Source of the DNA: an uncultured Candidatus Saccharibacteria bacterium | GTDB lineage: Bacteria; Patescibacteriota; Minisyncoccia; Phycocordibacterales; UBA9973 | DNA length: 64,000 bases | Direction: 5' to 3' | NCBI GenBank assembly: GCA_964646765.1 | Contig: CAZYIA010000003.1 | Span: 130,815-194,814 of the forward strand | Made by a program: the position numbers and the translations under genes | Part shown: positions 1 through 64,000 of the stretch, one piece after another | How the letters are laid out: each line of letters begins with the position of its first letter | Position numbering within the stretch: the first letter of the stretch is position 1 | Notes under the pieces: model-generated | What the model saw: the letters and a program-made list of their open reading frames with translations, nothing else | What the model was told of the DNA's origin: nothing | Database searches by the model: none

Positions 1-120
1 AAGGCCAAAGAAGGTTCTTAGGCGCTAGACTCCGGCGGGGAGGCCCGTTATAGCTAAATGAAGCGGCCCGAAAGGGAAGTAAGGTGGTACCGCGGGGAAG
101 CCCGTCCTTATGCAGTAAGT
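1..120 (+). ncRNA. rnpB: RNase P RNA (bacterial type), 3' portion, partial at window edge
   Basis: AAGGCCAAAGAAGG at 1-14 resembles the L15 GGCCAAA region. TAGCTAAATGAAGC (51-64) resembles the P18-region 'CCUAGAUGAAUGAC'. GGAAGCCCGTCCTTA (96-110) resembles the P4 3' strand 'ACAGAACCCGGCUUA'. No protein coding potential is visible. This rests on motif resemblance only; no covariance model was run. Confidence 0.4.
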
Positions 121-148
121 TATTATTGCCTAAGGACGGGTTTTATTT
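101..148 (+). terminator. Stem-loop (cccgtcctta / taaggacggg) followed by a TTTTATTT tract; terminator or terminal helix of rnpB
   Basis: A 10-bp perfect inverted repeat at 101-110 / 131-140 with a 20-nt loop, followed by a T-rich run ending directly at the ileS ATG (149). Confidence 0.4.
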
Positions 149-3100
149 ATGGAAGAACAAAAAAACGAAAAATCAAAAGTAGCAGAGCGCGAGGAAAAAA
201 TCCTCGAATTTTGGCGTGAAAATAAAACGTTTGAAAAGGCGCTCGAAAAAGAATCACCACGTGGAAACTACGTGTTTTATGATGGGCCACCATTTGCTAC
301 TGGTACACCACACTATGGTCATATTCTTGCTTCAGCAATTAAAGATGCTATTCCTCGCTATCAAACGATGCGTGGTTTTCGAGTGCCACGTCGATGGGGT
401 TGGGACTGTCATGGTTTGCCAATTGAAAATATTGTTGAAAAGGATTTAGGTATTTCCGGCAAAAAAGAAATCGAAGCTCTCGGCGTAGAAAAATTTAATG
501 AGTATGCTCGTAGCAAGGTGCTTACCTATGTAGGGGAATGGAAAAAAACTGTCGAACGTATGGCTCGATGGGTTGATTTTGATGGTTCATACAAAACAAT
601 GGACAATACGTTCATTGAGAGTGTTTGGTGGGCACTTGGTGAACTCAATCGCCGCAAGCTCGTGTACGAAGGTGTTCGCGTTTTACCATATTGTCCGCGC
701 TGCGAAACACCGATCGCAAACTCAGAAATTGCGATGGATAACAGCTACAAAGACATCACTGATATTTCAGTGTATGTAAAACTCCCACTGGCCAGCGAGG
801 AAAAAACTTCTCTTATTGCTTGGACAACAACACCGTGGACGCTTCCTGGGAATACTGCAGCGGCAGTTAATCCTGAGCTTACGTACATTAAAGTAGAGCA
901 CGGAGAAGGTGAACGCGAGTTTGCAATTCTTGCGAAAGATCGATTCCCCGCAGTAAAAGACAAATTTAAAAATCCGGAAATTATTGCTGAGTTTCCAGGT
1001 ACTAATCTCATTGGTAAGCGCTATACTCCACCGTTTCCATATTTTACGAATGCCAACATCCCAAATATAGAAAATGGCTGGCGAGTATATGGGGCTTCGT
1101 ATGTAACCACAGATGCCGGTACCGGCATTGTGCACTTGGCCCCCGCCTATGGTGAGGAAGATATGGATCTTGCTCTTATACACCACATTCCTTTTGTGCG
1201 TCATGTTGGCCACGATGGCAAATTTACTTCCGAAGTTACTGATTTTGTTGGAAAGTCTGCGAAGCCAAAAGGGGAAGAGAAAGACGGTCATCAGGTTTCC
1301 GATATTGAGGTTATTAAGTATTTAGCCCCACGTGGGACATTGTTTGCCAAAGAAAAAATAGTTCACTCCTATCCTCATTGTTTCCGTTGTGAAACCCCAC
1401 TATATTACTTTGCTATCCCAGCATGGTTTATTCGAGTGTCTGAAATTAAGGAAACACTTCTTGCGAAAAACGAGGAAATGAATTGGGTGCCCGACCACTT
1501 AAAACACGGACGTTTTGCCAAAAGCATGGAAGGCGCACCAGATTGGAATATTTCTCGAAACCGTTACTGGGCAAGCCCGCTACCAATTTGGAAATCAAAA
1601 GAGGGGAAGACTATTTTCGTTAGTTCCTTAGATGAACTTAAGGGTCAAGCAAAGAAATCTGGAAATACTTACTTCACGGTCCGTCATGGTCAAGCGGCAA
1701 ATAATACCGCAGAATTTTTTACTAAAGAGAATTTTCTCAAAGCCCAGTTGACGGAAGAAGGAAAGAAACAGGTTCGAGAAAGTGCCAAAAAGTTCACTAC
1801 CAAAGTTGACTACGTTTTTTGTTCGCCATTTGAACGTACTCGCGAAACGGCAAAAATTTTCTGTGAAGAATTACAGATCAAAGAAGATCAGATCATCTAC
1901 GATGATCGTTTGAAGGAGTGGGATATTCCTTCCGAATACGAAGGCAAACCTATGCCGGAATTCAAGCAGTACTTTGACGTAAATTACGCATACTCAACCA
2001 AGCGAGCATTTCAAGATGGAGAAAATTTTGCTGATATGGTAAAGCGAGTCGGTGAATTTCTCTACGAAATTGACCAAAAGTATACCGGTAAAAACATTCT
2101 TATTGTGGCACATGCTGGTTCGTGTCGTGCATTCTCATTTGTGGCAGAAGGGAAGCGATTCTCAGACCTTGAAAAAAGCGGCCCGTTATATTTGCCTAAA
2201 AATGCAGAAGTGCAGTCACATGCGTTCGTGCCGTTACCACATAATGCAAACTATGAACTTGATTTTCATCGCCCGTATATTGATACCGTCACGCTTGTTG
2301 ATGAGGATGGAACCGAGTACACCCGAATTCCGGAAGTAATTGACTGCTGGTTTGAATCTGGTTCAATGCCATTTGCCCAAGACCATTTTCCATTTGAACG
2401 ACCAAATTGGAAAAATGAAAATTTTCCCGCTGGATTCGTAGCTGAATACATTGCTCAAACACGTACATGGTTCTACTACACTCACTTACTTTCAACCGTG
2501 CTTTTTGATCATGCACCTTTTCACAATGTGGTAACTACAGGTACGGTACTTGCTGAAGACGGTCAGAAAATGTCCAAGTCAAAAAAGAACTTTCCTGATC
2601 CATGGCTTATCTTCAATAAATATGGCGTAGACGCGCTGCGTATCTATCTTTTAGGGAATCCGATTATGCGCGGGGAAGATCTCAATTTTTCTGAACGCGA
2701 AGTGGCTGATATTTATCGCAAAGTTATTATGCGCTTTGATAACGTCCGCGAATTCTATGAACTCTATCGTGATCGTGAACTTGAAAAAAAGCTCGGTGAA
2801 GATGAACCAGAAAGTAAGAATGTGTTGGACGCTTGGATTCTCGCACGTCTCCGTCAAGTTGTTTCAGAAGTTACTGAAGGGATGGAAAAATATGAACTCG
2901 ACGAAGCTCTTCGGCCGCTTGCTCCATTTGTAGATGATCTTTCGACTTGGTACTTGCGCCGTTCGCGCGACCGTATAAAGGATGGTGAAGAAGCAGCAAA
3001 GAAAACTCTCTACTTTGTGCTTACAACATTTGCGAAACTTCTTGCCCCGTTCGCTCCGTTTGCCGCTGAAGAAACCTTCCGAGCGCTTCGTACTGAAACA

Positions 3101-3655
3101 GACCCTGAAAGTGTGCATCTCTCAAATTGGCCAGAAGTTGCTACCCCAGATGCCCTTCTTCAAAGTCACGTTCTTAGAGATCACATGGCCGAGGTTCGAG
3201 AACTTGTGACGCTTGGTCTTGAGGCTCGCCAAAAAGCCAATATTAAAGTTCGCCAACCGCTTCGAGAACTTCGAGTGAAAAATCATGAACTTACCGGAGA
3301 ATATGCTGAACTGGTTACCGACGAGCTTAATATCAAAGCAGTAGTTCACGATAAAACTCTTACTGAAGAGGTTTGGCTCGACACATTGGTGACACCAGAA
3401 CTTAAAGAAGAGGGAACACTTCGAGAATTTATTCGCGCAGTACAAGATGCTCGTAAAAGTGCAGGACTTCATCCTAATGATCGTATTACTCTCGTGCTTG
3501 GGGTAACTGATTCAAGCAAAGGCTTTGTTGTAAAATACGAAGAAGCAATTGTGCAGGAAGTTGGTGCGGTTACAATCTCGTATAAAGAAGTCTCTGGCGA
3601 ACCTGTTACTATCGAAACACTCACATTTACGATTGAAGTTCAAAAGGTAAGTTAA
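149..3655 (+). CDS. ileS: Isoleucyl-tRNA synthetase with an in-frame inserted histidine-phosphatase (PGM-family) domain
   Basis: Class I HIGH motif (PHYGH) and KMSKS are present, together with the IleS-typical WGWDCHGLP, ISRNRYWASPLPIW and DFHRPYID...DCWFESGSMP. Residues ~510-680 carry an RHG histidine-phosphatase signature (FTVRHGQAANN ... IVAHAGSCRAF), which is not part of canonical IleS. Confidence 0.9.
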   Translation: MEEQKNEKSKVAEREEKILEFWRENKTFEKALEKESPRGNYVFYDGPPFATGTPHYGHILASAIKDAIPRYQTMRGFRVPRRWGWDCHGLPIENIVEKDLGISGKKEIEALGVEKFNEYARSKVLTYVGEWKKTVERMARWVDFDGSYKTMDNTFIESVWWALGELNRRKLVYEGVRVLPYCPRCETPIANSEIAMDNSYKDITDISVYVKLPLASEEKTSLIAWTTTPWTLPGNTAAAVNPELTYIKVEHGEGEREFAILAKDRFPAVKDKFKNPEIIAEFPGTNLIGKRYTPPFPYFTNANIPNIENGWRVYGASYVTTDAGTGIVHLAPAYGEEDMDLALIHHIPFVRHVGHDGKFTSEVTDFVGKSAKPKGEEKDGHQVSDIEVIKYLAPRGTLFAKEKIVHSYPHCFRCETPLYYFAIPAWFIRVSEIKETLLAKNEEMNWVPDHLKHGRFAKSMEGAPDWNISRNRYWASPLPIWKSKEGKTIFVSSLDELKGQAKKSGNTYFTVRHGQAANNTAEFFTKENFLKAQLTEEGKKQVRESAKKFTTKVDYVFCSPFERTRETAKIFCEELQIKEDQIIYDDRLKEWDIPSEYEGKPMPEFKQYFDVNYAYSTKRAFQDGENFADMVKRVGEFLYEIDQKYTGKNILIVAHAGSCRAFSFVAEGKRFSDLEKSGPLYLPKNAEVQSHAFVPLPHNANYELDFHRPYIDTVTLVDEDGTEYTRIPEVIDCWFESGSMPFAQDHFPFERPNWKNENFPAGFVAEYIAQTRTWFYYTHLLSTVLFDHAPFHNVVTTGTVLAEDGQKMSKSKKNFPDPWLIFNKYGVDALRIYLLGNPIMRGEDLNFSEREVADIYRKVIMRFDNVREFYELYRDRELEKKLGEDEPESKNVLDAWILARLRQVVSEVTEGMEKYELDEALRPLAPFVDDLSTWYLRRSRDRIKDGEEAAKKTLYFVLTTFAKLLAPFAPFAAEETFRALRTETDPESVHLSNWPEVATPDALLQSHVLRDHMAEVRELVTLGLEARQKANIKVRQPLRELRVKNHELTGEYAELVTDELNIKAVVHDKTLTEEVWLDTLVTPELKEEGTLREFIRAVQDARKSAGLHPNDRITLVLGVTDSSKGFVVKYEEAIVQEVGAVTISYKEVSGEPVTIETLTFTIEVQKVS

Positions 3656-3658
3656 GAT

Positions 3659-4570
3659 ATGACACATTGGGTTTTTATTGCACTCGTTCCTCCTATTATT
3701 TGGGCGGCAATCAATCATGGTGATAAGTATGCAGTTGATCGCTTCATGGTTGGGAGAAATCCTGGTGCGCTCATTATTACTACTGGCGCGTCGGGACTGG
3801 TGATGCTTCTAGTCCTTTCGCTTTTTGTCCAAGGAAGTGAAGCAACAGCATTCCAAGCAGGGATTATGATCCTCGCGGGCTTTTTACTCGCACTTTCGTA
3901 TGTGCCATACATGTATGCTCTCGCAAAGGATGAAGCTTCGAATGTTGCGCCACTTTTTCAGCTTATTACACCGCTTGTCTTTGTTTTAGCCTTCTTTGTA
4001 TTAGGAGAGACGCTTTCAGTTCTTCAAGTTTTTTCCGGCCTACTTATTATCCTGGGAGCACTTATTCTTTCAACACGAATTGAAGCTCTTACGTTTAAAC
4101 TACGAACATTCCTTCTGATGAGTCTCACGGCGCTTATGATTGCGGCGAATGTGGTTATTTTTAAATCAACAGCGATCAACAGCATCTTTTGGGATGCCGT
4201 ACGGTACGATCTTGTAGGGGTAGCTCTCGCAGGCCTCGCACTCTTTCTCTGCGTGCCGGTGTACCGTCGCGACCTTTTTAGTGCCATTCGCGAACATGGA
4301 GCACAAGTTATTACAGTAAATGCTGTTATTGAAGTAAGTAATGTTCTCGCTCGTATCGTAAATGGTTATGTGACCCTTTTTGTGCCAGCAACCTTAGTGC
4401 AATTTGTGAATGGTTTCCAGCCAGTGTTTATCGTGCTTTTTGGTATGGTGCTTACCCGCTGGTTCCCATCATGGGGGAGTGAAGCTCTTGATCGAAAATC
4501 ACTCTTGCGTAAGGGTTTGGCAGTATGTGTAATGGTTCTTGGTCTTATTCTTCTTTCGATCTATAACTAA
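3659..4570 (+). CDS. DMT/EamA-like multi-pass membrane transporter
   Basis: 303 aa and about 10 hydrophobic helices. An N-terminal WAAINHGDKYAVDRF motif has EamA-like topology. This is a family-level guess. Confidence 0.45.
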   Translation: MTHWVFIALVPPIIWAAINHGDKYAVDRFMVGRNPGALIITTGASGLVMLLVLSLFVQGSEATAFQAGIMILAGFLLALSYVPYMYALAKDEASNVAPLFQLITPLVFVLAFFVLGETLSVLQVFSGLLIILGALILSTRIEALTFKLRTFLLMSLTALMIAANVVIFKSTAINSIFWDAVRYDLVGVALAGLALFLCVPVYRRDLFSAIREHGAQVITVNAVIEVSNVLARIVNGYVTLFVPATLVQFVNGFQPVFIVLFGMVLTRWFPSWGSEALDRKSLLRKGLAVCVMVLGLILLSIYN

Positions 4571-4573
4571 TCT

Positions 4574-5143
4574 ATGCGAGAAATTGAAGTAAAAGCTAGG
4601 GTGCCGGATCGAGAAAAACTTCTCGCTGCCTTTGCTGGTAAAGGGATCGAACTTTCCTCATCTCAAAAAGAAGTTGATACGCTGTTTTCTGTTACACCGG
4701 ATTTTTATGAAGAGTATGGAAAAGGAATACCACCAGCTGTTGGCCTTACTCGTGTGCGAGAAAAATCAAACGGTGAGGTAACGGTGACATATAAAAAAAG
4801 AGGCGGGGGAGTACATCTCGACAAAGTTGAATATGAAGTCGTCGTTTCTGACGCAACGACGGCAAAGCAACTCTTCGAAGCTATTGGCCTTATCCCAATT
4901 CTAACTATGGACAAAACCCGACAGAAGGCCCATCTTGGAGAGTACGAGGTCTGCTTAGATGAGGTTGCTGGACTTGGAACTTTTATTGAAATTGAAAAGT
5001 TATTACCTGAAGAAGACAAAACTTCAGGAGAAGAAATACAAAAAGAGCTTTGGGGTACGTTACTCTCTTTAGGTATTTCACGTGATGATGAAGTACATGT
5101 TGGTTACGATATTTTAAAATATGAGGCTGACCTCAAAAAGTAG
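4574..5143 (+). CDS. CYTH-domain protein (class IV adenylate cyclase / triphosphate tunnel metalloenzyme family)
   Basis: The N-terminal MREIEVKARV matches the CYTH ExExK motif. It is an acidic protein of ~189 aa, a size typical of CyaB-like proteins. Confidence 0.55.
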   Translation: MREIEVKARVPDREKLLAAFAGKGIELSSSQKEVDTLFSVTPDFYEEYGKGIPPAVGLTRVREKSNGEVTVTYKKRGGGVHLDKVEYEVVVSDATTAKQLFEAIGLIPILTMDKTRQKAHLGEYEVCLDEVAGLGTFIEIEKLLPEEDKTSGEEIQKELWGTLLSLGISRDDEVHVGYDILKYEADLKK

Positions 5144-5144
5144 T

Positions 5145-5717
5145 ATGAAAAAAGTTTTCCTTATTCATGGATTTGAAGGACTACCCAATGGAGGGTGGCG
5201 GCCTTGGTTATTAGGAGAGCTTGCTCGAGAAAAAAAAATCTATGGTTGCGCGCTTCCTATGCCGACGCCATACGAACCCAAGGTTTCAGAATGGGTAGCT
5301 GAAATTAATCGTGTCTCATTCCCAAAGGAAGATTCAGTTGTTCTTGTTGGTCATAGTCTCGGGGCAACAGCCGTTTTACGTTACCTTGAAACACTACCCC
5401 CTCAAATTTCTATCGCGGGAGCAGTACTTGTTTCTGGTCCATTAGAAAATCTCCCCGGTGTTGAGAATAGTAAAAACATGCAAAGTTTTTTTGAACAGCC
5501 GTTTGAGTTTGAAAAAATTAAAGCATCATGTAAGAAATTTGCTGTTATCCATGGTGCCAACGACAACGTCGTGCCATTTTCTCATGCAGAGAAACTCGCT
5601 AAGCACTTAAACTGCGAGCTCATTTCGATACCGGAGGGTTTCCATCTTTCAGGAGGAGCTGGTTGGTATAAATTACCAGAAGCGTTCACTGAGATTCTAA
5701 AAATACTTGGTGAGTGA
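5145..5717 (+). CDS. Alpha/beta-fold serine hydrolase (YdeN/RBBP9-like)
   Basis: LIHGFEG and a GHSLGA nucleophile elbow at about the expected spacing, in ~190 aa. The start was moved to ATG 5145 just after the upstream stop. Confidence 0.55.
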   Translation: MKKVFLIHGFEGLPNGGWRPWLLGELAREKKIYGCALPMPTPYEPKVSEWVAEINRVSFPKEDSVVLVGHSLGATAVLRYLETLPPQISIAGAVLVSGPLENLPGVENSKNMQSFFEQPFEFEKIKASCKKFAVIHGANDNVVPFSHAEKLAKHLNCELISIPEGFHLSGGAGWYKLPEAFTEILKILGE

Positions 5718-5719
5718 GT

Positions 5720-6301
5720 ATGCATCCCATTTATCATACCAATGCATTTATTGTAGGTTCGCAACCAAAAGGCGAGGCGAATAGATCGTATCTTTTGTTA
5801 ACCAGTGACATGGGAGTATTTTCTGCCGTTTCTCAAGGAGTGCGGCTCGAGAAATCAAAGTTGCGCTACTCACTCCAAGATTTTTCATATGCTCGTATCG
5901 ATTTAGTGCGTGGTAAAGATGTGTGGCGAATAACATCGGCTACGCCGATCGAAACATTTGCTCGAGTTTATCAAAGTGAGCGAGGTATGCGATTTCTCAA
6001 GAATCTTGAAAAGCTCATGCGACGTCTTGTTCGTGGAGAGGTGGCTCATCCAACAATTCTTTCAGACGTGCTCGATGTTCTTCGTTTTTTTAATAAACAA
6101 GAGAGTCAAATTATCCATGCTCCAGTAGAATTAACCCTGTTTCTCCGTATTTTGTATACCCTTGGGTACGTTTCCCCAACGAAGGTGTTTGAAGAGTACC
6201 TCGGAGCTCCATTTCAGCCAGAAAGGATACAAGAAGCAACGTTTCCTAAAAAAGAGGTTATTGAAATTATCCGACTGGCGCTTGCGGAAAGCCAATTGTA
6301 A
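5720..6301 (+). CDS. recO: DNA repair protein RecO (short form)
   Basis: The N-terminal OB-fold region NAFIVGSQPKGEANRSYLLLTSDMGVFSAVSQGVRLEKSKLRYSLQDFSYARIDL matches the RecO_N pattern (G...vAKGaRr.kSr...Lq.F). No obvious Zn-finger is present. Confidence 0.55.
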   Translation: MHPIYHTNAFIVGSQPKGEANRSYLLLTSDMGVFSAVSQGVRLEKSKLRYSLQDFSYARIDLVRGKDVWRITSATPIETFARVYQSERGMRFLKNLEKLMRRLVRGEVAHPTILSDVLDVLRFFNKQESQIIHAPVELTLFLRILYTLGYVSPTKVFEEYLGAPFQPERIQEATFPKKEVIEIIRLALAESQL

Positions 6302-6373
6302 GCGCATTAAGCTCTAAGCGTCATAGAAAGGGCTGACGAGTCGAATCTCGCTTGCTATACTTGCCTATATCAT

Positions 6374-8323
6374 ATGATTTCAAATGAGAATGAAAAGCCG
6401 CATGGTTTAGAGGATGTAACAAAAAAACTCTATAGCCGAGATGAGAAAGTTTTACCCGCACGGCGAGTGGGTATTTTACATAGTTTTAAAAAAGCTGTAG
6501 CTACTACCTGGAATTCTGAAAAGAAAGAGCAAGTTAAAGAAACTATTGCTACGCTCTCTGATCATGCCACCCATACCCCCTTCTTTAAGAAATTTTTTGT
6601 TGCCTCGAGTATTTTCTTTTTGGTCGCTTTGGCAATCGGAGGCTACCTCTTTTTCTTTGGCGGCGGGTCAGTTTCTTCAGAGAATGTAGGAATTAATATT
6701 TTAGGAAATGCTTTTACCTCTGGTGGTGAAAATCTTCCTCTGACGCTTGAAATTAGTAATAAAAACGCTATCCCACTCGAGCTTACTGATCTTATTATTG
6801 AGTACCCTAAAAGTGGGACAAGTCTTACCGATAACCCATCAGATATTGCTCGCGAACGTCAGTCAATTGGTACTGTTGAGGCTGGAAAAATTATCGAGCA
6901 TAAGGTAGATCTAACACTGTACGGAAAAGAGGGAAGCGTTAAACAAATTAAATTTACTCTTGAATTTCATGTGCCAGGATCAAACGCGGTATTTCAACGC
7001 GAAAAATTATTTGCGGTAAATATTAGTTCAGCGCCAATTAGTCTTACGGTGACCGCGCCAAACTCAACTACGGCTGAACAGGATTACACTGCAACTGTTA
7101 CCGTGGCAGCAAACACAACACGCTCTATTCCAAATATGCTTGTGCGCGTTGATTATCCAACTGGGTTTAAATTCCAGAGTGCAACGCCGCAGCCGACCTA
7201 TCTTTCAAACGTATGGAATATTGGCACGGTAGAACCTGGTAAACCAATTGATATTCAAATCAAAGGCACGCTTTCTGGAGAAGATGGTGAAGAGCGTTCG
7301 TTTAGAGTATATACCGGTGAAGCTAACCCGTCAGACAAAAATGAAATTGGTGTAGTGTATCAATCAACTCTCCACACTGTTGATCTAGTTCGTCCGTTTA
7401 TTGAAGCAACACTTGTGGTTAATGGCCAACGTGGTCCTGAAGTTACTATCAGTCCTCGCTCAACTATTACTGTTGAAATTCCATGGGCAAACAATCTGCC
7501 ATCATCGGTACTTGATGCTGAAATCAAAGCGACTATTTCTGGTAACCTCATTGATCGTACAACGGTCCAGCCTCGTGGAGGTTTCTTTAACTCGTCAGAA
7601 AATAGCATTATCTGGAATCGGGACACAGACGAAACGTTTGGTACGCTCGAACCAGGCGAGCATGGCAGCGTAGGCTTTACGTTCTCTACGTATAGTCTCT
7701 ACCACGACAATCAACTAGCTACGAATCCTACAGTTTCGGTTGATGTTTCAATTTCTGGTAAACAACCACAAGAAGGTAATTTCCTCCAGGCGGTGAATAG
7801 TTTTGCAAAAACAACAGCCAAGCTCACCACTGATTTTGCTTTCTCTGGTCAAGCGTACTACCACAGCGGACCGTTTGTAAACAGTGGACCACTTCCTCCA
7901 AAAGTTGATCAAAAAACCACATACACTGTTCGTTGGGCGCTTACTAGTTCGGCAAACAGTGTAAAAAATGTTGTGGTTCGAGGGGCACTTCCTCCGTATG
8001 TTCATTTCTTGGGTAATGTTTCGCCAGATGACGAAGATCTTTCACTTGACCCAATTACAGGTGAGGTTGTTTGGAACGCGGGTACAGTAGTTCGTGGTGC
8101 TGGTCTTACTGCTGATAGTGATCCGCGAGCGGTGTACTTCCAAGTTGAACTTACTCCATCTCTTTCGCAAATTGGTGATACTCCAACACTGGTTCTTGAA
8201 TCAAAAGCAACTGGGGTAGATACCTTTACCGGATTCCCACTTACATCAACCTGGCGTGAAATTAACACCCGGGTGTTTAATGATGCTGGATATCAGCAAG
8301 GTACCGACCAGGTAGTGCAATAA
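6374..8323 (+). CDS. Hypothetical membrane-anchored surface protein with repeated beta-rich domains
   Basis: 649 aa with an N-terminal TM helix (FFVASSIFFLVALAIGGYLFFF). It is Thr/Ser/Val-rich, with a recurring 'TGEVVWNAGTV / TLEPGE' type of motif reminiscent of DUF11-like conserved repeat domains. Confidence 0.4.
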   Translation: MISNENEKPHGLEDVTKKLYSRDEKVLPARRVGILHSFKKAVATTWNSEKKEQVKETIATLSDHATHTPFFKKFFVASSIFFLVALAIGGYLFFFGGGSVSSENVGINILGNAFTSGGENLPLTLEISNKNAIPLELTDLIIEYPKSGTSLTDNPSDIARERQSIGTVEAGKIIEHKVDLTLYGKEGSVKQIKFTLEFHVPGSNAVFQREKLFAVNISSAPISLTVTAPNSTTAEQDYTATVTVAANTTRSIPNMLVRVDYPTGFKFQSATPQPTYLSNVWNIGTVEPGKPIDIQIKGTLSGEDGEERSFRVYTGEANPSDKNEIGVVYQSTLHTVDLVRPFIEATLVVNGQRGPEVTISPRSTITVEIPWANNLPSSVLDAEIKATISGNLIDRTTVQPRGGFFNSSENSIIWNRDTDETFGTLEPGEHGSVGFTFSTYSLYHDNQLATNPTVSVDVSISGKQPQEGNFLQAVNSFAKTTAKLTTDFAFSGQAYYHSGPFVNSGPLPPKVDQKTTYTVRWALTSSANSVKNVVVRGALPPYVHFLGNVSPDDEDLSLDPITGEVVWNAGTVVRGAGLTADSDPRAVYFQVELTPSLSQIGDTPTLVLESKATGVDTFTGFPLTSTWREINTRVFNDAGYQQGTDQVVQ

Positions 8324-8359
8324 ATTGCTAATTAAGGAAATTTCGGTAAAGTAGGAGGA

Positions 8360-9691
8360 ATGGAAGCTAAAAACCCCGAACTTATGGAGAAGATTGAATC
8401 GTTGTGCAAACGCCGCGGTTTCATCTTCCAAGGATCAGAACTTTATGGTGGCCTTGCCGGTACTTGGGATTATGGGCCGCTTGGAGTAGCTCTTAAAAAG
8501 AATATTGAACGTCTCTGGTGGAATAAATTTGTTGAAGCTCGAGAGGATGTATATGGATTGGATTCAGCAATTTTAATGAATCCAAAAGTATGGGAAGCTT
8601 CTGGTCATGTGGCAGGATTTTCGGACCCGCTGGTTGAATGTACAAAATGTAAAAAACGATTCCGCGCCGATCAAGTTCCAGAAAAAGGGAAGTGTCCTGA
8701 ATGTGGCGGTGCTCTTGGTGAAGAACGTCAGTTTAATATGATGTTCGCTACCAAAATTGGTGCCGTCGAAGATTCTTCTGCCACTGTGTATCTTCGTCCA
8801 GAAAATGCACAGGGGATGTTTGTGAACTATAAAAATATTATTGATTCGCTTCACCCTAAATTACCGTTCGGTATCGCTCAAATTGGTAAGGCGTTCCGTA
8901 ACGAAATTACTCCACGTGATTTTACGTTCCGTACTCGTGAATTTAACCTCATGGAGTTTGAATACTTCGTAAAACCAATGGAATGGGAAAAGTATTTCGA
9001 ATACTGGCACTACCAGATGCGGTCTTGGATTGAAGAGGTAGGTATTGATGCGACGATGGTGCACGAAATTGAAGTAGCTAAAGAAGATCGTGCTCACTAC
9101 TCTTCACGCACGGTTGATTTCCATTTTGATTTTCCATTTGGAAATAGCGAGCTCTACGGTTTAGCCTATCGTGGTAATTTTGATCTTACCCAGCATCAGA
9201 CGCATTCAAAAGTAAATCTTGAATATCTTGATGAGGAAGCAAAAGAAGGCGACGAGAGAAAATACCTCCCTCATGTTATTGAGCCGACTTTTGGTCTTGA
9301 TCGCACTATTCTTGCAGTACTGACTTCGGCATATCGCGAGGTGCCAGCTGGCGTTGGAGAGACACGAGTGTTCCTTGAATTAAAGCCCGCAATCGCTCCA
9401 GTTATCTGCGCAGTATCTCCGCTTCTCAAAAACAAACCAGAACTCGTCAAAATGGCACGCGATGTGTACGAAATTTTGAAACTCGAATTTGGTCGCGTGA
9501 TGTTTGATGATAATGGCAACATTGGTAAACGCTATCGTCGCCAAGATGAAATTGGTACGCCATGGTGTATTGTGGTTGATTTCGACTCGCTCGAAAAAGA
9601 TGATGTCACTATCCGTGATCGTGATACCGGAGAACAAGAACGAGTAGCTGTAAGTGAGCTAGTAAACTATCTGAAAAATAATCTAAAATAG
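8360..9691 (+). CDS. glyQS: Glycyl-tRNA synthetase (alpha2 type)
   Basis: FIFQGSELYGGLAGTWDYGPLG and the class II motifs are present. There is a Zn-ribbon-like CTKCKKRF...CPECG insert. AGGAGG lies 5 nt upstream of the ATG. Confidence 0.9.
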   Translation: MEAKNPELMEKIESLCKRRGFIFQGSELYGGLAGTWDYGPLGVALKKNIERLWWNKFVEAREDVYGLDSAILMNPKVWEASGHVAGFSDPLVECTKCKKRFRADQVPEKGKCPECGGALGEERQFNMMFATKIGAVEDSSATVYLRPENAQGMFVNYKNIIDSLHPKLPFGIAQIGKAFRNEITPRDFTFRTREFNLMEFEYFVKPMEWEKYFEYWHYQMRSWIEEVGIDATMVHEIEVAKEDRAHYSSRTVDFHFDFPFGNSELYGLAYRGNFDLTQHQTHSKVNLEYLDEEAKEGDERKYLPHVIEPTFGLDRTILAVLTSAYREVPAGVGETRVFLELKPAIAPVICAVSPLLKNKPELVKMARDVYEILKLEFGRVMFDDNGNIGKRYRRQDEIGTPWCIVVDFDSLEKDDVTIRDRDTGEQERVAVSELVNYLKNNLK

Positions 9692-9696
9692 TTTGT

Positions 9697-10572
9697 ATGG
9701 GGATGGAAGGGCCACAAATGCCAGGACAGAGTGGTGGCGACAAAATAAGTCGAGGTGATTTTCTAAAGAAACTCGGCGTATTTGCAGCTGTAGCCGCCAC
9801 AACTCCCGCAACCGAACTTTTTTCTCAATCCAATCAGCAAGAAAAAATTCCAAAAACGTATTTACACGAAACAACCGAGAAATTTGCAAATGGAAAATCT
9901 GTGTATGAACTTCAGAATGAATTACAACAACGGTTGGGAGAATTTTGGCCAATAAGCACTATTAAACTCGTAACAAAACAAATTAATCCAGAGCTCTTTA
10001 CTCAGGATCTTAAGGATATGCATAAAACCTTTGTTGCGATGGGTACTGCACCTGATGGAATGACCACAGGTCCTATGGGTGCACGTATTATGCAAGGGAA
10101 ATCACTATCGGAAGGGCGGCCTTGTGGTGATGGCAAAGTATATAATTACGGCATTGTTATTGCAGGGAAAGACGGAATTACATTTACGCATGCGAACGAG
10201 CATTCTAATGACTTTGATTTGATCTATCAAGACGCTATAAATAAAAAAGAATCCCTCTTCTTTCTTCCAAGCGTGTTTCGTAACGGCGCTTTTATTGCAT
10301 CACAGAAGACATTGGATAAAGTATTAATTCGACGAGACACTCCTAAGGGAGCACAGATCGGGGTTGTTCTCTTTGATAGTTTACTTACTTACGATGATGC
10401 CAGGAAGGAAATTCTGGGATTAGATAGGGCAGGAAAGTCATCCACCACACATATTTATATGCTCGATGGTGGTGGAACGTGGGGACAAAGCTCAAAAGAA
10501 GTAAATGGACAGGTAAAAAAAATGGGAACTCGTGATTTAGACGAGGTGACCAACTATCTTATTTTTGACTAA
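9697..10572 (+). CDS. Hypothetical secreted protein
   Basis: 291 aa with an N-terminal signal-like segment (RGDFLKKLGVFAAVAATTPA). No confident family assignment. Confidence 0.35.
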   Translation: MGMEGPQMPGQSGGDKISRGDFLKKLGVFAAVAATTPATELFSQSNQQEKIPKTYLHETTEKFANGKSVYELQNELQQRLGEFWPISTIKLVTKQINPELFTQDLKDMHKTFVAMGTAPDGMTTGPMGARIMQGKSLSEGRPCGDGKVYNYGIVIAGKDGITFTHANEHSNDFDLIYQDAINKKESLFFLPSVFRNGAFIASQKTLDKVLIRRDTPKGAQIGVVLFDSLLTYDDARKEILGLDRAGKSSTTHIYMLDGGGTWGQSSKEVNGQVKKMGTRDLDEVTNYLIFD

Positions 10573-10592
10573 AAACCCTTTATTTTTCGGTT

Positions 10593-10622
10593 TTTACAGC
10601 TGAATTTTGGTTATGTTATACT
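10593..10622 (+). promoter_or_regulatory. Sigma70-like promoter (TTTACA-N18-TATACT) ending 6 nt before the M16 peptidase ATG
   Basis: The hexamers can be read directly. The -10 TATACT is at 10617-10622 and the ATG at 10629, which implies a leaderless or near-leaderless mRNA. Confidence 0.4.
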
Positions 10623-10628
10623 CTCGCG

Positions 10629-11900
10629 ATGCAGTATAACCTGACAAAACTTGATAACGGTCTACGGGTAATTACGGTACCCATGAAGGATAACCCGACG
10701 GTTACCGTGCTTGTGCTCGTGGCTACCGGAAGTAAATACGAAACTAAGAAGGAAAACGGTATTTCTCACTTCTTGGAACACATGTGTTTTAAAGGAACTG
10801 AAAAGCGTCCAACAGCGCATGACATTTCTGCTGAGCTCGATGCTCTAGGTTCTCAGTACAATGCTTTCACGAGCCAAGAATACACTGGATACTACGCGAA
10901 AAGTGAAGCTCGCCACTTTGCTCAAATTTTTGATGTTGTTTCTGATGTGTATCTTCATTCAACATTCCCTGAAAAAGAAATTGAAAAAGAGAAAGGGGTA
11001 ATTGTTGAAGAAATAAATATGTACGAGGATCTTCCGCATCGTCATGTACATGATTTATTTATGAGTCTGCTCTATGGCGATCAGCCAGCCGGTTGGAACA
11101 TTGCCGGAACACGTGAAAATGTTCGAGCATTCACTCGCGAAAATTTTGTCCGCTATCATGACTCACACTATGTACCTGAAGCCACAGTGGTTATTGTTGC
11201 TGGCCAAGTCGTTGAAGAGGCCGTGCTCACAGAAGTAGAACGAGTCTTCGGTCATAAAAAGCGTGGTTCAAAAGGGAAGAAAGAGAAAGTTATTGAACAG
11301 CAGACTACTCCGCAATTATTGTTGGAATTTAAGCAAACAGATCAAACACATATAGTACTGGGGGTACGAACTTTTGATATTTATGATAAGCAAAATCCGG
11401 TTCTAACGGTGCTCGCCGCCCTCTTGGGTGGGGGAATGTCTTCACGTCTCTTTATTAAATTACGTGAAGAGATGGGTGCTGCTTACTATGTTCGTTCAGA
11501 TAACGACGCCTACACTGATCACGGCGTATTTACTATTTCCGCTGGAGTAACTAACGGAAGAGTAACCGAAGTCATGGAAGGAATTTTAGCTGAATGTGCA
11601 AAATTGAGAGATGAACCCGTGAGTGCTAAAGAACTCTCAAAAGTAAAAGAATATCTTTCAGGAACAATGAAGCTTGAACTTGAATCATCAGATGCCTGGG
11701 CAAGTTACTATGGTGGTCAGGCGGTGCTCGACCGCGATATGCAATCCGTAGAAGAAATAGAGCGGGAAATCCGGAAGGTTACTGCCGAAGAGGTTCAAAC
11801 TATGGCCCAGCGTATCTTTCAGAATCAGAACCTCAATGGCGCGCTCATTGGGCCATTTAAGAGCGAAAAGCAATTTTTGGACGCCCTTAAATTTAACTAA
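10629..11900 (+). CDS. M16 family zinc metallopeptidase (pitrilysin/insulinase-like)
   Basis: Inverted zinc motif HFLEH (HxxEH) near the N-terminus, in 423 aa with M16 two-domain proportions. Confidence 0.75.
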   Translation: MQYNLTKLDNGLRVITVPMKDNPTVTVLVLVATGSKYETKKENGISHFLEHMCFKGTEKRPTAHDISAELDALGSQYNAFTSQEYTGYYAKSEARHFAQIFDVVSDVYLHSTFPEKEIEKEKGVIVEEINMYEDLPHRHVHDLFMSLLYGDQPAGWNIAGTRENVRAFTRENFVRYHDSHYVPEATVVIVAGQVVEEAVLTEVERVFGHKKRGSKGKKEKVIEQQTTPQLLLEFKQTDQTHIVLGVRTFDIYDKQNPVLTVLAALLGGGMSSRLFIKLREEMGAAYYVRSDNDAYTDHGVFTISAGVTNGRVTEVMEGILAECAKLRDEPVSAKELSKVKEYLSGTMKLELESSDAWASYYGGQAVLDRDMQSVEEIEREIRKVTAEEVQTMAQRIFQNQNLNGALIGPFKSEKQFLDALKFN

Positions 11901-11954
11901 CCGCAAGATTTTTGGTAGTAAGCCGTCTTGTGTTAGGTAACCCACACCCCATTT

Positions 11955-11981
11955 TGTCCTAGGGCGTTGTACGGGTATACT
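11955..11981 (+). promoter_or_regulatory. Sigma70-like promoter (TTGTCC-N16-TATACT) ending 6 nt before the ATG at 11988
   Basis: The hexamers can be read directly. The geometry implies a leaderless transcript for the AI-2E transporter gene. Confidence 0.45.
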
Positions 11982-11987
11982 AGCCGT

Positions 11988-13055
11988 ATGGGAGAGCATG
12001 AAAAAAGGCAGGTAGTTGCCATTGAAACGAAAACCTTGATTCAGGTGGTGCTCTTCGCTTTACTGGTTTTTGCTATTTTTGCCCTCTCTGACCTTATTCT
12101 TATTCTCCTTACTTCGATTGTTCTCGCCTCGTTTATTGAATCAATCGTTGCTCGTTTTTCACAGTATAAAATTCCTCGATCACTTGTAGTAATTATTGTA
12201 TACCTTGTATCGCTCGGGGTTGTTGTGGGGCTCTTCTACTTATTTGTTCCAGTTTTTGTTGATGAACTTTCTACACTTCTCAATTCAGCGAGTGCCACCG
12301 GAAACGCGGGTATTTTAAGTGGTATTGATAAAAACACAATTTCTTCAACTCGTGATTTTCTCTCAAGTTTATCTGGTGGTTTTTCAGCCTCAGAATTTTT
12401 CTATGGGATCCAAGATTTGGTTTCCGGAGTTTCTGGCGGCCTCTTTGATACAGCAAACTATTTCTTCGGTGGCGTTACCAATCTTATCCTCGTTGCAGTA
12501 ATAACATTCTATCTCTCAATTGAGCCACGCGGTGTTGAATACGTGCTTCGACTTATCACGCCAGCAAAACATGAGTCATATATTAGTAATCTATGGAAGC
12601 GTGCCGAACGAAAAATTGGTCTCTGGCTTCAGGGGCAAATTTTACTGGGGCTTCTCGTGGGTTTTCTGGTATACCTCGGACTTGCACTTTTGAATATTAA
12701 GTATGCATTACTGCTTGCCCTCGTTGCTGCTGTTCTTGAAATTATTCCGTTCGGTATTATTCTCGCTGGTCTATGTGCCTTGGCATTTGCCTATATTGAT
12801 GGGGGAGTAACCGGAGCGGCTAAAGTTTTCTTCTTGTACCTTATTGTGCAGCAGTTTGAAAGCTACTTTATTGCTCCACTCATTGTTAAAAAAGTTACAG
12901 GTGTCTCGCCACTCATGGTTATTCTTTCAGTGCTTGCTGGAGCAAAATTGGCTGGATTCTGGGGGGTAGTTTTGGCGGTGCCAGTAATGGTGTGTATTCT
13001 CGAGTACATTTCTGATGTTGAACGTGGCAGAGCAGAGACTCTCGCGACCGAATAA
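11988..13055 (+). CDS. AI-2E family transporter (PerM/UPF0118)
   Basis: Multi-pass membrane protein with a C-terminal AVPVMVCILEYISD motif typical of AI-2E/UPF0118. The start was moved to the in-frame ATG 11988 immediately downstream of the promoter. Confidence 0.55.
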   Translation: MGEHEKRQVVAIETKTLIQVVLFALLVFAIFALSDLILILLTSIVLASFIESIVARFSQYKIPRSLVVIIVYLVSLGVVVGLFYLFVPVFVDELSTLLNSASATGNAGILSGIDKNTISSTRDFLSSLSGGFSASEFFYGIQDLVSGVSGGLFDTANYFFGGVTNLILVAVITFYLSIEPRGVEYVLRLITPAKHESYISNLWKRAERKIGLWLQGQILLGLLVGFLVYLGLALLNIKYALLLALVAAVLEIIPFGIILAGLCALAFAYIDGGVTGAAKVFFLYLIVQQFESYFIAPLIVKKVTGVSPLMVILSVLAGAKLAGFWGVVLAVPVMVCILEYISDVERGRAETLATE

Positions 13056-13057
13056 GT

Positions 13058-14500
13058 ATGGAGAGTAAACCCTTCTATCTCACTACGACGCTGCCGTACG
13101 TTAATGCCGACCTACACATGGGGCATGCTCTTGAGTTTGTGCGTGCTGATATTATTGCTCGGGCAAAATTGCTTCAAGGCTACGATGTGTACTTTAATAC
13201 TGGCACTGATGAGCACGGCTTAAAAATTTACGAAAAAGCAAAAGAAAAGGGAATAGAGCCTCAGGCTTTTGTTGATGAAAGTTTTGCTCGATTTAAGGAC
13301 TCAACAAAGATTTTTGGTCTTCTTGAAAGCACACATTTTATTCGTACCACTGATCCGCACCATATTGCCGCCGCGCAAGAATTTTGGAAACGTTGTGACA
13401 AGAACGGATATATCTATAAAAAGAATTACAAAGCCAAGTACTGTGTTGGGTGCGAAGAAACTAAAACCGATTCTGAACTGGTAAACGGTGAGTGCCCAAT
13501 TCATCCTGGCCGTGCGCTCGAAACCATCGAAGAAGAAAACTACTTTTTTAAGTACAGTGCCTTTGGTGAAAAACTTTTGACGTTCTACGCGACACGTCCA
13601 GATTTTGTCGTGCCAGATTTCCGCTTTAACGAGATTAAAGCTTTCGTTGAACGAGGCCTCGAAGACTTTTCAATCTCGCGATTGAAAGAAAAAATGCCAT
13701 GGGGGATTCCGGTACCGGGTGATGATCGCCACGTGATGTATGTGTGGTTTGATGCTCTCGTAAACTATATTGCGACACTTGGCTGGCCTGATGAAGGTGG
13801 AAATTTCGAAAAGTATTGGAAGCATGGAACTCCAACGCAATACTGCGGCAAGGATAACCTCCGTTTTCAGTCAGCAATGTGGCAAGCCATGCTTATGGCG
13901 GCCGGGGTACCAAACTCATACCAAATCATTATTAACGGCTTTATAACAGCCGAAGGAGGGGTAAAGATGAGTAAAACGCTGGGTAATGTCGTTGATCCTA
14001 AGGAAATCGCCGAAGAGTATGGCACTGAAGCATTGCGCTTTTTCTTAGCTAAAGAAATTGGTTCGTTTGAAGACAGCCCATTTACAAAAGAGCGATTTAA
14101 AGCGGCGTACAATGCACATTTAGCGAATGGTCTTGGGAATCTCTCATCGCGCATTCTCACGCTTTCAGAAAAATATTTACCTGGATGCCCGTCAATTCCT
14201 GAGAGCTCTATTCCAAAAGAATTTTTTGATCTTCTAAATAGTTTTGAAATTTCTAAAGCCGCCGAGTTTGTCTGGAATGAAGTTCAGGCGCTTGATAAAA
14301 CCATTCAAACAACCGAACCATTCAAGGTGGTGAAAGTAGATGAAGAGAAGGGAAAAGCACTTATTACTGATTTAGTGCTCAAGCTCTACACGATTGCTCG
14401 CATGTTGAATCCAATCATGCCGGAAACAAATGTAAAATTGAAAGCTCTCATTAAAGCAAACAAAAAACCAGAAACTCCGCTCTTCATGCGAAAAGACTAA
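13058..14500 (+). CDS. metG: Methionyl-tRNA synthetase (short form, no C-terminal tRNA-binding extension)
   Basis: YVNADLHMGHALE (HIGH-type), a zinc knuckle CVGCEE...CPIHPG, and KMSKTLGN are present. Confidence 0.9.
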   Translation: MESKPFYLTTTLPYVNADLHMGHALEFVRADIIARAKLLQGYDVYFNTGTDEHGLKIYEKAKEKGIEPQAFVDESFARFKDSTKIFGLLESTHFIRTTDPHHIAAAQEFWKRCDKNGYIYKKNYKAKYCVGCEETKTDSELVNGECPIHPGRALETIEEENYFFKYSAFGEKLLTFYATRPDFVVPDFRFNEIKAFVERGLEDFSISRLKEKMPWGIPVPGDDRHVMYVWFDALVNYIATLGWPDEGGNFEKYWKHGTPTQYCGKDNLRFQSAMWQAMLMAAGVPNSYQIIINGFITAEGGVKMSKTLGNVVDPKEIAEEYGTEALRFFLAKEIGSFEDSPFTKERFKAAYNAHLANGLGNLSSRILTLSEKYLPGCPSIPESSIPKEFFDLLNSFEISKAAEFVWNEVQALDKTIQTTEPFKVVKVDEEKGKALITDLVLKLYTIARMLNPIMPETNVKLKALIKANKKPETPLFMRKD

Positions 14501-15321
14501 TGTCACCAAAACTCTTCGACGTTCATACGCACGTAAATTTCAATCTTTTCAAAGATGATTGGAAAGAAGTGTGTGATCGTGCTGTTTCTGAAGGTGTATG
14601 GCTCGCAAACGTTGGCACACAGCAGGATACATCAAAACGTGCAATTGAGATGGCCGAAGAATATGAGAAAGGAGTGTATGCCATTATTGGTCTTCATCCA
14701 ATCCATACCTCAAAGTCGTATCATGATTTGAAAGAGTTAGGTGAAGGTGGTGCTGAGTTTACGTCTCGCGGTGAGTCATTTCGTGTTGAAGCATATCGCT
14801 CGCTTGCAGAGCATCCAAAAACAATTGCTATAGGGGAGTGTGGTCTCGACTACTATCGTTTAGATACTGAAACGGCCAAAGTACAGCGTGAAGCATTTGT
14901 TGCTCAAATTGAATTAGCCAACAGTGTTAACAAACCACTTATGCTTCACGTGCGCGAAGCGTATCCTGATGCTCTCGCAATTGTAAAAGAATATGCAAAA
15001 GTACAGGCCAATGTACATTTCTTTGCTGGTAATTGGGAAATCGCCAAAACATTTTTAGATATTGGTTGTACGCTCTCATTTACTGGTGTTGTAACGTTTA
15101 CTCACGATTACGATGAAGTAATTAAAAATGCACCCCTTGATCGCATTCTCACCGAAACCGACGCACCGTATATTACGCCAACGCCTTTCCGCGGCCGCCG
15201 CAATGAACCTTCGTATGTGAAATACGGAGCTGAACGCATGGCGCAAATTCGTGGAATGTCGTATGAAGATTTTGCCAAAGCAACAACAGAAAACGCCCTT
15301 ACGTTTTTTAAACTTTTGTAA
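14500..15321 (+). CDS. tatD: TatD family metal-dependent hydrolase/DNase
   Basis: N-terminal FDVHTHVNF, GECGLDY, and the LMLHVREA and ETDAPY motifs. The start overlaps the metG stop (TAATG). Confidence 0.8.
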   Translation: MSPKLFDVHTHVNFNLFKDDWKEVCDRAVSEGVWLANVGTQQDTSKRAIEMAEEYEKGVYAIIGLHPIHTSKSYHDLKELGEGGAEFTSRGESFRVEAYRSLAEHPKTIAIGECGLDYYRLDTETAKVQREAFVAQIELANSVNKPLMLHVREAYPDALAIVKEYAKVQANVHFFAGNWEIAKTFLDIGCTLSFTGVVTFTHDYDEVIKNAPLDRILTETDAPYITPTPFRGRRNEPSYVKYGAERMAQIRGMSYEDFAKATTENALTFFKLL

Positions 15322-15322
15322 C

Positions 15323-16093
15323 ATGAACACTTATCAAAAAGAACTCGACGTTGCTAAGAATATTGCTAAACAAGCAGGGAACATAATGCTTGAATACTTC
15401 GACGGTGAGCAAGGTTTGGAACTGAAGGAAGATAATTCATTTGTTACCATCGCTGACAAGAAAGTTAACCAACTGGTAATCAGTGAACTTTCAAAACACT
15501 TTGACGATGTATTGATTGGTGAAGAAGAAAGTACTGGCGGATATGGCATGGGTCGCCGCTGGCTTTGTGATCCTATCGATGGCACAAAAGCTTTTGTATG
15601 GGGTACACCTACCGCGATGTTTTCGCTTGCATTAGTAGTTGACGGAGTACCTACCATTGGTGTTGCGTACGATCCATTTCTCGACAAACTTTATGAAGCA
15701 GTTCTCGGAAATGGAGCATACTGTAATGGAAAACAGATACATGTTTCTACAAAAAATCTTACTGAAGGAGTCCTTGGTGTAATAAGTAGCGTAAAAGGAA
15801 TACTAACGAGGCCAGGGTATTTAGTTTCATTGGCGGAAAAAGGGGCAACATTCGCAACATTTAGCGGCGCAGTGTATAAAGGATGTTTAATTGCGCGCGG
15901 AAAAATTACTGGTTTTCCCAATCCAAGGATAAGTCCTCATGATATCGCAGCGGTGCATGTAATTATCGAAGAGGCAGGAGGGAAGGTTACGGATGTTCTT
16001 GGTAATAAGCTCGACTACAGTAAACCATTCAAAGGCGCTATTCTCTCAAATGGAGTAGTTCACGAAGAGCTGATAGAAGCTTTAAAAAACTAA
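15323..16093 (+). CDS. Inositol monophosphatase family protein (SuhB-like)
   Basis: WLCDPIDGTKAFV (DPIDGT) and a later HDIAAVHVIIEEAGG (WD-x-AAG-like) motif are present. Confidence 0.7.
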   Translation: MNTYQKELDVAKNIAKQAGNIMLEYFDGEQGLELKEDNSFVTIADKKVNQLVISELSKHFDDVLIGEEESTGGYGMGRRWLCDPIDGTKAFVWGTPTAMFSLALVVDGVPTIGVAYDPFLDKLYEAVLGNGAYCNGKQIHVSTKNLTEGVLGVISSVKGILTRPGYLVSLAEKGATFATFSGAVYKGCLIARGKITGFPNPRISPHDIAAVHVIIEEAGGKVTDVLGNKLDYSKPFKGAILSNGVVHEELIEALKN

Positions 16094-16294
16094 AGTAAAA
16101 AATGAAATTATTTTATAACTTTACCTGAAGCTGTTTTGAATATACGAACCAGCGAAAACGAACGCTTTCAAACGAAACTGTTTGAGCAAAGCGAGTTTTT
16201 CGTTTGAGTGAGTTTGAGCTTCGTGAGTATTCAGAACAGCTTGGGTAAGAGCTTTTTTCGGTTCCTTTTTAGCGGATAAAAAGGAACAAAGGCT

Positions 16295-16323
16295 TTGACA
16301 ATAAGGCCTATTTCTGCTATAGT
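16295..16323 (+). promoter_or_regulatory. Near-consensus sigma70 promoter TTGACA-N17-TATAGT upstream of rpsF
   Basis: TTGACA at 16295-16300, a 17-nt spacer, and TATAGT at 16318-16323. Confidence 0.55.
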
Positions 16324-16329
16324 CTTTCT

Positions 16330-16448
16330 GTTCCCGTTCATCCTTGCCTTTGCGCGTAGGATGCCTTGGTCCATAGCGAGAACGTAAAAAGCATTTTTTG
16401 CTGTGCGGGCCAACCCGCATTTTTTATTTACCTAAATTAGAAAATCAC
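16330..16448 (+). promoter_or_regulatory. Structured 5' leader of the rpsF-ssb-rpsR operon (candidate rpsF autoregulatory leader / attenuator)
   Basis: A ~120-nt untranslated leader containing hairpins. The clearest is GCGGGC-CAA-CCCGC at 16406-16418 followed by a TTTTTTATTT tract. There is no SD before the ATG at 16449. Confidence 0.4.
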
Positions 16449-16907
16449 ATGGAGAAAGACACACGTGTATACGAACTTGCCTACCTCTTTGTTCCGACAA
16501 TTACGGAAGAAAGTATCACTGGCAAATTCGGCGATTTGAAAGCTCTCCTCGAAAAAAACGGTGCAACATTTATCGCGGAAGAAATGCCAAAGATGATGGA
16601 GCTCGCGTACGAGATGAGCCGTACAATCGCAAACAAAAAGACTTGGTTTGCTAGCGCTTACTTCGGTTGGGTTAAATTTGACCTCGAACCAGCAAGTCTC
16701 GAAGCTATCGAAGAAGTTCTCAAGCGCGATGAAGAAGTTATTCGCTACATGGTTCTCAAAACCGTTCGCGAAAACACTATCGCTCAGAAGCGCACTATGA
16801 GCCGCCCTCCTCGCATGCGCGAAACTACAAGCGCAGAAGGGGAAGTAGCTGCTCCGGTTAACCCTGAAGAAATCGACAAGCAGATTGACGCTCTCGTAAC
16901 CGAATAA
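16449..16907 (+). CDS. rpsF: 30S ribosomal protein S6 with acidic C-terminal tail
   Basis: The RVYELAYLFVP N-terminus is S6-like, and the operon context is conserved (rpsF-ssb-rpsR). The start was moved to ATG 16449. Confidence 0.8.
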   Translation: MEKDTRVYELAYLFVPTITEESITGKFGDLKALLEKNGATFIAEEMPKMMELAYEMSRTIANKKTWFASAYFGWVKFDLEPASLEAIEEVLKRDEEVIRYMVLKTVRENTIAQKRTMSRPPRMRETTSAEGEVAAPVNPEEIDKQIDALVTE

Positions 16908-16962
16908 GGTATACTAGAGAAAGTTTCGCCCCTGGCGAACACTAATAGCTAAAGACACTAAT

Positions 16963-17436
16963 ATGTACATCAACAAAGCAATGATTCTTGGTAACCTGAC
17001 TCGCGATCCGGATCTCCGAGCGCTTCCGTCAGGCATTAAGGTGCTCTCAATGACGCTTGCAACAAACCGTGTTTGGAAAGACCAAGCTGGTCAAAAGCAA
17101 GAAGCATCTGAGTATCACAATGTGGTAGCCTTTGGCAAAATTGCTGAACTTATCGCGCAGTATTCAAAGAAGGGGAGCCAACTCTACGTAGAAGGCCGTC
17201 TTCAAACTCGAAGCTGGGACGATAAGGCAACTGGTGAGAAAAAATACCGTACCGAAGTAATTATTGAAGCATTCCAATTTGGAAACCGCCCACAAACTGG
17301 TGATTCACAGACAAAAGTATGGCGCAAGGAAGACAATAAGAAAGGCGCCGGAACTGCTGAAGCCGAAGAAATGGGAGGACTCGATACGATCGAATACCCA
17401 ACAGAGGAAGTAAATGCCGAAGACATTCCGTTCTAA
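16963..17436 (+). CDS. ssb: Single-stranded DNA-binding protein
   Basis: OB-fold N-terminus and the typical acidic C-terminal tail ending ...EDIPF. Confidence 0.85.
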   Translation: MYINKAMILGNLTRDPDLRALPSGIKVLSMTLATNRVWKDQAGQKQEASEYHNVVAFGKIAELIAQYSKKGSQLYVEGRLQTRSWDDKATGEKKYRTEVIIEAFQFGNRPQTGDSQTKVWRKEDNKKGAGTAEAEEMGGLDTIEYPTEEVNAEDIPF

Positions 17437-17461
17437 TCATTATCAGTAATTTCTGTTTCGC

Positions 17462-17662
17462 ATGAAGCAAGACTACTTTTCATCAAATAACATCAAGTAT
17501 ATCGACTATAAAGATGTTGATATCTTGCGTAAGTTCTTGAATCCAAACGGCCGCATGCTCTCACGCCGCCGCACTGGAGTAAATGCTAAGAACCAACGCA
17601 AACTCACCGAAGCTGTAAAGCGCGCACGATTTATGGGACTTCTCCCGTTCGTAGCGAAATAA
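17462..17662 (+). CDS. rpsR: 30S ribosomal protein S18
   Basis: [13 protein letters not shown]... and RRRTG...[12 protein letters not shown] are S18-typical. Confidence 0.85.
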
Positions 17663-17675
17663 AGCTAAGGAATAG

Positions 17676-17720
17676 AAAAAGCGCTAAGGGTCTGTAAAGA
17701 TCTTTAGCGCTTTTCTGTTT
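17676..17720. terminator. Bidirectional rho-independent terminator between convergent rpsR and ilvE-like genes
   Basis: AAAAAGCGCTAAGGG...CTTTAGCGCTTTTCTGTTT, a perfect stem flanked by A and T runs. Confidence 0.6.
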
Positions 17721-17738
17721 CGTATCAAAGTAAAATAA

Positions 17739-18791
17739 TTAGTGTAGAGCAATAGCAGAGCGTTCTATTTGGTGTACCCACTGTGCGTTGAGTTCACCTC
17801 TGTATGCTTTACCCATTGTTGTAAAGAAATAATGTGCCCACGAGTCAGGTCCTTTATCTGGAAGCTGATAGGTTTTTTCTCCAATTCGGATACTCTCGCA
17901 TCCCATCGTAGTAACAGCAGACCCTGACGTAAATATCTCGGTTACTGACCCATCTTCCAAACCCTGAATAAGTTCACTAAGAGGGATGGGCCGCTCCTCA
18001 ACAATTAAGTCAGGTCTTTGACGGGCAAGAAGGAGTATATGGTGACGAGTAATGCCATCTAAAATGGTGCCGCAATCTAAGTTTGGGGTAACTAGTTTAT
18101 TACCCTTTACCATAAAGAACGTGGCTGTAGTAAATTCCTGAATTGTTCTATCTTCGTTAAGCCACAGTATTTGGTCGCAACCCAAAGCTTGTGCCAATTT
18201 TTCTGGACCTAAAGCCGCAGCATAATTTCCGATAGCTTTTACCAATCCGGTACCACCTTTGCTGACGCGACTATATTGTAACTCCAGGTGTATTTTTAAT
18301 CTCACCAAAGGTTGTGTATGTAAGGTAGAACCCATAACGGTAAAGTCGAAATTTTCATTTCCGAATACCCCAGGGCTACGTTCCTCGGGAATCATGTTAC
18401 CGATACCTCGACCCAGGGGTCGGAGATATAAGTAGTTGTTGCTACCAGTAGGTATGTAATCCCACACAGCTTGTATGAAGTTTTCTATACCCTCGATAAA
18501 CATTTTTTCAGGTACTTCTGCCATGCCCAGTCGGAACATTCCCCGGTTAAAACGTGGAAAGTGTAGCAGTAGAGCAAAGACGAGAATTACTTCCCGCGTA
18601 GAGTTATGAAGACCGCCACCAACTTTTATCTTGGTTGCTTTTATGCCCTCAAAGATTCCCTGACCGTAATGGTTAACGAACAAGGAAGGTTGTTGAGCAA
18701 GATCTTTTTGCTCAGTAAGTTTGGATTCACTCCAGGAACCATTGCTGTGTTCTGAATGAATTACATTTTGGAAAAAATATCCGAAGCTCAT
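17739..18791 (-). CDS. ilvE: Class IV (branched-chain / D-amino-acid) aminotransferase
   Basis: NHYGQGIFEGIKA matches the BCAT HYGQxVFEGLKA motif, in a 350-aa protein. Confidence 0.65.
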   Translation of the reverse strand: MSFGYFFQNVIHSEHSNGSWSESKLTEQKDLAQQPSLFVNHYGQGIFEGIKATKIKVGGGLHNSTREVILVFALLLHFPRFNRGMFRLGMAEVPEKMFIEGIENFIQAVWDYIPTGSNNYLYLRPLGRGIGNMIPEERSPGVFGNENFDFTVMGSTLHTQPLVRLKIHLELQYSRVSKGGTGLVKAIGNYAAALGPEKLAQALGCDQILWLNEDRTIQEFTTATFFMVKGNKLVTPNLDCGTILDGITRHHILLLARQRPDLIVEERPIPLSELIQGLEDGSVTEIFTSGSAVTTMGCESIRIGEKTYQLPDKGPDSWAHYFFTTMGKAYRGELNAQWVHQIERSAIALH

Positions 18792-18962
18792 AGTATTTGG
18801 TTTTCGTTTAACAATTTTTTATTTTCAAATTGAGCCTCACACTAGGAAGCCCGCTCCCGCGCATGTTCTTGGAAGTTCATACGCAGGAGCGGGCCACTTA
18901 GAGAAGCTATTAAAGCCTCATACTCTACATTACTCGAGATTAGCCTGAAGTCAACAAAAAAT

Positions 18963-18987
18963 AAAAAAGGCCTAGAAGGCCTTTTTT
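18963..18987 (-). terminator. Rho-independent terminator downstream of efp
   Basis: AAAAAAGGCCTAGAAGGCCTTTTTT, a symmetric stem. Confidence 0.6.
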
Positions 18988-19006
18988 ATCAAGCAATATA
19001 AGGGTT

Positions 19007-19585
19007 TTATGCCCGTTCGACGTAGTCACCACTTTCGGTATTTACTACGATTTTATCGCCAGCTTCAACGAACAGGGGAGCGTTTACAGTTGCGCCATTA
19101 TCAAGCGTAACAACTTTGTTACCACCAGTACGAGTATCACCTTTAATTGAAGGCGGAGCTTCTTTAACGGTGAAGGTCATTTTAATTGGCAATTTTACAC
19201 TGATGGTTTTTTCTTCGCCATTGTCGTCCCACACAAGAGCTGTGACGAGTTCGTTTTCTTTAAGGAAACGAGAACTGTCACCGATAAGTTCTACATCAAG
19301 TTTAAAGCGATCCTTTGGATTGTTTGGATCACAGAACCAGTATTCACCACGATTATGGTAGAGGAACTTAACCTCTTTTTTTGTGAGATCAGCTTCATCT
19401 GCTGAATCAGCAGCATGGAATGTTGCAGCAAATGTTTTGCCGGTGATCAAACTTTTAAGCTTTGTTTGGTTCTGTGGCTTGCGCTGCTGGGTACGGGCAA
19501 CGTGGGCTTCTACCACTTCACAAGGTTCACCTTCATGAATGATGATTTTCTTTTCGCGGATTTCACTGTAATCAAGCTGTGCCAT
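19007..19585 (-). CDS. efp: Elongation factor P
   Basis: 192 aa with a KOW-like N-terminus and OB-fold C-terminal domains, in an EF-P-typical layout. Confidence 0.8.
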   Translation of the reverse strand: MAQLDYSEIREKKIIIHEGEPCEVVEAHVARTQQRKPQNQTKLKSLITGKTFAATFHAADSADEADLTKKEVKFLYHNRGEYWFCDPNNPKDRFKLDVELIGDSSRFLKENELVTALVWDDNGEEKTISVKLPIKMTFTVKEAPPSIKGDTRTGGNKVVTLDNGATVNAPLFVEAGDKIVVNTESGDYVERA

Positions 19586-19616
19586 AGGGTATGTATCTAC
19601 TTAGACTAATGGGGGA

Positions 19617-19649
19617 GATTCTAACAGAAAAAGGGCTTTTTTCAAGCCC
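19617..19649 (-). terminator. Rho-independent terminator downstream of recA
   Basis: GAAAAAGGGCTTTTTTCAAGCCCTTTTTC stem-loop. Confidence 0.55.
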
Positions 19650-19665
19650 TTTTTCAAAATCAAAC

Positions 19666-20751
19666 TTATTCTCCAGAGCTGCTTGATGGCTGTAGTTCAC
19701 CAAAGCGCTTTCGAACTTCTTTAGTTAACTCATCACGAAGCTTTTTATTTTCACGGACAAAAATGCGTGAAGCGTCATAGCCACGACCGAGTGGCAATTT
19801 TTCACCATCTTTACCTTTATAGCTGTATGAAGAACCGCTTTTTTCTACGATGCCAAGTTTTTCACCAAGGGCGAGGAGTTCACCTTCAAGCGAAATACCT
19901 TCACCATAAATAATGTCGAATTCGGTTTGTTTAAATGGAGCAGCCACTTTGTTCTTCACTACTTTTACGCGCGTGCGACTACCAACAACGTCTTCACCCT
20001 TTTTAATTTGAGCGATGCGACGAATATCGAGACGTACGGAAGCATAAAACTTGAGTGCTTTTCCACCCGGAGTTGTTTCTGGATTACCAAACATTACACC
20101 AATTTGCATGCGAATTTGGTTAATGAAGATTACTACCGTCTTTGAGCGAGCAACGAGGGCGGTAATTTTTCGAAGTGCCTGAGACATGAGGCGAGCTTGG
20201 CGACCAACATGCTGCTGGTCCATGTCGCCTTCGATTTCTGCTTTTGGGGTGAGTGCTGCGACTGAGTCGATAACAACGACATCAATTTTTCCTGAGCGAA
20301 TGAGTGATTCAGCAATATCGAGGGCCTGTTCACCAGTGTCCGGTTGGGAAATGAGGAGGTTATTGATGTTTACACCGAGCTTCCCAGCATAGTCTGGATC
20401 CATCGCATGTTCAGCATCAATATACGCACAAATACCATTCTTCTTTTGAGCTTCTGCCACGATGTGAAGAGCCAGCGTCGTTTTACCTGAAGATTCCGGG
20501 CCAAAAATTTCAATAATACGGCCACGGGGAACGCCACCAACACCAAGTGCCATATCAAGTCCCAAGCTTCCTGTTGGAATGACATTAATGTCCACTTTCG
20601 GCGCATCACCTAATTTCATGATGGCACCTTCGCCGAATTTGGTTTGGATAGAACGAATGGTATCGCGGATATCTTCAATACTACCAGTTGATTCAGTTCT
20701 AATACCGCTTGCTTTTGGTTCTTTTTCTTTCTTTTTTTTCTGCATAGTCAC
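19666..20751 (-). CDS. recA: Recombinase RecA
   Basis: Walker [13 protein letters not shown] and RecA-typical L1/L2 regions. Confidence 0.95.
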
Positions 20752-20797
20752 TTAAAAATACTTATAAAGTTGTAGAACTCTCAGTGGGAGAGTGCCG

Positions 20798-21187
20798 TTA
20801 TAATCCGGAAACGTCTGCCGGTGCCTGCGCGACAGCGGTTGCCGTACTAGGAGTGTAGTACGTTGCGAATGTTTTCTCAACAACGTGCCCAAAGAGATCT
20901 TTTGAGCGTACTGAAACAACATTGTAACCAGGAACAAGAATGAGTGTGTCAGAGAATGCTCCAGAAAGTTCAGTAGGGATCATGCGACCGTTTACTGAAA
21001 GTTCTTTAGCACGTTTTGCTACACCAGTAAGAGTAAGGACACCACTGGATTGTCCGTTAGAGATTCCTTTTAGAGAGAGACCTGCACCAAATACTAAGTC
21101 TTTTGTCCGAAAAAGAGCGTATACGACAACAACCAGGAGTAACATGACTCCAAAGATGCTTCCAATACGACGAACAACAAGTGGCAT
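20798..21187 (-). CDS. Hypothetical small membrane-anchored protein
   Basis: 129 aa with an N-terminal TM helix, lying between ftsK and recA on the same strand. Confidence 0.35.
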   Translation of the reverse strand: MPLVVRRIGSIFGVMLLLVVVVYALFRTKDLVFGAGLSLKGISNGQSSGVLTLTGVAKRAKELSVNGRMIPTELSGAFSDTLILVPGYNVVSVRSKDLFGHVVEKTFATYYTPSTATAVAQAPADVSGL

Positions 21188-21256
21188 ACAGGCTTAACTA
21201 ATGGACATTATATCAAATAAAGGACTAGCGATAAACAAAGAAGAATCTGTGGAGAA

Positions 21257-23467
21257 CTATTGGAATCCAGTGCGATCCTCCGAGACGCTCTTTTCGATGA
21301 CTTCGCGAGGTTTAGCTCCAGAACCAGGGCCAACTACTCCTCGTTCTTCTAATATGTCTATTAATCGGGCTGCTCGAGCATAGCCAATACCAAGCTTTCG
21401 CTGGAGGAATGAGGTAGAGGCTTTCTGAGCTTCAATCACTGTCTGGCGGGCTTCTTCGTAAAGTTCATCATCGGCTTCATCACTATCGCTACCAATAGAA
21501 GCTTCAAAGATTGATTTATCAGCACCGATATTGTTGCCAGAGAGGGAAAGTTCGCCACCAGCATCATCTGAGTGATCAATAATAAACTTCACTACTGATT
21601 TCACTTCATTTTCAGAAATAAAGGCACTCTGGAGACGTTCAGGGGTAGCCATATCACCAGCACTCCAGAGCATGTCACCAGCGCCAAGGAGTTTTTCGGC
21701 TCCACCAGCATCTAATATAGTGCGAGAGTCAATTTGTGAAGCAACCTGAAGCGCTACACGAGCAGGAATGTTTGCCTTAATCAAACCAGTAATAACGTTT
21801 ACGGATGGGCGCTGGGTAGAAAGAATAAGGTGAATACCAACGGCGCGAGACATTTGGGCAAGGCGGACAATAGCGCTCTCAAGCTCACGTGGATAGCTCT
21901 GCATAATATCGGCAAGTTCGTCGATCACGATAACGATGTAGGCAAGTGGGCCAGCTTCTTCCGCTCCTTCCTCACTCTCATTCTTTGATTTACCTTCAAA
22001 GATTCCGTTGTAGCTTTCAATATCGCGTGCTCGTGCTTTTTCGAGCATGTCGTAGCGGCGATCCATTTCTTTTGCCGCCCACTTCAGAGCGAGAATAGCT
22101 TTCTTCGGATCAGTAATAACTGGCGTTAAGAGGTGGGGGATACCATTATAGAGAGTAAGTTCTACGCGCTTTGGGTCAATAAAAATGAAGCGAAGGTCAT
22201 CAGGGCCGTTTCTATAGAGAAGGGACGTAATAACTGAGTGAATGGTCACCGACTTTCCAGAGCCTGTGGCACCAGCAATAAGAGCATGTGGCATCTTGGC
22301 AACGTTTGAAATGATAGCGCCGCCAGAAATGTTACGGCCAAGAGCAACCATCAAACGCTTCTCACTGCCAGAGAATGTTGGATCGCCTAAGAGAGTAGCA
22401 AGACCAACAATAGATTTTGCTTTGTTAGGGATTTCAATACCAACGAGTGATTTACCAGGAATTGGCGCTTCGATACGAATTGGGTGAGCAGCAAGTGCGA
22501 GGGCCAAGTCATTTTGAAGACCAACGATACGTGAGAGCTTCACACCCTCAGCCGGTTTTAAAGCATAGCGGGTAACTGTTGGGCCAACGGTAATTTCATC
22601 CATCTCAACTTCAATGCCGAAGGTCTGAAGTGTGCGCTTAATGATATTAGCGTTTGCTTTGATGTCACCGGTGTTTGGCTTGCCGCGGTCACCAGCTAAA
22701 AGTGAAAGTGGGGGAGCGATGTAGTCAGTGTGGCGACGTTTTGCTTTTTTGGGAGCCGGAGTTTCTTCGAGTTCATCCTCTTCCTCAATGGGTTCTGTTT
22801 CAGGTTCTTCTTTAGTAGTTTCTGGTAGAGGAGTTTTGGTTTCGAGTGCTGCTTCTGCGTTCTCAATATGTTCTGCCTCACGAGCTTCTTTTGCTTTTTC
22901 TTCACGGTCATTTTTCCATGAGGTAAATTTCTCGAACAAGTGTATGAATGGTGTACCGATCAAACTCCAATCAGGCACGGTATTCATAAGTACCATGATG
23001 CCGATCAGTAGAATGCCACCTAAAATAAGAACTGAAGCGAATGGACCAAAAAGTGAAATGAATGGGTACGCGACACCGCGACCAATGAGTCCACCTTGAG
23101 TACCGGTTGCAAGTTGTACTAATGCTAATCCAGAACCCAAAAAGAGAACTGACCCGATTGCGTGAGAGAGCGCAATTTTTGGTCGCTCAGCTTGAATAAA
23201 CGAAGCACCTAAAATGAGGGCAAGTACTGGTAGTAAAAAGTAACCAATACCAAAGAGAGCGGAAAAAATTTTATACAAAAATGCACCACCTGCACCCGCA
23301 CCTTGAAAGGCTGCCAAAATGAGAATGAGAGCGGCGACAAACCAGATAACACCATAAATGCCATGTCGTGCTTCAGACGAGAGAAAACGATCCTCTTTTG
23401 AGGAATCTCTTCGTCGCTTTTCTTTTTTTTCTCCACCCTTTTCTTCCTCTTTTTTTGCCATTGCCAA
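21257..23467 (-). CDS. ftsK: DNA translocase FtsK/SpoIIIE
   Basis: An N-terminal membrane domain, a Pro/Glu-rich linker, Walker A GATGSGKSV, and a C-terminal gamma (winged-helix) domain. Confidence 0.9.
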   Translation of the reverse strand: MAMAKKEEEKGGEKKEKRRRDSSKEDRFLSSEARHGIYGVIWFVAALILILAAFQGAGAGGAFLYKIFSALFGIGYFLLPVLALILGASFIQAERPKIALSHAIGSVLFLGSGLALVQLATGTQGGLIGRGVAYPFISLFGPFASVLILGGILLIGIMVLMNTVPDWSLIGTPFIHLFEKFTSWKNDREEKAKEAREAEHIENAEAALETKTPLPETTKEEPETEPIEEEDELEETPAPKKAKRRHTDYIAPPLSLLAGDRGKPNTGDIKANANIIKRTLQTFGIEVEMDEITVGPTVTRYALKPAEGVKLSRIVGLQNDLALALAAHPIRIEAPIPGKSLVGIEIPNKAKSIVGLATLLGDPTFSGSEKRLMVALGRNISGGAIISNVAKMPHALIAGATGSGKSVTIHSVITSLLYRNGPDDLRFIFIDPKRVELTLYNGIPHLLTPVITDPKKAILALKWAAKEMDRRYDMLEKARARDIESYNGIFEGKSKNESEEGAEEAGPLAYIVIVIDELADIMQSYPRELESAIVRLAQMSRAVGIHLILSTQRPSVNVITGLIKANIPARVALQVASQIDSRTILDAGGAEKLLGAGDMLWSAGDMATPERLQSAFISENEVKSVVKFIIDHSDDAGGELSLSGNNIGADKSIFEASIGSDSDEADDELYEEARQTVIEAQKASTSFLQRKLGIGYARAARLIDILEERGVVGPGSGAKPREVIEKSVSEDRTGFQ

Positions 23468-23674
23468 TCAGATTATGGATACGTTTTTCTCAAATACGAG
23501 CTCTATTTTAGCACATAGAGTTCGTAGAACTTCAAAGAAGGATTTTTTGTATCAAGAGTTAATTGTAGCCACTTGCTCTTAAAAATTTTGTCCTGTATAG
23601 TCCTTTTACTGACCGATAGATTTTCTGTCTTTTTGGAGAAAAAACCTATTGGACAAGGTAAAGGACACCTATAC

Positions 23675-24430
23675 TTTATGGATAAAGACAACTCACTCAA
23701 TCCCTACAACAACCTTTCTCTTTCAAGCCTTTCTAAAAGGACAGGTAAGGTAGTAACTGCCCTTTACCTTGTTACTAATTGTATTGATGACCGTGAATCT
23801 ATGAAGGGTCGTCTTCGAGCCCTCGGGGTTGATCTTGTTTCTCAAGTTTCTTTTGCTGAAAAATCATCATCTTTTGATCGTGGTATTAGTCTCGCTGAGG
23901 CGGCATTAGTACTTTCCGAAATGAGTGTCTTGCTCTCCATCGCTGGATCAGTTTCTCTTATTTCTGAAATGAACGCTTCCGTACTTTTGGGGGCAATTGA
24001 CCGCTTGCGGGAAGCCTTTGAAAAAGGTGGAGCTAACAGCTTCGGACTTCCGGATGTTGATCGTGCCAGTGGCACATTTATGATCACCGAAGATATGCTC
24101 CGTGATGATCCTGAAAAAGAATTACCAGCACCTCATCAGCACACTAAAAATTTTTCTATAAAGGACAAACAGGTTACGCACCACAACGACTCTAAAGGAC
24201 AAAAAAAGACAACCGAAAAAGTTCTTGAAGCAGCTCCATCTCGGACAAATCGTCGTGATGAAATCATCTCAATTGTCCGACAGAAAAAAGAGGTTAGTGT
24301 AAAAGACGTTTGCAGCTTATTTGCTAACTGCAGTGAAAAAACTATCCAACGTGAACTCTTGGCTCTTGTTGCTGAGGGTGTTTTAAAGAAAAGTGGAGAG
24401 AAGCGCTGGAGTCGATATTCTATCCGATAG
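23675..24430 (+). CDS. Hypothetical protein with a C-terminal winged-helix (DeoR-like HTH) domain
   Basis: The C-terminus EIISIVRQKKEVSVKDVCSLF...EKTIQRELLALVAEGVLKK fits a wHTH. The start was moved to ATG 23675; the track ORF starts at 23573. Confidence 0.4.
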   Translation, partial: FMDKDNSLNPYNNLSLSSLSKRTGKVVTALYLVTNCIDDRESMKGRLRALGVDLVSQVSFAEKSSSFDRGISLAEAALVLSEMSVLLSIAGSVSLISEMNASVLLGAIDRLREAFEKGGANSFGLPDVDRASGTFMITEDMLRDDPEKELPAPHQHTKNFSIKDKQVTHHNDSKGQKKTTEKVLEAAPSRTNRRDEIISIVRQKKEVSVKDVCSLFANCSEKTIQRELLALVAEGVLKKSGEKRWSRYSIR

Positions 24431-25217
24431 ATCGTCCTTTAGTGTCTTTATAAAAGACATGTCCAAAGTGCGGGGGAGGATCTTTATTTTGTAATTTTTA
24501 AAGCCTGATTGCGTCTCTATATAGGTAATCTCATGGTGGTGTGTGTCTAAGCGTTAAAATTGCTTTTCGCTCAAAACTGTGCGATTATGGCCGTGTGGGA
24601 AACAACTCTCTAAAAAGCTCGGTCTAACAGCCTGGCTCTTTATTGACTGCTGTTTTCCACATATACCTTTATTTGGTTTTACGACCTTGTGAAGGCTATA
24701 CTATATATTGTACGGAGCGCGCTTCTCTAGTGTCCCGTACAACAGAGCATATTTTTAGCCGAAGTAGACTGATAGGATCTACTCGGCCTTCAAGGTATGT
24801 TCCGGATCGATCATTGAAAATTGCACATTGTTTATTCTGCGGTATCTCGCAGAAACAATTCAGTTTTCTGTTTTATTTTTGTGAAAAATTTTTTACAAAA
24901 ATAAAAGTATGGTCGATCTGTTCTGAATGTCTCCGTCTTGCAGCGTGAACATTCATCACTTCACACAATAAAATGTGTGCAAGTAATCGGCCCTGTCGAC
25001 AAGGCAGATTACTCAAGAGCACGAACAGTGTTCTCGAGTTTCTCAAAAATGTTCGCAAGAACATTTTCTATGTGGTTATCTCTACTCCATTCAAAAGTAG
25101 GGAATGCACGGTATGTGTTGTCGAACACACAAGTAAGTGCATCTTCATAATGGATAGAATGTTTGAGTCAGATCTCAATTACACACTGCTCACTCGTTTC
25201 TATTCACGAATTTTATT

Positions 25218-28200
25218 ATGACTACATTCATTAACTCAAAGGCTCTCAAAGTTGCCCTCGGGTTGGTAGTTGCTCTTGCATTCGTAGCTTCAGCTGCATC
25301 TGCACAGGCATATACCTTCACTCGCACCTTGAAAAAAGGTATGAGTGGTGCTGATGTTAAGGCTGCTCAGCAGATCCTTAACTCAACCCAATACAAAGTG
25401 GCAGCTTCTGGTGTTGGTTCAACTGGTCACGAAACTCTCTACTTCGGTGCAGCTACCGAAGCAGCAGTTAAAGCTTTCCAGGTTGGAAACAACATCGTAG
25501 GACCAGGTGTTGCTGGTTACGGTTGGATTGGCCCTCGCACCCAGCTCGCTCTCAACAACGTTGGTTCAGGTTCAGGTAACCAGGGTGGCAGTAGTAACTG
25601 TCAGCCAGGATGGCTCTTCAACCCTTACACTAACCAGCCTTGTTCTGGTGGTAGTAACGGTGGTCCAGTTGTTGCTGGTGCTGTATCTGCTTCTCTTGCT
25701 ACTGACAACCCAGCTTCTGGATACCTCGCAACTGGTACTGCAAACAACCCAGTTCTCAAGGTTTCAATTGCTAACGGTAGTTCAGCTTCAGTTAACGTAA
25801 CTGGCATTAAACTCACGAAGTCTGGTTTCTACACCAACACTGACGTGACTGGTGTTGCTGCTTACGATGCTGCTGGCGTTCGCCACGGTAACGTTATCTC
25901 TAGTCTCGGTTTCGACGGTTCAGCATTGCTTACATTTAGCTCTGATCCAATCGTTGTTCCAGCTGGATCTTCAACAACTGTTACCTTCCGTATCAACCTT
26001 TCTGGTTCAAACACTGGAACTATCAGCTTCGGCGTCATGAATCCTGCAACGGATATCATGCTCTCTGCTGGTGCTGCTTCTGGTTCAGCTGTTATGGGTA
26101 ACCTCTTCAGTGTTGTTAACGGTGGAACAAACATCGCTTCAGTTACTGTTGACGTACAACCAGTTAACCCAACTGGCGTACAGGTTAACGCTGATGGTAC
26201 TTCAGTTCAGACTATTACTAAGTTCCGTGTTACAAACACAGGTGCTGGTACTGAAGATGCTAAGCTCTTCAAGCTTACTCTTTGGAACAACGGTAATGCT
26301 GCTGATACCGACCTCAAGGACGTTCAGCTCTTTGACCAGACAAATAACCTTCTTGCAACTACTCAGATGAGTAACAAGATGGCAACGTTTGATCTCTCGG
26401 CTGCTCCTTACCTCATCGCTCAGGGCCAGTCTAAGGACTTCACCGTAAAGGCTAAGTTCGTTAACGGTGCATCTCGCACAGTTCAATTTGTAGTCTACAA
26501 TGACTACGATCTTGATGTTCGCGGTGCAACTACCATGGCTTCTGTTCTCCCAACTCACCCAATTGGTTACGACACAACTGTCGGATTCCCAGTTGGTGAC
26601 CAGTCATCAACCTACAACAAGGTTACGATCGGTTCTGGAAGTCTTGTTCTTTCTCGCGCAAGTGACTCACCAGCTACTTCAGTAGTTCCTGGTGCAAGTA
26701 ACATTGTGCTTGCTAAGTACATCGCTCGCCCAGTTGGTGAAAACATGGAAGTACGCGGTATGTCATTCGGTATTGACCAGAGTGCTGGTTCTGCCGTAAA
26801 CCTTACTGGTACTGTATACGTAAAGGTAAACGGTGCTATCGTCTTCAGTGGTGCTGCTTCTGGCTTTGCTAACAACGGTACTGCTGCTGCTCGTTCACTT
26901 TCTTCTTACCCAATATTAACTGCTGGTGTTGATAACGCTATCGAAATTAGCGCAACGCTCAGTTCTTCAGCTGACGCTACTGACGCTTACCAGGTAAAGG
27001 GCTTTGACATCACTTCAGTTAAGCGCCTCATTACTAATGATATCTATGATCCATTGGTAAGTGGACAGGATGGTTTCAACCGTGCTGTTCAGGCTGCTTC
27101 TCTCACTGTAACTACTCTTACGACTCCGGTTGCAACAACCATCGTTCCTGGTGCTGTTGATGCTCCTCTCGCAAGTGTCCAGTTCAACGCAAGTTCTTCT
27201 GGTGAACCAGTTCAGGTTTCTTCACTTGTTGTCACTGACACCAAGGGTACAAACGCTGTATACACTGATGTATACAACCTTGTCATGAAGGATGCTTCTG
27301 GTCAGGTTCTTACAACCACCTCTTCAACGACAACCAACGCTAACACTGTTACGTTTGATTTCACAAATCCGATTATGGTAAACGCAACCACTCCGGTTAC
27401 TGCTTACCTCTACGGTAGTGTTATCTCTGGCGCAACAGCTGGCTCAGGTGCTAACTACGCTCACACCTTCAAGGTAAGCTCAGTTACTGCAACTGGTGCT
27501 ACAACCGGTAACTCAATTGGCTCTCCGAGCTATGTTGGTTCTGGTCAGGCTATGGTTATCAACAGTGGTGGTACTCTCACACTTTCAACTGTTACTGGCG
27601 CAAACGCTACTCCTTCTACTTCACAGCTCGTTTCTGTAGGTCAGATGGACGGTGTTTACCTCGCTGGTCGCTTTACAGCACAGTACGAAGGTCAGAAGAT
27701 TACCTCTCTCACTCTTGAGGCTGCTGGTTCTAACTTGAACTCAAACAACATCAAGAACATCCGTCTCTACGCTCAGAACGGTAGTGGTTCTCTCTCGGCT
27801 GCAACTATGCCGTTTGCAACCATTTCACAGTTCACCTGTGCTGGAAACGTTTGTTCATACACTCTCACCAACAATGACAATGTTCTTCCGATGACGATTA
27901 ACCCGGGTACTCCAGTTACTCTCTTCGTTAAGGCTGACATCGAAGGTGAAGGTGTTGCAAACCTCGGTGATGACTTCTACTTCCGTGTACAAAACGGTGC
28001 AGACGTTGTTGCTAAGGGTGCTTTGAGCCAGGCTGCAACTTCAGAATCTGGTAACTTCAATGACTCTGCAACCGCTAAGTCATTCATCGTTCCATTCTCA
28101 GTTGTAACTTCAGGTTCATACCCTACAGAAGGTTCATCAACAACCACAACGGTTGCTGCTGGTTCAACTCTCGCTCGCTTCAAGGTTTCAAACCTTGGTA

Positions 28201-28613
28201 ACGCGCAGGTTACGCTTACTGACTTCAAAGTAACTGACAGTGGCTCAAACAGCCTCACAGTTGCTGGTGGAGACACGTACGCTCTCTACGCTTCAAACGA
28301 AAACGGTAGCAGCTATCTTGCTAACGCTCTCGGAAACGTAGACCCAGCTGGTGCTGTTTCAAACTGGACTGGTTTGACAACAACCATCAACGGTAACTCA
28401 TTCCGTTACTTCACAGTTGTTCTCAATGACGCTACTGGTGCTGCTTCAGGTGATAACTGGGCATTCTCAGTTGCTGCTCTTGGCGACGTTAAGTACTCGG
28501 CTGACGAAACCAACCTCGGTTACGATGGTAACCAGGACGGTGACCTTGGTGACACTATCAGTGGTCTCTACACTGACGGTAAGCCAACAGTTGGTACAAT
28601 CAACAAGCAATAA
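25218..28613 (+). CDS. Large secreted cell-surface protein with an N-terminal peptidoglycan-binding domain and a long Ser/Thr/Gly/Val-rich beta-repeat region
   Basis: Signal peptide (ALGLVVALAFVASAASAQA); a PG_binding_1-like segment (MSGADVKAAQQILNS...TEAAVKAFQ); and ~1000 aa of low-complexity T/S/G/A/V sequence that produces many shadow ORFs. Confidence 0.6.
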   Translation: MTTFINSKALKVALGLVVALAFVASAASAQAYTFTRTLKKGMSGADVKAAQQILNSTQYKVAASGVGSTGHETLYFGAATEAAVKAFQVGNNIVGPGVAGYGWIGPRTQLALNNVGSGSGNQGGSSNCQPGWLFNPYTNQPCSGGSNGGPVVAGAVSASLATDNPASGYLATGTANNPVLKVSIANGSSASVNVTGIKLTKSGFYTNTDVTGVAAYDAAGVRHGNVISSLGFDGSALLTFSSDPIVVPAGSSTTVTFRINLSGSNTGTISFGVMNPATDIMLSAGAASGSAVMGNLFSVVNGGTNIASVTVDVQPVNPTGVQVNADGTSVQTITKFRVTNTGAGTEDAKLFKLTLWNNGNAADTDLKDVQLFDQTNNLLATTQMSNKMATFDLSAAPYLIAQGQSKDFTVKAKFVNGASRTVQFVVYNDYDLDVRGATTMASVLPTHPIGYDTTVGFPVGDQSSTYNKVTIGSGSLVLSRASDSPATSVVPGASNIVLAKYIARPVGENMEVRGMSFGIDQSAGSAVNLTGTVYVKVNGAIVFSGAASGFANNGTAAARSLSSYPILTAGVDNAIEISATLSSSADATDAYQVKGFDITSVKRLITNDIYDPLVSGQDGFNRAVQAASLTVTTLTTPVATTIVPGAVDAPLASVQFNASSSGEPVQVSSLVVTDTKGTNAVYTDVYNLVMKDASGQVLTTTSSTTTNANTVTFDFTNPIMVNATTPVTAYLYGSVISGATAGSGANYAHTFKVSSVTATGATTGNSIGSPSYVGSGQAMVINSGGTLTLSTVTGANATPSTSQLVSVGQMDGVYLAGRFTAQYEGQKITSLTLEAAGSNLNSNNIKNIRLYAQNGSGSLSAATMPFATISQFTCAGNVCSYTLTNNDNVLPMTINPGTPVTLFVKADIEGEGVANLGDDFYFRVQNGADVVAKGALSQAATSESGNFNDSATAKSFIVPFSVVTSGSYPTEGSSTTTTVAAGSTLARFKVSNLGNAQVTLTDFKVTDSGSNSLTVAGGDTYALYASNENGSSYLANALGNVDPAGAVSNWTGLTTTINGNSFRYFTVVLNDATGAASGDNWAFSVAALGDVKYSADETNLGYDGNQDGDLGDTISGLYTDGKPTVGTINKQ

Positions 28614-28644
28614 TTGTTGAATCGTTAGTAGGTCGTAACCTACT

Positions 28645-28676
28645 CAAAAACACCCCGAAAGGGGTGTTTTTGTTTT
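28645..28676 (+). terminator. Rho-independent terminator after the surface protein gene
   Basis: AAAAACACCCCGAAAGGGGTGTTTTTGTTTT. Confidence 0.7.
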
Positions 28677-28704
28677 GTCTTGAAATGTGTACAATGGAAA
28701 AACT

Positions 28705-29376
28705 ATGCAAAAGAAACAGCTATGGATTATTGGTGGAGCACTTATTATTGTTGCTCTTATTGGGTTTGTGATGTATCGAGGTACTGCGCAAGCGCCAACA
28801 CATATAGGGGATGATGCTTCACAGAATATACAAGAAACCGAAACAGATACTCAAACATCTTCTGTTTCAACTACACCTAAAAAATATGCAACCCTTCAAA
28901 AGGCAGTTGATGCCTCAGTTGCAGTAGTAGATAGCGCTGATTATGCTAAAGCTCAAGTGGTTGTTGAAGGTGCGCTTGCTGAATATCCAAACAGTGGCTC
29001 ACTCAATATTCTGTACTCTACAGTGATGGACAAACTCGGTAATCATGCGAAAGCAGTAGAACTTGCGCACCATGCAGTTGCTGTTGATCCAACTAACTAC
29101 TTAACCTGGCGCTATGAAATTAATCTCACGAAGGCTACCTTTGCCGGGAAGAGTCCAAGTGATCCAGCATACAAAGCGGCAATCAGTTCACTCTATAACC
29201 AAGCTTTGGTGGCGACGCATAATAATATTGAGCTCATTACACCCTACGCAATCTTTCTTGAAGAAGCAGGGGACATTAATGGAGCAATTTATTTGTGGCA
29301 ATCAGCCAAACAAGTAAATCCGCTCGCTGCGCAATCGTACCAGATGCAGATTGATCGTCTCTCGCACACGTCATAG
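28705..29376 (+). CDS. Hypothetical membrane-anchored protein (TPR-like helical repeats)
   Basis: An N-terminal TM helix, then a Thr-rich linker, then alpha-helical repeats. The start was moved to ATG 28705, 9 nt after a TACAAT -10 element. Confidence 0.4.
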   Translation: MQKKQLWIIGGALIIVALIGFVMYRGTAQAPTHIGDDASQNIQETETDTQTSSVSTTPKKYATLQKAVDASVAVVDSADYAKAQVVVEGALAEYPNSGSLNILYSTVMDKLGNHAKAVELAHHAVAVDPTNYLTWRYEINLTKATFAGKSPSDPAYKAAISSLYNQALVATHNNIELITPYAIFLEEAGDINGAIYLWQSAKQVNPLAAQSYQMQIDRLSHTS

Positions 29377-29480
29377 TTTAAGAATCTCCTAAGAAATTAA
29401 CCGTCACAGCTTGTATAAGGGGATCGTTATATTCGGTATACTTAATTTGTCGATTAGTACGATTAAGGTGTTAAAGTGGT

Positions 29481-29966
29481 ATGAATAATAATTCAAAAGT
29501 TATTTGGATCCTTGTCGGTCTCATTATTGTTGTCGTTATCATTGGACTTGTTCTAAAAGGTAAAGGTCAACAGCCTACCGATACTTCAGGAACTCAGGGA
29601 GATCAGAGCTCGGTAACACAGGAGCCTCAGTCAACTGAGGACCAGAGTGCAGGAAGTGTTAATGCTTCAAATACTGCTTCTCTTACGTATGAAAATGCAG
29701 TTGCTAAGTATATGGATAGACGAATCCAATTTGGTCCAGACTGTATCGCACGTCCAAACATTGTGACGTATAAAGACAATACGGGTATCATGCTTGATAA
29801 CCGTTCAAATCAGTCGCGTACATTTACTTTCGGTACCACGCCATATACGATTAAGGCATGGGGCTTCAAAATTGTAACGTTGCCAGATACCTATAAGACC
29901 GCGAAAACTATCTACGTTGATTGTGGTAAACAACTCAATGCTGCAACCATTATTATTCAAGAGTAA
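29481..29966 (+). CDS. Hypothetical small secreted/membrane-anchored protein
   Basis: 161 aa with an N-terminal TM helix and a Gln/Ser/Thr-rich linker. Confidence 0.4.
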   Translation: MNNNSKVIWILVGLIIVVVIIGLVLKGKGQQPTDTSGTQGDQSSVTQEPQSTEDQSAGSVNASNTASLTYENAVAKYMDRRIQFGPDCIARPNIVTYKDNTGIMLDNRSNQSRTFTFGTTPYTIKAWGFKIVTLPDTYKTAKTIYVDCGKQLNAATIIIQE

Positions 29967-29985
29967 GCTTTCTTGAGTAATAAAC

Positions 29986-30017
29986 TAAAAACACCCGAAA
30001 GGGTGTTTTTAGTTTTT
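29986..30017 (+). terminator. Rho-independent terminator
   Basis: AAAAACACCCGAAAGGGTGTTTTTAGTTTTT. Confidence 0.7.
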
Positions 30018-30068
30018 GGTGAGAAAAAAGTTATCTTTTCTGTATCTATGGTATGGGAGAGTATTTTC

Positions 30069-31469
30069 ATGAAGAGGGAATTTATTTTTGTGCTGATGTT
30101 GCTTTTAGTAGGTGCTATGCTGCCATTAAAAGCCTTTGCTGCGCCAACAATAACCGAAATAATGTATGACCTTGAGGGAACGGATACAAATCGAGAATGG
30201 ATAGAAGTTTGTAACGAAGGTGATAGCGTTTCACTTTCAGGCTGGAAATTTAATGATGGTTCTAACCACGGTATTAATGAACCAGGAACAAATGGCTCAG
30301 TAGGAAGTATAGAGCTTAATTCACATAGCTGTCTTATACTTGCCGCTAATGCAACAACTTTTCTTTCCGAGCATATTGGTTTTTCTGGTACTGTGCTCGA
30401 TACCGTGATGAATTTAAATAATACTGAAGATACACTTTCACTCATTGACGATCAGGGAGCTGTGGTGGCTAGTGCGGAATACTCAAACAGTATGGGGGCT
30501 GTAGGCGACGGTCTGAGTTTACAATGGGTTGGTGGCACTTTTGTTCCACGAACACCGACACCGGGAAGTGTAGCCAGTGGTGAGGAGCCGCCCACTACTT
30601 CCGATACCCAAGCTTCTTTTACGGTAAGTATTGATCAAAATGCCAAGCCGGTAGAACCGCCAAAAATTCCTACTCCGAAAATTGAACTTTCAGTTGGTGA
30701 TCGTGTACTGCGCGGAACTCCAATTGTCTTCGATACAAAAGTATATGACGCTTCTGGTTCTATTCGAACAAGTGGGTACTTTAAATATAACTTTGGTAAT
30801 GGTGAAATCTACGAGAGTGAAAATCCGACACCGCCAACATATACCTATCGCTACGCGGGTGATTACCTGCTGACCATTTCGTATGCTTTGAGTCGGTACG
30901 TTACAACGCCTGAGGTAACCTTTACAAAAACAATCACTGCATACGATCCGACCATTGCGATTTCACTAATGCCTCCTGATGGTATTACCTTGGAAAATAC
31001 ATCAAAACAAGACGTCGATCTTTCAGGATTTATTCTTCGCGTTAGTTCACCGTATCATCTAGTAACCCTGCCACGTATAGTTATTCGGGCAGGGAAAAGC
31101 ATTACTCTTGCACCAACAATTACTGGGCTTGGTTTGGATAAGGGACAAGTGATCACCCTTTTTGATCCGAGTGGCAGAGAGGTTGCTCGTTTTGAAGAAG
31201 CTGTATTGCCTAAAGCTGAAAATGAAATGGCCCCTAAAATACAAACCGCGGCTGTTTCGTATAGAATGCCAGCGACAACAGAAATAGTATCTAGCCCTGA
31301 TCCAGTAAAATCTCTTCAAAAGCCCAAAAATGAGCACAATGTACTTTGGACTATTTTTGCCTTAGCGCTGGCTGCGCTTGGTGGGTTAAGTGTGTGGTAC
31401 TTACGGGGTGAAAGGAAAGAGATCCACCATGAAGCCGATGCATTTACCATTCAGGAAATCACTGAATAA
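30069..31469 (+). CDS. Secreted lamin-tail-domain (LTD) protein with a PKD-like domain and a C-terminal membrane anchor
   Basis: Signal peptide; LTD-like ITEIMYDLEGTDTNREWIEVCNEGDSVSLSGWKF; PKD-like YDASGS...YTYRYAGDY; and a C-terminal TM helix (WTIFALALAALGGLSVWYL). The start was moved past the terminator to ATG 30069. Confidence 0.5.
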   Translation: MKREFIFVLMLLLVGAMLPLKAFAAPTITEIMYDLEGTDTNREWIEVCNEGDSVSLSGWKFNDGSNHGINEPGTNGSVGSIELNSHSCLILAANATTFLSEHIGFSGTVLDTVMNLNNTEDTLSLIDDQGAVVASAEYSNSMGAVGDGLSLQWVGGTFVPRTPTPGSVASGEEPPTTSDTQASFTVSIDQNAKPVEPPKIPTPKIELSVGDRVLRGTPIVFDTKVYDASGSIRTSGYFKYNFGNGEIYESENPTPPTYTYRYAGDYLLTISYALSRYVTTPEVTFTKTITAYDPTIAISLMPPDGITLENTSKQDVDLSGFILRVSSPYHLVTLPRIVIRAGKSITLAPTITGLGLDKGQVITLFDPSGREVARFEEAVLPKAENEMAPKIQTAAVSYRMPATTEIVSSPDPVKSLQKPKNEHNVLWTIFALALAALGGLSVWYLRGERKEIHHEADAFTIQEITE

Positions 31470-31544
31470 CCCTATATTTTTATGGGTAGCATGGTATACT
31501 TTCCCGAGGTCACACATTTAGTAATTACTGATTAGTTGTATTCT

Positions 31545-32009
31545 ATGAACACTATTCTTATAGTAAACGCTCTTACCGCACTTGGGGGAACTGTTGTCTC
31601 ACTTCTCCTTGGCATGGTGTGGTACTCACAAAAGTTTTTTGGCAAGACATGGATGGAATTTAACGGCATGGATATGTCGGTGATGCAGGATCCAGCCAAA
31701 ATGGCTGAAGCAAAAAAGGGAATGGGGGCAACATTTGCTCTTGCAGCACTTGCATCCTTTGTTATGTTCTTTGTTTTTGCTTTTATGGCAGTATTTATCG
31801 GTCAACTCAATTTCTTGGGTGTGCTTGTTTTTAGTGCCGTACTTTGGCTTGGATTTGCAGTACCGATGTCTGCAAGTACTGTGCTCTGGAGTGGTAAGTC
31901 AAAAAAGATGAAGGGAAAAATGTTTCTCATCTCTAGTGGCTACTACCTCATTACATTCTTGGTAACAGGTATTATCTGGGTTCTCATCTACCCACATTTC
32001 TTCTTCTAA
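31545..32009 (+). CDS. Hypothetical multi-pass membrane protein
   Basis: ~155 aa with four predicted TM helices. Confidence 0.4.
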   Translation: MNTILIVNALTALGGTVVSLLLGMVWYSQKFFGKTWMEFNGMDMSVMQDPAKMAEAKKGMGATFALAALASFVMFFVFAFMAVFIGQLNFLGVLVFSAVLWLGFAVPMSASTVLWSGKSKKMKGKMFLISSGYYLITFLVTGIIWVLIYPHFFF

Positions 32010-32017
32010 AGAAAAGT

Positions 32018-32052
32018 AAAAAACTCCCGGCTTCGGCCGGGAGTTTTTCGTT
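32018..32052 (+). terminator. Rho-independent terminator
   Basis: AAAAACTCCCGGCTTCGGCCGGGAGTTTTTCGTT. Confidence 0.7.
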
Positions 32053-32070
32053 ATGCTATGCTAAAGGAGT

Positions 32071-32880
32071 ATGCAAGAGAAACAATTATGGTTTAGAGCA
32101 AAACGATATGGTTGGGGCTGGTATCCAGTTACTTGGCAAGGTTGGATTATTCTTCTACTTTTTGTCGCAGTGTACGGTTTAAACGTAGTTTTTTTCACTG
32201 GCAGAGGTACTGAACCAACAAATAGTGAACTTTTTTGGTTTCTTGTTCGCACGGTAGTTTTGGTTGGCACACTTATCTATGTATGTTATCGACATGGTGA
32301 GACACCAGGCTGGCGATGGGGAGAAGAAAAAGAAGAACAGATTGCTATCTTCACCAGCGAAGGAAAACCCACTGGCAGTATTGCCAATTTCTCCGAGGTG
32401 CATGCCAAAGGTCTTTGGCATGAGACGGTGCACATTTGGATTGTGACGCCAGAGAAAAAGATTTTGATGCAGAAGCGTTCCGGAAAGAAAAATGCTGGTG
32501 GAGGGGAATGGGATAATCATGGCGGCCATATTGCGGCAGGTGAAACACCAGAAGCAGCGATTATTCGCGAAGTGAAGGAAGAGATTGGACTTACACTAAC
32601 AAAGAATATTCTCAAGCGAACAATTCGTTATAGTAAAAGTCACTCATATAAAAATAATACCTTTATTGAAAACGAGCATATCAATGTTTTTATTGCCGAG
32701 GTTTCAGTAGCTCTTTCTGATCTCAAACTTGATCGGAATGAGGTTTCTGACGCCCAACTCTTTACACTTCCCGAGCTTTCCGTAGGTAAAGCATCTGATG
32801 GTTCCATAATTGGTATGTCTGCAAAAGAATATCAGGTACTACTTGCGTATCTCTCTAGCGAAAAAAATGGCAACGCGTAA
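32071..32880 (+). CDS. Nudix hydrolase with an N-terminal membrane domain
   Basis: Two or three N-terminal TM helices, then a Nudix box GGHIAAGETPEAAIIREVKEEIGL. Confidence 0.65.
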   Translation: MQEKQLWFRAKRYGWGWYPVTWQGWIILLLFVAVYGLNVVFFTGRGTEPTNSELFWFLVRTVVLVGTLIYVCYRHGETPGWRWGEEKEEQIAIFTSEGKPTGSIANFSEVHAKGLWHETVHIWIVTPEKKILMQKRSGKKNAGGGEWDNHGGHIAAGETPEAAIIREVKEEIGLTLTKNILKRTIRYSKSHSYKNNTFIENEHINVFIAEVSVALSDLKLDRNEVSDAQLFTLPELSVGKASDGSIIGMSAKEYQVLLAYLSSEKNGNA

Positions 32881-33568
32881 AACAAAACAAGAGCTCGCGG
32901 CTATTGCCAAAGCTTGCCAAATTACTGACGCTATTTTTTCGCGCATCGTTTCAGGACTAAAGATAGGGAAGTGGAGGACAGAACGAGAGCTATACAATTT
33001 TATTAAACAAGAAATTTCTGCACGAAATTTGAAACCAAGTTTTAATCCAATTGTGGTTTCTGGTCCACATGCGGGCAATGAAATTCATCCAAAAGTAACT
33101 GACGCTAAACTACAAGGCTTTTTGATTTTAGACTTTGGAGTTATATATAAAAGCCAAATGTCGGACATGACACGCACTGTCTATCTTGGTAGACCGTCAC
33201 CAAAAGAGAAGGCCCTTTATAATTTGCTTTTAAAGTCACAAACCCAAAGCATGGCACTTTTGGTGCCAGGGGCTAAATGTTTTTTAGCTGATCTGTACGC
33301 TCGGCATGTTCTCGGTCGCTACTCGAAGTATTTTATTCATACGCTTGGTCATGGGGTAGGAAGTCGAATTCATGAAGCCCCTCGGATTTTCACGAAACGC
33401 ACAAGGCCGTATGTATACGAAAACATGGCTCTTACTGTTGAACCTGGAATCTACATTAAAAACAAACTTGGTATGCGGATAGAGGATACCTGTGCGATTA
33501 CTAAGAATGGCCCGGTGCCGCTTACAGTTTCTCCTAAGGAACTTCTCATTTTTCCTCTCCCACGCTAG
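32867..33568 (+). CDS. M24 family metallopeptidase (methionine/Xaa-Pro aminopeptidase-like, catalytic domain only)
   Basis: HTLGHGVGSRIHEAP and D...D-type metal ligands in a ~230-aa pita-bread-fold-sized protein. The start was moved to ATG 32867. Confidence 0.55.
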   Translation: MATRKTKQELAAIAKACQITDAIFSRIVSGLKIGKWRTERELYNFIKQEISARNLKPSFNPIVVSGPHAGNEIHPKVTDAKLQGFLILDFGVIYKSQMSDMTRTVYLGRPSPKEKALYNLLLKSQTQSMALLVPGAKCFLADLYARHVLGRYSKYFIHTLGHGVGSRIHEAPRIFTKRTRPYVYENMALTVEPGIYIKNKLGMRIEDTCAITKNGPVPLTVSPKELLIFPLPR

Positions 33569-33583
33569 AAATCCTAGCCCCGT

Positions 33584-34261
33584 TTGCTATACTTTTCTCT
33601 AATGGAACAAACAACATATCGTCTCAGTATTCGAACTCTTTTTGGTAGTGCTTGGGAACACTTTAAAACCCGACCATGGTTTTTTATCGGCATTACACTC
33701 TTTACTATTATTCTCTCGACAGTATTTCAAGATGCCGCTGACCGAGTAAAGGAAATGAGTCCGTTGGTTGCCTTCTTTTTCTCTTTGGCGACATTTTTTA
33801 TTGAAACCCTCGTGATGATGGGCTATTACTCAATTCTCATGCGATCACTTGGAGGAAGTAAGCCAGAATTCTCAGAGTTATTTACGGCGAGTCCGAGCTT
33901 TTGGTATTTTTTGGTAACCACAATACTTTTTGGCGCAGCTGTCGTTGGTGGTTTTATATTGCTCATTATTCCAGGATTTATGGCGCTTTCTGCTTGGTGC
34001 CTTGCTACACTTATTGTGATTGATACAGGAAAGAAACCAGTTGTTGCTTTTCGCGAAAGTGCTCGTCTAACGAAAGGAATACGACTACAAATGTTACGAT
34101 TTATTATTGTTACCGGCATTATTAACTGCATTGGGGCCCTCTTATTTGGTATTGGTTTATTGGTGACGTATCCAGTTTCTTTCTTGGCTTCAATTCTTCT
34201 GTATCGTGAACTTTCTGTCCATAGAGCAGTTTCCTTGCCTGAGGAAACAAAAACATCGTAA
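33584..34261 (+). CDS. Hypothetical multi-pass membrane protein
   Basis: 225 aa with 5-6 TM helices. Confidence 0.4.
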   Translation: MLYFSLMEQTTYRLSIRTLFGSAWEHFKTRPWFFIGITLFTIILSTVFQDAADRVKEMSPLVAFFFSLATFFIETLVMMGYYSILMRSLGGSKPEFSELFTASPSFWYFLVTTILFGAAVVGGFILLIIPGFMALSAWCLATLIVIDTGKKPVVAFRESARLTKGIRLQMLRFIIVTGIINCIGALLFGIGLLVTYPVSFLASILLYRELSVHRAVSLPEETKTS

Positions 34262-34263
34262 GT

Positions 34264-35169
34264 ATGATTCGTTTTGTCGCTATTATTTTCAGTATCATTC
34301 TGCCGCTTCAGGTTTCTGCGGCAGTTCTTACTGATCCAAATACTGGTGTGCATCCGACATCAGTTTTTTACGATAACTCTACTACGCTGAATAATGGTGT
34401 TATTAAGGAAGGCGTTATTTCAGAAGTTAAGGCTCCGGAAGTCGAAAAACGAAAACTAGTAGAACCACTTCTGCTTGATGTCGCTGGCGTGGGAACAACC
34501 TGTACCGTGAACACACCAGTCATTGAAGCTTGGCAACTGGATCCAAATGTTTCTATAACGACAAAAGACCAGTTACGCCAGGTGCTTGAAGGTGCAGTTT
34601 CGCACGATGAACGGCTTCGTCAGGTAAGCATTGTTGATAATCGCATTGATCTCTATTACCTAATGCCGGCATATCGATTGCGTATCATCCCGGTTAATTA
34701 TCAACTGCATATAGTTGCTGATAGCAATACCTTTCGGATGAGTCTTGAAAATCCAAAGTGGGTTGCCGGAGTACCTAATAAGCACGCCATTGTTTCAGCA
34801 GCTTTTGCTGAGTATGTTCCACAATTACTTAGCCAGGAAACGGTAACGGCGTATAAAGATGCACCACTTGCCATGAGAGATGCAAAACTTATCGAGGTGA
34901 TCACGAGTGTTATGTATCACGTTGATGTTATGCCTCATGGAGGCACGTTCTTCTCGTGCTATATTTTGCCATTCTTGGTGTATATCATTGGGGCGCTCAT
35001 TATTTTGATCTTTCTCTTGTGGTTTATTATCCGACGTACTCGTCGATTGCGTGCTCGCCAAAAAATTCTTGGTCTTTCTATGAATGAAGAAAACGACGAA
35101 GAGAATGATGATAGTGAAGGAGGATATCCACCGAGAGTTCACTACGTTCCCGGACGGCCTGATCAATAA
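34264..35169 (+). CDS. Hypothetical type-I membrane protein (signal peptide, ectodomain, C-terminal TM, Arg-rich/acidic cytoplasmic tail)
   Basis: Signal peptide IIFSIILPLQVSAA and a C-terminal TM helix, followed by RRTRRLRARQK and an acidic tail. Confidence 0.4.
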   Translation: MIRFVAIIFSIILPLQVSAAVLTDPNTGVHPTSVFYDNSTTLNNGVIKEGVISEVKAPEVEKRKLVEPLLLDVAGVGTTCTVNTPVIEAWQLDPNVSITTKDQLRQVLEGAVSHDERLRQVSIVDNRIDLYYLMPAYRLRIIPVNYQLHIVADSNTFRMSLENPKWVAGVPNKHAIVSAAFAEYVPQLLSQETVTAYKDAPLAMRDAKLIEVITSVMYHVDVMPHGGTFFSCYILPFLVYIIGALIILIFLLWFIIRRTRRLRARQKILGLSMNEENDEENDDSEGGYPPRVHYVPGRPDQ

Positions 35170-35206
35170 TTTTTTACTGCCAACGCTATCATGGTAGACT
35201 CACTTT

Positions 35207-35695
35207 ATGGATTGTTTTTTGTGTAATGCTGTAGCAAGTCCCGGCGAGCTTTTTGCGGAGAACCAGTTTTTTGCTGCTCGCTTTGATGCCCATCCGGTAA
35301 CTCCTGGTCACGTGCTTATTTTCCCGAAAGATCACACCCTTTCGTTTTTCGATATTCCAGCCGAAGCTTATCCATACCTACACGATAGTATTACTAAAGC
35401 AAAACAGACAATTGAGGCAGTCGGCTTTGAAGAACTCTACCTTCGCATGAAAGAAGCATATCCAGAACGAGAAAAAGCCACTCAGTATATTGAATCTATG
35501 CTCGCTTCACCATTTTTAAAACGAAAACCAGAAGGCTACACTATTGGAGTAAATAATGGGGAAGTTGCCGGCCAAACGGTGCCCCATGTCCACATGCATC
35601 TTATCCCACGATATCGCGGAGATGTTATTGATCCTCGTGGAGGTGTGCGTACCGTAATCCCAGCTCTCGGTAATTATCGTATCTATGGAAATTAA
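35207..35695 (+). CDS. HIT family (histidine triad) nucleotide hydrolase/transferase
   Basis: N-terminal C-x-x-C (MDCFLCN) and the histidine triad PHVHMHLIP. Confidence 0.75.
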   Translation: MDCFLCNAVASPGELFAENQFFAARFDAHPVTPGHVLIFPKDHTLSFFDIPAEAYPYLHDSITKAKQTIEAVGFEELYLRMKEAYPEREKATQYIESMLASPFLKRKPEGYTIGVNNGEVAGQTVPHVHMHLIPRYRGDVIDPRGGVRTVIPALGNYRIYGN

Positions 35696-36992
35696 TCTTG
35701 CTGACATAAAACAAGTTCATATTATCGGTATTGGGGGTATTGGTATTTCGGCGTTAGCCCAGTTTTTGCTTTCGCGAGGGAAAAAGGTGACGGGAAATGA
35801 TTTGGATGCATTTCCAATGGTAACCTACCTTCGCAAGAAAGGAGTACATATTGAAGTGGGAAGTGATGCGAAAGTTATTCCAGAAGGTACTGATCTTATT
35901 ATGTATAGCGTTGCTTGGACTACGCTTGGCCCAGAACTTTTATCCTACGCCAAAACACTTGGCGTTCCCGTACTTTCATATCCAGAAATGCTGCAAGTAA
36001 TTTCAGGAAAAATGCGCACGATTGCGGTTTCTGGTTCACATGGAAAAACAACAACTACAGCCATGGTTGCGCATCTTCTTATTGAAGCAAAACTTGATCC
36101 AACCGTTATTGTCGGTTCGATTATGAAGGAAACTGGCAGTAACTTTCGAGGAGGGAAGAGTGATTATTTTATCGTTGAAGCCGATGAGTATCGTCGTGCT
36201 TTTTTAAATCTCACACCGCAGATTTTAGTTATTACCAATATTGATCTTGATCATCTCGATTACTATCGTGATATCTCGGATATTAAGAGTGCCTATCGAG
36301 AGCTTATTGCTAAAATGCCAAAATCTGGTGTCGTTATTTGTGATCCTGGGAACCAATATGTGCATGAAGTAGTTACTGGAATTCCGCAAAAAGTTGTTGA
36401 CTATCGCACATTTTTAAAACCTCGCCAGCTTCGTCAGCCAGGACATCATTATCAAATGGATGCCGCGGCAGCATGCGCTGTTTTGGAAGAGCTCGGTATT
36501 CCACCTGAAGAAAGTGATCCAATTATTGAAACGTTTCCTGGTACTGCACGACGAATGGAAGAGCGCGGCGTTCTTCCAAATGGAGCACTCGTAATTGATG
36601 ACTATGCTCATCATCCAACTGAAATTAAAGCAACAATTGCTGCGCTACGAGAACGATTTCCACTCGTTACGTCACGCATCGTTATTCTTTTCCAGCCGCA
36701 TCTGTATTCTCGTACCCGTACGTTATGGGAAGGTTTTATAAAAGCTTTTCAAGGTGTTGATATTGTATGCCTCTTACCAATTTATGCCGCTCGCGAATCG
36801 GCAGATGGCGCGACTACTTCAGAACGGTTAGGAGATGCAATGAGCGCCCATAACGAAAATGTGCATGTATTCTCTTCATTTGAAGAAGCTGAATCAGCCT
36901 TACGAGCAATGAAGCTTGGTCCTAAAGACGTTATTGTCACCATGGGCGCAGGTGAAGCAAATCTTGTAGGCGACAAGCTTCTTGGCCGATAG
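35685..36992 (+). CDS. murC: Mur ligase family protein, MurC-like (UDP-N-acetylmuramate--L-alanine ligase)
   Basis: N-terminal VHIIGIGGIGISALAQFL (Rossmann) and AVSGSHGKTTTTAM (P-loop). Confidence 0.55.
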   Translation: MEINLADIKQVHIIGIGGIGISALAQFLLSRGKKVTGNDLDAFPMVTYLRKKGVHIEVGSDAKVIPEGTDLIMYSVAWTTLGPELLSYAKTLGVPVLSYPEMLQVISGKMRTIAVSGSHGKTTTTAMVAHLLIEAKLDPTVIVGSIMKETGSNFRGGKSDYFIVEADEYRRAFLNLTPQILVITNIDLDHLDYYRDISDIKSAYRELIAKMPKSGVVICDPGNQYVHEVVTGIPQKVVDYRTFLKPRQLRQPGHHYQMDAAAACAVLEELGIPPEESDPIIETFPGTARRMEERGVLPNGALVIDDYAHHPTEIKATIAALRERFPLVTSRIVILFQPHLYSRTRTLWEGFIKAFQGVDIVCLLPIYAARESADGATTSERLGDAMSAHNENVHVFSSFEEAESALRAMKLGPKDVIVTMGAGEANLVGDKLLGR

Positions 36993-37030
36993 CGTTCGCG
37001 TTTAAGTAGGGAGAAGGTACAATAGAACGC

Positions 37031-40009
37031 ATGCCAGAAAACTCTCAGTTTATTGCAGCATATAAAGGCTTAAATACGGCTCAGAAGAAGGCTGTCGAGG
37101 CTCTCGAAGGACCAGTAATGGTAGTTGCTGGCCCAGGAACAGGAAAAACCCAAGTACTCTCACTTCGCATTGCTCATATTCTTACTGAAACTGATACGCC
37201 ACCTTCCGGGATTTTGTGTTTAACATTTACTAATGCAGGTGTTCGAGCGATGCGCGAACGCTTACTTCGGCTTATTGGTGCGCGTGGTAGTGAAGTGTAC
37301 GTTGCAACATTTCATCGCTTTGCTATTTCGCTTATCGAAAAATACTACGAGTTTCTTGATTTCGACACCACCCCTGTGCTCTTAGGAGACACTGAGGCAA
37401 TCGCTCTTGTTGACGAGATTTTGGAAACCGGAGAATGGAGGTACATTCGTCCACGAGGAAATGCAGCAAAATATTTTAGCGACTTGAAGTCGCTTGTTTC
37501 GCTTTTAAAACGCGAAAAAATTTCTCCATCAGGTTTTCTGCAAGAAATTGAAATTGATATTGAAGCGCTTCGTACTTCACCTGAGAGTCTCTCTTCTCGC
37601 GGTGCGCGTAAAGGGGAACTAAAAAAAGAAGTAGAGAAGAAAATTGAAAGTCTTGAGCGAACACGCGAAGTAGTTCGTTTTTATGAGGTGTACGAAAGTG
37701 TCAAACGTGATCGGGCGCTCATGGACTACGACGATGTGCTTTCCTATGCAGTTACTCTTGCCGAAGAGTCTGAAGATGTTAGAGCGGCGCTTCGAGAGAA
37801 TTACCTCTATATACTTGTTGATGAGCACCAAGACTCAAGCGGTATTCAAAATGCTTTTATTGAAGCTGTGTGGGGTGGAACCGAGCAGCCAAATATTTTT
37901 GTTGTAGGGGATGATCGTCAGCTTATTTATGGATTCGGTGGGGCTTCTCTCGCACACTTTACCCGATTTCGTGACGCATTTGGTAAAGCGAAGGAAATTA
38001 CTCTTACCGAAAATTATCGTTCAACCCAAACTATTCTCGACACTGCTGAAGCACTACTCACGAGCACAATTGCCGATGGCAAACTGCAAAGTATAAATAC
38101 GAACGATGGCGAGAAGGTTCAGCTTGTTGAGTGTGATTATCCGCGGGATGAAATTATTGTCGCCGCTCTCGATATTAAAGAAAAAATTGCTTCTGGTATT
38201 TCTCCTGAAGAATGCGCTATTTTGGTTCCCAAAAATCATCAGGTACGAAGTGCGGTTGAAATTCTTCGTAGCCTAGGTTTACCCGTAGCTTCCTCTGGAG
38301 CACTTTCTTTTTTTGCCGTTCCTGAAACAAAAACTATTAGGACAATTCTCTCTGTGCTTGCTGATCCTTATAATGGTGCGGCGCTTGGTGCACTATTGCT
38401 TGATCCGGTATTGACGATTCCACCACTTGAAGCGCATCGGTTTTTGCGCAACGTGAACACTCGAAAACTCTCTCTTGAGGATGTACTAAAACAAGGAGCG
38501 TCAGTATTGCCGACCGATCCTATCGCTCGACTTGGGGTGTTGCTGTCTGATTTTTTGACCTGCTCTCAAACCTTAGGACTCCATGGTTTGATCCAAAAAA
38601 TAGGGGAGGACGTATTTTTTACTAACCCTAAAGAGCATGAAGCGATCATTCGCCAAGTTGAAATTATTCGAACTTTTATCCACCTTCTCGAAGGTGAGCG
38701 CGAGCGAAACGCACATCTCACTCTCTCAGAGTTTTTGGCATACCTCGACCGACTTGAAGAATATGGTCACCCAATTCCACTTGCGGTATTTGCCGGAGAA
38801 ACGGGTGTTCGAGTGCTTACCTTCCATGGGTCAAAAGGTCTCGAGTTTAAAGCTGTATATATTGCCCATCTCGACGAGGCTTCGTTGATGAGAGGTAAGC
38901 GCTCAGGTTTTACCTTACCTGAGAGTATAGAAGCTAAGCTTTCCGTAAAAGATGAGATGGTTGCTCGTCGAGAGCTCTATGTGGCCATCACGCGAGCAAA
39001 AGAATTTTGCGCCATCTCGTATTCTCGTCATTCGTATCAAGGAGCCGAACTTTCACCAGCCCACATTCTAGCTGATTTGCCGGAAGACTTGGTTGAGCGA
39101 AAAACCGCTACCGAGGTTGAGTCAAAAATTCTCGCAAAAAATCCAAAAATGTATGTCACCGGTACGTCAGAGTTTCCAAAAGCAACTCTCAAAGAGCTTA
39201 CAAAAATAGTTTCTGAGGAATATCCACGAACGAGTGTTTCTGTAACCCTCCTCAATAATTTTTTTGAATGCCCATGGAAATGGTATTTTCGAAATTTACT
39301 CCAGATGCCTGAGATGAAGACTGAGAGTTTAATTGTTGGTTCAGTAGTTCATACTGGGATTGAATATCTATTAAAACATCGCGGGCAAACATCTGAAAAA
39401 GATCTTGAAGAAGCCATGATGGTTTGTATGGAAAAAGAGTATGTATGTGGTGAGACAATGATGGAGCGTGTCATGCGAGATGCAAAGAAAATTCTCGGAA
39501 CATTTACCACGACATACCTTCCTCATATAGTGCCGCATGCTCTTTCAGAACGATCGTTAACGTATCGTGATCCAAAAGTAGCCCACCTAACGTGCTATGG
39601 CAAAATTGACCTCACTGAACGCGAAGAGAACGGCACAGTTCATGTTACTGACTTTAAAACTGGTGGTCCAAAACCGGCGCGAACAATTGAAAAACTTGAT
39701 GACGAAGGTCGTATGAGTTCACTACTTCGTCAGCTCGCTATGTATACATTTTTGATTACCGGAGCAGAACGAGGAACAAAAGTTGGCGCTTCGAAACTCT
39801 TGTTCCTCGAGGCATCTGTTGGTGACGCTGATGCAATCTATACTAAAAATATTAGCGAGCAAGAAATAGGCCTCCTGAAAAAAGACATCAGAGACTACGA
39901 TATGTTAGTTTCGAGTGGAGAGTGGGTAGAGCGCCCATGTAATGCGGAGATATATGGCAAAGCAGAAGGTTGCGAATACTGTGCTAAAGCCAAAGCCCTG
40001 TATTACTAA
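37031..40009 (+). CDS. UvrD/PcrA-like SF1 helicase fused to a C-terminal Cas4/AddB-like PD-(D/E)XK nuclease domain with a Fe-S cysteine cluster
   Basis: Walker A AGPGTGKTQVL, the DEHQDSS motif II, and nuclease motifs GKIDLT...VHVTDFKTG. The cysteines are at FECPWKWYF and CNAEIYGKAEGCEYC, a C...C-x10-C-x2-C arrangement. Confidence 0.7.
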   Translation: MPENSQFIAAYKGLNTAQKKAVEALEGPVMVVAGPGTGKTQVLSLRIAHILTETDTPPSGILCLTFTNAGVRAMRERLLRLIGARGSEVYVATFHRFAISLIEKYYEFLDFDTTPVLLGDTEAIALVDEILETGEWRYIRPRGNAAKYFSDLKSLVSLLKREKISPSGFLQEIEIDIEALRTSPESLSSRGARKGELKKEVEKKIESLERTREVVRFYEVYESVKRDRALMDYDDVLSYAVTLAEESEDVRAALRENYLYILVDEHQDSSGIQNAFIEAVWGGTEQPNIFVVGDDRQLIYGFGGASLAHFTRFRDAFGKAKEITLTENYRSTQTILDTAEALLTSTIADGKLQSINTNDGEKVQLVECDYPRDEIIVAALDIKEKIASGISPEECAILVPKNHQVRSAVEILRSLGLPVASSGALSFFAVPETKTIRTILSVLADPYNGAALGALLLDPVLTIPPLEAHRFLRNVNTRKLSLEDVLKQGASVLPTDPIARLGVLLSDFLTCSQTLGLHGLIQKIGEDVFFTNPKEHEAIIRQVEIIRTFIHLLEGERERNAHLTLSEFLAYLDRLEEYGHPIPLAVFAGETGVRVLTFHGSKGLEFKAVYIAHLDEASLMRGKRSGFTLPESIEAKLSVKDEMVARRELYVAITRAKEFCAISYSRHSYQGAELSPAHILADLPEDLVERKTATEVESKILAKNPKMYVTGTSEFPKATLKELTKIVSEEYPRTSVSVTLLNNFFECPWKWYFRNLLQMPEMKTESLIVGSVVHTGIEYLLKHRGQTSEKDLEEAMMVCMEKEYVCGETMMERVMRDAKKILGTFTTTYLPHIVPHALSERSLTYRDPKVAHLTCYGKIDLTEREENGTVHVTDFKTGGPKPARTIEKLDDEGRMSSLLRQLAMYTFLITGAERGTKVGASKLLFLEASVGDADAIYTKNISEQEIGLLKKDIRDYDMLVSSGEWVERPCNAEIYGKAEGCEYCAKAKALYY

Positions 40010-40012
40010 TTA

Positions 40013-40135
40013 CTAGCGCGTAGTGTGCAGAAAGCTTTGATATGGGTTTCGGCCGTTATCAAGCCATCCCAGAAAAATACCTACCCCAAAGGTGATAGTG
40101 CCAAGCAAGATCAGCCATACAATCGCCTTTTTCAT
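40013..40135 (-). CDS. 40-aa micro membrane protein (not in the ORF track)
   Basis: Reverse-strand ORF MKKAIVWLILLGTITFGVGIFLGWLDNGRNPYQSFLHTTR with a single TM helix. It is preceded by an extended -10 (TGgTAAAAT, 40142-40150 on the - strand) exactly 6 nt upstream of the ATG. Confidence 0.35.
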   Translation of the reverse strand: MKKAIVWLILLGTITFGVGIFLGWLDNGRNPYQSFLHTTR

Positions 40136-40141
40136 AGGCCG

Positions 40142-40179
40142 ATTTTACCACAGCTTTAGAGTAGGTCGTATGCTATACT
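40142..40179. promoter_or_regulatory. Divergent pair of -10 elements, each 6 nt from its start codon (TGgTAAAAT on the - strand; TATACT at 40174-40179 on the + strand)
   Basis: Both can be read directly. The ATG at 40135 (-) and the ATG at 40186 (+) are each 6 nt from a -10 hexamer. Confidence 0.4.
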
Positions 40180-40185
40180 CCGCCT

Positions 40186-40416
40186 ATGGTAAATAGGCAA
40201 ATCCACGGTCACAACGTGCGCTATGAAGAGCATGATTTGGGGGCCGAAGAGGCAGTGCGGTTTTTAGAAATTCACAGTTCTCGTGAAGAAGCCGATGTCT
40301 TTTTCCATCAGGCTAAAGAGCGGGGAACTGCCCAGTTTGAGGATCGCCACGGAAAGAATTTTACCCTCATTCACCATATGGACGGTTACTACACCATTGA
40401 GCCAAGAAGTTATTAG
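40186..40416 (+). CDS. Small hypothetical protein (76 aa), paralogous to the next ORF
   Basis: The C-terminus HGKNFTLIHHMDGYYTIEP resembles GEKYKIVHDGGGNFHLKE in the downstream ORF. Confidence 0.4.
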   Translation: MVNRQIHGHNVRYEEHDLGAEEAVRFLEIHSSREEADVFFHQAKERGTAQFEDRHGKNFTLIHHMDGYYTIEPRSY

Positions 40417-40431
40417 TTTTAAATAGTAAGC

Positions 40432-40644
40432 ATGTCTAGCAGTAATTTTTTTGATAAGTATTCGCTTTCCTATGATTCAGGACTGGAAAGAGTAAAGGAC
40501 CACCTGAAGCATGATAGCGGAACGAAGGGACTGTTTTCTGAAGCAGAAGCCCATCATTACGGGTATTTCAGGTATAAAGGAGAAAAATATAAAATTGTAC
40601 ACGATGGAGGTGGCAATTTTCATCTAAAAGAAGACCATTTTTAA
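40432..40644 (+). CDS. Small hypothetical protein (70 aa), paralogous to the previous ORF
   Basis: See above. It is immediately followed by pheS with a 2-nt gap. Confidence 0.4.
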   Translation: MSSSNFFDKYSLSYDSGLERVKDHLKHDSGTKGLFSEAEAHHYGYFRYKGEKYKIVHDGGGNFHLKEDHF

Positions 40645-40646
40645 TT

Positions 40647-41345
40647 ATGGAAACTCGCGGTACTCTCCATCCGATCTCTTTGATTACGGACGACATTGTT
40701 CGCATTTTCGACAACCTTGGGTTTGAAGTTGCCACTGGCCCTGAACTTGAAGATGAATGGTATAACTTCGATGCGTTAAATGTGGCAAAAGATCATCCGG
40801 CACGAGACATGCAAGACACCTTTTGGATTAAAGGGGAGCAAGGTAAAGTACTTCGCACCCACGTTACTTCTACTACTGCTCGATTTTTAGAGCGTGTCGG
40901 TAAAGAGGGAACATTTCCACGCGCCTCGATTTCAGTCGGCAAAGTATTTCGGAACGAAGCAACAGATGCTACGCACGAAATGCAATTCTTCCAAGTTGAT
41001 GGTTGTGCTATTGGAGAAAATATTAATCTCGGTAATTTAAAATCTACACTTCTTACTCTCTATAAAGGTTTACTTGGTGAAGATACTGAAATACAGCTTC
41101 GCCCAAGCTTTTTTCCGTTCACTGAACCTTCAATTGAAGTGTGGGTGAAGTTCCGCAACCGATGGCTCGAAATGATGGGTGGCGGCATGATTCATCCAAA
41201 TGTACTCCGTAATCTTGGAATCGATCCTGAAAAATACCAGGGCTTTGCTTTCGGTGGAGGAGTTGATCGTATTTTAATGGTAAAGCACGACATTCCAGAT
41301 GTTCGCTTGCTTTATCAAGGTGATCTTCGCGTAAACCAATTTTAG
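40647..41345 (+). CDS. pheS: Phenylalanyl-tRNA synthetase alpha subunit (catalytic core only, N-terminally truncated)
   Basis: FDALNVAKDHPARDMQDTFWI, the class II motifs 2/3, and FGGGVDRILM are present. At 232 aa it is far shorter than canonical PheS. Confidence 0.85.
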   Translation: METRGTLHPISLITDDIVRIFDNLGFEVATGPELEDEWYNFDALNVAKDHPARDMQDTFWIKGEQGKVLRTHVTSTTARFLERVGKEGTFPRASISVGKVFRNEATDATHEMQFFQVDGCAIGENINLGNLKSTLLTLYKGLLGEDTEIQLRPSFFPFTEPSIEVWVKFRNRWLEMMGGGMIHPNVLRNLGIDPEKYQGFAFGGGVDRILMVKHDIPDVRLLYQGDLRVNQF

Positions 41346-41346
41346 T

Positions 41347-41757
41347 ATGAAGAATTTTTTTAGATTGGTTTCAATATATTTCCTGGATTTTCTATTTCCG
41401 GAAATACCAAATTTAATCCAGATTTTAACATTTATACTTGTCCTGAGTTTTTTGCTTCCCGATAAGTATGGCATCTGGATGACTACCACTCTGTTTTTGT
41501 TTGGTTCGTATTTAGTGGCGAAATTGTATAGGTTCCCTCAAGATTTTTATGACAAAGAATATCTTATAGACAATTTAAAGAGATTTTTTAATATTTCCAG
41601 CATACTATCTTTAATAATTCTAGCATTAGTATTTTGGGGGATAATTCAGGTGACAAAAATTATTGCCATAGAGACAAAGTTACGAGACTTAGAAAGGGTC
41701 GCATCGTTTAAACAACTCAAAACTGAGGAAGTTGCTTCTTTTTTAAAAAACAATTAA
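41347..41757 (+). CDS. Hypothetical membrane protein encoded by an AT-rich insert between pheS and pheT
   Basis: 136 aa with 3-4 TM helices. The local GC is visibly lower than in the flanks. Confidence 0.4.
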   Translation: MKNFFRLVSIYFLDFLFPEIPNLIQILTFILVLSFLLPDKYGIWMTTTLFLFGSYLVAKLYRFPQDFYDKEYLIDNLKRFFNISSILSLIILALVFWGIIQVTKIIAIETKLRDLERVASFKQLKTEEVASFLKNN

Positions 41758-41769
41758 ATTCTTCAATTT

Positions 41770-43578
41770 ATGAAAATTTCCTACAATTGGCTCAAATGGT
41801 ATGTAAACGGTGAATTGCCCGCCCCAGAAAAACTGGCAGATATTTTTACGTTCAAGCTTTGCGAAGTCGAAGGAATGGAAAAGCGTGAAGATGGCGATAC
41901 TATTTTTGATTTAAATATTTTACCAAACCGTGCTCATGATCTTCTTTCACACCACGGTGTAGCTCGCGAAGTTGCAGGCATGTTGGGATATACCTTTAAG
42001 GACCCAACTCCGCTCTATAAAATTCCTGAATCGAAACCAACCAAGCTTAGAATCGAGATAGAAACTCCAGCATGTCGCCGCTATATGGGCCGTGTTGTCC
42101 GTAATGTAAAGGTTGGGCCATCACCAGAATGGGTAGTAAAGCACCTCGAATCTGTTGGTCAGCGTTCAATAAATAATATTGTTGATGCAACTAATTTAGT
42201 GATGTTTGATTGCGGCCAGCCTTGCCACGCATTCGATATTAAACTCATTCCGGACGAAAAAATAAAAATTGGGGTAGCGAAAGATGGGGAAGAATTTCCT
42301 GTGCTCGGTCGTGACCAGGTAGTGGCAAAATTAAAAGCTACGGATATGGTTATTGCCGACAAGGATGGAAGCTCTTTGGCAATTGCTGGTGTAAAGGGCG
42401 GCCTAAATTCTGGCGTAACTGACGCTACCACTGATATCGTGCTCGAAGTAGCTAACTTTGAGCCAGTTTCTGTGCGCAAAACTGCTCGTCGTTTAAATTT
42501 GCTTTCTGATTCAGCAAAGCGTTTTGAAAATGATTTGTCGCCAGAGCACGCCTCATTTGCCATGATGGAACTTTCAGCAACTATTTTAGAAATGTGCCCC
42601 GAGGCTTCGTTTGAGGAAATTGTTGATGTGTATCCTAATCCAGAGCAACCACGAACGATTTCTTTTTCACTTTCAAAAATAAATTCGTACCTCGGTATAA
42701 ATCTCTCTGAAGATGAAATGGTAACCATCTTGGCCACCTATGGCTATAAAATTTCGGGAGCAGGGGATATTCGAACGCTTACCGTTCCATATCTTCGCCT
42801 TGATCTTACCGGTACACACGATGTTGCTGAAGAAGTAGCACGTCTCTATGGTTTGGAGAATATTAAAGCCGTACCACTTTCGTTTAAAGAGAAACCAGAA
42901 ATAAATGCAGAATTCTATAAAAAAGTAGCAGTGCGCCAAAAATTAATCAGCGAAGGATATCGAGAAACAATTACCTACGCGTTCCGAAAAAAAGGTGTGT
43001 ATGAAGTTGCTCGTGGGGTAGGTGATAAAGGAGCATTGCGCATAAATCTTGCTGATGGCCTTAAAGAAAGCTACGAGCTCAATCGTCTGAATGCGCCACT
43101 TCTTGGACTTGGAGATGTAAAAATTTTTGAAATTGGAGCTGTGTGGCCAAAAACTGGGGAAGAAATTCATGTAGCTTGGGCAGATAAAAAAGGCGTTACC
43201 GAAGTAACTCTTAACGAGTATTGCGAAAAAAATAGTATCTCAGTAGGGAATACCTATGCTGAATTACTTTCCTCGCAAACTTCCGGCGTTCGTTTTGTGC
43301 CCTGGTCATTGTTCCCATTCATTGTTCGAGACATTGCTCTGTGGGTTCCAGAAGGGACTACGAGTGAAGATGTGGCTGCGGTTATGAAAGGCGAACTAAA
43401 TGAGCTTTGTGTCCGAGGACCTGAGCTTTTTGACCAGTTTACAAAAGATGGCCGCACTTCGTACGCCTTCCGTATGGTTTTTCAAGCCCACGATAAAACA
43501 CTTTCTGACGTTGAAGTACATCCTTTTATAGAAAAAATTACCGCCAAACTTAACGAGAAAGGTTGGGAGGTGCGATAG
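41770..43578 (+). CDS. pheT: Phenylalanyl-tRNA synthetase beta subunit (short form)
   Basis: N-terminal MKISYNWLKWYV, the PheT hallmark, plus B3/4 and B5 core-like regions. At 602 aa it is shorter than canonical PheT. Confidence 0.85.
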   Translation: MKISYNWLKWYVNGELPAPEKLADIFTFKLCEVEGMEKREDGDTIFDLNILPNRAHDLLSHHGVAREVAGMLGYTFKDPTPLYKIPESKPTKLRIEIETPACRRYMGRVVRNVKVGPSPEWVVKHLESVGQRSINNIVDATNLVMFDCGQPCHAFDIKLIPDEKIKIGVAKDGEEFPVLGRDQVVAKLKATDMVIADKDGSSLAIAGVKGGLNSGVTDATTDIVLEVANFEPVSVRKTARRLNLLSDSAKRFENDLSPEHASFAMMELSATILEMCPEASFEEIVDVYPNPEQPRTISFSLSKINSYLGINLSEDEMVTILATYGYKISGAGDIRTLTVPYLRLDLTGTHDVAEEVARLYGLENIKAVPLSFKEKPEINAEFYKKVAVRQKLISEGYRETITYAFRKKGVYEVARGVGDKGALRINLADGLKESYELNRLNAPLLGLGDVKIFEIGAVWPKTGEEIHVAWADKKGVTEVTLNEYCEKNSISVGNTYAELLSSQTSGVRFVPWSLFPFIVRDIALWVPEGTTSEDVAAVMKGELNELCVRGPELFDQFTKDGRTSYAFRMVFQAHDKTLSDVEVHPFIEKITAKLNEKGWEVR

Positions 43579-43642
43579 TCCGCCTATAACTGGGGAAAAG
43601 AGAAGATTAGAGGTTAGGTTTTTCTGTTACAATTAAGGCACA

Positions 43643-45565
43643 ATGGTTTTTCAACGCCGCTATAGGCTACTGATAACTTCTCTCGTTACACTTTTCTTTT
43701 ACGGTGCTGGCGTTTCCTATGCTATGACGCTCGTAGCGCCTCATACCGTACTTGATCCAGTTGGTCTTCCTGGAGCGTATTCGGTGCAAACTGGTCCAGC
43801 CGGTTCTTCTTCCTCTATTCAATATAACGATGCCGGTGCTTTTGGTGCTGATCCAAACTTTACTCGCAACCCTCTCGGTACGGATTTTAATGTCATCTCA
43901 GATATTGGCACAGGAGTATCTGCCCGTATTCAGCAAAGTAGTTCGGTATTAGGTATAGGAATAAAAGGAACAGCGTTTTTGTATTCCGATAATAATTATG
44001 TATCTAGTTTTACGGGTATAGTAGCCGGGGACTTTACTGCTGTAGGTGGGGAAGCTAACGCAATGCTTATTGGTTACCAAGCGTTTAGTGGAGGAACTTC
44101 AGCTACTATTACACCAACGTATGATGCTGGTTCTGACACGTCTACTATTGGAGTTTCCACGAAAAATAGCACAGGAAAGGAGGCCCGTGTTGGAGTACAG
44201 GCAAACCCAACAGGAGGTAATATTAGTTTTAATTTTGGTGGTTCAAATAATTACTACTTTCCAGATACAGAACCTACTATAGGTACAGTTTTAGGATACA
44301 CAGGCTCTCATCAACTCGGTTGGGTTTCTGCTGGTGGTGGCGGTGGAGTAACAATAGGTAATCCAATTACCGGAGGCACTGGCGACCGTATTTTGTTTGA
44401 AGATGCTTCAAACAATCTTCGAGAAAGTAATAATTTAATATTTGTTGATACAACTGGTTATTTTGATGTTTCTTTTGCGGGTAGTACTCATTTCTTAAGT
44501 AATCCTTCAAGTGGGCAGTACTATATGGGTACTAACGGCGGAAATAAAACACTCATTCAGATACTTGATGGTGGTACCAATGAAATTTCAAATAGTGTAA
44601 ACGGTCAATTCTACGTTCAACAAACAAATGGCCCAAGACTTATTGATGGAAATACTAACACGTTTAATCTCTACCTTGGTGATGTAGGGCATAATGCAAA
44701 TACTACCTCTATCGAGCTCTTAGACTCTGCTGCACAGATACATCTTGTTGCTCACTCAACTGGAATTGGTTCTAGCGGTTTAATTGAAATTGGTGACAGA
44801 AACAACGATGGTAATAGCACGAAGTTTAGTTTGAATGATTTTGCTAGACAAGTATTTGTTCAAACAAATGGAGATTTTGGAGTACAGAATTTTTCAGGAC
44901 AACGTGCTATCGATGTTGATTTCTCATCGGGATTTTATTTTGCAGCAGGTGATGCTAATGCTGTTGCAAATGGTACGAAACTTACCGTCAACGACAGCAC
45001 TTCGCTTGTTACTATTAATGCAGCAAATGGGTTGGTAGTTAATGATAATAATTCCCACACATGTACTGTTGATCCGAACGGCGGCACCTGTACTTCTGAT
45101 GAACGTCTCAAAACTAATATTACTGATCTTCCTTCGACTACTCTCAATACTCTTGCTGGCCTTCGCACCGTTACCTACACCTGGAACAGTGGTGCTGATA
45201 TGACAACAAAGCATATTGGTTTTTTGGCACAAAATGTTCGCGATGCGTATCCAGAACTCGTTAGTACTGACCCAAATGGATACCTAGGTGTAAATTATCC
45301 AGGGTTCACCCCACTTCTTGTTGAAGCATTGAAAGAAGTGAAGTTGCAGCTTGATTCGCTTGATACTCTTATAACTACCAATACGTCATTTACTGCTCAC
45401 ATGCGAGAATGGTTGGGAGATACGGCAAATGGAATTGCTCGTATTTTTGCAGACAAAGTTGAGACGCATGAACTGTGTGTTGATGGTCAGTGTCTAAATG
45501 AGCAGGATGTGCGTGACCTTCTACAGTTGCGCAACCAAGTATTGGGCACCCTGGTACAGTCCTAA
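43643..45565 (+). CDS. Secreted fibre-like protein with a C-terminal intramolecular-chaperone (Peptidase_S74 / endosialidase chaperone-like) domain
   Basis: An N-terminal hydrophobic anchor, then a conserved VAPHTVLDPVGLPGAYSV motif, then a Gly/Asn/Thr-rich beta region. The C-terminus SDERLKTNITDL...HIGFLAQNVRDAYPELV...GYLGVNYPGFTPLLVEALKE matches the tail-fibre chaperone consensus. Confidence 0.6.
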   Translation: MVFQRRYRLLITSLVTLFFYGAGVSYAMTLVAPHTVLDPVGLPGAYSVQTGPAGSSSSIQYNDAGAFGADPNFTRNPLGTDFNVISDIGTGVSARIQQSSSVLGIGIKGTAFLYSDNNYVSSFTGIVAGDFTAVGGEANAMLIGYQAFSGGTSATITPTYDAGSDTSTIGVSTKNSTGKEARVGVQANPTGGNISFNFGGSNNYYFPDTEPTIGTVLGYTGSHQLGWVSAGGGGGVTIGNPITGGTGDRILFEDASNNLRESNNLIFVDTTGYFDVSFAGSTHFLSNPSSGQYYMGTNGGNKTLIQILDGGTNEISNSVNGQFYVQQTNGPRLIDGNTNTFNLYLGDVGHNANTTSIELLDSAAQIHLVAHSTGIGSSGLIEIGDRNNDGNSTKFSLNDFARQVFVQTNGDFGVQNFSGQRAIDVDFSSGFYFAAGDANAVANGTKLTVNDSTSLVTINAANGLVVNDNNSHTCTVDPNGGTCTSDERLKTNITDLPSTTLNTLAGLRTVTYTWNSGADMTTKHIGFLAQNVRDAYPELVSTDPNGYLGVNYPGFTPLLVEALKEVKLQLDSLDTLITTNTSFTAHMREWLGDTANGIARIFADKVETHELCVDGQCLNEQDVRDLLQLRNQVLGTLVQS

Positions 45566-45686
45566 TCAAGGAAGTACCTCTAAGGACAAACTAAAATTTA
45601 GAACAGCTGTAGCTCATTCCTACAAGCAAAACCTGCAAAATACGGTTGGAAAATTCACGAACAATCATGTTATACTTTGCTAACGT

Positions 45687-48041
45687 ATGTTTAAAAAGTA
45701 CCGAGTAGTTACCGGAATCGCTATTTTTCTTTCCCTCTATACGGGGGCGTTATGCGCTTTTGCAACTACCTATGTTGCTCCTGGTACCGTGCTTGATCCC
45801 GCTGGTCTTCCTGGTGGTTACACCGTTGGACCTTTTTTGTCATATGGTGGTGCTGTTACCACAGGGCACGATAACGAGGTTCTCTATATGGATGGCAGTG
45901 GTAACTTAGTTAGTGATTCAAATTTTGTTCGGGACGCTTCAACAGGTGAGACGCTCATAAGCCAAGATCAATCAGGCATAACGGCTGGAGTTGGAATGTC
46001 TCAGACACTTTTTGGAGGCTTACCTGCTGTTAGTTTTATTCGTCAGGATAGTAATGGTTCAGCAGTTGCTGGTTTATTTGATACAACTTCACTTGGAGGT
46101 AGCGCGTATACTTTTTATGTACATACTCAGGACTCAATAGTAAACTCGCAGGCTCAATTGTTTACCCTTCCTCACTCAATTGGTGGAGGAGTGGCAAATG
46201 CTACTGGTGAGCAAGGATCTTTTAATATACAAGATGATAGTGCCGCGTTACGTGTAGATAATCAGAATGGCGGTAATAATGATGTTGTTCAACTCGGTGT
46301 GGATTTAGGTACAGGGTTGGGTACTCAGTATGCATATCTTGAATTCAGAGATGTTGCTAAACGCTACCTCGCAAGATTTGGTTCGAATGGTCTTACCCTC
46401 GATTTTGATAACGGGGCAAGTACCCCAGGATTATTTTATTCTTTTCCAGTTACTGATGGGACTAGCGGTCAAGTACTTGCAACTGATGGCTCTGGTCAAA
46501 TTTCATGGGTATCAACTTCTGCAACGATCCAAGGGTATACTTCCGCAATCCCTGCTCTGCTCAATACGGCATTAGGTGTAAATACAGCAGATGTCGGAGT
46601 TGGGTATTCAAATACTTGGATAGGCGCAGGTGCTGGTAGTTCTATGACGGTAAATAACAGCGCGCCGTATTCTCGAAATACATTTGTTGGCGCATTTGCC
46701 GGAAGTAACATAACTACCGGAACTAGTAACGTACTTGTTGGATATCAGTCTGCTTTTTCTACAACTAATGCAGACTATAACGTTCAGATTGGTACTGATA
46801 CTGAACTTTTTGATGGTGCACAAAATACTGTTTCTATTGGTCAGAGTGTGAAAGCTGGTGGTATTACCAATATTCTTATTGGGTATGCTGCAGGAAGTGG
46901 GGGAATTGATAGTTCAAGTGCTCGCAATATTGGTATGGGGTATTCAGCTTTGTCTGCGCTTACCACTGGAAGTGATAACGTTGCTTTAGGTACTGATGCA
47001 GGTGTTGGTGTAACCACAGGTAGCGACAATATTCTCATTGGTAAAAATGCCACCGCAACGGGAGACGGTTCAATTGTTATCGGAAACAATCTCTCAGCTC
47101 CTACAGATAAATTAGTCCTCATTGGTGGTTTATTTGAAGGAGGATATGATCCTGCTGGTTTAAATGGAGTGTATGCGTTCCTTGGAGATCGCTATAATGC
47201 AGGACATGGCACCGTGCTATCGGTTGACGATAAAAACCAAAAGATTAGATTTTACTTTGGCGCTAATAGCTACACATTTCCTTCAGCGGACGGCACTATG
47301 AACTATCTTCTTGCAACTGATGGTTCGGGAAATCTCTTTTGGCAGGATCCAACACTTGTTCCATCAGATCGTACGCTCAAAACAGATGTTGAATCACTTC
47401 AGTATGGTCTCTCAACTATCATGAATCTTAACCCAGTTTCGTATACACTGACTGCAAATAATAAACGCCAAATTGGTTTTATTGCACAGGATGTTGAACC
47501 AATCGTTCCCGAACTTGTCGGTGAGGTTGCTGATGGTAAGAAAGGTTTGGCATACGGACAGCTTACTGCGGTTATTGTGAAGGCAATTCAAGAACTTAAT
47601 ATGAAGGTAGAAAATATTCAGCCGCTTTCAAGTGAACCATCCTCACTTATTGATCAGTTTACTTCCGCTATTCTTCACATTCGTGGTTTAGTTGTTGGGT
47701 CATCAGAGTATCGAACGGGTATTACTCTTTACGATGAAGTAACTGGAGAACCATACTGTCTTTCTGTCGCGGATGGGCAGCCAAAAAGTGTTGCCGGAGA
47801 ATGTGGATCAGGAGTTTCTTCTTCAGGATCTACTTCTAATTCGACAAATAGTGATACTAGCATAGATGATCAAGGCGTATCAGGAAGTACACCTGCTGAT
47901 GACGCTACGACCTCTTCAGATACTTCTTTAGACAGTACAACTACTGTTGTAGATGCTTCAAATAGTTCCTCAAATGGGTCAACAAGTGAGGATAGTACCA
48001 CCCAAGGAGAAACAGCAGATAGTTCTACGGGAACTGAATAA
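45687..48041 (+). CDS. Paralogous secreted fibre-like protein with a Peptidase_S74-like chaperone domain and a Ser/Thr-rich C-terminal tail
   Basis: The N-terminus (TYVAPGTVLDPAGLPGGYTV) is conserved with the upstream gene. SDRTLKTDVESL...QIGFIAQDVEPIVPELV...GLAYGQLTAVIVKAIQELN fits the chaperone consensus, followed by an S/T-rich low-complexity tail. Confidence 0.6.
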   Translation: MFKKYRVVTGIAIFLSLYTGALCAFATTYVAPGTVLDPAGLPGGYTVGPFLSYGGAVTTGHDNEVLYMDGSGNLVSDSNFVRDASTGETLISQDQSGITAGVGMSQTLFGGLPAVSFIRQDSNGSAVAGLFDTTSLGGSAYTFYVHTQDSIVNSQAQLFTLPHSIGGGVANATGEQGSFNIQDDSAALRVDNQNGGNNDVVQLGVDLGTGLGTQYAYLEFRDVAKRYLARFGSNGLTLDFDNGASTPGLFYSFPVTDGTSGQVLATDGSGQISWVSTSATIQGYTSAIPALLNTALGVNTADVGVGYSNTWIGAGAGSSMTVNNSAPYSRNTFVGAFAGSNITTGTSNVLVGYQSAFSTTNADYNVQIGTDTELFDGAQNTVSIGQSVKAGGITNILIGYAAGSGGIDSSSARNIGMGYSALSALTTGSDNVALGTDAGVGVTTGSDNILIGKNATATGDGSIVIGNNLSAPTDKLVLIGGLFEGGYDPAGLNGVYAFLGDRYNAGHGTVLSVDDKNQKIRFYFGANSYTFPSADGTMNYLLATDGSGNLFWQDPTLVPSDRTLKTDVESLQYGLSTIMNLNPVSYTLTANNKRQIGFIAQDVEPIVPELVGEVADGKKGLAYGQLTAVIVKAIQELNMKVENIQPLSSEPSSLIDQFTSAILHIRGLVVGSSEYRTGITLYDEVTGEPYCLSVADGQPKSVAGECGSGVSSSGSTSNSTNSDTSIDDQGVSGSTPADDATTSSDTSLDSTTTVVDASNSSSNGSTSEDSTTQGETADSSTGTE

Positions 48042-48062
48042 AAAACCTTATTTTATAAGCTT

Positions 48063-48087
48063 AAAAACGCCCTTAAGGGCGTTTTTA
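48063..48087 (+). terminator. Rho-independent terminator
   Basis: AAAAACGCCCTTAAGGGCGTTTTTAAGC. Confidence 0.65.
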
Positions 48088-48175
48088 AGCACTAGGAAAC
48101 TAACAAAAAATATGCTAAACTTTTGGAAGTTTAAGGCTTATTCCTTAAGCCTTTATTTTTATAGAATCTATCAAC

Positions 48176-50245
48176 ATGGCAGCCAAAAACGACGAAAAAA
48201 AGGGAAAGTATGGTGCGGAGCAAATTCAAGTTCTTGAAGGGCTTGAACCAGTTCGCAAGCGCCCCGGTATGTACATCGGCTCAACGGGGCCAGATGGTTT
48301 GCACCACCTCATTTGGGAAATCTTCGATAACTCTCGCGATGAAGCGATGGCTGGCCATGCTAACCGCATCGAAGTAACACTGCTTCCAGGTAGCCGCATT
48401 CGTGTTGTAGATAATGGTCGCGGTATTCCAACTGACATTCATCCAAAAACAAAAATTTCTGCTCTCGAGATGGTTATGACCACGCTTCACGCCGGTGGTA
48501 AATTCGGCGGTGATGATTCTGGCTATAAAGTTTCCGGAGGTCTTCACGGTGTGGGTGCGTCAGTGGTAAACGCACTTTCTATTTACACACAAGCAATTGT
48601 GCACCGCGATGGTGGAAAGTTCGTTCAGGAATACTCACAAGGAAAGAAAAAAGCGAACGTAAAGAAAATTGGTTCTTCGAAAGAGCACGGTACTATCACT
48701 ACATTTGAACCTGATCCAGAAATTTTTAAAGAGGGGACTAAGTTTTCTTGGAACACGGTGGTAAATCATTTGCGCCAGCAGGCCTACCTCGTGAAAGGAC
48801 TTCGGATCACCATGATTGATGCGCGCGAAATCGACGCTGACACGCTCTTCAACAAAAAATTCTCTCTCGATGATACGTACTGGTTCGCCGATCTTGGCCT
48901 TGAAGTTCCATCGTACTCATTTTATTTTGAAGGAGGACTTGCTTCTCTCATTCGTTTTTATAACCGTTCTCAAAAACCGGTTCAAGATTCTATTTTCTAC
49001 GTTGAGAAAGAGCAGGATGGCGTGATGGTTGAAATTGCTCTTCAGTATGTTGATGATATCGACACAAAAATAGTGCCGTTTGCGAACAACATCTATAACC
49101 CTGAAGGCGGTACACACGTAACTGGTTTTAAAACTGCGCTTACACGTTTGCTTAATAACTACGGCAAGAAAAATAACTACATCAAAGAATCTGATGGCGG
49201 ATTTACTGGAGATGATGTGCTTGAAGGTCTCACTGCGGTAATTTCCGTAAAACTTCCTGAAATTCAGTTCGAAGGTCAAACTAAAGCGAAACTTGGTTCG
49301 ATGGAAGCTCAAGGTGCAACTGCAACTGTGTTCGGTGACGCTTTCGCAAACTTCCTTGAAGAAAATCCAGAAGACGCTAAAGCAATCGTAAACAAAGCTA
49401 TTCTTGCAGTCCGCGCCCGCAAAGCTGCGAAGGCTGCCAAAGATTCAATTCTTCGTAAAGGAGCGCTTGAAGGTATGACGCTCCCTGGAAAACTAGCCGA
49501 CTGCCAAACAAAAAGTGCCGAAGAAGGTGAACTCTTCATTGTGGAGGGAGATTCTGCAGGTGGTACAGCTAAAACTGGCCGCGATCGCCGCACCCAAGCA
49601 ATTTTGCCGCTTCGAGGAAAAATTTTGAACATTGAGCGTGCTCGTCTCGATCGTATGCTTGCTTCAGAGCAGATCAAAAACTTGGTTATTGCTCTTGGTA
49701 CGGCAATCGGCGATGTGTTTGATATTTCGAAACTTCGCTACCATAAAATTATTATTGCTACAGATGCCGACGTTGACGGTGCTCACATTCGCACACTTAT
49801 TCTGACACTCTTATATCGTTATTTCCGCCCACTCATTGATGGAGGATTTATCTACATTGCTCAGCCACCACTCTATAAAATTAAGAAAGGTAAAGAAATT
49901 TTCTACGCTTATACTGACGAAGAAAAATTTGGCATAACCGGTAACGAGGCGCCAGACATGATTGAAGAAACAGACGAAAGTGCCCAAGAAGGGGAAGAAG
50001 CTAGCGAAGAAGTAAAAGCAAAAGTAGCGAAAATCCATATTCAGCGTTACAAAGGTTTGGGTGAAATGAATGCTGAAGAACTCTGGGAAACTACTATGGA
50101 TCCTGCTCGCCGCGTGATTAAGCGCGTTACTATTGAAGATGCTGCTATGGCGGATAAAATCTTCGACATGCTCATGGGAAGCGACGTTGCTCCTCGCAAA
50201 TCATTCATTCAAACTCACGCCAAAATGGCCGAGATTGATGTCTAG
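48176..50245 (+). CDS. gyrB: DNA gyrase subunit B (type IIA topoisomerase ATPase subunit)
   Basis: A GHKL ATPase N-terminus (GLHHLIWEIFDNSRDEAMAG), TOPRIM EGDSAGG, and a C-terminal tail. There is no adjacent gyrA in the window, so a ParE identity cannot be excluded. Confidence 0.85.
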   Translation: MAAKNDEKKGKYGAEQIQVLEGLEPVRKRPGMYIGSTGPDGLHHLIWEIFDNSRDEAMAGHANRIEVTLLPGSRIRVVDNGRGIPTDIHPKTKISALEMVMTTLHAGGKFGGDDSGYKVSGGLHGVGASVVNALSIYTQAIVHRDGGKFVQEYSQGKKKANVKKIGSSKEHGTITTFEPDPEIFKEGTKFSWNTVVNHLRQQAYLVKGLRITMIDAREIDADTLFNKKFSLDDTYWFADLGLEVPSYSFYFEGGLASLIRFYNRSQKPVQDSIFYVEKEQDGVMVEIALQYVDDIDTKIVPFANNIYNPEGGTHVTGFKTALTRLLNNYGKKNNYIKESDGGFTGDDVLEGLTAVISVKLPEIQFEGQTKAKLGSMEAQGATATVFGDAFANFLEENPEDAKAIVNKAILAVRARKAAKAAKDSILRKGALEGMTLPGKLADCQTKSAEEGELFIVEGDSAGGTAKTGRDRRTQAILPLRGKILNIERARLDRMLASEQIKNLVIALGTAIGDVFDISKLRYHKIIIATDADVDGAHIRTLILTLLYRYFRPLIDGGFIYIAQPPLYKIKKGKEIFYAYTDEEKFGITGNEAPDMIEETDESAQEGEEASEEVKAKVAKIHIQRYKGLGEMNAEELWETTMDPARRVIKRVTIEDAAMADKIFDMLMGSDVAPRKSFIQTHAKMAEIDV

Positions 50246-50261
50246 TCTTTAAAAAGACGCT

Positions 50262-50843
50262 ATGGAAATTAAAAAGCCAAAAGATCTTCAGCCAATACCT
50301 GAGAACGCACAATGTGTTTTCAAAGGAAAGATCTTTGATGTCTATCAATGGGAGCAAGAACTCTACGATGGTACTAAAGCTACGTTTGAGAAGTTAAAAC
50401 GGCCTGATACCGTTGTTGTCTGGCCGGTGCTTCCAAACGGCAATATTCTTTTAACTAAGCAATCGCAGCCAAGCCGAGAAGATTTTATAGATGTACCAAG
50501 TGGCCGAGTAGATGAAGGTGAAGATGTTTTAGAAGCTGCTAAACGTGAACTCTTGGAAGAAACTGGGTATGCATCGGAGAATATGGTTTTCTGGCGCGCA
50601 TTTCAGCCTACGGCAAAAATAGAATGGTTTGTATATCTTTTCATTGCCAAAGACTGCAAAAAAGTAAAAGAGCAAAACCCAGATGTCGGAGAAAAGATAG
50701 AAACCTTCGAAGCTTCTTTCGATGAAATTTTAGAAATTTCACAACAACCTAACTTCAGGGGAACAGAATCCTCTCGAGATTTTCTTGAAGCAAAATATAA
50801 CCCAAAGAAATATCAGGAATTTAAGGATTTGTTTTTGAAATAA
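50262..50843 (+). CDS. Nudix hydrolase
   Basis: Nudix box GRVDEGEDVLEAAKRELLEETGY. Confidence 0.7.
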   Translation: MEIKKPKDLQPIPENAQCVFKGKIFDVYQWEQELYDGTKATFEKLKRPDTVVVWPVLPNGNILLTKQSQPSREDFIDVPSGRVDEGEDVLEAAKRELLEETGYASENMVFWRAFQPTAKIEWFVYLFIAKDCKKVKEQNPDVGEKIETFEASFDEILEISQQPNFRGTESSRDFLEAKYNPKKYQEFKDLFLK

Positions 50844-50847
50844 ATAG

Positions 50848-51408
50848 ATGAAACCAAAACTCGCTATCGTAACTGGCAATCCGCTTAAATTCCGTGAACT
50901 TTCAATTGCCCTCAATGACTTTTTTGAATGTGAGCAAAAGAAACTTTCTGATTACTATGAAATTCAGGGAACACCGGAGGAGATTTTAAAGCATAAGCTC
51001 GAAGCAGCGTACAAAGAGTTTCAAGAACCGGTGCTTGCCGATGATACTTCGGTTCACTTTGACGCGCTTAATGGATTCCCCGGGCCATACATCCGTGACT
51101 TTCTCGCTCACATGAAACCCTGGGAAATGGGAGAAAAGTTCGCCGGTACTCGCATAGAGGTTGCCTGCCGGCTGGGTCTTTGTTTTGCACCGGATGACTT
51201 TGTTTTGGGAACCGGGATTATTTCTGGGAACGTAATCCTCCCAAAAACCAAAGACGATAGGGGAACCGAATTTGATCTCTTTGTTCAAATTGACGGTACC
51301 GATCGTCCGATGATTGATTTTTCACCGGAAGAGAAAAATAAGTTCTCTCATCGTGGGTTAGCACTTAAGGATTTACTTCAAAAAGTTTCTGCTCGATCGC
51401 ACTCCTAA
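50848..51408 (+). CDS. rdgB: Non-canonical purine NTP pyrophosphatase (Ham1/RdgB/ITPase family)
   Basis: N-terminal IVTGNPLKFRE and FDALNGFPGPYIRDF, both Ham1 motifs. Confidence 0.7.
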   Translation: MKPKLAIVTGNPLKFRELSIALNDFFECEQKKLSDYYEIQGTPEEILKHKLEAAYKEFQEPVLADDTSVHFDALNGFPGPYIRDFLAHMKPWEMGEKFAGTRIEVACRLGLCFAPDDFVLGTGIISGNVILPKTKDDRGTEFDLFVQIDGTDRPMIDFSPEEKNKFSHRGLALKDLLQKVSARSHS

Positions 51409-52003
51409 GTTCGTCTACCGTATGCACGAGGGCAATAGATTTTCCTTGCTCCAAGTGCTCGTTTAAATGAAAGCCCCACGAAACCGCGATGGCCGGCATC
51501 TCTACATGCTCAGCTTCTTTTAAGTCTCCCAAGGTATCGGTTACAAAAAGTGCAAGAGGTAAGGACACCTCATATTTTTCGGAGAGCATTTTGAATTTCT
51601 TGATCTTTGATCGTTCAACATCAGAACCAAGAATATCGTCAAAAAAATCTCGCATGCCATGAGTCGTAAGAAAGTGCTCAATATTACTTGTTCGTGTTGA
51701 AGAAACGATTGCCTGGATAATACCGCTTTTAGAAAGTGATGAAAGGAGTTCTTTCATGTTAGGTAAAGGTTCAAGGTTTTTCATCTCCGCTAGGTACCGA
51801 TCCATGAATGCCTCGTCGCTTCCGTTCGTTTTTAAAATAGATTCTTTAACGGTTGGGTGATCATATACATTACCCATAAATAAGGAACGGTATTCTTCAT
51901 GAGTTCGTGCAGGAGCCGGTTCTCCTAGGTTTACTTTAAAACCAACTTCAAAAGAATCGACGATAACACCGTCAAAGTCCCAGATAAGAAGTTTTTTCTG
52001 CAT
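51365..52003 (-). CDS. HAD superfamily hydrolase (beta-phosphoglucomutase/phosphatase-like)
   Basis: N-terminal LIWDFDGVIVDS (DxDG motif I), and later SS/T and K/D motifs. Confidence 0.65.
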   Translation of the reverse strand: MQKKLLIWDFDGVIVDSFEVGFKVNLGEPAPARTHEEYRSLFMGNVYDHPTVKESILKTNGSDEAFMDRYLAEMKNLEPLPNMKELLSSLSKSGIIQAIVSSTRTSNIEHFLTTHGMRDFFDDILGSDVERSKIKKFKMLSEKYEVSLPLALFVTDTLGDLKEAEHVEMPAIAVSWGFHLNEHLEQGKSIALVHTVDELRSAIEQKLFEVNP

Positions 52004-52005
52004 AG

Positions 52006-53745
52006 TTAGTTGAGCGTCTTTTCTTTGATTTCTTTCAAGAGACGGTCAGTGAACGTATCGAGCGTGATACCTTCAATTTTTTCAGTACGGGCTTCTATGG
52101 TAAGAAGACCAGAGTCTTTTTCTTTGTCACCGATAACGATAACGTACGGAGTCTTTTTTGTTTTTGCCTCACGGATGCGCTTGCCCAAGCTGTCGCTACC
52201 AGCATCAAGCACGACGCGAACATCTTTTTCTTTCAGCGCTGCGTACACTTTTTCTGCGTATTCAAGTTGTTTTTCTGACACTGGAACAATTGCCACTTGC
52301 GTAGGTGAGAGCCAAACAGGGAAGTTAGCAGCCAAGTGCTCGATCAAGTTAGACATAAAGCGCTCAATAGAACCCATGATTGCGGCGTGAATCATCACGA
52401 TTTGCTCGCGTTCACCTTTTTCGTTTACGCATACCAAGCCAAAGTTTTTTGGCTGGTTGAAGTCAATCTGGATTGTTGCCACCTGCCATTCGCGGCCGAT
52501 AGAATCCTTTGTCATGAAGTCGATCTTTGGGCCATAAAATGCTGCTTCGCCAACGCCGTCAATCCAGGTAACGCCTTTGGTTTCCATCAACTTTTTGAGA
52601 GCTCCTTCAGCCTTTGCCCAGACTTCATCGCCACCTAAATACTTATCAGGAGTTGCTGGGTCGTGGCGAGAAAAACGAATCTGGAGTTTGAAACCGAAAG
52701 TACTATAAAAGGTTTCGATGATGTCCCAAATTTTGAGGGCTTCTTCTTCAATTTGATTCTCACGACAGAAAACGTGCGCATCGTCTTGGGTGATAGAGAT
52801 AACGCGAGAAAGACCAGAAAGCTCACCTGACTGTTCATCGCGATACACCATTGTGGTTTCAGCGTAACGCTGTGGCATATCTCGGTAGCTACGAAGTTCA
52901 GAATCAAAAATTTGGGTGTGATGCGGACAGTTCATCGGCTTCATTGCAAAAAGATGATCTTCGCGCGTGTGAATCTTAAAAAGATCGTCGGCATACTTTG
53001 CCCAATGGCCAGAAGTTTCGTAGAGCTCTTTTTTAGTGATGTGCGGGATGGTTACTTTCTGGTATCCGCGAGCTTTGCGAAGTTCCCAGACATAGTCGTT
53101 TAAGAGTTCGCGAATCAAAGTTCCTTTTGGTGTCCACAATGGAAGACCTGGACCAACAAGGTCAGAGAATACGAACAAGCCGAGTTCTTTGCCAAGCTTA
53201 CGGTGATCGCGCTTCTTTGCTTCTTCTTGCTGGGTGATATATGCATCAAGATCAGCCTTAGTGTTGAATGCTAAACCGTAAATACGGGTGAGCATTTTGT
53301 TTTTTTCATCGCCACGCCAGTATGCTCCAGCTACGCGTTCAAGTTTAAATGAGTCTGAAGCGATGTCTTTCGCGGGATTTTCAACGTGGCCACCACGACA
53401 GAGATCAGTGAAATTTCCTGAGGTGTAAAAGGTGAGCCCATCATTTTTATATTGCTCGATGATTTCAGTTTTGTACTCGTTACCTTTATATGCTGCGAGT
53501 GCTTCATCTGCCGTTACTTCTTTTCGAGAAAATGAATTCCAAGAGGGTAGAAGTTCGCGCATCTTAGCTTCGATCTTCGGTAAATCTGCATCGGTGATTT
53601 TACCGGAGACATCAACGTCATAGTAAAAGCCGTTATCAACTGCTGGACCGAGCGTAAGTTTCGATCCAGGGTAGAGTCCGAGTATTGAAGCGCCCAAAAG
53701 GTGGGCAAGAGTATGCCGTTTTTCGGCGAGGTTTTCTGAAGCCAT
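52006..53745 (-). CDS. thrS: Threonyl-tRNA synthetase (lacks the N-terminal TGS domain)
   Basis: RDHRKLGKELGLF, the class II motifs, and a C-terminal anticodon-binding domain. At 579 aa it is shorter than canonical ThrRS. Confidence 0.85.
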   Translation of the reverse strand: MASENLAEKRHTLAHLLGASILGLYPGSKLTLGPAVDNGFYYDVDVSGKITDADLPKIEAKMRELLPSWNSFSRKEVTADEALAAYKGNEYKTEIIEQYKNDGLTFYTSGNFTDLCRGGHVENPAKDIASDSFKLERVAGAYWRGDEKNKMLTRIYGLAFNTKADLDAYITQQEEAKKRDHRKLGKELGLFVFSDLVGPGLPLWTPKGTLIRELLNDYVWELRKARGYQKVTIPHITKKELYETSGHWAKYADDLFKIHTREDHLFAMKPMNCPHHTQIFDSELRSYRDMPQRYAETTMVYRDEQSGELSGLSRVISITQDDAHVFCRENQIEEEALKIWDIIETFYSTFGFKLQIRFSRHDPATPDKYLGGDEVWAKAEGALKKLMETKGVTWIDGVGEAAFYGPKIDFMTKDSIGREWQVATIQIDFNQPKNFGLVCVNEKGEREQIVMIHAAIMGSIERFMSNLIEHLAANFPVWLSPTQVAIVPVSEKQLEYAEKVYAALKEKDVRVVLDAGSDSLGKRIREAKTKKTPYVIVIGDKEKDSGLLTIEARTEKIEGITLDTFTDRLLKEIKEKTLN

Positions 53746-53777
53746 ATTTGGCTACTTTAGCACAGGAAGCCTTATTG

Positions 53778-56700
53778 TTAAAGCACTTTTACTGCTTCAA
53801 TGAGTACGCTCTTTTCGTCGTTTCGATCAGAAACGGAGCCTTTAATGGCGATGATCCGATCAACGGTAATGCTCTCACCAAATTTAGTAAAAGCTTTCGG
53901 AAAGATTACGCATTCAATCGTACTGGTAAAGTCTGCCACTCGAAGAAACGCCATTCGTTCGTTATTTTTCGTGATGATTGGTTTCACTTCTTCGATGATG
54001 CCGGCAAACGTAACCGGTGCGCCTTTTTCGCATTCAGCTTTTAGTTTAGTGATGTTCATGCCGTTGGCTTCAATTTTGTCGCGTAAACGGTCGAGCGGGT
54101 GGCCGGAAATATATAAACCGAGAAGTTCTTTTTCCCAAGCAAGCATTTCTTGTTTTGAAGCAGCCGGCGCTTCGCGAAGACTGAAGCTTGCACTAAAGAT
54201 TTCAGGAAGATCGCCAAAAAGTGATGTTTGGTTTTGTTCTGCACCGCTTTCTTTATTGAAGGTAAGCATGTCCTCCATATTTGCTAGTAGCGCTCCGCGA
54301 TCGCCAAACATATCCATCGCGCCACATTTAATGAGAGCTTCGAGCGATTTCTTGTTTAGATTTTTATGCTTGATGCGTTCAAGAAAATTACTAATCGAAG
54401 AAAACAAGCCATTTGTTTTTCGTTCAAAAATGATGGCATCAGAAATATCGGTTCCCAAATTTTTAACTGTGTAGAGACCGAAACGGATAACGCCATTTCG
54501 TTGCTCACTTGGTTTGTTTTCGATTACGGTGAATCCGCCAAAACTTTCGTTCACTGACGGCGGCAACACTTCAATTTTCATCTTGCCACACTCATGGATG
54601 ATTTCAGCAATTTTTTCCGTGTCGCCACTTTCAGCGGTGAGAATGGCACTCATGTACTCAACAGGGAAGTTCGCTTTCATGTATGCCGTTTGGTACGCCA
54701 CCATGCCGTAACTTGCCGCATGAGCTTTGTTAAATCCATACGCCGCAAATGGTTCGATGAGTGCCCAGAGTTCTTCCACTTTTTTATCGGTCATACCGTT
54801 TGCAGCCAAACCCTTCAGTAATTTTTCTTTTTGCGCAGCCATTTCTTCTGGGATTTTCTTTCCCATCGCTTTTCGCAGCATATCGGCTTCAAGCCATGAG
54901 TAGCCGCCAAGTTTGATAGCGATCATCATAACGTCGTCTTGGTAAACGATCACCCCATATGACTGATCCAAAATGTCCTTCATGCGTGGATCAAGGAACC
55001 GAACCGAGCGAGGATTATGTTTGCGCTTGATATAGTCAGGAATTGATTCCATCGGGCCTGGGCGGTAGAGGGCAACCATTGCGTTAATATCGTGAATCGA
55101 CGTTGGTTTGAGCTGTTTCAAGTATGCCGTCATACCTGAACCGTTTAATTGGAATAAGCCTTCAGTTTCGCCGCGAGCTAACATCTCAAATGTTTTTGGA
55201 TCATCGAGTGGAATTTTTAGGAGATCAACTTCGATGCCGTGTAATTCGCGCACTAAGCGAACCGCGTCAGCCAAAATGGCTAAGTTTCTGATTCCAAGAA
55301 AGTCGAACTTCGGCAGTCCCACATCTTCAACGGCGTGCATGTCGTACTGGGTAATAATTGCTTCGCCTTTTGGATCGCGCTGAATTGGCGTGAAATCAGT
55401 GAGTGGGCGGGGAGCAATAACGACACCGGCAGCATGTACTGAAACGTGGCGTACGCAACCTTCCATTTTTTTAGCCAAGTCGATAATTTGTTTTGTATCT
55501 TTCTCAGTCTCGTACGCTTTTTTAAGCTCCGGCACCATTTCCATAGCGCGGTCAATAGTCATTGGGAAGCCCTGACTACCCATCGGAATCATTTTTGAAA
55601 GTCGATCGCCAATGGCATACGGAAAACCAAGAGCTCGAGCAACGTCGCGAACAGAACCACGTGCCATCATGGTTCCAAATGTACCGATTTGAGCCACATG
55701 ATCTTCGCCATACTTTTGCTTGGCATAAGCAATCATTTCTTCACGTCGATTATCGGCGTAGTCCATATCAATATCAGGAAGTGATGGACGTTCTGGGTTT
55801 AAGAAACGTTCAAAAGGAAGTTTATAGACAAGCGGATCAACGTTGGTGATACCCAAAAGGTACGTGGTGAGTGAGCCTGCAACCGATCCTCGAATATTTG
55901 TGAGAATGCCATTTTCACGAGCGAAACGGAGAAGATCGCCCACAACTAAGAAGTAGGTTGGGTAACCTTTTTGTTTAATCACACTGAGTTCGTATTCGAG
56001 GCGGTCAAGGTATTCTTTTGTTTGCTCGAGATTTCTAAATTTGAAACCGTTATAGGCGAGTGTACGAAGTTCTTCGTCAGCGCTTTTACCACTCTCAATT
56101 TTGTATTCAGGGAAGTATGCTTTGCCAAGTTCAATCTCGTAGGGTTCGCATAGATCAACTACGAGCTGTGTGTTGCCGACAGCTTCAGGAACATCTTTAA
56201 AATATTCGAGGGCGGTTTTTTCGTTAATCAACGAGAAATCATCTTTTGAAAATTCCAAACCTTCTTTTCCGTCGCCTTGGGTGTTAATCGCGAGCAGGGT
56301 GTGGTGTGCGTCGTGGTCGTCTTTGCATGGATAGTGCGAGTCCTGCGTTGCAACAACTGGAACAGAAAGTTTTTTTCCAAGAGCAACTAATTTATCGCGA
56401 AGCTCTTTGTCTCGCGGAACCGTTTCATGCGATTGAATTTCAAGAAAGTAATTTTCTTTGCCAAAAATATTTTGGTACTCCGCAACTAGTTTTTCAGCAC
56501 CGGCATCATTTCCAGCAAGAATAGTTTGTGAAAGTTCGCCACCCATACAGCCTGAAAGACAGATAATTCCTTCGTGGAATTCTCGCAAGAGTTCTTTATC
56601 CATGCGCGGTTTATAGTAGTAGCCTTCCAGGTTTGCAATTGAAACCAAACGCATTAAATTTTTGTAACCAGTCAGATTTTTGGCGAGCAGCGTTAGGTGA

Positions 56701-56981
56701 TAATAGCGCTTGCCATTTCCTGTACTTTCGCGATCAGTGCGAGATCCGGGAGCAAGGTACGCTTCAACCCCAATGATTGGCTTAACGCCTGCTTTTTTAC
56801 ACAGCTTATAAAGCTCAATAGCCCCGTGCATATTGCCGTGGTCAGTTAAACCAATGGCGGTCATACCACTTTCTTTGGCAATGCGAACCATATCTTCAAG
56901 TTTGGTCAGACCATCGAGAAGGGAATAGTGACTATGAGTGTGGAGGTGCGTAAATGCCATGCGTACCGAGTATACTCGCAC
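53778..56981 (-). CDS. dnaE: DNA polymerase III alpha subunit
   Basis: The PHP domain start HLHTHSHYSLLDG. At 1067 aa it has DnaE-typical proportions. Confidence 0.9.
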   Translation of the reverse strand: MRVYSVRMAFTHLHTHSHYSLLDGLTKLEDMVRIAKESGMTAIGLTDHGNMHGAIELYKLCKKAGVKPIIGVEAYLAPGSRTDRESTGNGKRYYHLTLLAKNLTGYKNLMRLVSIANLEGYYYKPRMDKELLREFHEGIICLSGCMGGELSQTILAGNDAGAEKLVAEYQNIFGKENYFLEIQSHETVPRDKELRDKLVALGKKLSVPVVATQDSHYPCKDDHDAHHTLLAINTQGDGKEGLEFSKDDFSLINEKTALEYFKDVPEAVGNTQLVVDLCEPYEIELGKAYFPEYKIESGKSADEELRTLAYNGFKFRNLEQTKEYLDRLEYELSVIKQKGYPTYFLVVGDLLRFARENGILTNIRGSVAGSLTTYLLGITNVDPLVYKLPFERFLNPERPSLPDIDMDYADNRREEMIAYAKQKYGEDHVAQIGTFGTMMARGSVRDVARALGFPYAIGDRLSKMIPMGSQGFPMTIDRAMEMVPELKKAYETEKDTKQIIDLAKKMEGCVRHVSVHAAGVVIAPRPLTDFTPIQRDPKGEAIITQYDMHAVEDVGLPKFDFLGIRNLAILADAVRLVRELHGIEVDLLKIPLDDPKTFEMLARGETEGLFQLNGSGMTAYLKQLKPTSIHDINAMVALYRPGPMESIPDYIKRKHNPRSVRFLDPRMKDILDQSYGVIVYQDDVMMIAIKLGGYSWLEADMLRKAMGKKIPEEMAAQKEKLLKGLAANGMTDKKVEELWALIEPFAAYGFNKAHAASYGMVAYQTAYMKANFPVEYMSAILTAESGDTEKIAEIIHECGKMKIEVLPPSVNESFGGFTVIENKPSEQRNGVIRFGLYTVKNLGTDISDAIIFERKTNGLFSSISNFLERIKHKNLNKKSLEALIKCGAMDMFGDRGALLANMEDMLTFNKESGAEQNQTSLFGDLPEIFSASFSLREAPAASKQEMLAWEKELLGLYISGHPLDRLRDKIEANGMNITKLKAECEKGAPVTFAGIIEEVKPIITKNNERMAFLRVADFTSTIECVIFPKAFTKFGESITVDRIIAIKGSVSDRNDEKSVLIEAVKVL

Positions 56982-57129
56982 AGAAAGGTTGTGGCAAAGC
57001 GTTAAAATTTTGGGAAAACGTCATATTTTTATCTGTTGATCGTCCTATATAGTGGGAAGCAATTCCCCTAAGTTATACACACAAAATATTTCCGTTTATT
57101 TCCGTTCACTGTGTGGTAAAATAATTACA

Positions 57130-57717
57130 GTGTTAATCAAACAAACTCCGAAGTTTTTGATTGGTGTTGATGAAGTTGGGCGCGGTCCTATTGCCGGCCC
57201 GGTAGCAGTGTGCGCTCTCCTCTGGAAGGATCGAGAATTTGATCCGCCTCCACATATAAAAGATTCAAAACAGCTCTCGCCGCAAAAACGCGAAGAATGG
57301 TTTGAGCAGGTTCGTATCTGGGAAAAAGAGGGAAGAGTGTCATTTGCCGTTTCTTTTATCTGTGCCGAAACAATTGATAAAGTTGGTATTAGTCCTTCAA
57401 CACATCGAGCAGTAAGCAACGCAATTCGCCGGCTCGAAGTTGATCCTGCTCAAGTCCATATTCTTTTGGACGGTAGTCTCTATGCCCCTGAAGAGTACTA
57501 TCACCAAGAAACAATAATTCGCGGTGATGAACGCGAACCAGTTATTGCTCTTGCCTCAATTGTGGCTAAGGTGCACCGTGACCGCTTGATGGAAAAAATG
57601 AGTGATCAATATCCCGGGTACGGTTTCGAAGTGCATAAAGGATATGGTACGAGTGAACATTATCGAGCACTGAAAAAACTCGGTCCGTCGCCACTTCACC
57701 GGCTCTCATTCATCTAA
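57130..57717 (+). CDS. rnhB: Ribonuclease HII
   Basis: LIGVDEVGRGPIAGPVAV is RNase HII-typical. The start was moved to GTG 57130, 7 nt after an extended -10 TGgTAAAAT (57114-57122); the track ORF starts at GTG 57052. Confidence 0.75.
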   Translation: MLIKQTPKFLIGVDEVGRGPIAGPVAVCALLWKDREFDPPPHIKDSKQLSPQKREEWFEQVRIWEKEGRVSFAVSFICAETIDKVGISPSTHRAVSNAIRRLEVDPAQVHILLDGSLYAPEEYYHQETIIRGDEREPVIALASIVAKVHRDRLMEKMSDQYPGYGFEVHKGYGTSEHYRALKKLGPSPLHRLSFI

Positions 57718-58106
57718 GTGTGAATTTGTAATTGACGAAAGTTCCATGCGTCAGCTAGTATGGAAAAATATTGAACCGCTTGAAAATTTTTTAATTTTTT
57801 CACTTAAACCAAAAAGTTGCACTATGGATGGAGCATCCAACACCAACGGCAAGTCAGGTACAGGAGGTACTGACCTACATACCTGTCTAAACACAGGTAT
57901 CCCCCTGACTATTGAAAAGGGTATAGAAACCCACACGCAAAAAAGTAAACCTTCATTAAAGAAGGATGAACATTTGCGAGTTACATCAGCGACTAATTAT
58001 CAGCAGGAGCTGATTGGTCGGTAACCATTCTTTATTTTAATTTTGACTCGTACCCCCGTCGCGATATATTCCTTCGGGGGCACGTTTATATTTGAATAGT
58101 CCCGAA

Positions 58107-58135
58107 CTTGTTTTTTTAGAAAAATTTGGTATAGT
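58107..58135 (+). promoter_or_regulatory. Promoter CTTGTT-N17-TGgTATAGT ending 8 nt before the rpmF ATG
   Basis: The hexamers and the extended -10 TG can be read directly. This implies a leaderless rpmF transcript. Confidence 0.4.
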
Positions 58136-58143
58136 CCTCACAT

Positions 58144-58350
58144 ATGGTAGTACGCATGCGACACACGCGAGCACACACCGGCAATCGCCGCTCGCACCAC
58201 AAAGTTAAGAATCAAGCAGTCACCACCGACTCTAAGACTGGTGCTGTTCACCTTCGCCACCGTGTTGACCTCACCACAGGCACCTATCGCGGTAAAAAAG
58301 TCATCGACGTTATGAAGAAAGTCGAAAAAAGACAAGCGAAGAAAAAATAA
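58144..58350 (+). CDS. rpmF: 50S ribosomal protein L32
   Basis: RRSHH...KTGAVHLRHRV...GTYRGKKVI matches L32. Confidence 0.8.
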   Translation: MVVRMRHTRAHTGNRRSHHKVKNQAVTTDSKTGAVHLRHRVDLTTGTYRGKKVIDVMKKVEKRQAKKK

Positions 58351-58428
58351 AAGGTATTAAGTCCTTTCGTTCTTTCCGTTCTTTATTAAAACTAAAACCG
58401 AGCAAGCTAGAATCTATCACTAGTTCGT

Positions 58429-59334
58429 ATGGCCAATAGACACCTTTCACGTTCAATCATCCTTCAAACCCTCTTTGAGTGGGATTTTAAGGGACAACCT
58501 CTCGAAGGTGTTTTTGACATGCTCGAGCGGAACGCTGAAGAATTTGCACCAGGCCTCGACGACTATGAATTTATGAAGGCGATGACTGAGAGCGTGGTTA
58601 AAAACCGCCTCATCATCGACCAGGTTATCGAAAAAGCCGCTCCAGAATGGCCGCTCGAAAAGATTAATGCAGTTGACCGTAACATCCTTCGCATTGGACT
58701 TGCCGAGCTCCTTTTTGGTGACCACGCTGCTGTACCACCAAAAGTTTCTATTAACGAGGCTATTGAATTGGCGAAAACCTTCGGCGGGGATAGTTCCTCA
58801 CGCTTTATTAATGGCGTGCTTGGTGCTGTGTATAAAGAAATTGGTGAGCCAGGCAAAGAGCAAAAATCAAAGCGCCAAATGAAAGACGAACCGGTTGATG
58901 TTTCAACACTTCCGGTTGAACAGAAAGCAGGTGCTGTGGTGTACGCAGAGCATGATGGGGAAGTGTACCTTGCGTTGGTGCACGATGTGTTTGGCTACTG
59001 GACCCTTTCAAAAGGTGGCGTAGAAGAAAGTGATAAATCATCTGAAGATGCCGCTAAGCGTGAAGTAAAAGAAGAAATTGGTATCGATGTAGCCGTTAAA
59101 GAAAAACTCGGTGAAGATGAGTATATTGCTTCGCATCCAGAGAAAGGAAAAATTCGCAAACATGTTACTTTCTTTCTTGCAGAATCAAAATATCAGCCAC
59201 TCAAACTTGAATCTTCAGGTGGTTTAGATGAAGCCGCTTGGTTTACGCTTTCTAATGTGACAAAGCTTCGCATGTATGATAGTGTGACCGCACTGATCGC
59301 GAAAGCAATCCCGATCATTACTAGCAAAAAGTAA
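58429..59334 (+). CDS. nusB: NusB (transcription antitermination factor) fused to a C-terminal Nudix hydrolase domain
   Basis: The N-terminal ~140 aa are NusB-like (ANRHLSRSIILQTLFEWDF...). The C-terminal ~150 aa carry a Nudix box (GGVEESDKSSEDAAKREVKEEIGI). Confidence 0.6.
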   Translation: MANRHLSRSIILQTLFEWDFKGQPLEGVFDMLERNAEEFAPGLDDYEFMKAMTESVVKNRLIIDQVIEKAAPEWPLEKINAVDRNILRIGLAELLFGDHAAVPPKVSINEAIELAKTFGGDSSSRFINGVLGAVYKEIGEPGKEQKSKRQMKDEPVDVSTLPVEQKAGAVVYAEHDGEVYLALVHDVFGYWTLSKGGVEESDKSSEDAAKREVKEEIGIDVAVKEKLGEDEYIASHPEKGKIRKHVTFFLAESKYQPLKLESSGGLDEAAWFTLSNVTKLRMYDSVTALIAKAIPIITSKK

Positions 59335-59396
59335 TTTAGTAGTTAGTAGAAAGTAGTTACCAAAGTGACTGCTCCCTACTCACTACTCACAATTGC

Positions 59397-60089
59397 ATGA
59401 AAGATATCTCCGCTTTTCCCGCTTCTCTCGGCATCACCTTTAAAGATGTTGGTCTCTTGAAGCAGGCATTTACTCACCGTTCATTCATTAACGAAAATCC
59501 AGGAACAAAACTCGCACACAACGAGCGTCTTGAATTTTTGGGTGATGCAGTACTTGAACTTATCGTTACTAATCATCTGTATCGTGCATATCCTGGGGCA
59601 CCAGAAGGTGAGCTTACAGCGTTTCGCAGTGCGCTTGTGAACACCGTTACTATTTCTGATGCTGCGCTTTCACTTGGGATGAATGACTACCTCCTTCTTT
59701 CTCGCGGTGAAGCAAAAGATGTAGGTAAAGCACGTATGCACATTTTGGCAAACACCTTCGAAGCGTTTATTGGTGCACTCTATCTCGATCAAGGGTATGA
59801 CGCCGCTACGAAATTTGTCGATAGTAAACTGTTTCCAAAACTTAAAGAAATCGTTGAAAAGAAACTCTGGCGTGATCCAAAGAGCTTAGTTCAGGAAAAG
59901 GCCCAAGAAATTCTTCATGTAACACCAGCGTATAAGGTGTTAGGCGAGAGTGGCCCTGATCACGATAAGCGATTTATTGTAGGTATTTGTTTTGGTTCTG
60001 AGGTGGTCGCTGAAGGCCGCGGTAAGAGTAAACAAGAAGCCGAAACTAAGGCTGCGGAGGCTGCTCTTCACCAGAAGGGCTGGTTCTAG
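59397..60089 (+). CDS. rnc: Ribonuclease III
   Basis: The ERLEFLGDAVLELIV signature and a C-terminal dsRBD. Confidence 0.9.
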   Translation: MKDISAFPASLGITFKDVGLLKQAFTHRSFINENPGTKLAHNERLEFLGDAVLELIVTNHLYRAYPGAPEGELTAFRSALVNTVTISDAALSLGMNDYLLLSRGEAKDVGKARMHILANTFEAFIGALYLDQGYDAATKFVDSKLFPKLKEIVEKKLWRDPKSLVQEKAQEILHVTPAYKVLGESGPDHDKRFIVGICFGSEVVAEGRGKSKQEAETKAAEAALHQKGWF

Positions 60090-60106
60090 TAGAATAGCTA
60101 CTAGTT

Positions 60107-62368
60107 ATGCTCAAACAGATCGAGCTTTCCGGTTTCAAGTCGTTCGCTAAACGAACGACGCTGGACTTTGGTGTTCCGATTACGGCCATCGTTGGTCCAA
60201 ACGGTTCAGGAAAATCCAATATTGTTGAATCGATTCGTTTCGTGCTTGGTGAGCAATCAATGAAATCGCTCCGTGGTAAGGGCGGCGTTGACCTCATTTT
60301 TAAAGGTTCAAAAAATCTCTCGGCACTTTCACGTGCGTCTGTTTCAGTTGTTTTTGATAACAGCACCCGCATGTTTCAGGTTGCTCGAGCAGGAGAGGAT
60401 ACTCTCCGAGTAGATTTTGATGAAATCACTATTTCTCGTGAAGTTTTTTCTGATGGTAAAAATGTGTACCGCTTAAATGGTACGGAAGTGCGTTTAAAAG
60501 ATATTGTTGAACTGCTTGCATCTGTAAATATTGGTTCAAGTGGTCATCATATTATTTCGCAAGGTGAAGCTGACCGCTTGCTTTCCGCGAATCCAAAAGA
60601 TCGCCGCGCTATGGTGGAAGATGCACTCGGTCTCCGTGTGTATCAATTTCGTTTACGCGAAGCAGAACGCAAACTTGAACGTACCGAAGAAAATATTCGT
60701 GAGGTAAATGCACAGCGTCGTGAGGTTGCTCCACACCTTAAATTTTTGAAGGGTCAGGTAGAAAAAGTTGAAAAGACTGCTGAGCTTCGAAATGACTTAG
60801 CCCAACTGTACAAAGAGTACTTTGCGCTTGAATCCGTATATGTAGCCGAAGAGGGAAGCCGCTTAGCAGGGGTTGCAAAAGAACTTGATGAAAAACTTGC
60901 TGAGATTGATCAGAAAATTTCCGGTGCACGCGTTCTTTCGGAGGTTGATGTAGAAAGTCCACTCAAAAAGGAACGTGAAGAAGTACAAGCAAAACTTTCG
61001 GAAGCCAACGCTACCCGCGATGAACTTTCTCGGAAGCTTGGCCGTATTGAAGGAACTATTTCAGCCCTTGAAGCTCGTTTAAATGCACCTGCACCAAAAT
61101 CACCAACTGGCGCTTTGCCAGTACCGCGTGATCTCGTGAGCGCTCTTATTACCGAAGTTCGTTCACTTCAAGAATTTCTTTCTGTGCCAGAAAAACTTTC
61201 TGGTTTGGTTTCAACGTTGCTTGCGCGTGCTGAAGCTCTTGAAAAGTTAGCTAGTGGTGGAGCGCAACAAGTAGTCGAAGTAGACAAAGAAGCTCTGATA
61301 GCTGAAATCGAATCACTCCGTGCCTCGTATCGTGCGATTCAAGAAGAGATTGACGAAGTAGAAAAAACAGCTGAAACATTCCGTGAAAAATTAAATGATT
61401 TAGCTACTCACGAAAAAGAAATGGATCGCGATGCTCGCGAACGCGATCGTGCGTACTACGAAGCCAAGAGTGAGAAAACTGAGCTCGAATCACGCCGCCG
61501 CATGGTAGCACTTGAAGAAGAGACTCTTCGCGTAGCCAAAGAGCGCTTTGATGCGGATCTTCGCGAAGCTGGTGTTTTGGTTGGATTAGATGCTATTCGT
61601 TTCCAAAAAAGTGAAGCTCTATACGATAAAGCCACCCAGGATACTCGCCGACATAAAATTGAGCGTGCGAAGATAAAACTTGAAGAAGCCGGTGCAGTTT
61701 CGGGTGCTGAAGTTTTGAAAGAATACGAAACCACCAAAGAACGAGATGAATTTTTGGGTCGTGAACTTATTGACCTTGAACAGTCGGTTGCCGACTTGCG
61801 AGCGCTTATTCGAGAACTTCGCGAAACAATTGATACTAAATTTAAAGAAGGTGTTGAACTCATTAACAAAGAATTTTCAAAATTCTTCTCGCTGATGTTC
61901 GGTGGCGGCAGCGCCTTTCTTTCTATTGTTGTAGAACATAAGCGTGCATCCAAGGGGGACGATGAAGATGAAGAAGAAACTTTAGATGAGGGAGAAGGCG
62001 AACTAACCTTCGAGCGTGGTATTGAAATCAACGTTTCTATGCCGCATAAGAAAGTAAAGGATTTGCAGATGCTCTCAGGTGGTGAGCGCTCACTTACTTC
62101 AATTGCACTTCTTTTTGCAATGTCACAAGTTAACCCACCACCATTCTTAGTACTCGACGAAACCGATGCAGCGCTTGATGAAGCAAACTCACGCCGCTAT
62201 GGTGATATGCTTGAAAATCTCTCTGGCCGGTCAAAACTTATTGTGGTAACTCACAATCGCGAAACGATGTCCCGCGCCGGCGTGCTCTACGGTATCACTA
62301 TTGGTGCCGATGGGGGATCGAAGCTTCTCTCGATCAAATTTGACGAAGCAGTCAAAATTGCGAAATAA
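60107..62368 (+). CDS. smc: SMC-family chromosome segregation ATPase (short, 753 aa; hinge not evident)
   Basis: N-terminal FKSFAKRTTLDFGVPITAIVGPNGSGKSNIVESIRFVLGEQS; long coiled-coil; and a C-terminal LSGGERSLTSIALLFA...LVLDETDAALD. Confidence 0.7.
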   Translation: MLKQIELSGFKSFAKRTTLDFGVPITAIVGPNGSGKSNIVESIRFVLGEQSMKSLRGKGGVDLIFKGSKNLSALSRASVSVVFDNSTRMFQVARAGEDTLRVDFDEITISREVFSDGKNVYRLNGTEVRLKDIVELLASVNIGSSGHHIISQGEADRLLSANPKDRRAMVEDALGLRVYQFRLREAERKLERTEENIREVNAQRREVAPHLKFLKGQVEKVEKTAELRNDLAQLYKEYFALESVYVAEEGSRLAGVAKELDEKLAEIDQKISGARVLSEVDVESPLKKEREEVQAKLSEANATRDELSRKLGRIEGTISALEARLNAPAPKSPTGALPVPRDLVSALITEVRSLQEFLSVPEKLSGLVSTLLARAEALEKLASGGAQQVVEVDKEALIAEIESLRASYRAIQEEIDEVEKTAETFREKLNDLATHEKEMDRDARERDRAYYEAKSEKTELESRRRMVALEEETLRVAKERFDADLREAGVLVGLDAIRFQKSEALYDKATQDTRRHKIERAKIKLEEAGAVSGAEVLKEYETTKERDEFLGRELIDLEQSVADLRALIRELRETIDTKFKEGVELINKEFSKFFSLMFGGGSAFLSIVVEHKRASKGDDEDEEETLDEGEGELTFERGIEINVSMPHKKVKDLQMLSGGERSLTSIALLFAMSQVNPPPFLVLDETDAALDEANSRRYGDMLENLSGRSKLIVVTHNRETMSRAGVLYGITIGADGGSKLLSIKFDEAVKIAK

Positions 62369-62375
62369 TACCTTT

Positions 62376-62876
62376 ATGAAAACTCCTGATTCATTCTTTA
62401 GTCCACAGATTCCTCAGCAGCTTTTACAAGGAATAGCTGACTTGGGATATCCAAAAGATATTTGGCAAAAAATGAATCGAGATGAGATCGAACGTATTGT
62501 TACCAGCCAAATTCGATACCAACCACAGGCAACCAAAGAAGAGTCTGCTACCTCAGTGAAAGAGGAAAAGAAGTCTGTATATGTTGGAGATCCTCAGCAT
62601 ATGGCAGCATATTCTTTAGATTTACCTGCATTAGAACAATTTGATTACGAACAGTTAGAGTCACAAGATACACAAGGGGAAACACCTCTTCATTTAGTTG
62701 TAATGATGGCCTTTCAGGACTTTGAAAAGGCAGAAAACATTATTGCCTTCCTAAAGAAAAAAGAAATAGAAATGAATTTAAAAAACAATGACAACTTAAC
62801 TGCTTTAGAAATTGCTAAGCGTCGAATGGCTACAACTCCTGCCTATGCAAGAATTGTAGCTGCTTTAGAGAAATAA
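62376..62876 (+). CDS. Hypothetical protein with C-terminal ankyrin-like repeats
   Basis: GETPLHLVVMMAF...NDNLTALEIAKRR has an ANK-like pattern. The start was moved to ATG 62376. Confidence 0.35.
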   Translation: MKTPDSFFSPQIPQQLLQGIADLGYPKDIWQKMNRDEIERIVTSQIRYQPQATKEESATSVKEEKKSVYVGDPQHMAAYSLDLPALEQFDYEQLESQDTQGETPLHLVVMMAFQDFEKAENIIAFLKKKEIEMNLKNNDNLTALEIAKRRMATTPAYARIVAALEK

Positions 62877-62880
62877 GTTT

Positions 62881-64000
62881 ATGAATCCTGGAGAAAAATT
62901 TGGAGGAGGCGAGCCACCACTTGAAAATCTTTCTTCGTGGCAGAGAAAAAGTCACTATGAGCGGCTTGGTATATCACCAGAAGCATCAAAAGAGGAAGCA
63001 AAAAAGGCATACCGCAAACTTACTTTAAAATACCATCCAGACAGAGTTTCCCAATTAAAGAATGAGAATCTTTCTAAAAATTATGAAGAAGTATATAAGC
63101 TAATCTCAGAAGCTTATGAAGCTGTTGAGAATGGAACAGCTTCTACCTATTCTCGTACAGAAACTACCCACACAACAAATACAGGAGGATTTAATAAACA
63201 GAACACTTCTGAAAAAACTACATCAAGTGAACCAGGGAATAAGAAAAAGCCTTGGGATTTTGAGGATAATTCTCAAGAAAATTTTGGAGGTAGTACCTGG
63301 GAAGAAGTTTGGGAAAATATAAAAAATGGCAAAAATCCTTTTGGAAAAAGAGACTTTTCAAAGGAAAAGAAAACTGAATCCGATTTCTCTAATCAAGGAA
63401 GAGACTATTCAAATTTTAATTACTCTAGGAAGCAGGAACAAAAAGTTTTTAATGAACAAGAAGAAATTAATAATTTTGTTAACTACGCGAAGCAAAACAG
63501 TTCATACGAATTTCAAATTGCTGGAATTCGTGAAAAACTGGAAGATCTGATGAAACAGGGAGTAAGTAAAGAAAAGCTCCTTAATGCTGTCAAACAACAT
63601 ATTTTTCTTAACTTCAGAAGTCATACAGAAAAAAACAGTTCATACGAATTTCAAATTGAGTCTGTGCAACAACATATGGGAGAGCTTATCCGACTGGGAT
63701 ATAAAAAAGAAGAACTTCTTGCTCATGTCGAACCAGTGGTAACCGCAAACTTTGTGTCGTTTGTTCAAAAAAATAGTTCCTACGATTTTCAAATCGAAGG
63801 TGTTGCGACTCATTTGAATGCACTGACCTTACTTGGTTTATCCAAAGAAAAGCTGCTTCAAAAAATTCAACCAATATTGCTTTCCGAGTTTGAGAAATTT
63901 ACTCAAAAAAATAGTAGTTATACTTTTCAACTGGAGGGGGTCACACAATTTCTTGAAGCTTTGGCCCGGTTGGGGATAGATAGACGGACCTTAAGTGGGA
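62881..64000 (+). CDS. J-domain (DnaJ-like) protein with C-terminal 44-46-aa tandem repeats; 3' end runs past the window
   Basis: Read directly: ATG 62881, open to the window end, and not in the ORF track. J-domain YERLGISPEASKEEAKKAYRKLTLKYHPDR. There are at least 4 repeats of the QKNSSYEFQIEGV...LGxSKEKLL type. Confidence 0.55.
   Translation, partial: MNPGEKFGGGEPPLENLSSWQRKSHYERLGISPEASKEEAKKAYRKLTLKYHPDRVSQLKNENLSKNYEEVYKLISEAYEAVENGTASTYSRTETTHTTNTGGFNKQNTSEKTTSSEPGNKKKPWDFEDNSQENFGGSTWEEVWENIKNGKNPFGKRDFSKEKKTESDFSNQGRDYSNFNYSRKQEQKVFNEQEEINNFVNYAKQNSSYEFQIAGIREKLEDLMKQGVSKEKLLNAVKQHIFLNFRSHTEKNSSYEFQIESVQQHMGELIRLGYKKEELLAHVEPVVTANFVSFVQKNSSYDFQIEGVATHLNALTLLGLSKEKLLQKIQPILLSEFEKFTQKNSSYTFQLEGVTQFLEALARLGIDRRTLSG
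63466..64000 (+). repeat. Intragenic tandem repeats (~132-138 nt period) within the J-domain protein gene
   Basis: AACAGTTCATACGAATTTCAAATTG occurs twice about 132 nt apart. Diverged copies (AATAGTTCCTACGATTTTCAAATCGAAGG and AATAGTAGTTATACTTTTCAACTGGAGGG) follow at about 138 nt spacing. Confidence 0.5.

Follow-up and report, generated by a model that had tools for sequence, protein, structure and literature searches.

A Histidine Phosphatase Domain Nested within the Isoleucyl-tRNA Synthetase of a Parcubacteria Bacterium

Introduction

Aminoacyl-tRNA synthetases rank among the most conserved enzymes, and the extra catalytic domains found within their bodies, CP1 and the INS domain of ProRS, are to our knowledge all functionally tied to tRNA charging. 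The ileS locus in the 64-kb stretch of DNA analyzed here (the window) raises the question of what a phosphatase may be doing inside an isoleucyl-tRNA synthetase (IleRS). A sequence-only reading of the window had proposed that a histidine phosphatase domain of the phosphoglycerate mutase family interrupts the synthetase in frame, as a true domain insertion, at nucleotides 1660–2230.

An Intact Type-2 IleRS Preceded by a T-Box Leader

The gene is a single ORF with neither stop nor frameshift inside, and its product passes the TIGR00392 ileS model (837.6 bits, cut-off 621.4). The leader and the synthetase parts are as follows:

1–112, plus strand: T-box leader, 3' half, cut by the window edge (Rfam RF00230, E = 1.5e-6)
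97–148, plus strand: terminator hairpin and U-run, directly 5' of the ileS start codon (MFE −30.8 kcal/mol)
149–3655, plus strand: ileS, type-2 IleRS with a nested histidine phosphatase domain (1168 aa, single ORF)
311–322, plus strand: HIGH signature in the form HYGH, aa 55–58 (invariant in 118 relatives)
743–1378, plus strand: CP1 editing domain, aa 199–410 (E = 2.3e-32 to 1wk8, the editing-domain structure of T. thermophilus IleRS)
1550–1666, plus strand: CP2–CP3 linker and N-terminal half of CP3, aa 468–506 (from the yeast IleRS alignment)
2225–2341, plus strand: return neck and C-terminal half of CP3 (FVPLPHNANYELDFHRPYID...), aa 693–731 (the yeast alignment picks up again at aa 704)
2567–2581, plus strand: KMSKS signature, aa 807–811 (conserved in 118 relatives)
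2828–3265, plus strand: anticodon-binding domain PF08264, aa 894–1039 (E = 1.2e-31)
3278–3649, plus strand: IleRS C-terminal domain PF19302 (DUF5915), aa 1044–1167 (E = 2.3e-18)

The frame is thus continuous, and both the HIGH and KMSKS signatures are intact, as had been claimed. CP1 carries the threonine-rich editing motif WTTTPW (aa 225–230), which is invariant among relatives. The N-terminal half of CP3 runs through ISRNRYW, a beta hairpin, the helix SLDELKG and the KKSGN neck, the latter conserved at 90% or more among relatives; in the return neck and the remainder of CP3, P697, H698, N699, D705, H707, R708, P709, and D712 are invariant or nearly so. Identity among relatives reaches 67–72% in the synthetase core.

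An AlphaFold2 model built from a multiple sequence alignment with 118 relatives had an overall pLDDT of 89.4 and a pTM of 0.81, against a pLDDT of only 34 when the alignment was left out. In Foldseek searches this model matched the type-2 IleRS structures of Priestia megaterium (8C8V), yeast (8WND, 7D5C), and T. thermophilus (1ILE), with E-values from 1e-83 to 3e-67 and target-normalized TM-scores of 0.77–0.87; phmmer comparisons of the window protein with the solved type-2 enzymes gave E-values of about 1e-199 to 1e-207. The whole synthetase body is common to them (HYGH, CP core, CP1, CP2, CP3, KMSKS, anticodon-binding and C-terminal domains), whereas the matched structures have nothing at the insert position, where the window protein has about 205 residues. 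Nor does the window protein have the zinc knuckle of T. thermophilus CP3, although in one relative (P0003) the cysteines of the knuckle are still found on either side of the insert. The mupirocin-resistance enzymes MupA and MupB are of type 2 as well, but the window protein is neither of them (689 and 656 bits, respectively, against a cut-off of 1900).

The T-box match covers model positions 114–219 of 219, is 5'-truncated and lies under the gathering score; it includes the T-box sequence AAGGUGGUACCGCGGG at nucleotides 81–96. The terminator hairpin has a z-score of −9.8, and none of 200 shuffles folded as well. A T-box motif and a terminator also lie upstream of the phosphatase-bearing ileS in 13 of 72 related loci, and locus L005 has a complete compact T-box copy. 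At Rfam gathering thresholds neither the window nor the 13 loci gave a match, the T-box being visible at E-value thresholds only. These data show that the host protein is a T-box-preceded housekeeping type-2 IleRS whose synthetase is intact, and the leader gives indirect support to the putative charging of tRNA(Ile) by the ileS product.

A Branch-1 Histidine Phosphatase in the Middle of CP3

At aa 511–674 the Pfam domain PF00300 (His_Phos_1) interrupts tRNA-synt_1, whose match falls into two parts. The score of PF00300 is far above its gathering score of 21.7, both in the whole protein (E = 7.6e-28, 97.9 bits) and on the insert alone (E = 2.1e-29, 103 bits), which bears out the in-frame histidine phosphatase that had been claimed. 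The interval proposed for it does span the domain, although it is off the reading frame by one base, the frame beginning at 1661. The domain and its catalytic residues are:

1667–2224, plus strand: nested branch-1 histidine phosphatase, aa 507–692 (family HMM E = 2.6e-69; Pfam envelope at nucleotides 1679–2170)
1682–1690, plus strand: R512-H513-G514, phosphate-binding arginine and nucleophilic histidine (R and H in 120/120 relatives, G in 118/120)
1835–1837, plus strand: R563, second arginine of the phosphate pocket (120/120 relatives)
1916–1918, plus strand: E590, putative general acid (117/120 relatives, the other three being alignment gaps)
2111–2113, plus strand: H655, second catalytic histidine, in the context HAG (120/120 relatives)

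The motifs FTVRHGQAANN, which holds R512-H513-G514, and IVAHAG, which holds H655, are present as the sequence-only reading had quoted them. In the alignment with yeast IleRS, query residues 498 and 704 correspond to chain residues 489 and 498, so that about 205 residues (aa 499–703) stand in place of an 8-residue loop. Yeast CP3 comprises residues 459–526 (PMC7955072, PMC7191050), and the insertion point (yeast 489–498) falls inside it. The nested site is therefore in the middle of CP3, a peripheral subdomain, with the first helix of CP3 before it and the HRPYID segment after it. The topology of CP3 differs from species to species, and in human IARS1 this subdomain is a surface interface for protein–protein contact.

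Structure prediction agrees with an inserted domain: in the AlphaFold2 model its pLDDT is 89–97, except for a block of 78 at aa 671–680, and that of both linkers exceeds 90. The neck motifs KKSGN and PLPHN-NYELD are more conserved than the phosphatase domain itself. The identity of the insert among relatives is about 41%, well below that of the synthetase core, and the region of the substrate lid (aa 591–624) is weakly conserved. By contrast with this overall divergence, which at 41% against about 70% identity is what could be said for a noncatalytic structural or ligand-sensing module, an "ex-enzyme," the RHREH set (R512/H513/R563/E590/H655) is intact in 267 of 274 domain copies, and the position of E590 is occupied by E or D in 273 of the 274. 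Such retention of five catalytic residues is unexpected for a degenerate domain; we rejected this explanation, which we find scarcely credible. The catalytic residues of the phosphatase are under strict purifying selection, and we are nearly certain of the nested architecture together with the predicted catalytic competence of the domain. Within the 64-kb window, no free-standing PF00300 gene was found besides the ileS insert.

Recurrence and Inheritance of the Nested Domain

Among genomes of Paceibacterota/Minisyncoccota (Parcubacteria), the survey recovered the same insert in at least 326 species representatives; clustered at 50% identity, the proteins that carry it form at least 150 groups. 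The underlying profile search returned 284 cluster representatives at E ≤ 1e-30, the best 150 of which cover the whole profile. PF00300 and IleRS domains occur together in each of the 120 closest full-length relatives among the matches listed, and in all 80 related loci inspected the ORF is uninterrupted and the position of the domain unchanged. The gene order ileS, recO, DUF11, class II aminoacyl-tRNA synthetase is also kept across related loci. The CPR origin suspected from the sequence is confirmed by these relatives, and the host is a Paceibacterota/Minisyncoccota (Parcubacteria, CPR) bacterium.

This recurrence leaves a negligible probability for an artefact, in favor of which we found no evidence, be it an assembly chimera, a frameshifted gene pair, a pseudogene or a mobile element inserted recently. 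The same junction in so many species genomes and the continuous ORFs in independent assemblies rule out a chimera, a frameshift or a split gene and, together with the invariant motifs, uphold the earlier view of a domain insertion rather than a gene fusion or pseudogene. Chance is likewise excluded by the E-values and by the recurrence at one junction in hundreds of independent assemblies. A recent horizontal or mobile insertion is ruled out by the even base composition across the insert, the conserved junction and the conserved synteny; we found neither repeats nor splicing motifs at the insert boundaries. The insertion is old and is present across a large clade in the pattern expected from vertical inheritance. 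The EamA and CYTH genes that neighbor ileS in the window are not conserved beside it in relatives, and are thus not regarded as partners.

Some relatives contain two to four diverged copies of the phosphatase in one IleRS, at three sites: one in CP3, one past aa ~755 and one past aa ~875–889. RHREH is retained in every phosphatase copy of these multicopy proteins. The IleRS of relatives also hosts nested GNAT, HD, P-loop and Y1 transposase-like domains, and the variety of these unrelated domains suggests that IleRS is a permissive host for passengers. The gene neighborhoods of the closest free-standing phosphatases (P0004 and P0005) contained nothing informative.

Comparison with Known Phosphatases and Nested Domains

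The closest structural relatives of the insert are short branch-1 phosphatases, namely PspA/iPSP1 (4IJ5), PhoE (1EBB, 1H2E), CobC (6NRU), and TIGAR (3E9C), which are of similar size (about 190–210 aa), share the RHG...R...E...H set and align with the profile over its full length (E = 1.9e-27 to 4.5e-23). The best PDB matches were PspA (4IJ5; 1.9e-27), PhoE (1.3e-26), and CobC (1.5e-25). All four are free-standing, whereas here both termini are stitched into another enzyme. The insert is not a CobC alpha-ribazole phosphatase (TIGR03162, 79.9 bits against a cut-off of 162.9) nor, although 4IJ5 is its best PDB match, a PspA phosphoserine phosphatase (NF045917, 57.9 bits against 350). Because no NCBIfam equivalog cut-off was reached, a substrate cannot be transferred from these short phosphatases.

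The family name given by the sequence-only reading points to a genuine cofactor-dependent phosphoglycerate mutase (dPGM) that would supply a glycolytic step, and weak matches to dPGM models do exist, such as the archaeal NF038349. The assignment to PF00300, branch 1, stands, but the domain is of the PspA/PhoE/CobC-like phosphatase type, and a mutase is very improbable. NF038349 scored 68.7 bits against a cut-off of 225 and TIGR01258 33.5 against 81.7, the remaining dPGM models being far under their cut-offs, and the mutases and BPGM in the PDB align only with positions 3–112 of the 186-position profile, that is, its N-terminal half. These sub-cut-off scores and half-length alignments led us to reject a true mutase. 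Moreover, after the second histidine the window protein reads A-G and the family consensus G-G, where mutases have G-N, and the domain, at about 186 aa, lacks the mutase lid and tail.

A precedent for a second catalytic site within a synthetase body is CP1 of IleRS, ValRS, and LeuRS, which is likewise hydrolytic and nested in a connective polypeptide of the same Rossmann fold. CP1, however, is universal in these three enzymes, receives the 3' end of the tRNA and cleaves aminoacyl esters, whereas the CP3 phosphatase is confined to one clade and its predicted chemistry is phosphoryl transfer. The curated family NF040702 (ileS_w_GNAT) also comprises IleRS with an extra enzymatic domain, and in one relative (P0074) a GNAT domain occurs alongside the phosphatase. 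The passenger of the window protein is a different one. The window protein scored 314 bits against the NF040702 cut-off of 1999, and Pfam found no acetyltransferase domain in it. No curated NCBIfam model exists for the phosphatase-bearing IleRS. In the Rv2228c-type RNase H/acid phosphatase (NF005567), a CobC-like phosphatase is similarly joined to a nucleic-acid enzyme, but as an end-to-end fusion with RNase H instead of a nested insertion; the insert matched this model with E = 5.2e-18 and 65.5 bits, below its cut-off of 326. A full-text literature search returned no description of a histidine phosphatase nested in IleRS, and with no paper found the architecture is apparently undescribed before.

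Possible Roles of the Nested Phosphatase

The explanation that we favor, with a probability of roughly 0.45, is that of an autonomous small-molecule phosphomonoesterase co-expressed with IleRS. The polypeptide would be two enzymes in one, the second having an active site of its own, in which H513 would attack a phosphomonoester to form a phospho-histidine intermediate, R512, R563, and H655 would hold the phosphate and E590 would protonate the leaving group, as in PhoE, PspA, and CobC-type phosphatases. The substrate would most likely be a small soluble phosphomonoester, such as a nucleotide, a sugar phosphate or an amino-acid phosphate. Under this autonomous reading, the phosphatase would be tied to IleRS by being co-expressed with it at a fixed stoichiometry in a very small genome, aminoacylation chemistry remaining unchanged. 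As a variable surface module, CP3 tolerates insertion, and because a nested domain is hard to excise, the phosphatase may have become locked into ileS. The insert is also acidic (median pI 5.5, net charge −6), which makes it unlike a nucleic-acid-binding module. Some observations nevertheless speak against full autonomy. The linkers do not appear floppy in the model and the necks are better conserved than the domain, so that exact placement relative to the synthetase could matter, and the diverged copies at three IleRS sites look like a nonrandom association. In addition, the domain would not be far from the active site, since the adjacent CP2–CP3 linker lines the CCA pocket.

Several of these points could equally be read in favor of a phosphatase coupled in cis to aminoacylation, which seems to us rather unlikely. 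Such an enzyme would either strip a 2'- or 3'-phosphate off the damaged or modified 3' end of the tRNA(Ile) bound to the same protein, or act on a nucleotide from the synthetic site, for example, AMP, and would represent a third catalytic site in a connective polypeptide, comparable to that of CP1 editing. Indeed, the CP3 insertion directly follows the CP2–CP3 linker, which is part of the tRNA CCA/reveromycin pocket, the linkers are predicted with confidence to be rigid while the neck motifs are highly conserved, and copies recur at three sites in relatives. The HD phosphohydrolase or P-loop kinase-like domains of some relatives belong to RNA-end-healing enzyme classes, the T-box ties expression to uncharged tRNA, and PhoE-type enzymes hydrolyze nucleotides such as AMP. 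However, the insert is acidic, with no RNA-binding surface apparent, and the outer face of CP3 in human IARS1 is free to bind another protein during catalysis, which suggests that it points away from the tRNA path. Furthermore, we know of no histidine phosphatase that acts on RNA ends, and there is no evident reason for such a need in IleRS alone. As to the substrates put forward by the sequence-only reading, chemistry would allow a tRNA end or a nucleotide, whereas an analogue of an aminoacyl-adenylate is unlikely, since the substrates of histidine phosphatases are phosphomonoesters.

The superfamily also includes protein phosphatases (SixA, PGAM5, and Sts-1), and the insert might instead be a regulatory module that dephosphorylates IleRS itself or a partner, as a safeguard or switch; a conceivable target is a serine of the KMSKS loop, which HipA/HipT-type toxin kinases modify in other class I synthetases. 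We consider this improbable. A weak match to SixA (E = 3.4e-6, under the cut-off), a poorly conserved lid that fits recognition by tethering rather than by a pocket, and the location of the other phosphatase sites of relatives on either side of the KMSKS region are consistent with it. On the other hand, the neighborhood is without a kinase partner, known defense or conflict systems were not matched (PADLOC gave one marginal, meaningless match), and the closest relatives are small-molecule phosphatases. There is likewise only a slim chance that the domain is a third catalytic station for tRNA or, in a variant of this idea, relieves the KMSKS loop of its own synthetase of an inactivating phosphate. 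As a station for tRNA, the phosphatase might form an RNA-end "healing" module with the HD and P-loop kinase-like domains of relatives and remove 2'/3'-phosphates from damaged or toxin-modified tRNA(Ile), which the same enzyme would then recharge.

Implications

A major lineage of ultrasmall CPR bacteria has thus retained an apparently active phosphatase inside IleRS in at least hundreds of species, and in relatives it has multiplied up to fourfold over three sites. If the enzyme is autonomous, as we favor, this would be a clean natural case, in reduced genomes, of an essential gene with a passenger enzyme locked within it. Coupling to tRNA or to the synthetase would instead imply that translation has a repair or quality-control activity of a new kind and, were the tRNA-healing or KMSKS-dephosphorylation scenario true, a new repair or immunity function built into an aminoacyl-tRNA synthetase. 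The CP3 loop and the two other loops are natural sites for engineered domain insertions into IleRS. From a practical standpoint, this IleRS could enter automated metabolic reconstructions under the name "phosphoglycerate mutase," while NCBI records label the phosphatase-bearing relatives just "class I tRNA ligase family protein."

Domain Architecture of the Synthetase

The window opens on a gene encoding an isoleucyl-tRNA synthetase (IleRS), identified as such by TIGR00392 (837.6 bits; curated cut-off, 621.4), in which Pfam recognizes tRNA-synt_1, an anticodon-binding domain and a C-terminal DUF5915. The tRNA-synt_1 match is split in two by PF00300 (His_Phos_1; aa 511–674). This profile, the check proposed with the sequence-only reading of a histidine phosphatase inside IleRS, reaches an E-value of 7.6e-28 in the whole protein (97.9 bits, for a gathering score of 21.7) and of 2.1e-29 against the insert alone (~205 residues, aa 499–703).

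IleRS gene and nested domain
149–3655, + strand: uninterrupted ileS reading frame, 1168 aa
1667–2224, + strand: nested phosphatase domain (aa 507–692), delimited by a family HMM built here

The interval first assigned to the phosphatase, 1660–2230, spans the domain but is one base out of frame. The motifs then quoted are all in place, both in the phosphatase (R512-H513-G514 within FTVRHGQAANN, H655 within IVAHAG) and in the flanking synthetase (HYGH, aa 55–58; KMSKS, aa 807–811). Base composition is even over the insert region. The enzyme is of type 2 (eukaryote/archaea-like): its best solved relatives are the yeast, human and Candida enzymes, Priestia megaterium IleRS2 and Thermus thermophilus IleRS (E-values of 1e-199 to 1e-207), and type-1 enzymes match far more weakly.

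Insertion Site and Predicted Structure

In the alignment with yeast IleRS, query residues 498 and 704 pair with chain residues 489 and 498, so that ~205 residues stand in place of an 8-residue loop. By published domain boundaries, this loop is the middle of the CP3 subdomain, which covers residues 459–526 in yeast and 473–534 in Candida, with a beta-beta-alpha-alpha topology (PMC7955072, PMC7191050). CP3 topology is not alike in the Candida, Thermus and Staphylococcus enzymes, a zinc motif is present in Thermus CP3, and the tRNA CCA/reveromycin pocket is lined by the CP2-CP3 linker ARDWNVSRNRYWG, just upstream of the insertion loop (PMC7955072, PMC7191050). The CP3 of human IARS1 has a protein-protein interface with LARS1 on its outer face (PMC13439101). 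On these published data, CP3 is a peripheral, evolutionarily plastic module, and both of its ends lead back to the active site. Conservation is higher in the neck motifs KKSGN (aa 502–506) and PLPHN-NYELD-HRPYID (aa 695–712) than in the phosphatase domain, and in the relative P0003 CxxC...CxC cysteines still flank the insert on both sides.

A structure model built with an alignment of 118 relatives has a mean pLDDT of 89.4 and a pTM of 0.81 (single-sequence prediction gave a pLDDT of 34). In this prediction, of the kind suggested with the initial reading, the insert is a high-confidence region (pLDDT 89–97 in the phosphatase except for one loop at 78, and above 90 in both linkers) in which strands and helices are predicted to alternate over aa 507–691, as expected for the phosphatase fold, and which is bounded by the two halves of CP3, namely the hairpin with the first helix (aa 480–500) and the returning segment. 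Outside the insert, the model can be superposed on IleRS2 structures, the TM-scores (normalised to the target) being 0.77–0.87.

Distribution in Paceibacteria

At E ≤ 1e-30, a profile of the insert and its junctions matched the representatives of 284 protein clusters formed at 50% identity, and each of the best 150 of these 284 matches the whole profile in one stretch. A survey of related CPR genomes for the nested phosphatase, also advised at the outset, was positive: with each species represented by a single genome, at least 326 genomes encode the insert, labels among those listed including Paceibacterota (NCBI phylum of Candidatus Paceibacterota: Minisyncoccota), Nomura-, Zambryskii-, Campbell-, Kaiser-, Wolfe- and Taylorbacteria, Minisyncoccia and Parcubacteria. 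Of the full-length relatives, the 120 closest (the window protein at 100%, one at 83%, the others at 56–61% identity) all combine PF00300 with IleRS domains; NCBI gives them no more specific name than "class I tRNA ligase family protein", under the source labels Candidatus Paceibacterota, Nomurabacteria, Pacebacteria and Patescibacteria group. In each of 80 related loci, the reading frame is unbroken and contains one phosphatase domain in the corresponding position, and the order ileS, recO, large DUF11 protein, class II synthetase is conserved (recO in 63 of the 80).

This clade-wide recurrence, together with the continuous frames and the conserved synteny, disproves any origin by chimerism, frameshifting or gene splitting and upholds an in-frame insertion in a single IleRS gene, unbroken in the window as in its relatives. 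The nested arrangement is ancient in Paceibacteria. The synteny of the window, which is that of Paceibacteria, recurs in many MAGs with the label "uncultured Candidatus Saccharibacteria", so that this label is probably generic. One locus is labelled Nitrospira sp. (L020), probably through bin contamination.

Both domains are well-known families, and the architecture already lies in public NCBI, JGI and ENA sequences, for example in the Nomurabacteria MAG GW2011_GWA1_36_15 (locus L019). Full-text literature searches found no description of a phosphatase-in-IleRS architecture, and NCBIfam has no model for a phosphatase-bearing IleRS, which pathway pipelines keyed to PF00300 could miscall as phosphoglycerate mutase. 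For research on synthetases, one whose sequence indicates an additional catalytic domain nested within it is of real interest.

Catalytic Residues and Phosphatase Type

Among the 120 relatives, R512, H513, R563 and H655 are kept in all, E590 in 117 (the remaining three being gaps), G514 in 118 and N519 in 114. Over 274 full-length domain copies from the fetched proteins, the catalytic pentad (R512, H513, R563, E590 and H655 in the window) reads RHREH in 267, RHRDH in six and RHRAH in one. Mean identity over the 120 relatives is 41% in the insert, 67% in the N-terminal synthetase core and 72% in the C-terminal catalytic half. Selection thus centres on the catalytic site, near-invariant in so variable an insert, and the phosphatase, its catalytic set retained, looks active. 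The substrate-lid region of the family (aa 591–624) is poorly conserved, and the insert is acidic (median pI 5.5, net charge −6).

A PDB search with a profile of 25 diverse inserts gave full-length matches to PspA (4IJ5; E 1.9e-27), PhoE (1EBB, 1H2E; E 1.3e-26), CobC (6NRU; E 1.5e-25) and TIGAR (3E9C; E 4.5e-23), whereas the mutases dPGM and BPGM align over the N-terminal 110 positions only. After the second histidine, the window protein has A-G and the family consensus G-G, instead of the G-N of mutases. The original assignment to histidine phosphatases of the phosphoglycerate-mutase family therefore stands as to histidine phosphatase, of the phosphatase rather than the mutase type. No NCBIfam equivalog cut-off was reached (CobC, 79.9 vs. 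162.9; archaeal dPGM, 68.7 vs. 225; PspA, 57.9 vs. 350), so that homology cannot assign the substrate.

Additional Domains in Related Synthetases

Two phosphatase domains occur in eight relatives and four in one fragment (multi-copy proteins P0083, P0056, P0109, P0117, P0065, P0120, P0145, P0071 and P0147), with the catalytic residues kept in every copy. Copies within a protein share just 23–36% identity and are thus old rather than recent duplications.

Additional domains in relatives of the window IleRS
P0109: phosphatase, in tandem in CP3 (mapped on the window protein)
P0056: phosphatase, after about window aa 755–759 (mapped on the window protein)
P0120, P0145, P0065: phosphatase, after about window aa 873–889, between the stem-contact region and the anticodon-binding domain
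P0095: P-loop (kinase-like) AAA_18 domain, aa 747–863, after about window aa 754, between CP3 and KMSKS
P0231: HD phosphohydrolase domain, aa 1130–1211, nested in the C-terminal domain (PF19302 DUF5915), besides the CP3 phosphatase
L010 (ORF 3591–7589): HD phosphohydrolase domain, aa 1140–1182, nested in PF19302 DUF5915, besides the CP3 phosphatase
P0074: IS200-type Y1 transposase-like domain, aa 340–461, inside the editing region
P0074: GNAT domain, aa 935–1063, C-terminal

The IleRS of locus L012 probably also has an HD domain nested in its C-terminal domain, and the GNAT domain of P0074 has a counterpart in the curated NCBIfam family "IleRS with GNAT". The IleRS of the lineage thus often hosts nested enzymatic domains, the majority of them phosphate- or nucleotide-processing. 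P0006 (320 aa, metagenomic), one of the insert's closest free-standing relatives, carries a fused cytidylyltransferase-like domain (PF01467), another phosphatase-nucleotidyltransferase pairing.

Possible Role of the Nested Phosphatase

The comparisons show what may be called, at the level of sequence, a bifunctional polypeptide: an intact IleRS whose CP3 houses the active site of a nested histidine phosphatase, maintained by selection. Tentatively, with a probability of about 0.45, we take the phosphatase to be an autonomous PhoE/PspA/CobC-like phosphomonoesterase, which would act on a small soluble substrate via a phospho-H513 intermediate. The domain would then be a passenger of an essential gene, accommodated by a permissive surface loop and locked in by the difficulty of excising a nested domain. 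Its peripheral position, acidic surface and unconserved lid favor such autonomy, as do the small-molecule phosphatases that are its nearest relatives and the varied, unrelated passenger domains sharing the same host.

The main rival, rather unlikely in our view, couples the phosphatase in cis to tRNA or nucleotides at the synthetase. It is suggested by the rigid and conserved neck, by the location of the insert beside the linker that lines the CCA pocket, by phosphatase copies recurring at three IleRS sites and by the HD and kinase-like companion domains. Beside the small-molecule affinities of the domain, a protein-phosphatase or regulatory role seems improbable. With partial mutase alignments only, a true mutase is very improbable, and a dead domain, given the pentad counts, marginally more so; recurrence across species makes the chance of an artefact negligible.

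T-box Leader and Neighboring Genes

The sequence upstream of ileS matches a T-box leader (RF00230; E 1.5e-6, model positions 114–219).

Leader elements
1–148, + strand: T-box leader, 3' half (truncated at the 5' edge of the window), directly upstream of the ileS start codon
81–96, + strand: T-box sequence
97–144, + strand: terminator hairpin, followed by a U-run (−30.8 kcal/mol, z-score −9.8)

By a strict motif search, 13 of 72 related loci have the T-box motif and a terminator ahead of the gene, where chance would give about one, and locus L005 has a complete, compact T-box (3452–3591; E 4.9e-6). All these matches score below the Rfam gathering score (34.8 vs. 93 bits for the window leader), so that standard annotation would miss the window T-box. 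We know of no good documentation of T-boxes in CPR/Parcubacteria. T-box and terminator fit the control of a housekeeping ileS by uncharged tRNA, and the phosphatase, nested in this gene, would thus answer to the same signal in its expression.

A stand-alone CYTH (triphosphate tunnel metalloenzyme) protein is encoded two genes downstream of ileS (4574–5143, + strand), probably unrelated to the phosphatase because it is not conserved beside ileS in relatives. The large DUF11-repeat protein (649 aa; 6374–8323, + strand) is encoded two to four genes downstream of ileS, syntenic in 57 of 80 loci and adjoining recO and the class II synthetase across the clade. Farther along, two adjacent genes (43643–45565 and 45687–48041, + strand) encode large proteins of 640 and 784 aa, in which Pfam recognizes nothing besides an endosialidase intramolecular-chaperone domain (Peptidase_S74) in the C-terminal part (aa 485–540 and 560–611, respectively), a domain typically found in phage tail fibres or in surface fibres that cleave themselves.

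Follow-up and report, generated by a model that had tools for sequence, protein, structure and literature searches.

The position of two genes ending in a chaperone domain of phage tail fibres, between pheT and gyrB of a bacterial chromosome, has led us to wonder whether they serve the cell or are what a phage left behind. In the window, i.e., the whole 64-kb stretch of DNA analysed here, the two adjacent ORFs announced by the sequence-only reading are indeed present on the plus strand and encode protein A (640 aa, 43643-45565) and protein B (784 aa, 45687-48041). The source had been taken for a CPR bacterium, which is supported, since the MAG belongs to Paceibacteria (Parcubacteria) within the Patescibacteria. 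We consider it rather probable, with ample room for doubt, that A and B are Sec-exported fibres resembling phage tail fibres, which cleave themselves and act as surface adhesins.

Both proteins carry an S74 intramolecular chaperone, at residues 485 to ~585 of A (45095..45397, plus strand) and 560 to ~668 of B (47364..47690, plus strand). The Peptidase_S74 assignment made beforehand holds, as Pfam, profile-to-PDB and fold evidence agree: PF13884 matches residues 485-540 of A (E 1.1e-15, 58 bits, for a cutoff of 22) and 560-611 of B (E 5.1e-15, 56 bits), the chaperone profile matches phage and MyRF chaperones (PDB 8JOV, 6F45, 7DC3, 8HQZ and 3GUD; 8e-14 to 3e-4), and the A chaperone finds its best PDB fold match in 3GW6 (prob 0.97). 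The quoted motifs are all there (SDERLK at A485, SDRTLK at B560, HIGFLAQNV/QIGFIAQDV and PELV), and the Ser-Lys dyad shows the expected Ser-x4-Lys spacing (S485/K490 in A, S560/K565 in B), S560 and K565 being invariant in a 59-sequence alignment. In the profile-to-PDB match, the released GA-1 fragment begins exactly at SDERHK.

Beyond the chaperone, family alignment and model delimit in A a further module (residues ~586-640, WLGDTANGIARIFADKVETHELCVDGQCLNEQ..., with the stop codon 45398..45565, plus strand), which is kept with an invariant Cys in 13 of 15 aligned family members, is modelled by AF2 as helices plus a Cys-x4-Cys hairpin and has no sequence match among solved chaperone structures in the profile-to-PDB search. 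The sequence of B contains a variant of this module (residues ~669-705, RTGITLYDEVTGEPYCLSVADG...GEC; 47691..47801, plus strand), which L016_7472_9844 and the Parcubacteria protein P0040 have as well, and then a low-complexity tail rich in Ser, Thr, Asp and Gly (residues 706-784, with the stop codon 47802..48041, plus strand; 79 aa, S 30%, T 20%, D 13%; pLDDT <50). Such a tail had been thought atypical; most relatives, however, continue beyond the chaperone in a P/T/S/G/E-rich tail, and it is A that departs from the rule. Under the cleavage model a conserved ~55-aa module would be discarded together with long tails, and the C-terminal part may have its own function.

The opposite ends of the proteins point to export. 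By heuristic judgement, residues 1-27 of A (MVFQRRYRLLITSLVTLFFYGAGVSYA; 43643..43723, plus strand) form a signal peptide with a basic n-region, a hydrophobic core of 16 aa and, abutting the conserved motif, an S-Y-A site, and all relatives show this arrangement; that of B comprises residues 1-26 (45687..45764, plus strand), with an A-F-A site at its end, and residues 2-24 are a helix in the AF2 model. The sequence-only reading saw here a hydrophobic anchor: the shared N-terminal hydrophobic segment is confirmed but not the anchoring, since in all family members a small-x-small site (SYA followed by M in A, AFA followed by T in B) lies immediately N-terminal to the conserved motif, and the segments look more like cleavable Sec signal peptides, again on heuristic grounds. 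The motif VAP(H/G)TVLDP(V/A)GLPG reported at the same time is real. It spans residues 28-45 of A (MTLVAPHTVLDPVGLPGA; 43724..43777, plus strand), in common with B, P0158 and P0161, and residues 27-44 of B (TTYVAPGTVLDPAGLPGG; 45765..45818, plus strand), to which the N-termini of P0021 and P0161 are 57-63% identical; between A and B, 41 nt are 83% identical at the DNA level. A related LDP-x-C-x-PG-x3-C form occurs in gyrB loci in S74 fibre ORFs only, 13 of 15 matches going with S74 and the other two being gene fragments. After signal-peptide removal no LPXTG, lipobox or C-terminal TM is recognisable as an anchor in A or B, and retention of the fibres on the cell is thus an assumption.

Between these ends, A begins with an N-proximal beta-rich domain (residues ~46-230, with IQYNDAGAFGADPNF and FPDTEPTIGTVLGYTGSHQLGW; 43778..44332, plus strand), defined by similarity to B residues 45-276 (27% identity) and to the phage proteins P0002-P0004 (48-50%). 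Its profile matches 400 cluster representatives, many of which unite signal peptide, motif and S74. The shaft and tip that follow (residues ~231-484; 44333..45094, plus strand) are all-beta in the AF2 model and show three GD-x5-N-x-T-x5-(L/V)-x-D repeats (at residues 346, 384 and 436), together with a Cys474/Cys483 pair immediately before the predicted cleavage site; the shaft is common to phage proteins until about residue 460 and to the cellular P0005/P0006 from about 290. In B, the N-proximal domain (residues ~45-278, ending in FPVTDGTSGQVLATDGSGQISW; 45819..46520, plus strand), which rests on similarity and has low model confidence, is 46% identical to P0140 and 42% to P0006. Next come N-x2-(I/V/L)-G-x2-A units (residues ~290-482; 46554..47132, plus strand; pLDDT 83-96), predicted to form a YadA-like head, as their fold matches the adhesin heads of YadA (1P9H) and BoaA (3S6L) with prob 0.84, Pfam YadA_head being weak and under cutoff (E 0.011). 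A neck, read from the sequence with low model confidence (residues ~483-559; 47133..47363, plus strand), bears a second FP..DG...L.TDGSG.L.W-type motif. Apart from the chaperone and the YadA-like region, the AF2 models, which are of monomers, are of poor quality (mean pLDDT 58).

How would such proteins work? Their parts stand in the order signal peptide, conserved motif, beta-rich N-proximal domain, variable body (a repeat shaft common to phage fibres in A, a YadA-like head in B) and S74 chaperone, the motif becoming the new N-terminus once the signal peptide is removed. We infer, by analogy with K1F endosialidase, T5 pb1, MyRF and Bdellovibrio Bd3182, that after export the C-terminal chaperone gathers three chains and templates the folding of a trimeric fibre, and that it then cuts the chain immediately before Ser485 in A or Ser560 in B. 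Chaperone, post-chaperone module and low-complexity tail would thereby come off, leaving the fibre tip exposed. As mature fibres, A (~28-484) and B (~27-559) may be held at the cell surface by their conserved N-terminal end and attach to structures on the surface of other cells, most likely of the organism carrying the presumed episymbiont; it is plausible that the proteins are displayed on the surface, that the chaperone is released and that they take part in attachment.

The suggestion that the pair represents an undescribed system does not stand. Chromosomal secreted fibres ending in S74 are already established as the mosaic adhesive trimer (MAT) family of Bdellovibrio bacteriovorus, in which a signal peptide precedes a conserved N-terminal end, the trimeric fibre is a mosaic and S74 often stands at the C-terminus; they are surface displayed, one binds prey glycans (Caulton et al. 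2024, PMC10769870), and self-cleavage is proven at S782 for Bd3182, of the S74 subgroup (PMC10769870). Patescibacteria are missing from the published MAT list (PMC10769870), and we found no report of MAT-like fibres in them, while similar proteins of Parcubacteria and Bacteroidota are already in databases under the label "tail fiber". The likeness to MAT is one of layout: chromosomal genes in a bacterium living on other bacteria (presumed here), a signal peptide before a conserved N-terminal region, a long beta-rich fibre whose body and tip are mosaic and variable, a C-terminal S74 with SDxxxK, several genes per genome (at least four here against 21 in Bdellovibrio) and phage-like features without a prophage. 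Phylum and envelope are different: Patescibacteria generally count as monoderms, whereas the predator Bdellovibrio is diderm. Moreover, the MAT N-domain has ~130 aa, while here a short LDP-type motif precedes a domain that phage fibres also carry, and the A shaft is directly ~50% identical to phage fibre genes. What sets the present lineage apart is this short N-terminal LDP motif, together with the conserved Cys-containing module and the low-complexity tails after the chaperone.

With phage fibres and spikes (K1F endosialidase 3GW6, T5 pb1 4UW8/8HQZ, S16 gp37 6F45, GA-1 gp12 3GUD; PF13884/MEROPS S74), A and B share the profile and fold of the chaperone, its Ser and Lys five residues apart, its place at the C-terminus of a fibre rich in beta structure and, for A, a homologous shaft. 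They differ in their housekeeping chromosomal contexts, in the signal peptide and LDP motif that replace a virion-attachment N-terminal region and in the additional sequence after the chaperone. The high-confidence predicted head of B recalls trimeric autotransporter adhesins (YadA, BoaA, AtaA), but S74 sits where the C-terminal YadA_anchor beta-barrel would be, and the organism presumably lacks the outer membrane that such a barrel would need. Structurally, the B chaperone (pLDDT 83-94) is best matched by the ICA domain of MYRF (7DC3, prob 1.0, TM 0.63), a eukaryotic membrane-bound transcription factor in which the domain, again in a non-viral role, cleaves itself in a trimerisation-dependent manner (PMC3742443); there, however, the N-terminal cargo is a DNA-binding domain and a transmembrane segment follows the ICA domain, whereas none follows the chaperone in A or B.

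A and B are paralogues, 27% identical overall, at both ends (A 5-229 vs B 3-276, E 1e-13; A 430-616 vs B 494-698, E 2e-13), and the genome holds at least four intact paralogues with a common N-terminal export motif at three housekeeping loci. Two others, P0158 and P0161, have YadA-like bodies; L103, which is 100% identical to window positions 1-8100, places P0161 1.9-5 kb upstream of the window. Among 80 related Paceibacteria loci, 14 have S74 ORFs adjoining gyrB on the same strand, mostly directly upstream and often two or three in tandem, with bodies unrelated to A and B; in many others pheT abuts gyrB. Even the closest relatives, whose GyrB is 83-84% and PheT 66-69% identical, have in common with A and B the chaperone alone (30-43% identity). 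The site is therefore a positionally conserved, hypervariable island, a hotspot at which fibre genes are repeatedly replaced; relatives do not keep the A/B pair next to pheST but the insertion site alone.

Phages share these modules with the cell. Residues ~40-460 of A are 48-50% identical to fibre-position genes in 30-46 kb genomes of uncultivated phages, identified by a major head protein (2e-38), an SU10 adaptor (1e-12) and a gene order shared with IMG/VR genomes in which a large terminase is present (2e-25), and the modules of the island may be drawn from a pool held jointly with phages. One may ask, then, whether the exported fibres are copies of phage-type receptor-binding fibres directed against phages, occupying or shielding the phage receptor of their own cell or binding phages and so limiting adsorption. 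Such an arms race would account for the hypervariability, the content of the island changes far more quickly than its flanks, and in one related genome an element with a serine recombinase has inserted into an orthologous fibre gene. We nevertheless hold this unlikely: the sharing is old, DNA identity being only ~65%, the phage proteins differ in their C-terminal tips and are without S74, the bodies of B, P0158 and P0161 are of the YadA-like adhesin type and not phage-specific, and MAT, the sole experimentally studied analogue, is an adhesin.

More doubtful still is a general coat, i.e., an S-layer-associated brush or matrix with tails as spacers and no recognition of a specific partner, even if S/T/P/G-rich tails are frequent in wall-associated proteins, the family is multi-copy and a Pfam scan recognised no specific ligand-binding domain in A. 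Structural coat proteins are usually conserved, whereas here bodies are replaced between species with GyrB 84% identical; the S74 mechanism would also cut the tails off, and B has head repeats of adhesin type. Least credible, and largely refuted, is that A and B are functionless tail-fibre genes of a decayed prophage. It would fit with the PHROG matches, which are all tail fibres and tail spikes, with the body of A, whose nearest matches are phage genes, and with a GC3 (0.28 in A, 0.26 in B) below that of flanking genes (0.34-0.44). Yet both ORFs are intact and encode a signal peptide, for which a virion fibre has no use; intact S74 genes occupy the same insertion site in 14 related species, and the paralogues at other housekeeping loci speak in the same sense. 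As the sequence-only reading proposed, the pair is chromosomal and outside any prophage: the 64 kb contain no phage gene such as capsid, terminase or integrase, and no tRNA gene or att-like repeat, an Rfam search of the window gave zero matches, and housekeeping genes flank the pair on both sides (pheS, pheT, gyrB, NUDIX, Ham1, thrS, dnaE, RNase HII, RNase III, SMC, a UvrD-like helicase, a Mur ligase and FtsK).

As for expression of the pair, a consensus scan gives a weak promoter-like site 5' of B (TGGAAA-18-TATACT with TG; 45647..45676, plus strand), the count of such sites being no higher than shuffle expectation. Pattern matches only place terminator-like hairpins in the gap between B and gyrB (48059..48153, plus strand), namely a perfect palindrome of 16+16 nt at 48059-48090 and a hairpin followed by a T-run at 48129-48153.

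The sequence-only reading had singled out two adjacent genes, here A (43643-45565, 640 aa) and B (45687-48041, 784 aa), and both open reading frames were recovered on the forward (+) strand with exactly these limits. Its placement of the pair between pheT and gyrB, outside any prophage, is upheld by the housekeeping genes that flank it on both sides in the 64-kb window: a UvrD-like helicase, pheS and pheT, then gyrB, NUDIX, Ham1, HAD, thrS and dnaE, with RNase HII, NusB-NUDIX, RNase III and SMC past dnaE and FtsK, a Mur ligase, HIT and an M24 peptidase further upstream. The window holds no phage structural, packaging or integration genes, no tRNA gene and no Rfam match, and no flanking direct repeats pointing to recent insertion were found. 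GC3 is 0.28 in A and 0.26 in B versus 0.34-0.44 in the adjoining housekeeping genes, with similar overall GC. A and B are paralogous at both ends, with an overall identity of 27%; the motif VAP(H/G)TVLDP(V/A)GLPG, reported as common to their N-termini, is indeed shared and includes 41 nt at 83% identity.

The assignment of both C-termini to the Peptidase_S74 chaperone (PF13884) was confirmed by Pfam HMM search at residues 485-540 of A (E 1.1e-15, 58 bits) and 560-611 of B (E 5.1e-15, 55.9 bits), against a curated cutoff of 22 bits. PHROG matches run through the same C-terminal region and are confined to families of tail fibres and tail spikes; NCBIfam returned no match for either protein. The Ser-Lys dyad has the S-x4-K spacing in both (S485/K490 in SDERLK of A, S560/K565 in SDRTLK of B), as in endosialidase and MyRF, where Ser and Lys are five residues apart (PMC3742443). 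Ser560 and Lys565 are invariant among 59 aligned relatives of B, as are the dyad residues in a 15-sequence family alignment, and HMMER alignment puts them in register with SDERxK of phage chaperones; in MyRF the aligned stretch is PADLRAK, of which only the Lys is in register. Searched as single sequences against the PDB, A gave nothing and B one weak match. Matches required a C-terminal profile built from 15 family members, which retrieved a phage tail fibre (8JOV, E 8e-14), phage S16 gp37 (6F45, E 1.3e-13), MyRF (7DC3, E 8e-9), the phage T5 L-shaped fibre (8HQZ, E 6e-5) and the phage GA-1 neck appendage (3GUD, E 3e-4). Since the released GA-1 fragment starts exactly at SDERHK, the chaperones of A and B would be cut off just N-terminal to Ser485 and Ser560. 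In A and most inspected relatives, but not in B, the cleavage Ser is preceded at a distance of 2-3 residues by a Cys (C-T/S-S-D-E-R-L-K); the Cys474/Cys483 pair of A (residues 474-484, 45062-45094) could close a loop at the tip of the mature fibre.

Full-length AF2 monomer models, of poor quality overall (mean pLDDT 58), were used for the chaperone and YadA-like regions only. The model of A reaches pLDDT 76-87 at residues 500-560 and has the endosialidase chaperone 3GW6 as its top PDB fold match (match probability 0.97), while that of B reaches 83-94 at residues 560-640, where it matches the MyRF ICA domain 7DC3 (match probability 1.0, TM 0.63) and also 4UW8 and 3GW6. Both proteins are thus predicted to carry the fold of solved S74 chaperone domains, as far as single-chain models with locally high confidence can indicate. 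Residues ~300-480 of B, modelled at pLDDT 83-96, match YadA and BoaA heads (match probability 0.84), and B is accordingly modelled as a YadA-like head joined to an S74 chaperone. We rejected B as a trimeric autotransporter adhesin for want of an autotransporter anchor: Pfam detected no YadA_anchor in B, whose C-terminus, unlike that of such adhesins, consists of the S74 domain plus a tail in place of a YadA-type membrane anchor.

Island proteins and database relatives share a common order, namely signal peptide, N-terminal motif, variable body, S74 domain, coiled coil, a module of ~55 aa and usually a tail. The putative signal peptides end in a small-x-small site; a lipoprotein signal was rejected because the hydrophobic region of A and B has no lipobox Cys at its end, and a pilin-type signal because there is no G↓F prepilin site. 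The N-terminal motif is either of the type Y-x-P-x4-LDP-x-C-x-PG-x3-C or, in A, B and the related proteins P0006, P0021, P0158 and P0161, of the Cys-free form LDP-x-GLPG-x-Y. Within 80 gyrB loci it is restricted to S74 fibre genes, 13 of the 15 matches carrying S74 and the other two being fragments of broken or gapped genes. In an exhaustive HMMER search the N-terminal profile recovered 400 cluster representatives at E <= 1e-3, of which 18 reached E <= 1e-30 (a word-indexed search with the same profile gave one protein only); 34 of the best 150 family representatives have a signal peptide and no S74. The dyad region reads S-(D/S)-x-(R/K)-(L/F)-K and is followed by the coiled coil (QELDLKI) and then by the ~55-aa module, W/F-L-x-D/S-A/T-x-N-G-I...L-C-V-x3-C-V-T..Q, in which one Cys is invariant; this module is without sequence match to solved chaperones, as the matches end at about position 117 of the 175-position profile. 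A variant module, G-(I/F)-T-(L/M)-YD...PYC...GEC, occurs in B, in the island protein L016_7472_9844 and in the database protein P0040. The tails are usually rich in P, T, S, G and E, and the Ser/Thr-rich tail of B, which the sequence-only reading had called atypical, turns out to be the norm in this lineage, A being the exception. The sequence following the chaperone is conserved, although cleavage would be expected to discard it.

The genome holds at least four paralogues: A, B, P0158 (1102 aa) and P0161 (1039 aa), the latter two being recorded on a 208,717-bp NCBI/Logan contig, the very length of the contig that carries A and B; this genome is present in the Logan runs SRR11845619 and SRR11845633. 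The P0161 locus (L103) is 100% identical to the window over 8.1 kb (L103:15021-23120, window 1-8100), which places P0161 (L103:10001-13120) ~1.9-5.0 kb upstream of the window start, with dut (dUTPase) on one side and argS on the other. Besides the signal peptide, motif and S74 domain, this protein has YadA-like repeats and an S/T/G tail. P0158 (L102:3442-6750) comes after purH, a 212-aa gene and an MS-channel gene. All four paralogues have the signal peptide, the conserved N-terminal motif and domain, S74 and the C-terminal module, and three of the four have a tail. At the purH/MS-channel locus of a related genome (L098:10001-12946; also L099 and L100), the fibre gene P0140 ends at about residue 470, its homology to P0006 stopping at residue 468, and at the break point a large serine recombinase gene starts on the opposite strand, with an HTH gene after it. 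This arrangement suggests that an integrative element entered the fibre gene.

A scan of genome contigs with A found no relative and did not recover the source genome either, so loci were collected with gyrB. Every GyrB relative from the GTDB representative genomes is patescibacterial (best 84% identical), the labels being Paceibacterota, Nomurabacteria or Parcubacteria, and we read the window as part of a Patescibacteria chromosome. The pheS-pheT-gyrB synteny is common among the 80 loci, many of which have pheT and gyrB directly adjoining; in 14 of the 80, S74 genes lie on the gyrB strand, mostly directly upstream of gyrB and often two or three in tandem (871, 561 and 790 aa in L016; 1920 and 1310 aa in L029; 1375 and 681 aa in L033). 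In the closest relatives (GyrB 83-84% and PheT 66-69% identical), the chaperone region (30-43% identical) is all that the island proteins have in common with A and B, their bodies being unrelated. Comparative genomics, proposed as a test of whether related CPR genomes keep the tandem pair beside pheST, thus gives a mixed answer: the pair is not kept but the site is, and the contents of the site have been replaced. The pheT-gyrB site is a conserved, hypervariable fibre island. The island of the three closest relatives also encodes a secreted protein of 556-563 aa (L015:2729-4399, L016:5692-7377, L038:7925-9616; 53-60% identical, signal peptide ending in AQVV), which is not in the window. A perfect 32-nt palindrome (GCTTAAAAACGCCCTT/AAGGGCGTTTTTAAGC) lies at 48059-48090, 18 nt past the stop codon of B, and a second hairpin with a T-run at 48129-48153, before gyrB; promoter-like sites did not exceed the count expected from shuffled sequence.

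A word-indexed search found only 17 relatives of A. The closest, P0002, P0003 and P0004, are 48-50% identical over residues ~40-460 of A, and P0007 is 38% identical; all four are without S74 and have ends that differ from those of A. The contigs of these proteins (L001-L004) are 30-46 kb long, with unidirectional and mostly unannotated genes. L004 has genes for a major head protein (phrog_9953, E 2e-38) and for an SU10-type adaptor (Pfam, E 1.2e-12). L001-L003 have a syntenic structural module in common, and their portal-sized, capsid-like and other genes have 27-46% identical relatives in IMG/VR genomes of 43-47 kb, one of which has the gene for a large terminase (phrog_2, E 2e-25) immediately upstream; the capsid-like protein has a weak Phage_capsid_4 match and no match among GenBank phages. 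As most L001-L003 proteins have no match in PHROGs or Pfam, it is the head protein and adaptor of L004 together with the synteny to terminase-bearing IMG/VR genomes that show these contigs to be phage genomes. Scanning IMG/VR with A itself gave a match to a ~25-aa motif only (residues 47-76) and no true homologues. Adjoining fibre genes in the phages are 30-38% identical to the repeat region of B. At the DNA level A and the phage genes are just ~65% identical, so the exchange was not recent. Residues 290-632 of A are 38-39% identical to P0005 and P0006, the latter in a cellular context, and A is therefore a mosaic, with an export end and chaperone of the cellular family type and a shaft drawn from a pool common to phages. 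The 30-47 kb uncultivated phage group (L001-L004, L095-L097) has terminase, portal-sized, capsid-like and adaptor genes as well as several fibre genes in tandem, and hardly any of its genes match PHROG or Pfam. The A-like fibre P0002 (L001) and its relatives P0163 and P0185 begin with what resembles a signal peptide (ASA↓DVTANFW), an oddity in virion proteins.

The S74 domain, its mechanism and cell-encoded S74 fibres are already known, and similar proteins, one from Parcubacteria, are in databases under tail-fibre names; the pair is therefore not the undescribed system for which it had been named a candidate. The closest studied system is the mosaic adhesive trimer (MAT) family of Bdellovibrio, whose chromosomal genes encode mosaic trimeric fibres that begin with a signal peptide and a conserved N-terminal domain; 13 of its 21 members end in S74 with an SDxxxK motif (PMC10769870). 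These fibres are displayed on the cell surface, Bd3182 was shown to cleave itself, and one of the fibres binds glycans of the prey; MAT-like proteins were listed from several predator lineages including Omnitrophica, a list on which Patescibacteria do not figure (PMC10769870). A search of open-access papers found none linking S74 or MAT fibres with Patescibacteria. The likeness lies in different bodies joined to the same ends, S74 or non-S74 termini, and a multigene family, with at least four paralogues here. All four also begin with a signal peptide and a conserved N-terminal motif and domain, a putative counterpart of the ~130-aa N-domain of Bdellovibrio.

From this likeness we read A and B, with moderate confidence, as exported, chaperone-matured trimeric surface fibres for binding other cells. 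A homotrimeric fibre on the cell surface is what the S74 domain and signal peptide would suggest; the exported, S74-matured part of the reading is much firmer than the adhesin part. Our claim, computational throughout, is a modest one, Bdellovibrio having established the principle before. That A and B are a prophage remnant is very improbable, given their signal peptides, the intact paralogues and a conserved site occupied in 14 related species, and we rejected them as prophage tail-fibre genes on the latter ground and for the lack of any phage gene block in the 64-kb window. A general coat protein also strikes us as quite improbable. The shaft common to phages and the turnover of the island would fit a decoy or mask against phages, an explanation we hold to be unlikely. 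It is tempting, if doubtful, to suppose that a surface bound by both is the reason why bacterium and phages draw their fibre shafts and tips from one pool, and that the post-chaperone module and tail are functional and not waste. The phages may infect the host of the episymbiont, parasite and phage then sharing host-recognition modules, or they may infect the Paceibacterium itself, the exported fibres then being decoys or masks of the phage receptor; the module and tail may, for example, keep the precursor in the wall until cleavage.

What is new here is a multigene family in Paceibacteria with its short N-terminal motif and its post-chaperone module and tails, the pheT-gyrB hotspot, and the direct sharing of modules with an uncultivated phage group. 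In Saccharibacteria, type IV pili and unnamed adhesins have been implicated in finding and holding partner cells (PMC10633639, PMC12206443); outside that group, how ultra-small Patescibacteria do so is largely unknown. In Paceibacteria, multigene, hypervariable, exported phage-like fibres are now concrete candidates for the recognition of partners. With the conserved insertion site as a simple marker, the fibre repertoires of different genomes can be compared, and the ~50% identity to phage fibre genes may help to connect uncultivated phages with this lineage or with its hosts.

Elsewhere in the window, the pheS reading frame is only 232 aa, with ~640 nt before it devoid of any listed ORF of at least 80 aa (region 40010-41757), and a hydrophobic 136-aa ORF without Pfam match lies between pheS and pheT (41347-41757). 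Two further large products, probably exported, are a 1131-aa protein with a peptidoglycan-binding domain (PG_binding_1; 25218-28613) and a 498-aa protein carrying Lamin Tail Domains (29973-31469). A 301-aa ORF (58429-59334) is an unusual fusion of NusB (residues 7-136) and NUDIX (167-279), and it is one of at least three NUDIX genes in the window, together with 32071-32880 and 50262-50843.

Follow-up and report, generated by a model that had tools for sequence, protein, structure and literature searches.

The antitermination subunit NusB is, to our knowledge, universal and well studied, and every description so far presents it as a small protein that stands on its own. One open reading frame (ORF) in the 64,000-nt stretch of DNA analyzed here (the window) raises the question of whether NusB can carry a second domain of the Nudix family and, if so, what that domain does there. 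The initial annotation read this ORF as a NusB-Nudix fusion within an rpmF-nusB-rnc-smc gene string and suggested that it processes RNA 5' ends or caps co-transcriptionally.

A NusB protein continued by a Nudix domain

The ORF translates exactly as quoted in the initial annotation, and public data hold a protein cluster 100% identical to its product (P0001). Its parts are as follows.

58429..59334, plus strand: complete NusB-linker-Nudix ORF, ATG start, 301 aa, end coordinate including the stop codon
58429..58842, plus strand: NusB domain, aa 1-138, all-helical (PF01029, TIGR01951, AF2, Foldseek)
58843..58926, plus strand: linker, aa 139-166, Lys-rich, predicted disordered (pLDDT and conservation across 80 species)
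58843-58857, plus strand: invariant G-E-P-G-K motif opening the linker, aa 139-143
58927..59331, plus strand: Nudix-fold domain, aa 167-301, of the ApnA-hydrolase / aq_158 type (PF00293, AF2, PDB matches)
59014..59085, plus strand: Nudix box, aa 196-219, G-GVEES-D-KSSEDAAK-REVKEEIGI, read from the sequence

The domain searches that had been proposed as a check matched both families. The recognizable NusB start is borne out by scores above the curated cut-offs for Pfam PF01029 (aa 7-136, E 3.8e-31, 108.7 bits against 23.1) and for the NCBIfam nusB equivalog TIGR01951 (120.4 bits against 88.35). The AF2 model of this part has helices at residues 4-20, 28-39, 46-58, 60-70, 81-96 and 104-138 (pLDDT ~90); Foldseek places it with 3r2d_B (TMt 0.87, rmsd 1.8) and 1eyv_B (TMt 0.85) and matches its fold to NusB-NusE-RNA structures. 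Across 80 species, 63 of the 138 NusB columns are at least 95% conserved. The N-terminal part of the ORF is thus the organism's real NusB, with a role in binding S10 and boxA RNA that we assume from other bacteria, and no second NusB was found within the 64,000-nt window. Rfam and tRNA scans of the window recovered nothing, and the window contains no rRNA operon, boxA or rpsJ, so the target of NusB in this lineage is likewise taken from what is known elsewhere.

The Nudix-like segment noticed in the C-terminal part also proved sound: NUDIX PF00293 matches aa 167-279 (E 3.3e-14, 53.5 bits against a Pfam cut-off of 21.1), the AF2 model forms an alpha/beta/alpha sandwich (pLDDT ~90) with the Nudix fold, and every top PDB match is a Nudix protein. 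Between the two domains, linker residues G139, E140, P141, G142, K143 and P162 reach 95% conservation or more in the 80 species, and pLDDT is below 50 at aa 141-155. AF2 predicts no fixed contact between the domains, and the whole protein has a mean pLDDT of 86 yet a pTM of 0.48. This low pTM and the disordered linker would fit two independent, tethered domains.

Genomic setting and expression signals

All neighbors in the proposed gene string were identified by Pfam, and dnaE lies upstream on the minus strand. The surrounding features are listed here.

57052..57717, strand not given: rnhB
58144..58350, plus strand: rpmF, ribosomal protein L32 (Pfam PF01783, E 1.3e-12)
58386..58413, plus strand: weak sigma-70-like promoter match TTAAAA-16-TAGAAT, 9/12 consensus, ending 15 nt before the ATG
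59397..60089, plus strand: rnc, RNase III (PF14622, PF00636, dsrm)
60107..62368, plus strand: short smc-like ATPase of 753 aa that closes the conserved string (PF02463 SMC_N, E 2.7e-63)

It is possible that the TTAAAA-16-TAGAAT element is the fusion gene's own promoter, which would leave a very short leader; a scan for promoters and terminators around the gene found no enrichment (5 found, 3.8 expected in shuffles). The remark that many genes in this genome look leaderless finds some support in the window, where 3 of 49 genes have an SD-like motif upstream and 10 of 49 have a -10-like hexamer 5-14 nt ahead of the start codon, against ~1.7 expected. An inositol-monophosphatase/SuhB-family gene is present at 15251..16093, and the genome has at least two other Nudix genes, candidates for the real RppH. 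The window also holds an IleRS with an inserted histidine-phosphatase domain.

The fusion is old and widespread

In the Paceibacteria/Parcubacteria branch of Patescibacteria, the fusion is genuine and of long standing. Among the 80 best Patescibacteria species loci, 79 carry it as a single fused ORF, and one in-frame stop was seen (L007). This answers the question of whether related orthologues are fused. Relatives turn up in at least 594 GTDB species genomes and in thousands of metagenome clusters. The best 120 clusters of the query-based search are all fused, as are the best 120 of the 6289 clusters that a profile built from distant members reached at E<=1e-10. The setting is conserved too: in related loci rpmF lies directly upstream of the fusion in 78 of 80, rnc downstream in 80 of 80, and smc is present in 72 of 80. 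That the fusion is an assembly or sequencing artefact, a frameshift merging two adjacent genes, has a negligible chance of being right, with nothing but the initial suspicion in its favor, since the ORF is continuous here and the identical architecture recurs in independent NCBI, JGI, ENA and Logan assemblies.

Separate nusB and nudix genes were considered as the ancestral state and set aside, because the stand-alone Nudix relatives that we looked up do not adjoin nusB: one is surrounded by integrase, DNA methylase and Rep_O genes (P0151), another has metabolically rich, non-Patescibacteria-like surroundings (P0193), and a third lies on a 1-kb contig (P0152). In our literature searches on NusB with Nudix, NusB in Patescibacteria and Nudix in the candidate phyla radiation, the fusion was not described. 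Public databases label the fused proteins plain 'NusB', masking the Nudix domain.

A Nudix domain of the ApnA-hydrolase type

By sequence and structure, the best PDB neighbors of the Nudix part are 3i7u, 1vc8, MutT1/Rv2985, CT771 and NUDT2. Phmmer gave E-values of 7.8e-7 for 3i7u, 4.8e-6 for 1vc8 and 1.2e-5 for 4ilq, and Foldseek ranks 1-24 are dominated by ApnA-hydrolase-like proteins (aq_158, Ndx1, CT771, NUDT2), with NrtR (3GZ8) among the top hits. The Aquifex protein aq_158 (PDB 3I7U/3I7V) aligns with a Foldseek TM of 0.85-0.90, an rmsd of 2.1-2.6 A and ~26% identity. Work from 2026 demonstrated that this "Ap4A hydrolase", or Omnivore RNA pyrophosphatase, turns 5'-PPP RNA into 5'-P and takes off Ap4, NAD, FAD and m7G caps, and that its E51A mutant is inactive (PMC13145063). 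Residue E216 of the fusion aligns with E51 of aq_158 and with E50 of Ndx1 (the E50Q mutant). ApnA hydrolases are marked by a substrate-contacting Tyr in a loop that follows the Nudix box; in the human Ap4A hydrolase this residue is Tyr87 (the rule of Dunn et al., PMC5389931). In the fusion, Y232 aligns with the Tyr of 'GEIHY' in aq_158, an equivalence made by alignment only, and it is invariant in 80 of 80 and 119 of 119 orthologues. The models for known RNA pyrophosphohydrolases stay below threshold: RppH models PRK00714.x score 16-26 bits against cut-offs of 116-139 (best 25.7 against 118, NCBIfam), and the YtkD-type TIGR02705 scores 15.2 bits against 154.4 (NCBIfam).

The segment quoted in the initial annotation, KGGVEESDKSSEDAAKREVKEEIGI, corresponds to aa 195-219. 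The C-terminal half of its box, R211-E-V-K-E-E-I-G-I219 (REVKEEIGI), fits REUxEExGU, and R211, E212, E215 and E216, which serve in metal binding and catalysis, are all present. The suspected irregular spacing was found in the upstream half only, where the arrangement G196-x5-D202-x8-R211 has Asp for Glu and x8 for x7. The extra residue at the Gx5E position is K203, which occurs in 3 of 121 close homologues (the query and two others), and the consensus box of the clade is canonical, KGGVEEGE-TAEQAAVREIKEEI(N/G)L. R211 is kept in 119, E212 in 117 and E216 in all 121 of these homologues, and R-E-x-x-E-E is intact in 103 of the 121 members of the query clade.

Judged by these residues, the query clade still looks catalytically active. 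The copy studied here is probably active as well, despite Asp202 and the one-residue insertion, and these two departures from the box may impair that activity. An RppH-like activity for this copy is a reasonable guess, because its nearest characterized relative, aq_158, deprotects RNA 5' ends and R211, E212, E215 and E216 are retained.

Catalytic residues change and some other Nudix positions do not

Other samples give a different picture. The REEE tetrad is intact in 36 of 80 aligned sequences (the query and 79 species orthologues; incomplete in 44), in 72 of 119 sequences of a second sample, and in 5 of 37 diverse fused representatives versus 23 of 28 stand-alone relatives (Fisher p 2.8e-8), all counts being taken over cluster representatives that are mutually non-independent. 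Substitutions affect 37 of the 80 species orthologues, with K, A, S, R, V or I in place of E212 and K in place of E216. A tree of 117 taxa calls for at least 20 changes of catalytic state. Hydrolysis cannot be what keeps the fusion, since the catalytic Glu is substituted in about half of the species-level orthologues and in most of the diverse fused representatives, and aq_158 is inactive once its counterpart of E216 is mutated.

Other residues hold firm. H185, D186, W191, T192, K195, Y232, W271 and Y283 are present in 119 of 119 sequences of the second sample, and the same eight are conserved at 95% or more in the 37 orthologues without E212 or E216; about 20 Nudix positions are invariant even where catalysis has been lost. 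Pairwise Nudix identity is 53% in the 'dead' lineages versus 60% in canonical ones, with NusB divergence equal at 70%, and the Nudix part diverges only slightly faster than NusB. We read the invariant H185, K195, Y232, K244, W271 and Y283 as candidate substrate contacts, an assignment based on alignment and the published ApnA-hydrolase rules; W191, G189 and G265 could simply stabilize the fold. The conserved function of the Nudix domain is probably binding, not cutting.

Possible roles of the fused Nudix domain

The explanation that we favor, at a little under an even chance, is that the NusB-borne module takes hold, within the antitermination complex, of a nucleoside polyphosphate or of the 5' end of an RNA, with hydrolysis probably retained in the present copy and absent from many sister lineages. 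It starts from the architecture, conservation, synteny, fold, nearest relatives and residue pattern described above. NusB, taken as the boxA-RNA- and S10-binding subunit of the ribosomal-RNA antitermination complex, is permanently joined to a small Nudix domain by a flexible, Lys-rich linker of ~28 residues, and the conserved job of that domain would most likely be to hold a nucleoside-polyphosphate group beside the channel through which the RNA exits. The likeliest ligand would be the end, 5'-triphosphate or non-canonical cap, of the nascent boxA transcript that NusB already binds. In this clade the Nudix domain would probably also cut the bound end to a 5'-monophosphate, so that the leader freed by the neighboring RNase III would be readied for 5'-P-dependent decay or processing. 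In about half of the sister species, where the catalytic Glu is gone and the putative ligand contacts are kept, it would bind without cutting. Both the choice of an RNA 5' end as ligand and the connection to rRNA leader processing are inferred. Counting against this explanation are the hydrolysis of free Ap4A-Ap6A by enzymes of the aq_158 type, the departures of the query from the Nudix box, and the other Nudix genes of the genome, which could be the real RppH.

Alternatively, the fusion may exist for the sake of hydrolysis, as an active RppH-like decapping enzyme or pyrophosphohydrolase acting on nascent 5' ends at the transcription complex. This is close to what the initial annotation proposed, and we consider it unlikely but worth serious attention. 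The broad deprotection of RNA 5' ends by aq_158 and the R-E-x-x-E-E motif of the query clade argue for it, as do the invariant neighbor rnc and a window with few SD motifs and many -10-like boxes just before the ATG. As an account of the present copy, the proposal gains from the aq_158 relationship and the retained REEE residues. As a general explanation it is not supported, given the loss of the catalytic Glu in about half of the orthologues and the scores of the RppH models, which fall far under threshold: E212 and E216 are replaced and the tetrad is scarce among diverse fused proteins, yet the domain is still conserved, and the equivalent of E216 is essential in both aq_158 and Ndx1.

An enzyme fold can also be recruited for its shape, as SuhB is as a scaffold in the E. 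coli rrn complex. By analogy, the Nudix fold could be a purely structural or protein-interaction scaffold of the antitermination complex with no nucleotide ligand, a view that we regard as rather improbable. Labile catalytic residues would be expected of a scaffold, the invariant GEPGK of the linker suggests contact with a partner, and non-enzymatic Nudix domains are a recognized class (PMC5389931). The invariant residues, however, align with the adenine-stacking Tyr of ApnA hydrolases and with the phosphate-side Lys of W-x-x-x-K-G, which would not be expected of a mere docking surface, and the SuhB-family gene in the window leaves no obvious vacancy. A replacement of SuhB by the Nudix domain was down-weighted when this inositol-monophosphatase-family gene was found.

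That the domain senses or hydrolyzes dinucleoside polyphosphates in their free form, or related alarmones (Ap4A, Ap5A and possibly (p)ppGpp), and so ties rRNA antitermination to stress or nutrient state, seems more doubtful still. Enzymes of the aq_158 type also hydrolyze free Ap4A-Ap6A. The closest solved relatives are all annotated as ApnA hydrolases (aq_158, Ndx1 on Ap6A, CT771, NUDT2, Rv2985), the signature Tyr is conserved, and the binding-only state of many lineages would suit a sensor. Against this, known systems give no link between NusB activity and such ligands, and the AF2 model, with its low pTM and disordered linker, shows no fixed inter-domain contact through which a signal could pass.

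It is very improbable that the two domains are functionally uncoupled, with a housekeeping, nucleotide-sanitizing Nudix attached merely for co-expression in a streamlined genome and now decaying. Other odd fusions do occur in streamlined Patescibacteria, such as IleRS with its histidine-phosphatase domain, and catalytic residues are being lost; but one ORF is kept in 79 of 80 species and in thousands of clusters, invariant positions persist without catalysis at a divergence barely above that of NusB, and decay predicts repeated truncation or loss where a single in-frame stop was seen.

Significance and comparison with known systems

A whole class of ultra-small bacteria has NusB fused to a domain whose family is now known to strip triphosphates and caps from RNA 5' ends. 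We know of 5'-end chemistry coupled to the elongating polymerase so far from eukaryotic capping and decapping, and the fusion offers a concrete, testable case in bacteria. Active and dead versions among close orthologues provide a natural experiment that parts binding from hydrolysis. There is also a lesson for annotation, as the label 'NusB' alone hides a second domain. It is tempting to extend the preferred reading, in which NusB carries a grip for polyphosphates or 5' ends, to a 5'-end 'reader/eraser' in the Paceibacteria rRNA antitermination complex. Such a module would capture the 5'-triphosphate or NCIN-cap end while NusB-S10 holds boxA and would pin the leader to RNA polymerase as a closed loop, making 5'-P in catalytic lineages and giving cap-binding-like protection or positioning in dead-box lineages. 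This elaboration is speculative and on the whole unlikely; if true, it would give bacteria their first known RNA 5'-end-recognition module carried by a transcription factor.

Stand-alone NusB proteins (Aquifex 2JR0/3R2C, E. coli 3D3B, M. tuberculosis 1EYV) share with aa 1-138 of the fusion the seven-helix fold, a basic N-terminal segment and the F-I/V-N-G-V-L motif. Known NusB proteins of ~130-160 aa end after the last helix, whereas the fusion continues through the GEPGK linker into a 135-aa Nudix domain. RsmB/Sun, the 16S rRNA m5C967 methyltransferase, is a precedent for a NusB-fold RNA-binding domain placed N-terminal to a catalytic domain that acts on rRNA. Its partner, however, is a SAM-dependent methyltransferase, which is missing here, where the C-terminal half carries a Nudix domain; RsmB models match aa 38-150 weakly (43.9 bits against a cut-off of 319), and the RsmB N-domain is a diverged paralogue where the fusion is the NusB orthologue itself.

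On the Nudix side, aq_158 and the fusion have in common the W-x-x-x-K-G start of the box, the REVxEE helix, a Tyr 16 residues past EE, a K-x-V-x-Y/F-x-L strand and a C-terminal Y. Unlike the domain tethered to NusB, aq_158 stands free as an enzyme of 134 aa, and its box is canonical; the present copy has an Asp and an insertion at Gx5E, and many orthologues are without the catalytic Glu. RppH and YtkD are Nudix enzymes that turn 5'-PPP or Np4-capped RNA into 5'-P, the activity that we propose for intact fusions, but they are free proteins, and the fusion falls outside their families by sequence. We know of no fusion of RppH or YtkD to transcription factors. In the non-catalytic Nudix domains of NrtR regulators, DBC1 and TRPM2 NUDT9H, and in SuhB of the rrn antitermination complex, an enzyme fold that has lost catalysis persists as a ligand sensor or scaffold. 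None is joined to NusB, and in the fusion described here, catalytic and non-catalytic states occur among close orthologues.

Results

Domain composition and gene order

The 301-aa ORF at 58429..59334 (+) was confirmed exactly as the initial annotation gave it, with an ATG start, as were the NusB and Nudix parts assigned to it. Pfam PF01029 matches aa 7-136 (E 3.8e-31) and PF00293 matches aa 167-279 (E 3.3e-14), both far over the curated cut-offs. The NCBIfam nusB equivalog TIGR01951 gives 120.4 bits (cut-off 88.35), and the PDB sequences most like the N-terminal half are NusB of Aquifex, Thermotoga, Mycobacterium and E. coli (E 9e-19 to 1e-10), with lambda-N and rrn antitermination complexes among the matches. 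These matches place the N-terminal part in the NusB family; no second NusB is encoded within the 64-kb window. For the C-terminal half the PDB matches are small Nudix enzymes, the Aquifex 'Ap4A hydrolase' 3I7U first among them.

The proposed rpmF-nusB-rnc-smc string also holds. The order is rnhB, rpmF (L32), the fusion, rnc (RNase III) and then a short gene of smc type; dnaE lies upstream on the other strand. The rnhB-rpmF gap (57718..58143) is about 430 bp.

Features of the gene string
57746..58024, 92-aa ORF in the rnhB-rpmF gap, without a Pfam match
58043..58070, promoter-like site TTGACT-16-TATATT just upstream of rpmF
60107..62368 (+), 'smc' of the conserved string, 753 aa, SMC_N matched across both ends

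The window smc gave no hinge-domain match at E<=0.001; by its domain matches the product is a much shortened SMC-like ATPase, and related loci keep it within this size range.

An AlphaFold2 model built on 57 homologues (mean pLDDT 86, pTM 0.48) is confident for the NusB helices (aa 4-138) and for a Nudix alpha/beta/alpha sandwich (aa 163-299), and falls below a pLDDT of 50 at residues 141-155. This combination of confident domains, disordered linker and low pTM indicates that the two domains are independent of each other and flexibly joined. Foldseek against the PDB matched the N-terminal half to NusB 3R2D and 1EYV, and the Nudix domain to Aquifex aq_158 (3I7U; target TM 0.85-0.90, rmsd 2.1-2.6 A). 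Other Nudix matches were the T. thermophilus Ap6A hydrolase Ndx1, mycobacterial MutT1/Rv2985, Chlamydia CT771, the C. elegans and human Ap4A hydrolases, and the non-catalytic Nudix domain of NrtR.

Extent and conservation of the fusion

The fusion is widespread. In a search of 5.8 billion protein clusters, the 120 best listed matches (65-100% identity, 293-321 aa) carried both Pfam domains in every case; the named members among them are 'Candidatus Pacebacteria' proteins annotated as NusB only. A profile of distant fused members recovered 6289 clusters at E<=1e-10, and the top 120 of these are all two-domain proteins from Paceibacterota, Nomurabacteria and the 'Patescibacteria group'. With one genome scanned for each GTDB species, at least 594 loci were confirmed, the best 80 of which are Patescibacteria MAGs (Nomurabacteria, Paceibacterota, Kaiserbacteria, Lloydbacteria, Parcubacteria group, Minisyncoccia). 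Among these best 80, rpmF lies directly before the fusion in 78, rnc directly after it in all 80, and smc next in 72. The initial annotation had asked whether orthologues in related genomes are fused, and both domains share one unbroken ORF in 79 of the 80 species loci. A frameshift or assembly artefact is excluded by the continuous ORF here and by the same architecture across the lineage.

The sole exception is the orthologue at 4001..4888 of locus L007 (CAYUGY010000018.1). One in-frame stop, in the codon that corresponds to E137, falls exactly where its NusB domain gives way to the linker (...AVYK*LGEPGKEQ...); it may reflect a sequencing error, a recent split or read-through.

Across 80 species, G139-E-P-G-K143 and P162 of the linker are at least 95% conserved. 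The G-E-P-G-K motif (58843..58857) opens a linker that is otherwise variable and disordered, and is kept in most of the distant fused members; we know of no counterpart.

The Nudix box and its nearest characterised relatives

The segment first taken as the Nudix box spans aa 195-219, and its REVKEEIGI is canonical. The irregular spacing noted at the time is real (G196-x5-D202-x8-R211 against canonical G-x5-E-x7-R). Just 2 of the 120 homologues closest to the query share its extra residue, K203, and the clade consensus is canonical: KGGVEEGE-TAEQAAVREIKEEI(N/G)L. Asp202 and the one-residue insertion may weaken catalysis of this copy.

Residue-level alignments show features shared with the aq_158/ApnA-hydrolase type: the W-x-x-x-K-G start and REVxEE helix of the box, a Tyr 16 residues past the EE pair, a C-terminal Tyr, and a K-x-V-x-(Y/F)-(Y/F)-L strand. 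The C-terminal part is a Nudix superfamily member resembling that subgroup. Query E212 and E216 align with aq_158 E47 and E51, E216 also with the position of the Ndx1 E50Q crystallographic mutant, and Y232 with the adenine-stacking Tyr of ApnA hydrolases, a conserved residue of the post-box loop that marks these enzymes (Tyr87 in human; PMC5389931). Earlier known only as an Ap4A-Ap6A hydrolase, aq_158 converts 5'-triphosphate and 5'-diphosphate RNA to 5'-monophosphate and also strips m7G, Ap4, NAD, FAD and sugar caps; the E51A substitution abolishes activity (2026 paper, PMC13145063). Because this nearest relative acts on RNA 5' ends, the earlier suggestion of an RppH-like or decapping role has a real, if indirect, basis by analogy; by sequence, membership of the RppH and YtkD families is rejected (15-26 bits against NCBIfam cut-offs of 116-154).

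Loss of catalytic residues and retention of the fold

The catalytic tetrad REEE (R211, E212, E215 and E216) is kept unevenly.

Proteins with intact REEE
Query and 120 closest homologues: 103/121
Species-level set, query and 79 orthologues at 55-72% identity: 36/80
Second sample of clusters: 72/119
Full-length fused representatives, 50%-identity clustering: 5/37
Stand-alone relatives of about 140-160 aa, same search as the fused representatives: 23/28

Within the close clade, R211 is conserved in 119/121, E212 in 117/121 and E216 in 121/121. Elsewhere in the species-level set the box reads RKEE, REKE, REEK, KKEE, RSEK, KAKE and others, and in the diverse fused representatives RE is replaced by RV, RK, RI, RA, SV or AA among others, and EE by KE, DE, SE, TE or EK among others. 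Stand-alone and fused proteins differ in intactness with Fisher p = 2.8e-8, or 5.5e-11 without suspected fragments: the fused-family signature HDxFGxWTLSKG marks four of the five exceptions among stand-alone proteins as probable pieces of fused genes. On a neighbour-joining tree of 117 fused proteins, parsimony requires at least 20 canonical/non-canonical switches, so that the loss is scattered and a single ancient event is ruled out.

One stand-alone relative, at 4001..4453 of locus L081 (19,960-bp Logan SRR22388351 contig; 150 aa, 42% identity, canonical box), has integrase, DNA methylase and Phage_rep_O-like genes around it and so is probably carried by a mobile element or phage.

Eight residues (H185, D186, W191, T192, K195, Y232, W271 and Y283) are present in 119/119 of the second sample, and at least 95% conserved in the 37 species orthologues without E212 or E216. 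At equal NusB divergence (70% identity), Nudix pairwise identity is 60% among canonical and 53% among lost-glutamate orthologues; constraint is slightly relaxed in the latter, and purifying selection is clearly still acting. Our reading is that post-fusion selection has mainly favoured a role that would not need the metal-binding glutamates. Ligand binding is the most economical candidate, since some of the retained residues align with ApnA-hydrolase substrate contacts.

A purely catalytic role, with the tetrad largely kept in the close clade and often lost outside it, seems unlikely. We give somewhat less credence to a ligand-free scaffold, with the fold kept throughout and the putative substrate-contact positions kept with it. 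An alarmone sensor, with putative ApnA-type contacts retained beside NusB, is less probable again. A functionally uncoupled fusion is the least probable of the four, with one ORF in 79 of the 80 species loci and residues that stay conserved in orthologues without the catalytic glutamates.

Other genes of the window and translation starts

Other genes of the window
149..3655 (+), IleRS with an inserted domain (TIGR00392, 838 bits; cut-off 621)
4574..5143 (+), CYTH (triphosphate tunnel) protein
15251..16093 (+), inositol-monophosphatase/SuhB-family protein (PF00459, 164 bits; under all NCBIfam equivalog cut-offs)
32071..32880 (+), Nudix protein of 269 aa, 116-aa N-terminus without assignment
35207..35695 (+), HIT-family protein
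43643..45565 and 45687..48041 (+), two large tandem proteins, sole Pfam match Peptidase_S74
50262..50843 (+), Nudix protein of 193 aa

Both other Nudix proteins fall below every NCBIfam equivalog cut-off and show weak similarity to RppH, YtkD, NudE, MutT and IPP isomerase; either of these (the genome has at least two) could supply the cell's general RNA pyrophosphohydrolase, or RppH-type, activity. The HIT and CYTH proteins are further nucleotide-polyphosphate-handling enzymes in the same 64 kb. The SuhB-family gene bears on the fusion, as SuhB itself belongs to the rRNA antitermination complex of E. coli. The IleRS insert (about aa 507-674) belongs to the histidine-phosphatase superfamily (PF00300, E 7.6e-28), another unusual enzyme-in-housekeeping-protein fusion in this genome. 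Peptidase_S74 is an endosialidase/tail-fibre intramolecular chaperone, and the tandem proteins, which stand between pheT and gyrB, may be phage-derived or surface-fibre proteins.

Among 49 confident window genes, 3 have GGAG, GAGG or AGGA 6-16 nt upstream. A TATAAT-like hexamer with 5 or 6 of its 6 positions matched ends 5-14 nt ahead of the start in 10 of the genes, where its frequency across the window predicts about 1.7. The fusion gene has a weak TTAAAA-16-TAGAAT match ending 15 nt ahead of its ATG. The earlier remark on leaderless genes is thus sound in part: short or absent leaders are plausibly frequent in this genome, but they have no direct bearing on an enzyme tethered to NusB, since the transcripts on which NusB acts are those with boxA.

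Discussion

Proposed role

NusB-S10 binds boxA RNA on its exit from RNA polymerase, as in the E. coli and Aquifex structures. Tethered by 28 disordered residues, the Nudix domain would be free to range over several tens of angstroms round the boxA-binding site, and the polyphosphate-bearing group nearest that site would be the nascent transcript's own 5' end; we infer RNA as the ligand. In this genome's clade, with the tetrad under evident constraint, we predict hydrolysis to 5'-P, and in dead-box lineages binding only. RNase III cuts pre-rRNA leaders, and the expected hydrolysis would fit the invariant rnc adjacency. No rRNA operon or boxA was found within the 64-kb window.

Comparison with known systems

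Full-text literature searches found no description or discussion of a NusB-Nudix fusion; the architecture shows in precomputed Pfam annotations, and the protein names say only 'NusB'. If the fusion does read 5' ends, its interest rises. The closest architectural precedent is RsmB, which joins a NusB-like domain, in its case a diverged paralogue, to a different enzyme, an rRNA methyltransferase. Precedent also exists for enzyme folds kept without catalysis: NrtR, DBC1, the TRPM2 Nudix domain, and SuhB in the rrn complex.
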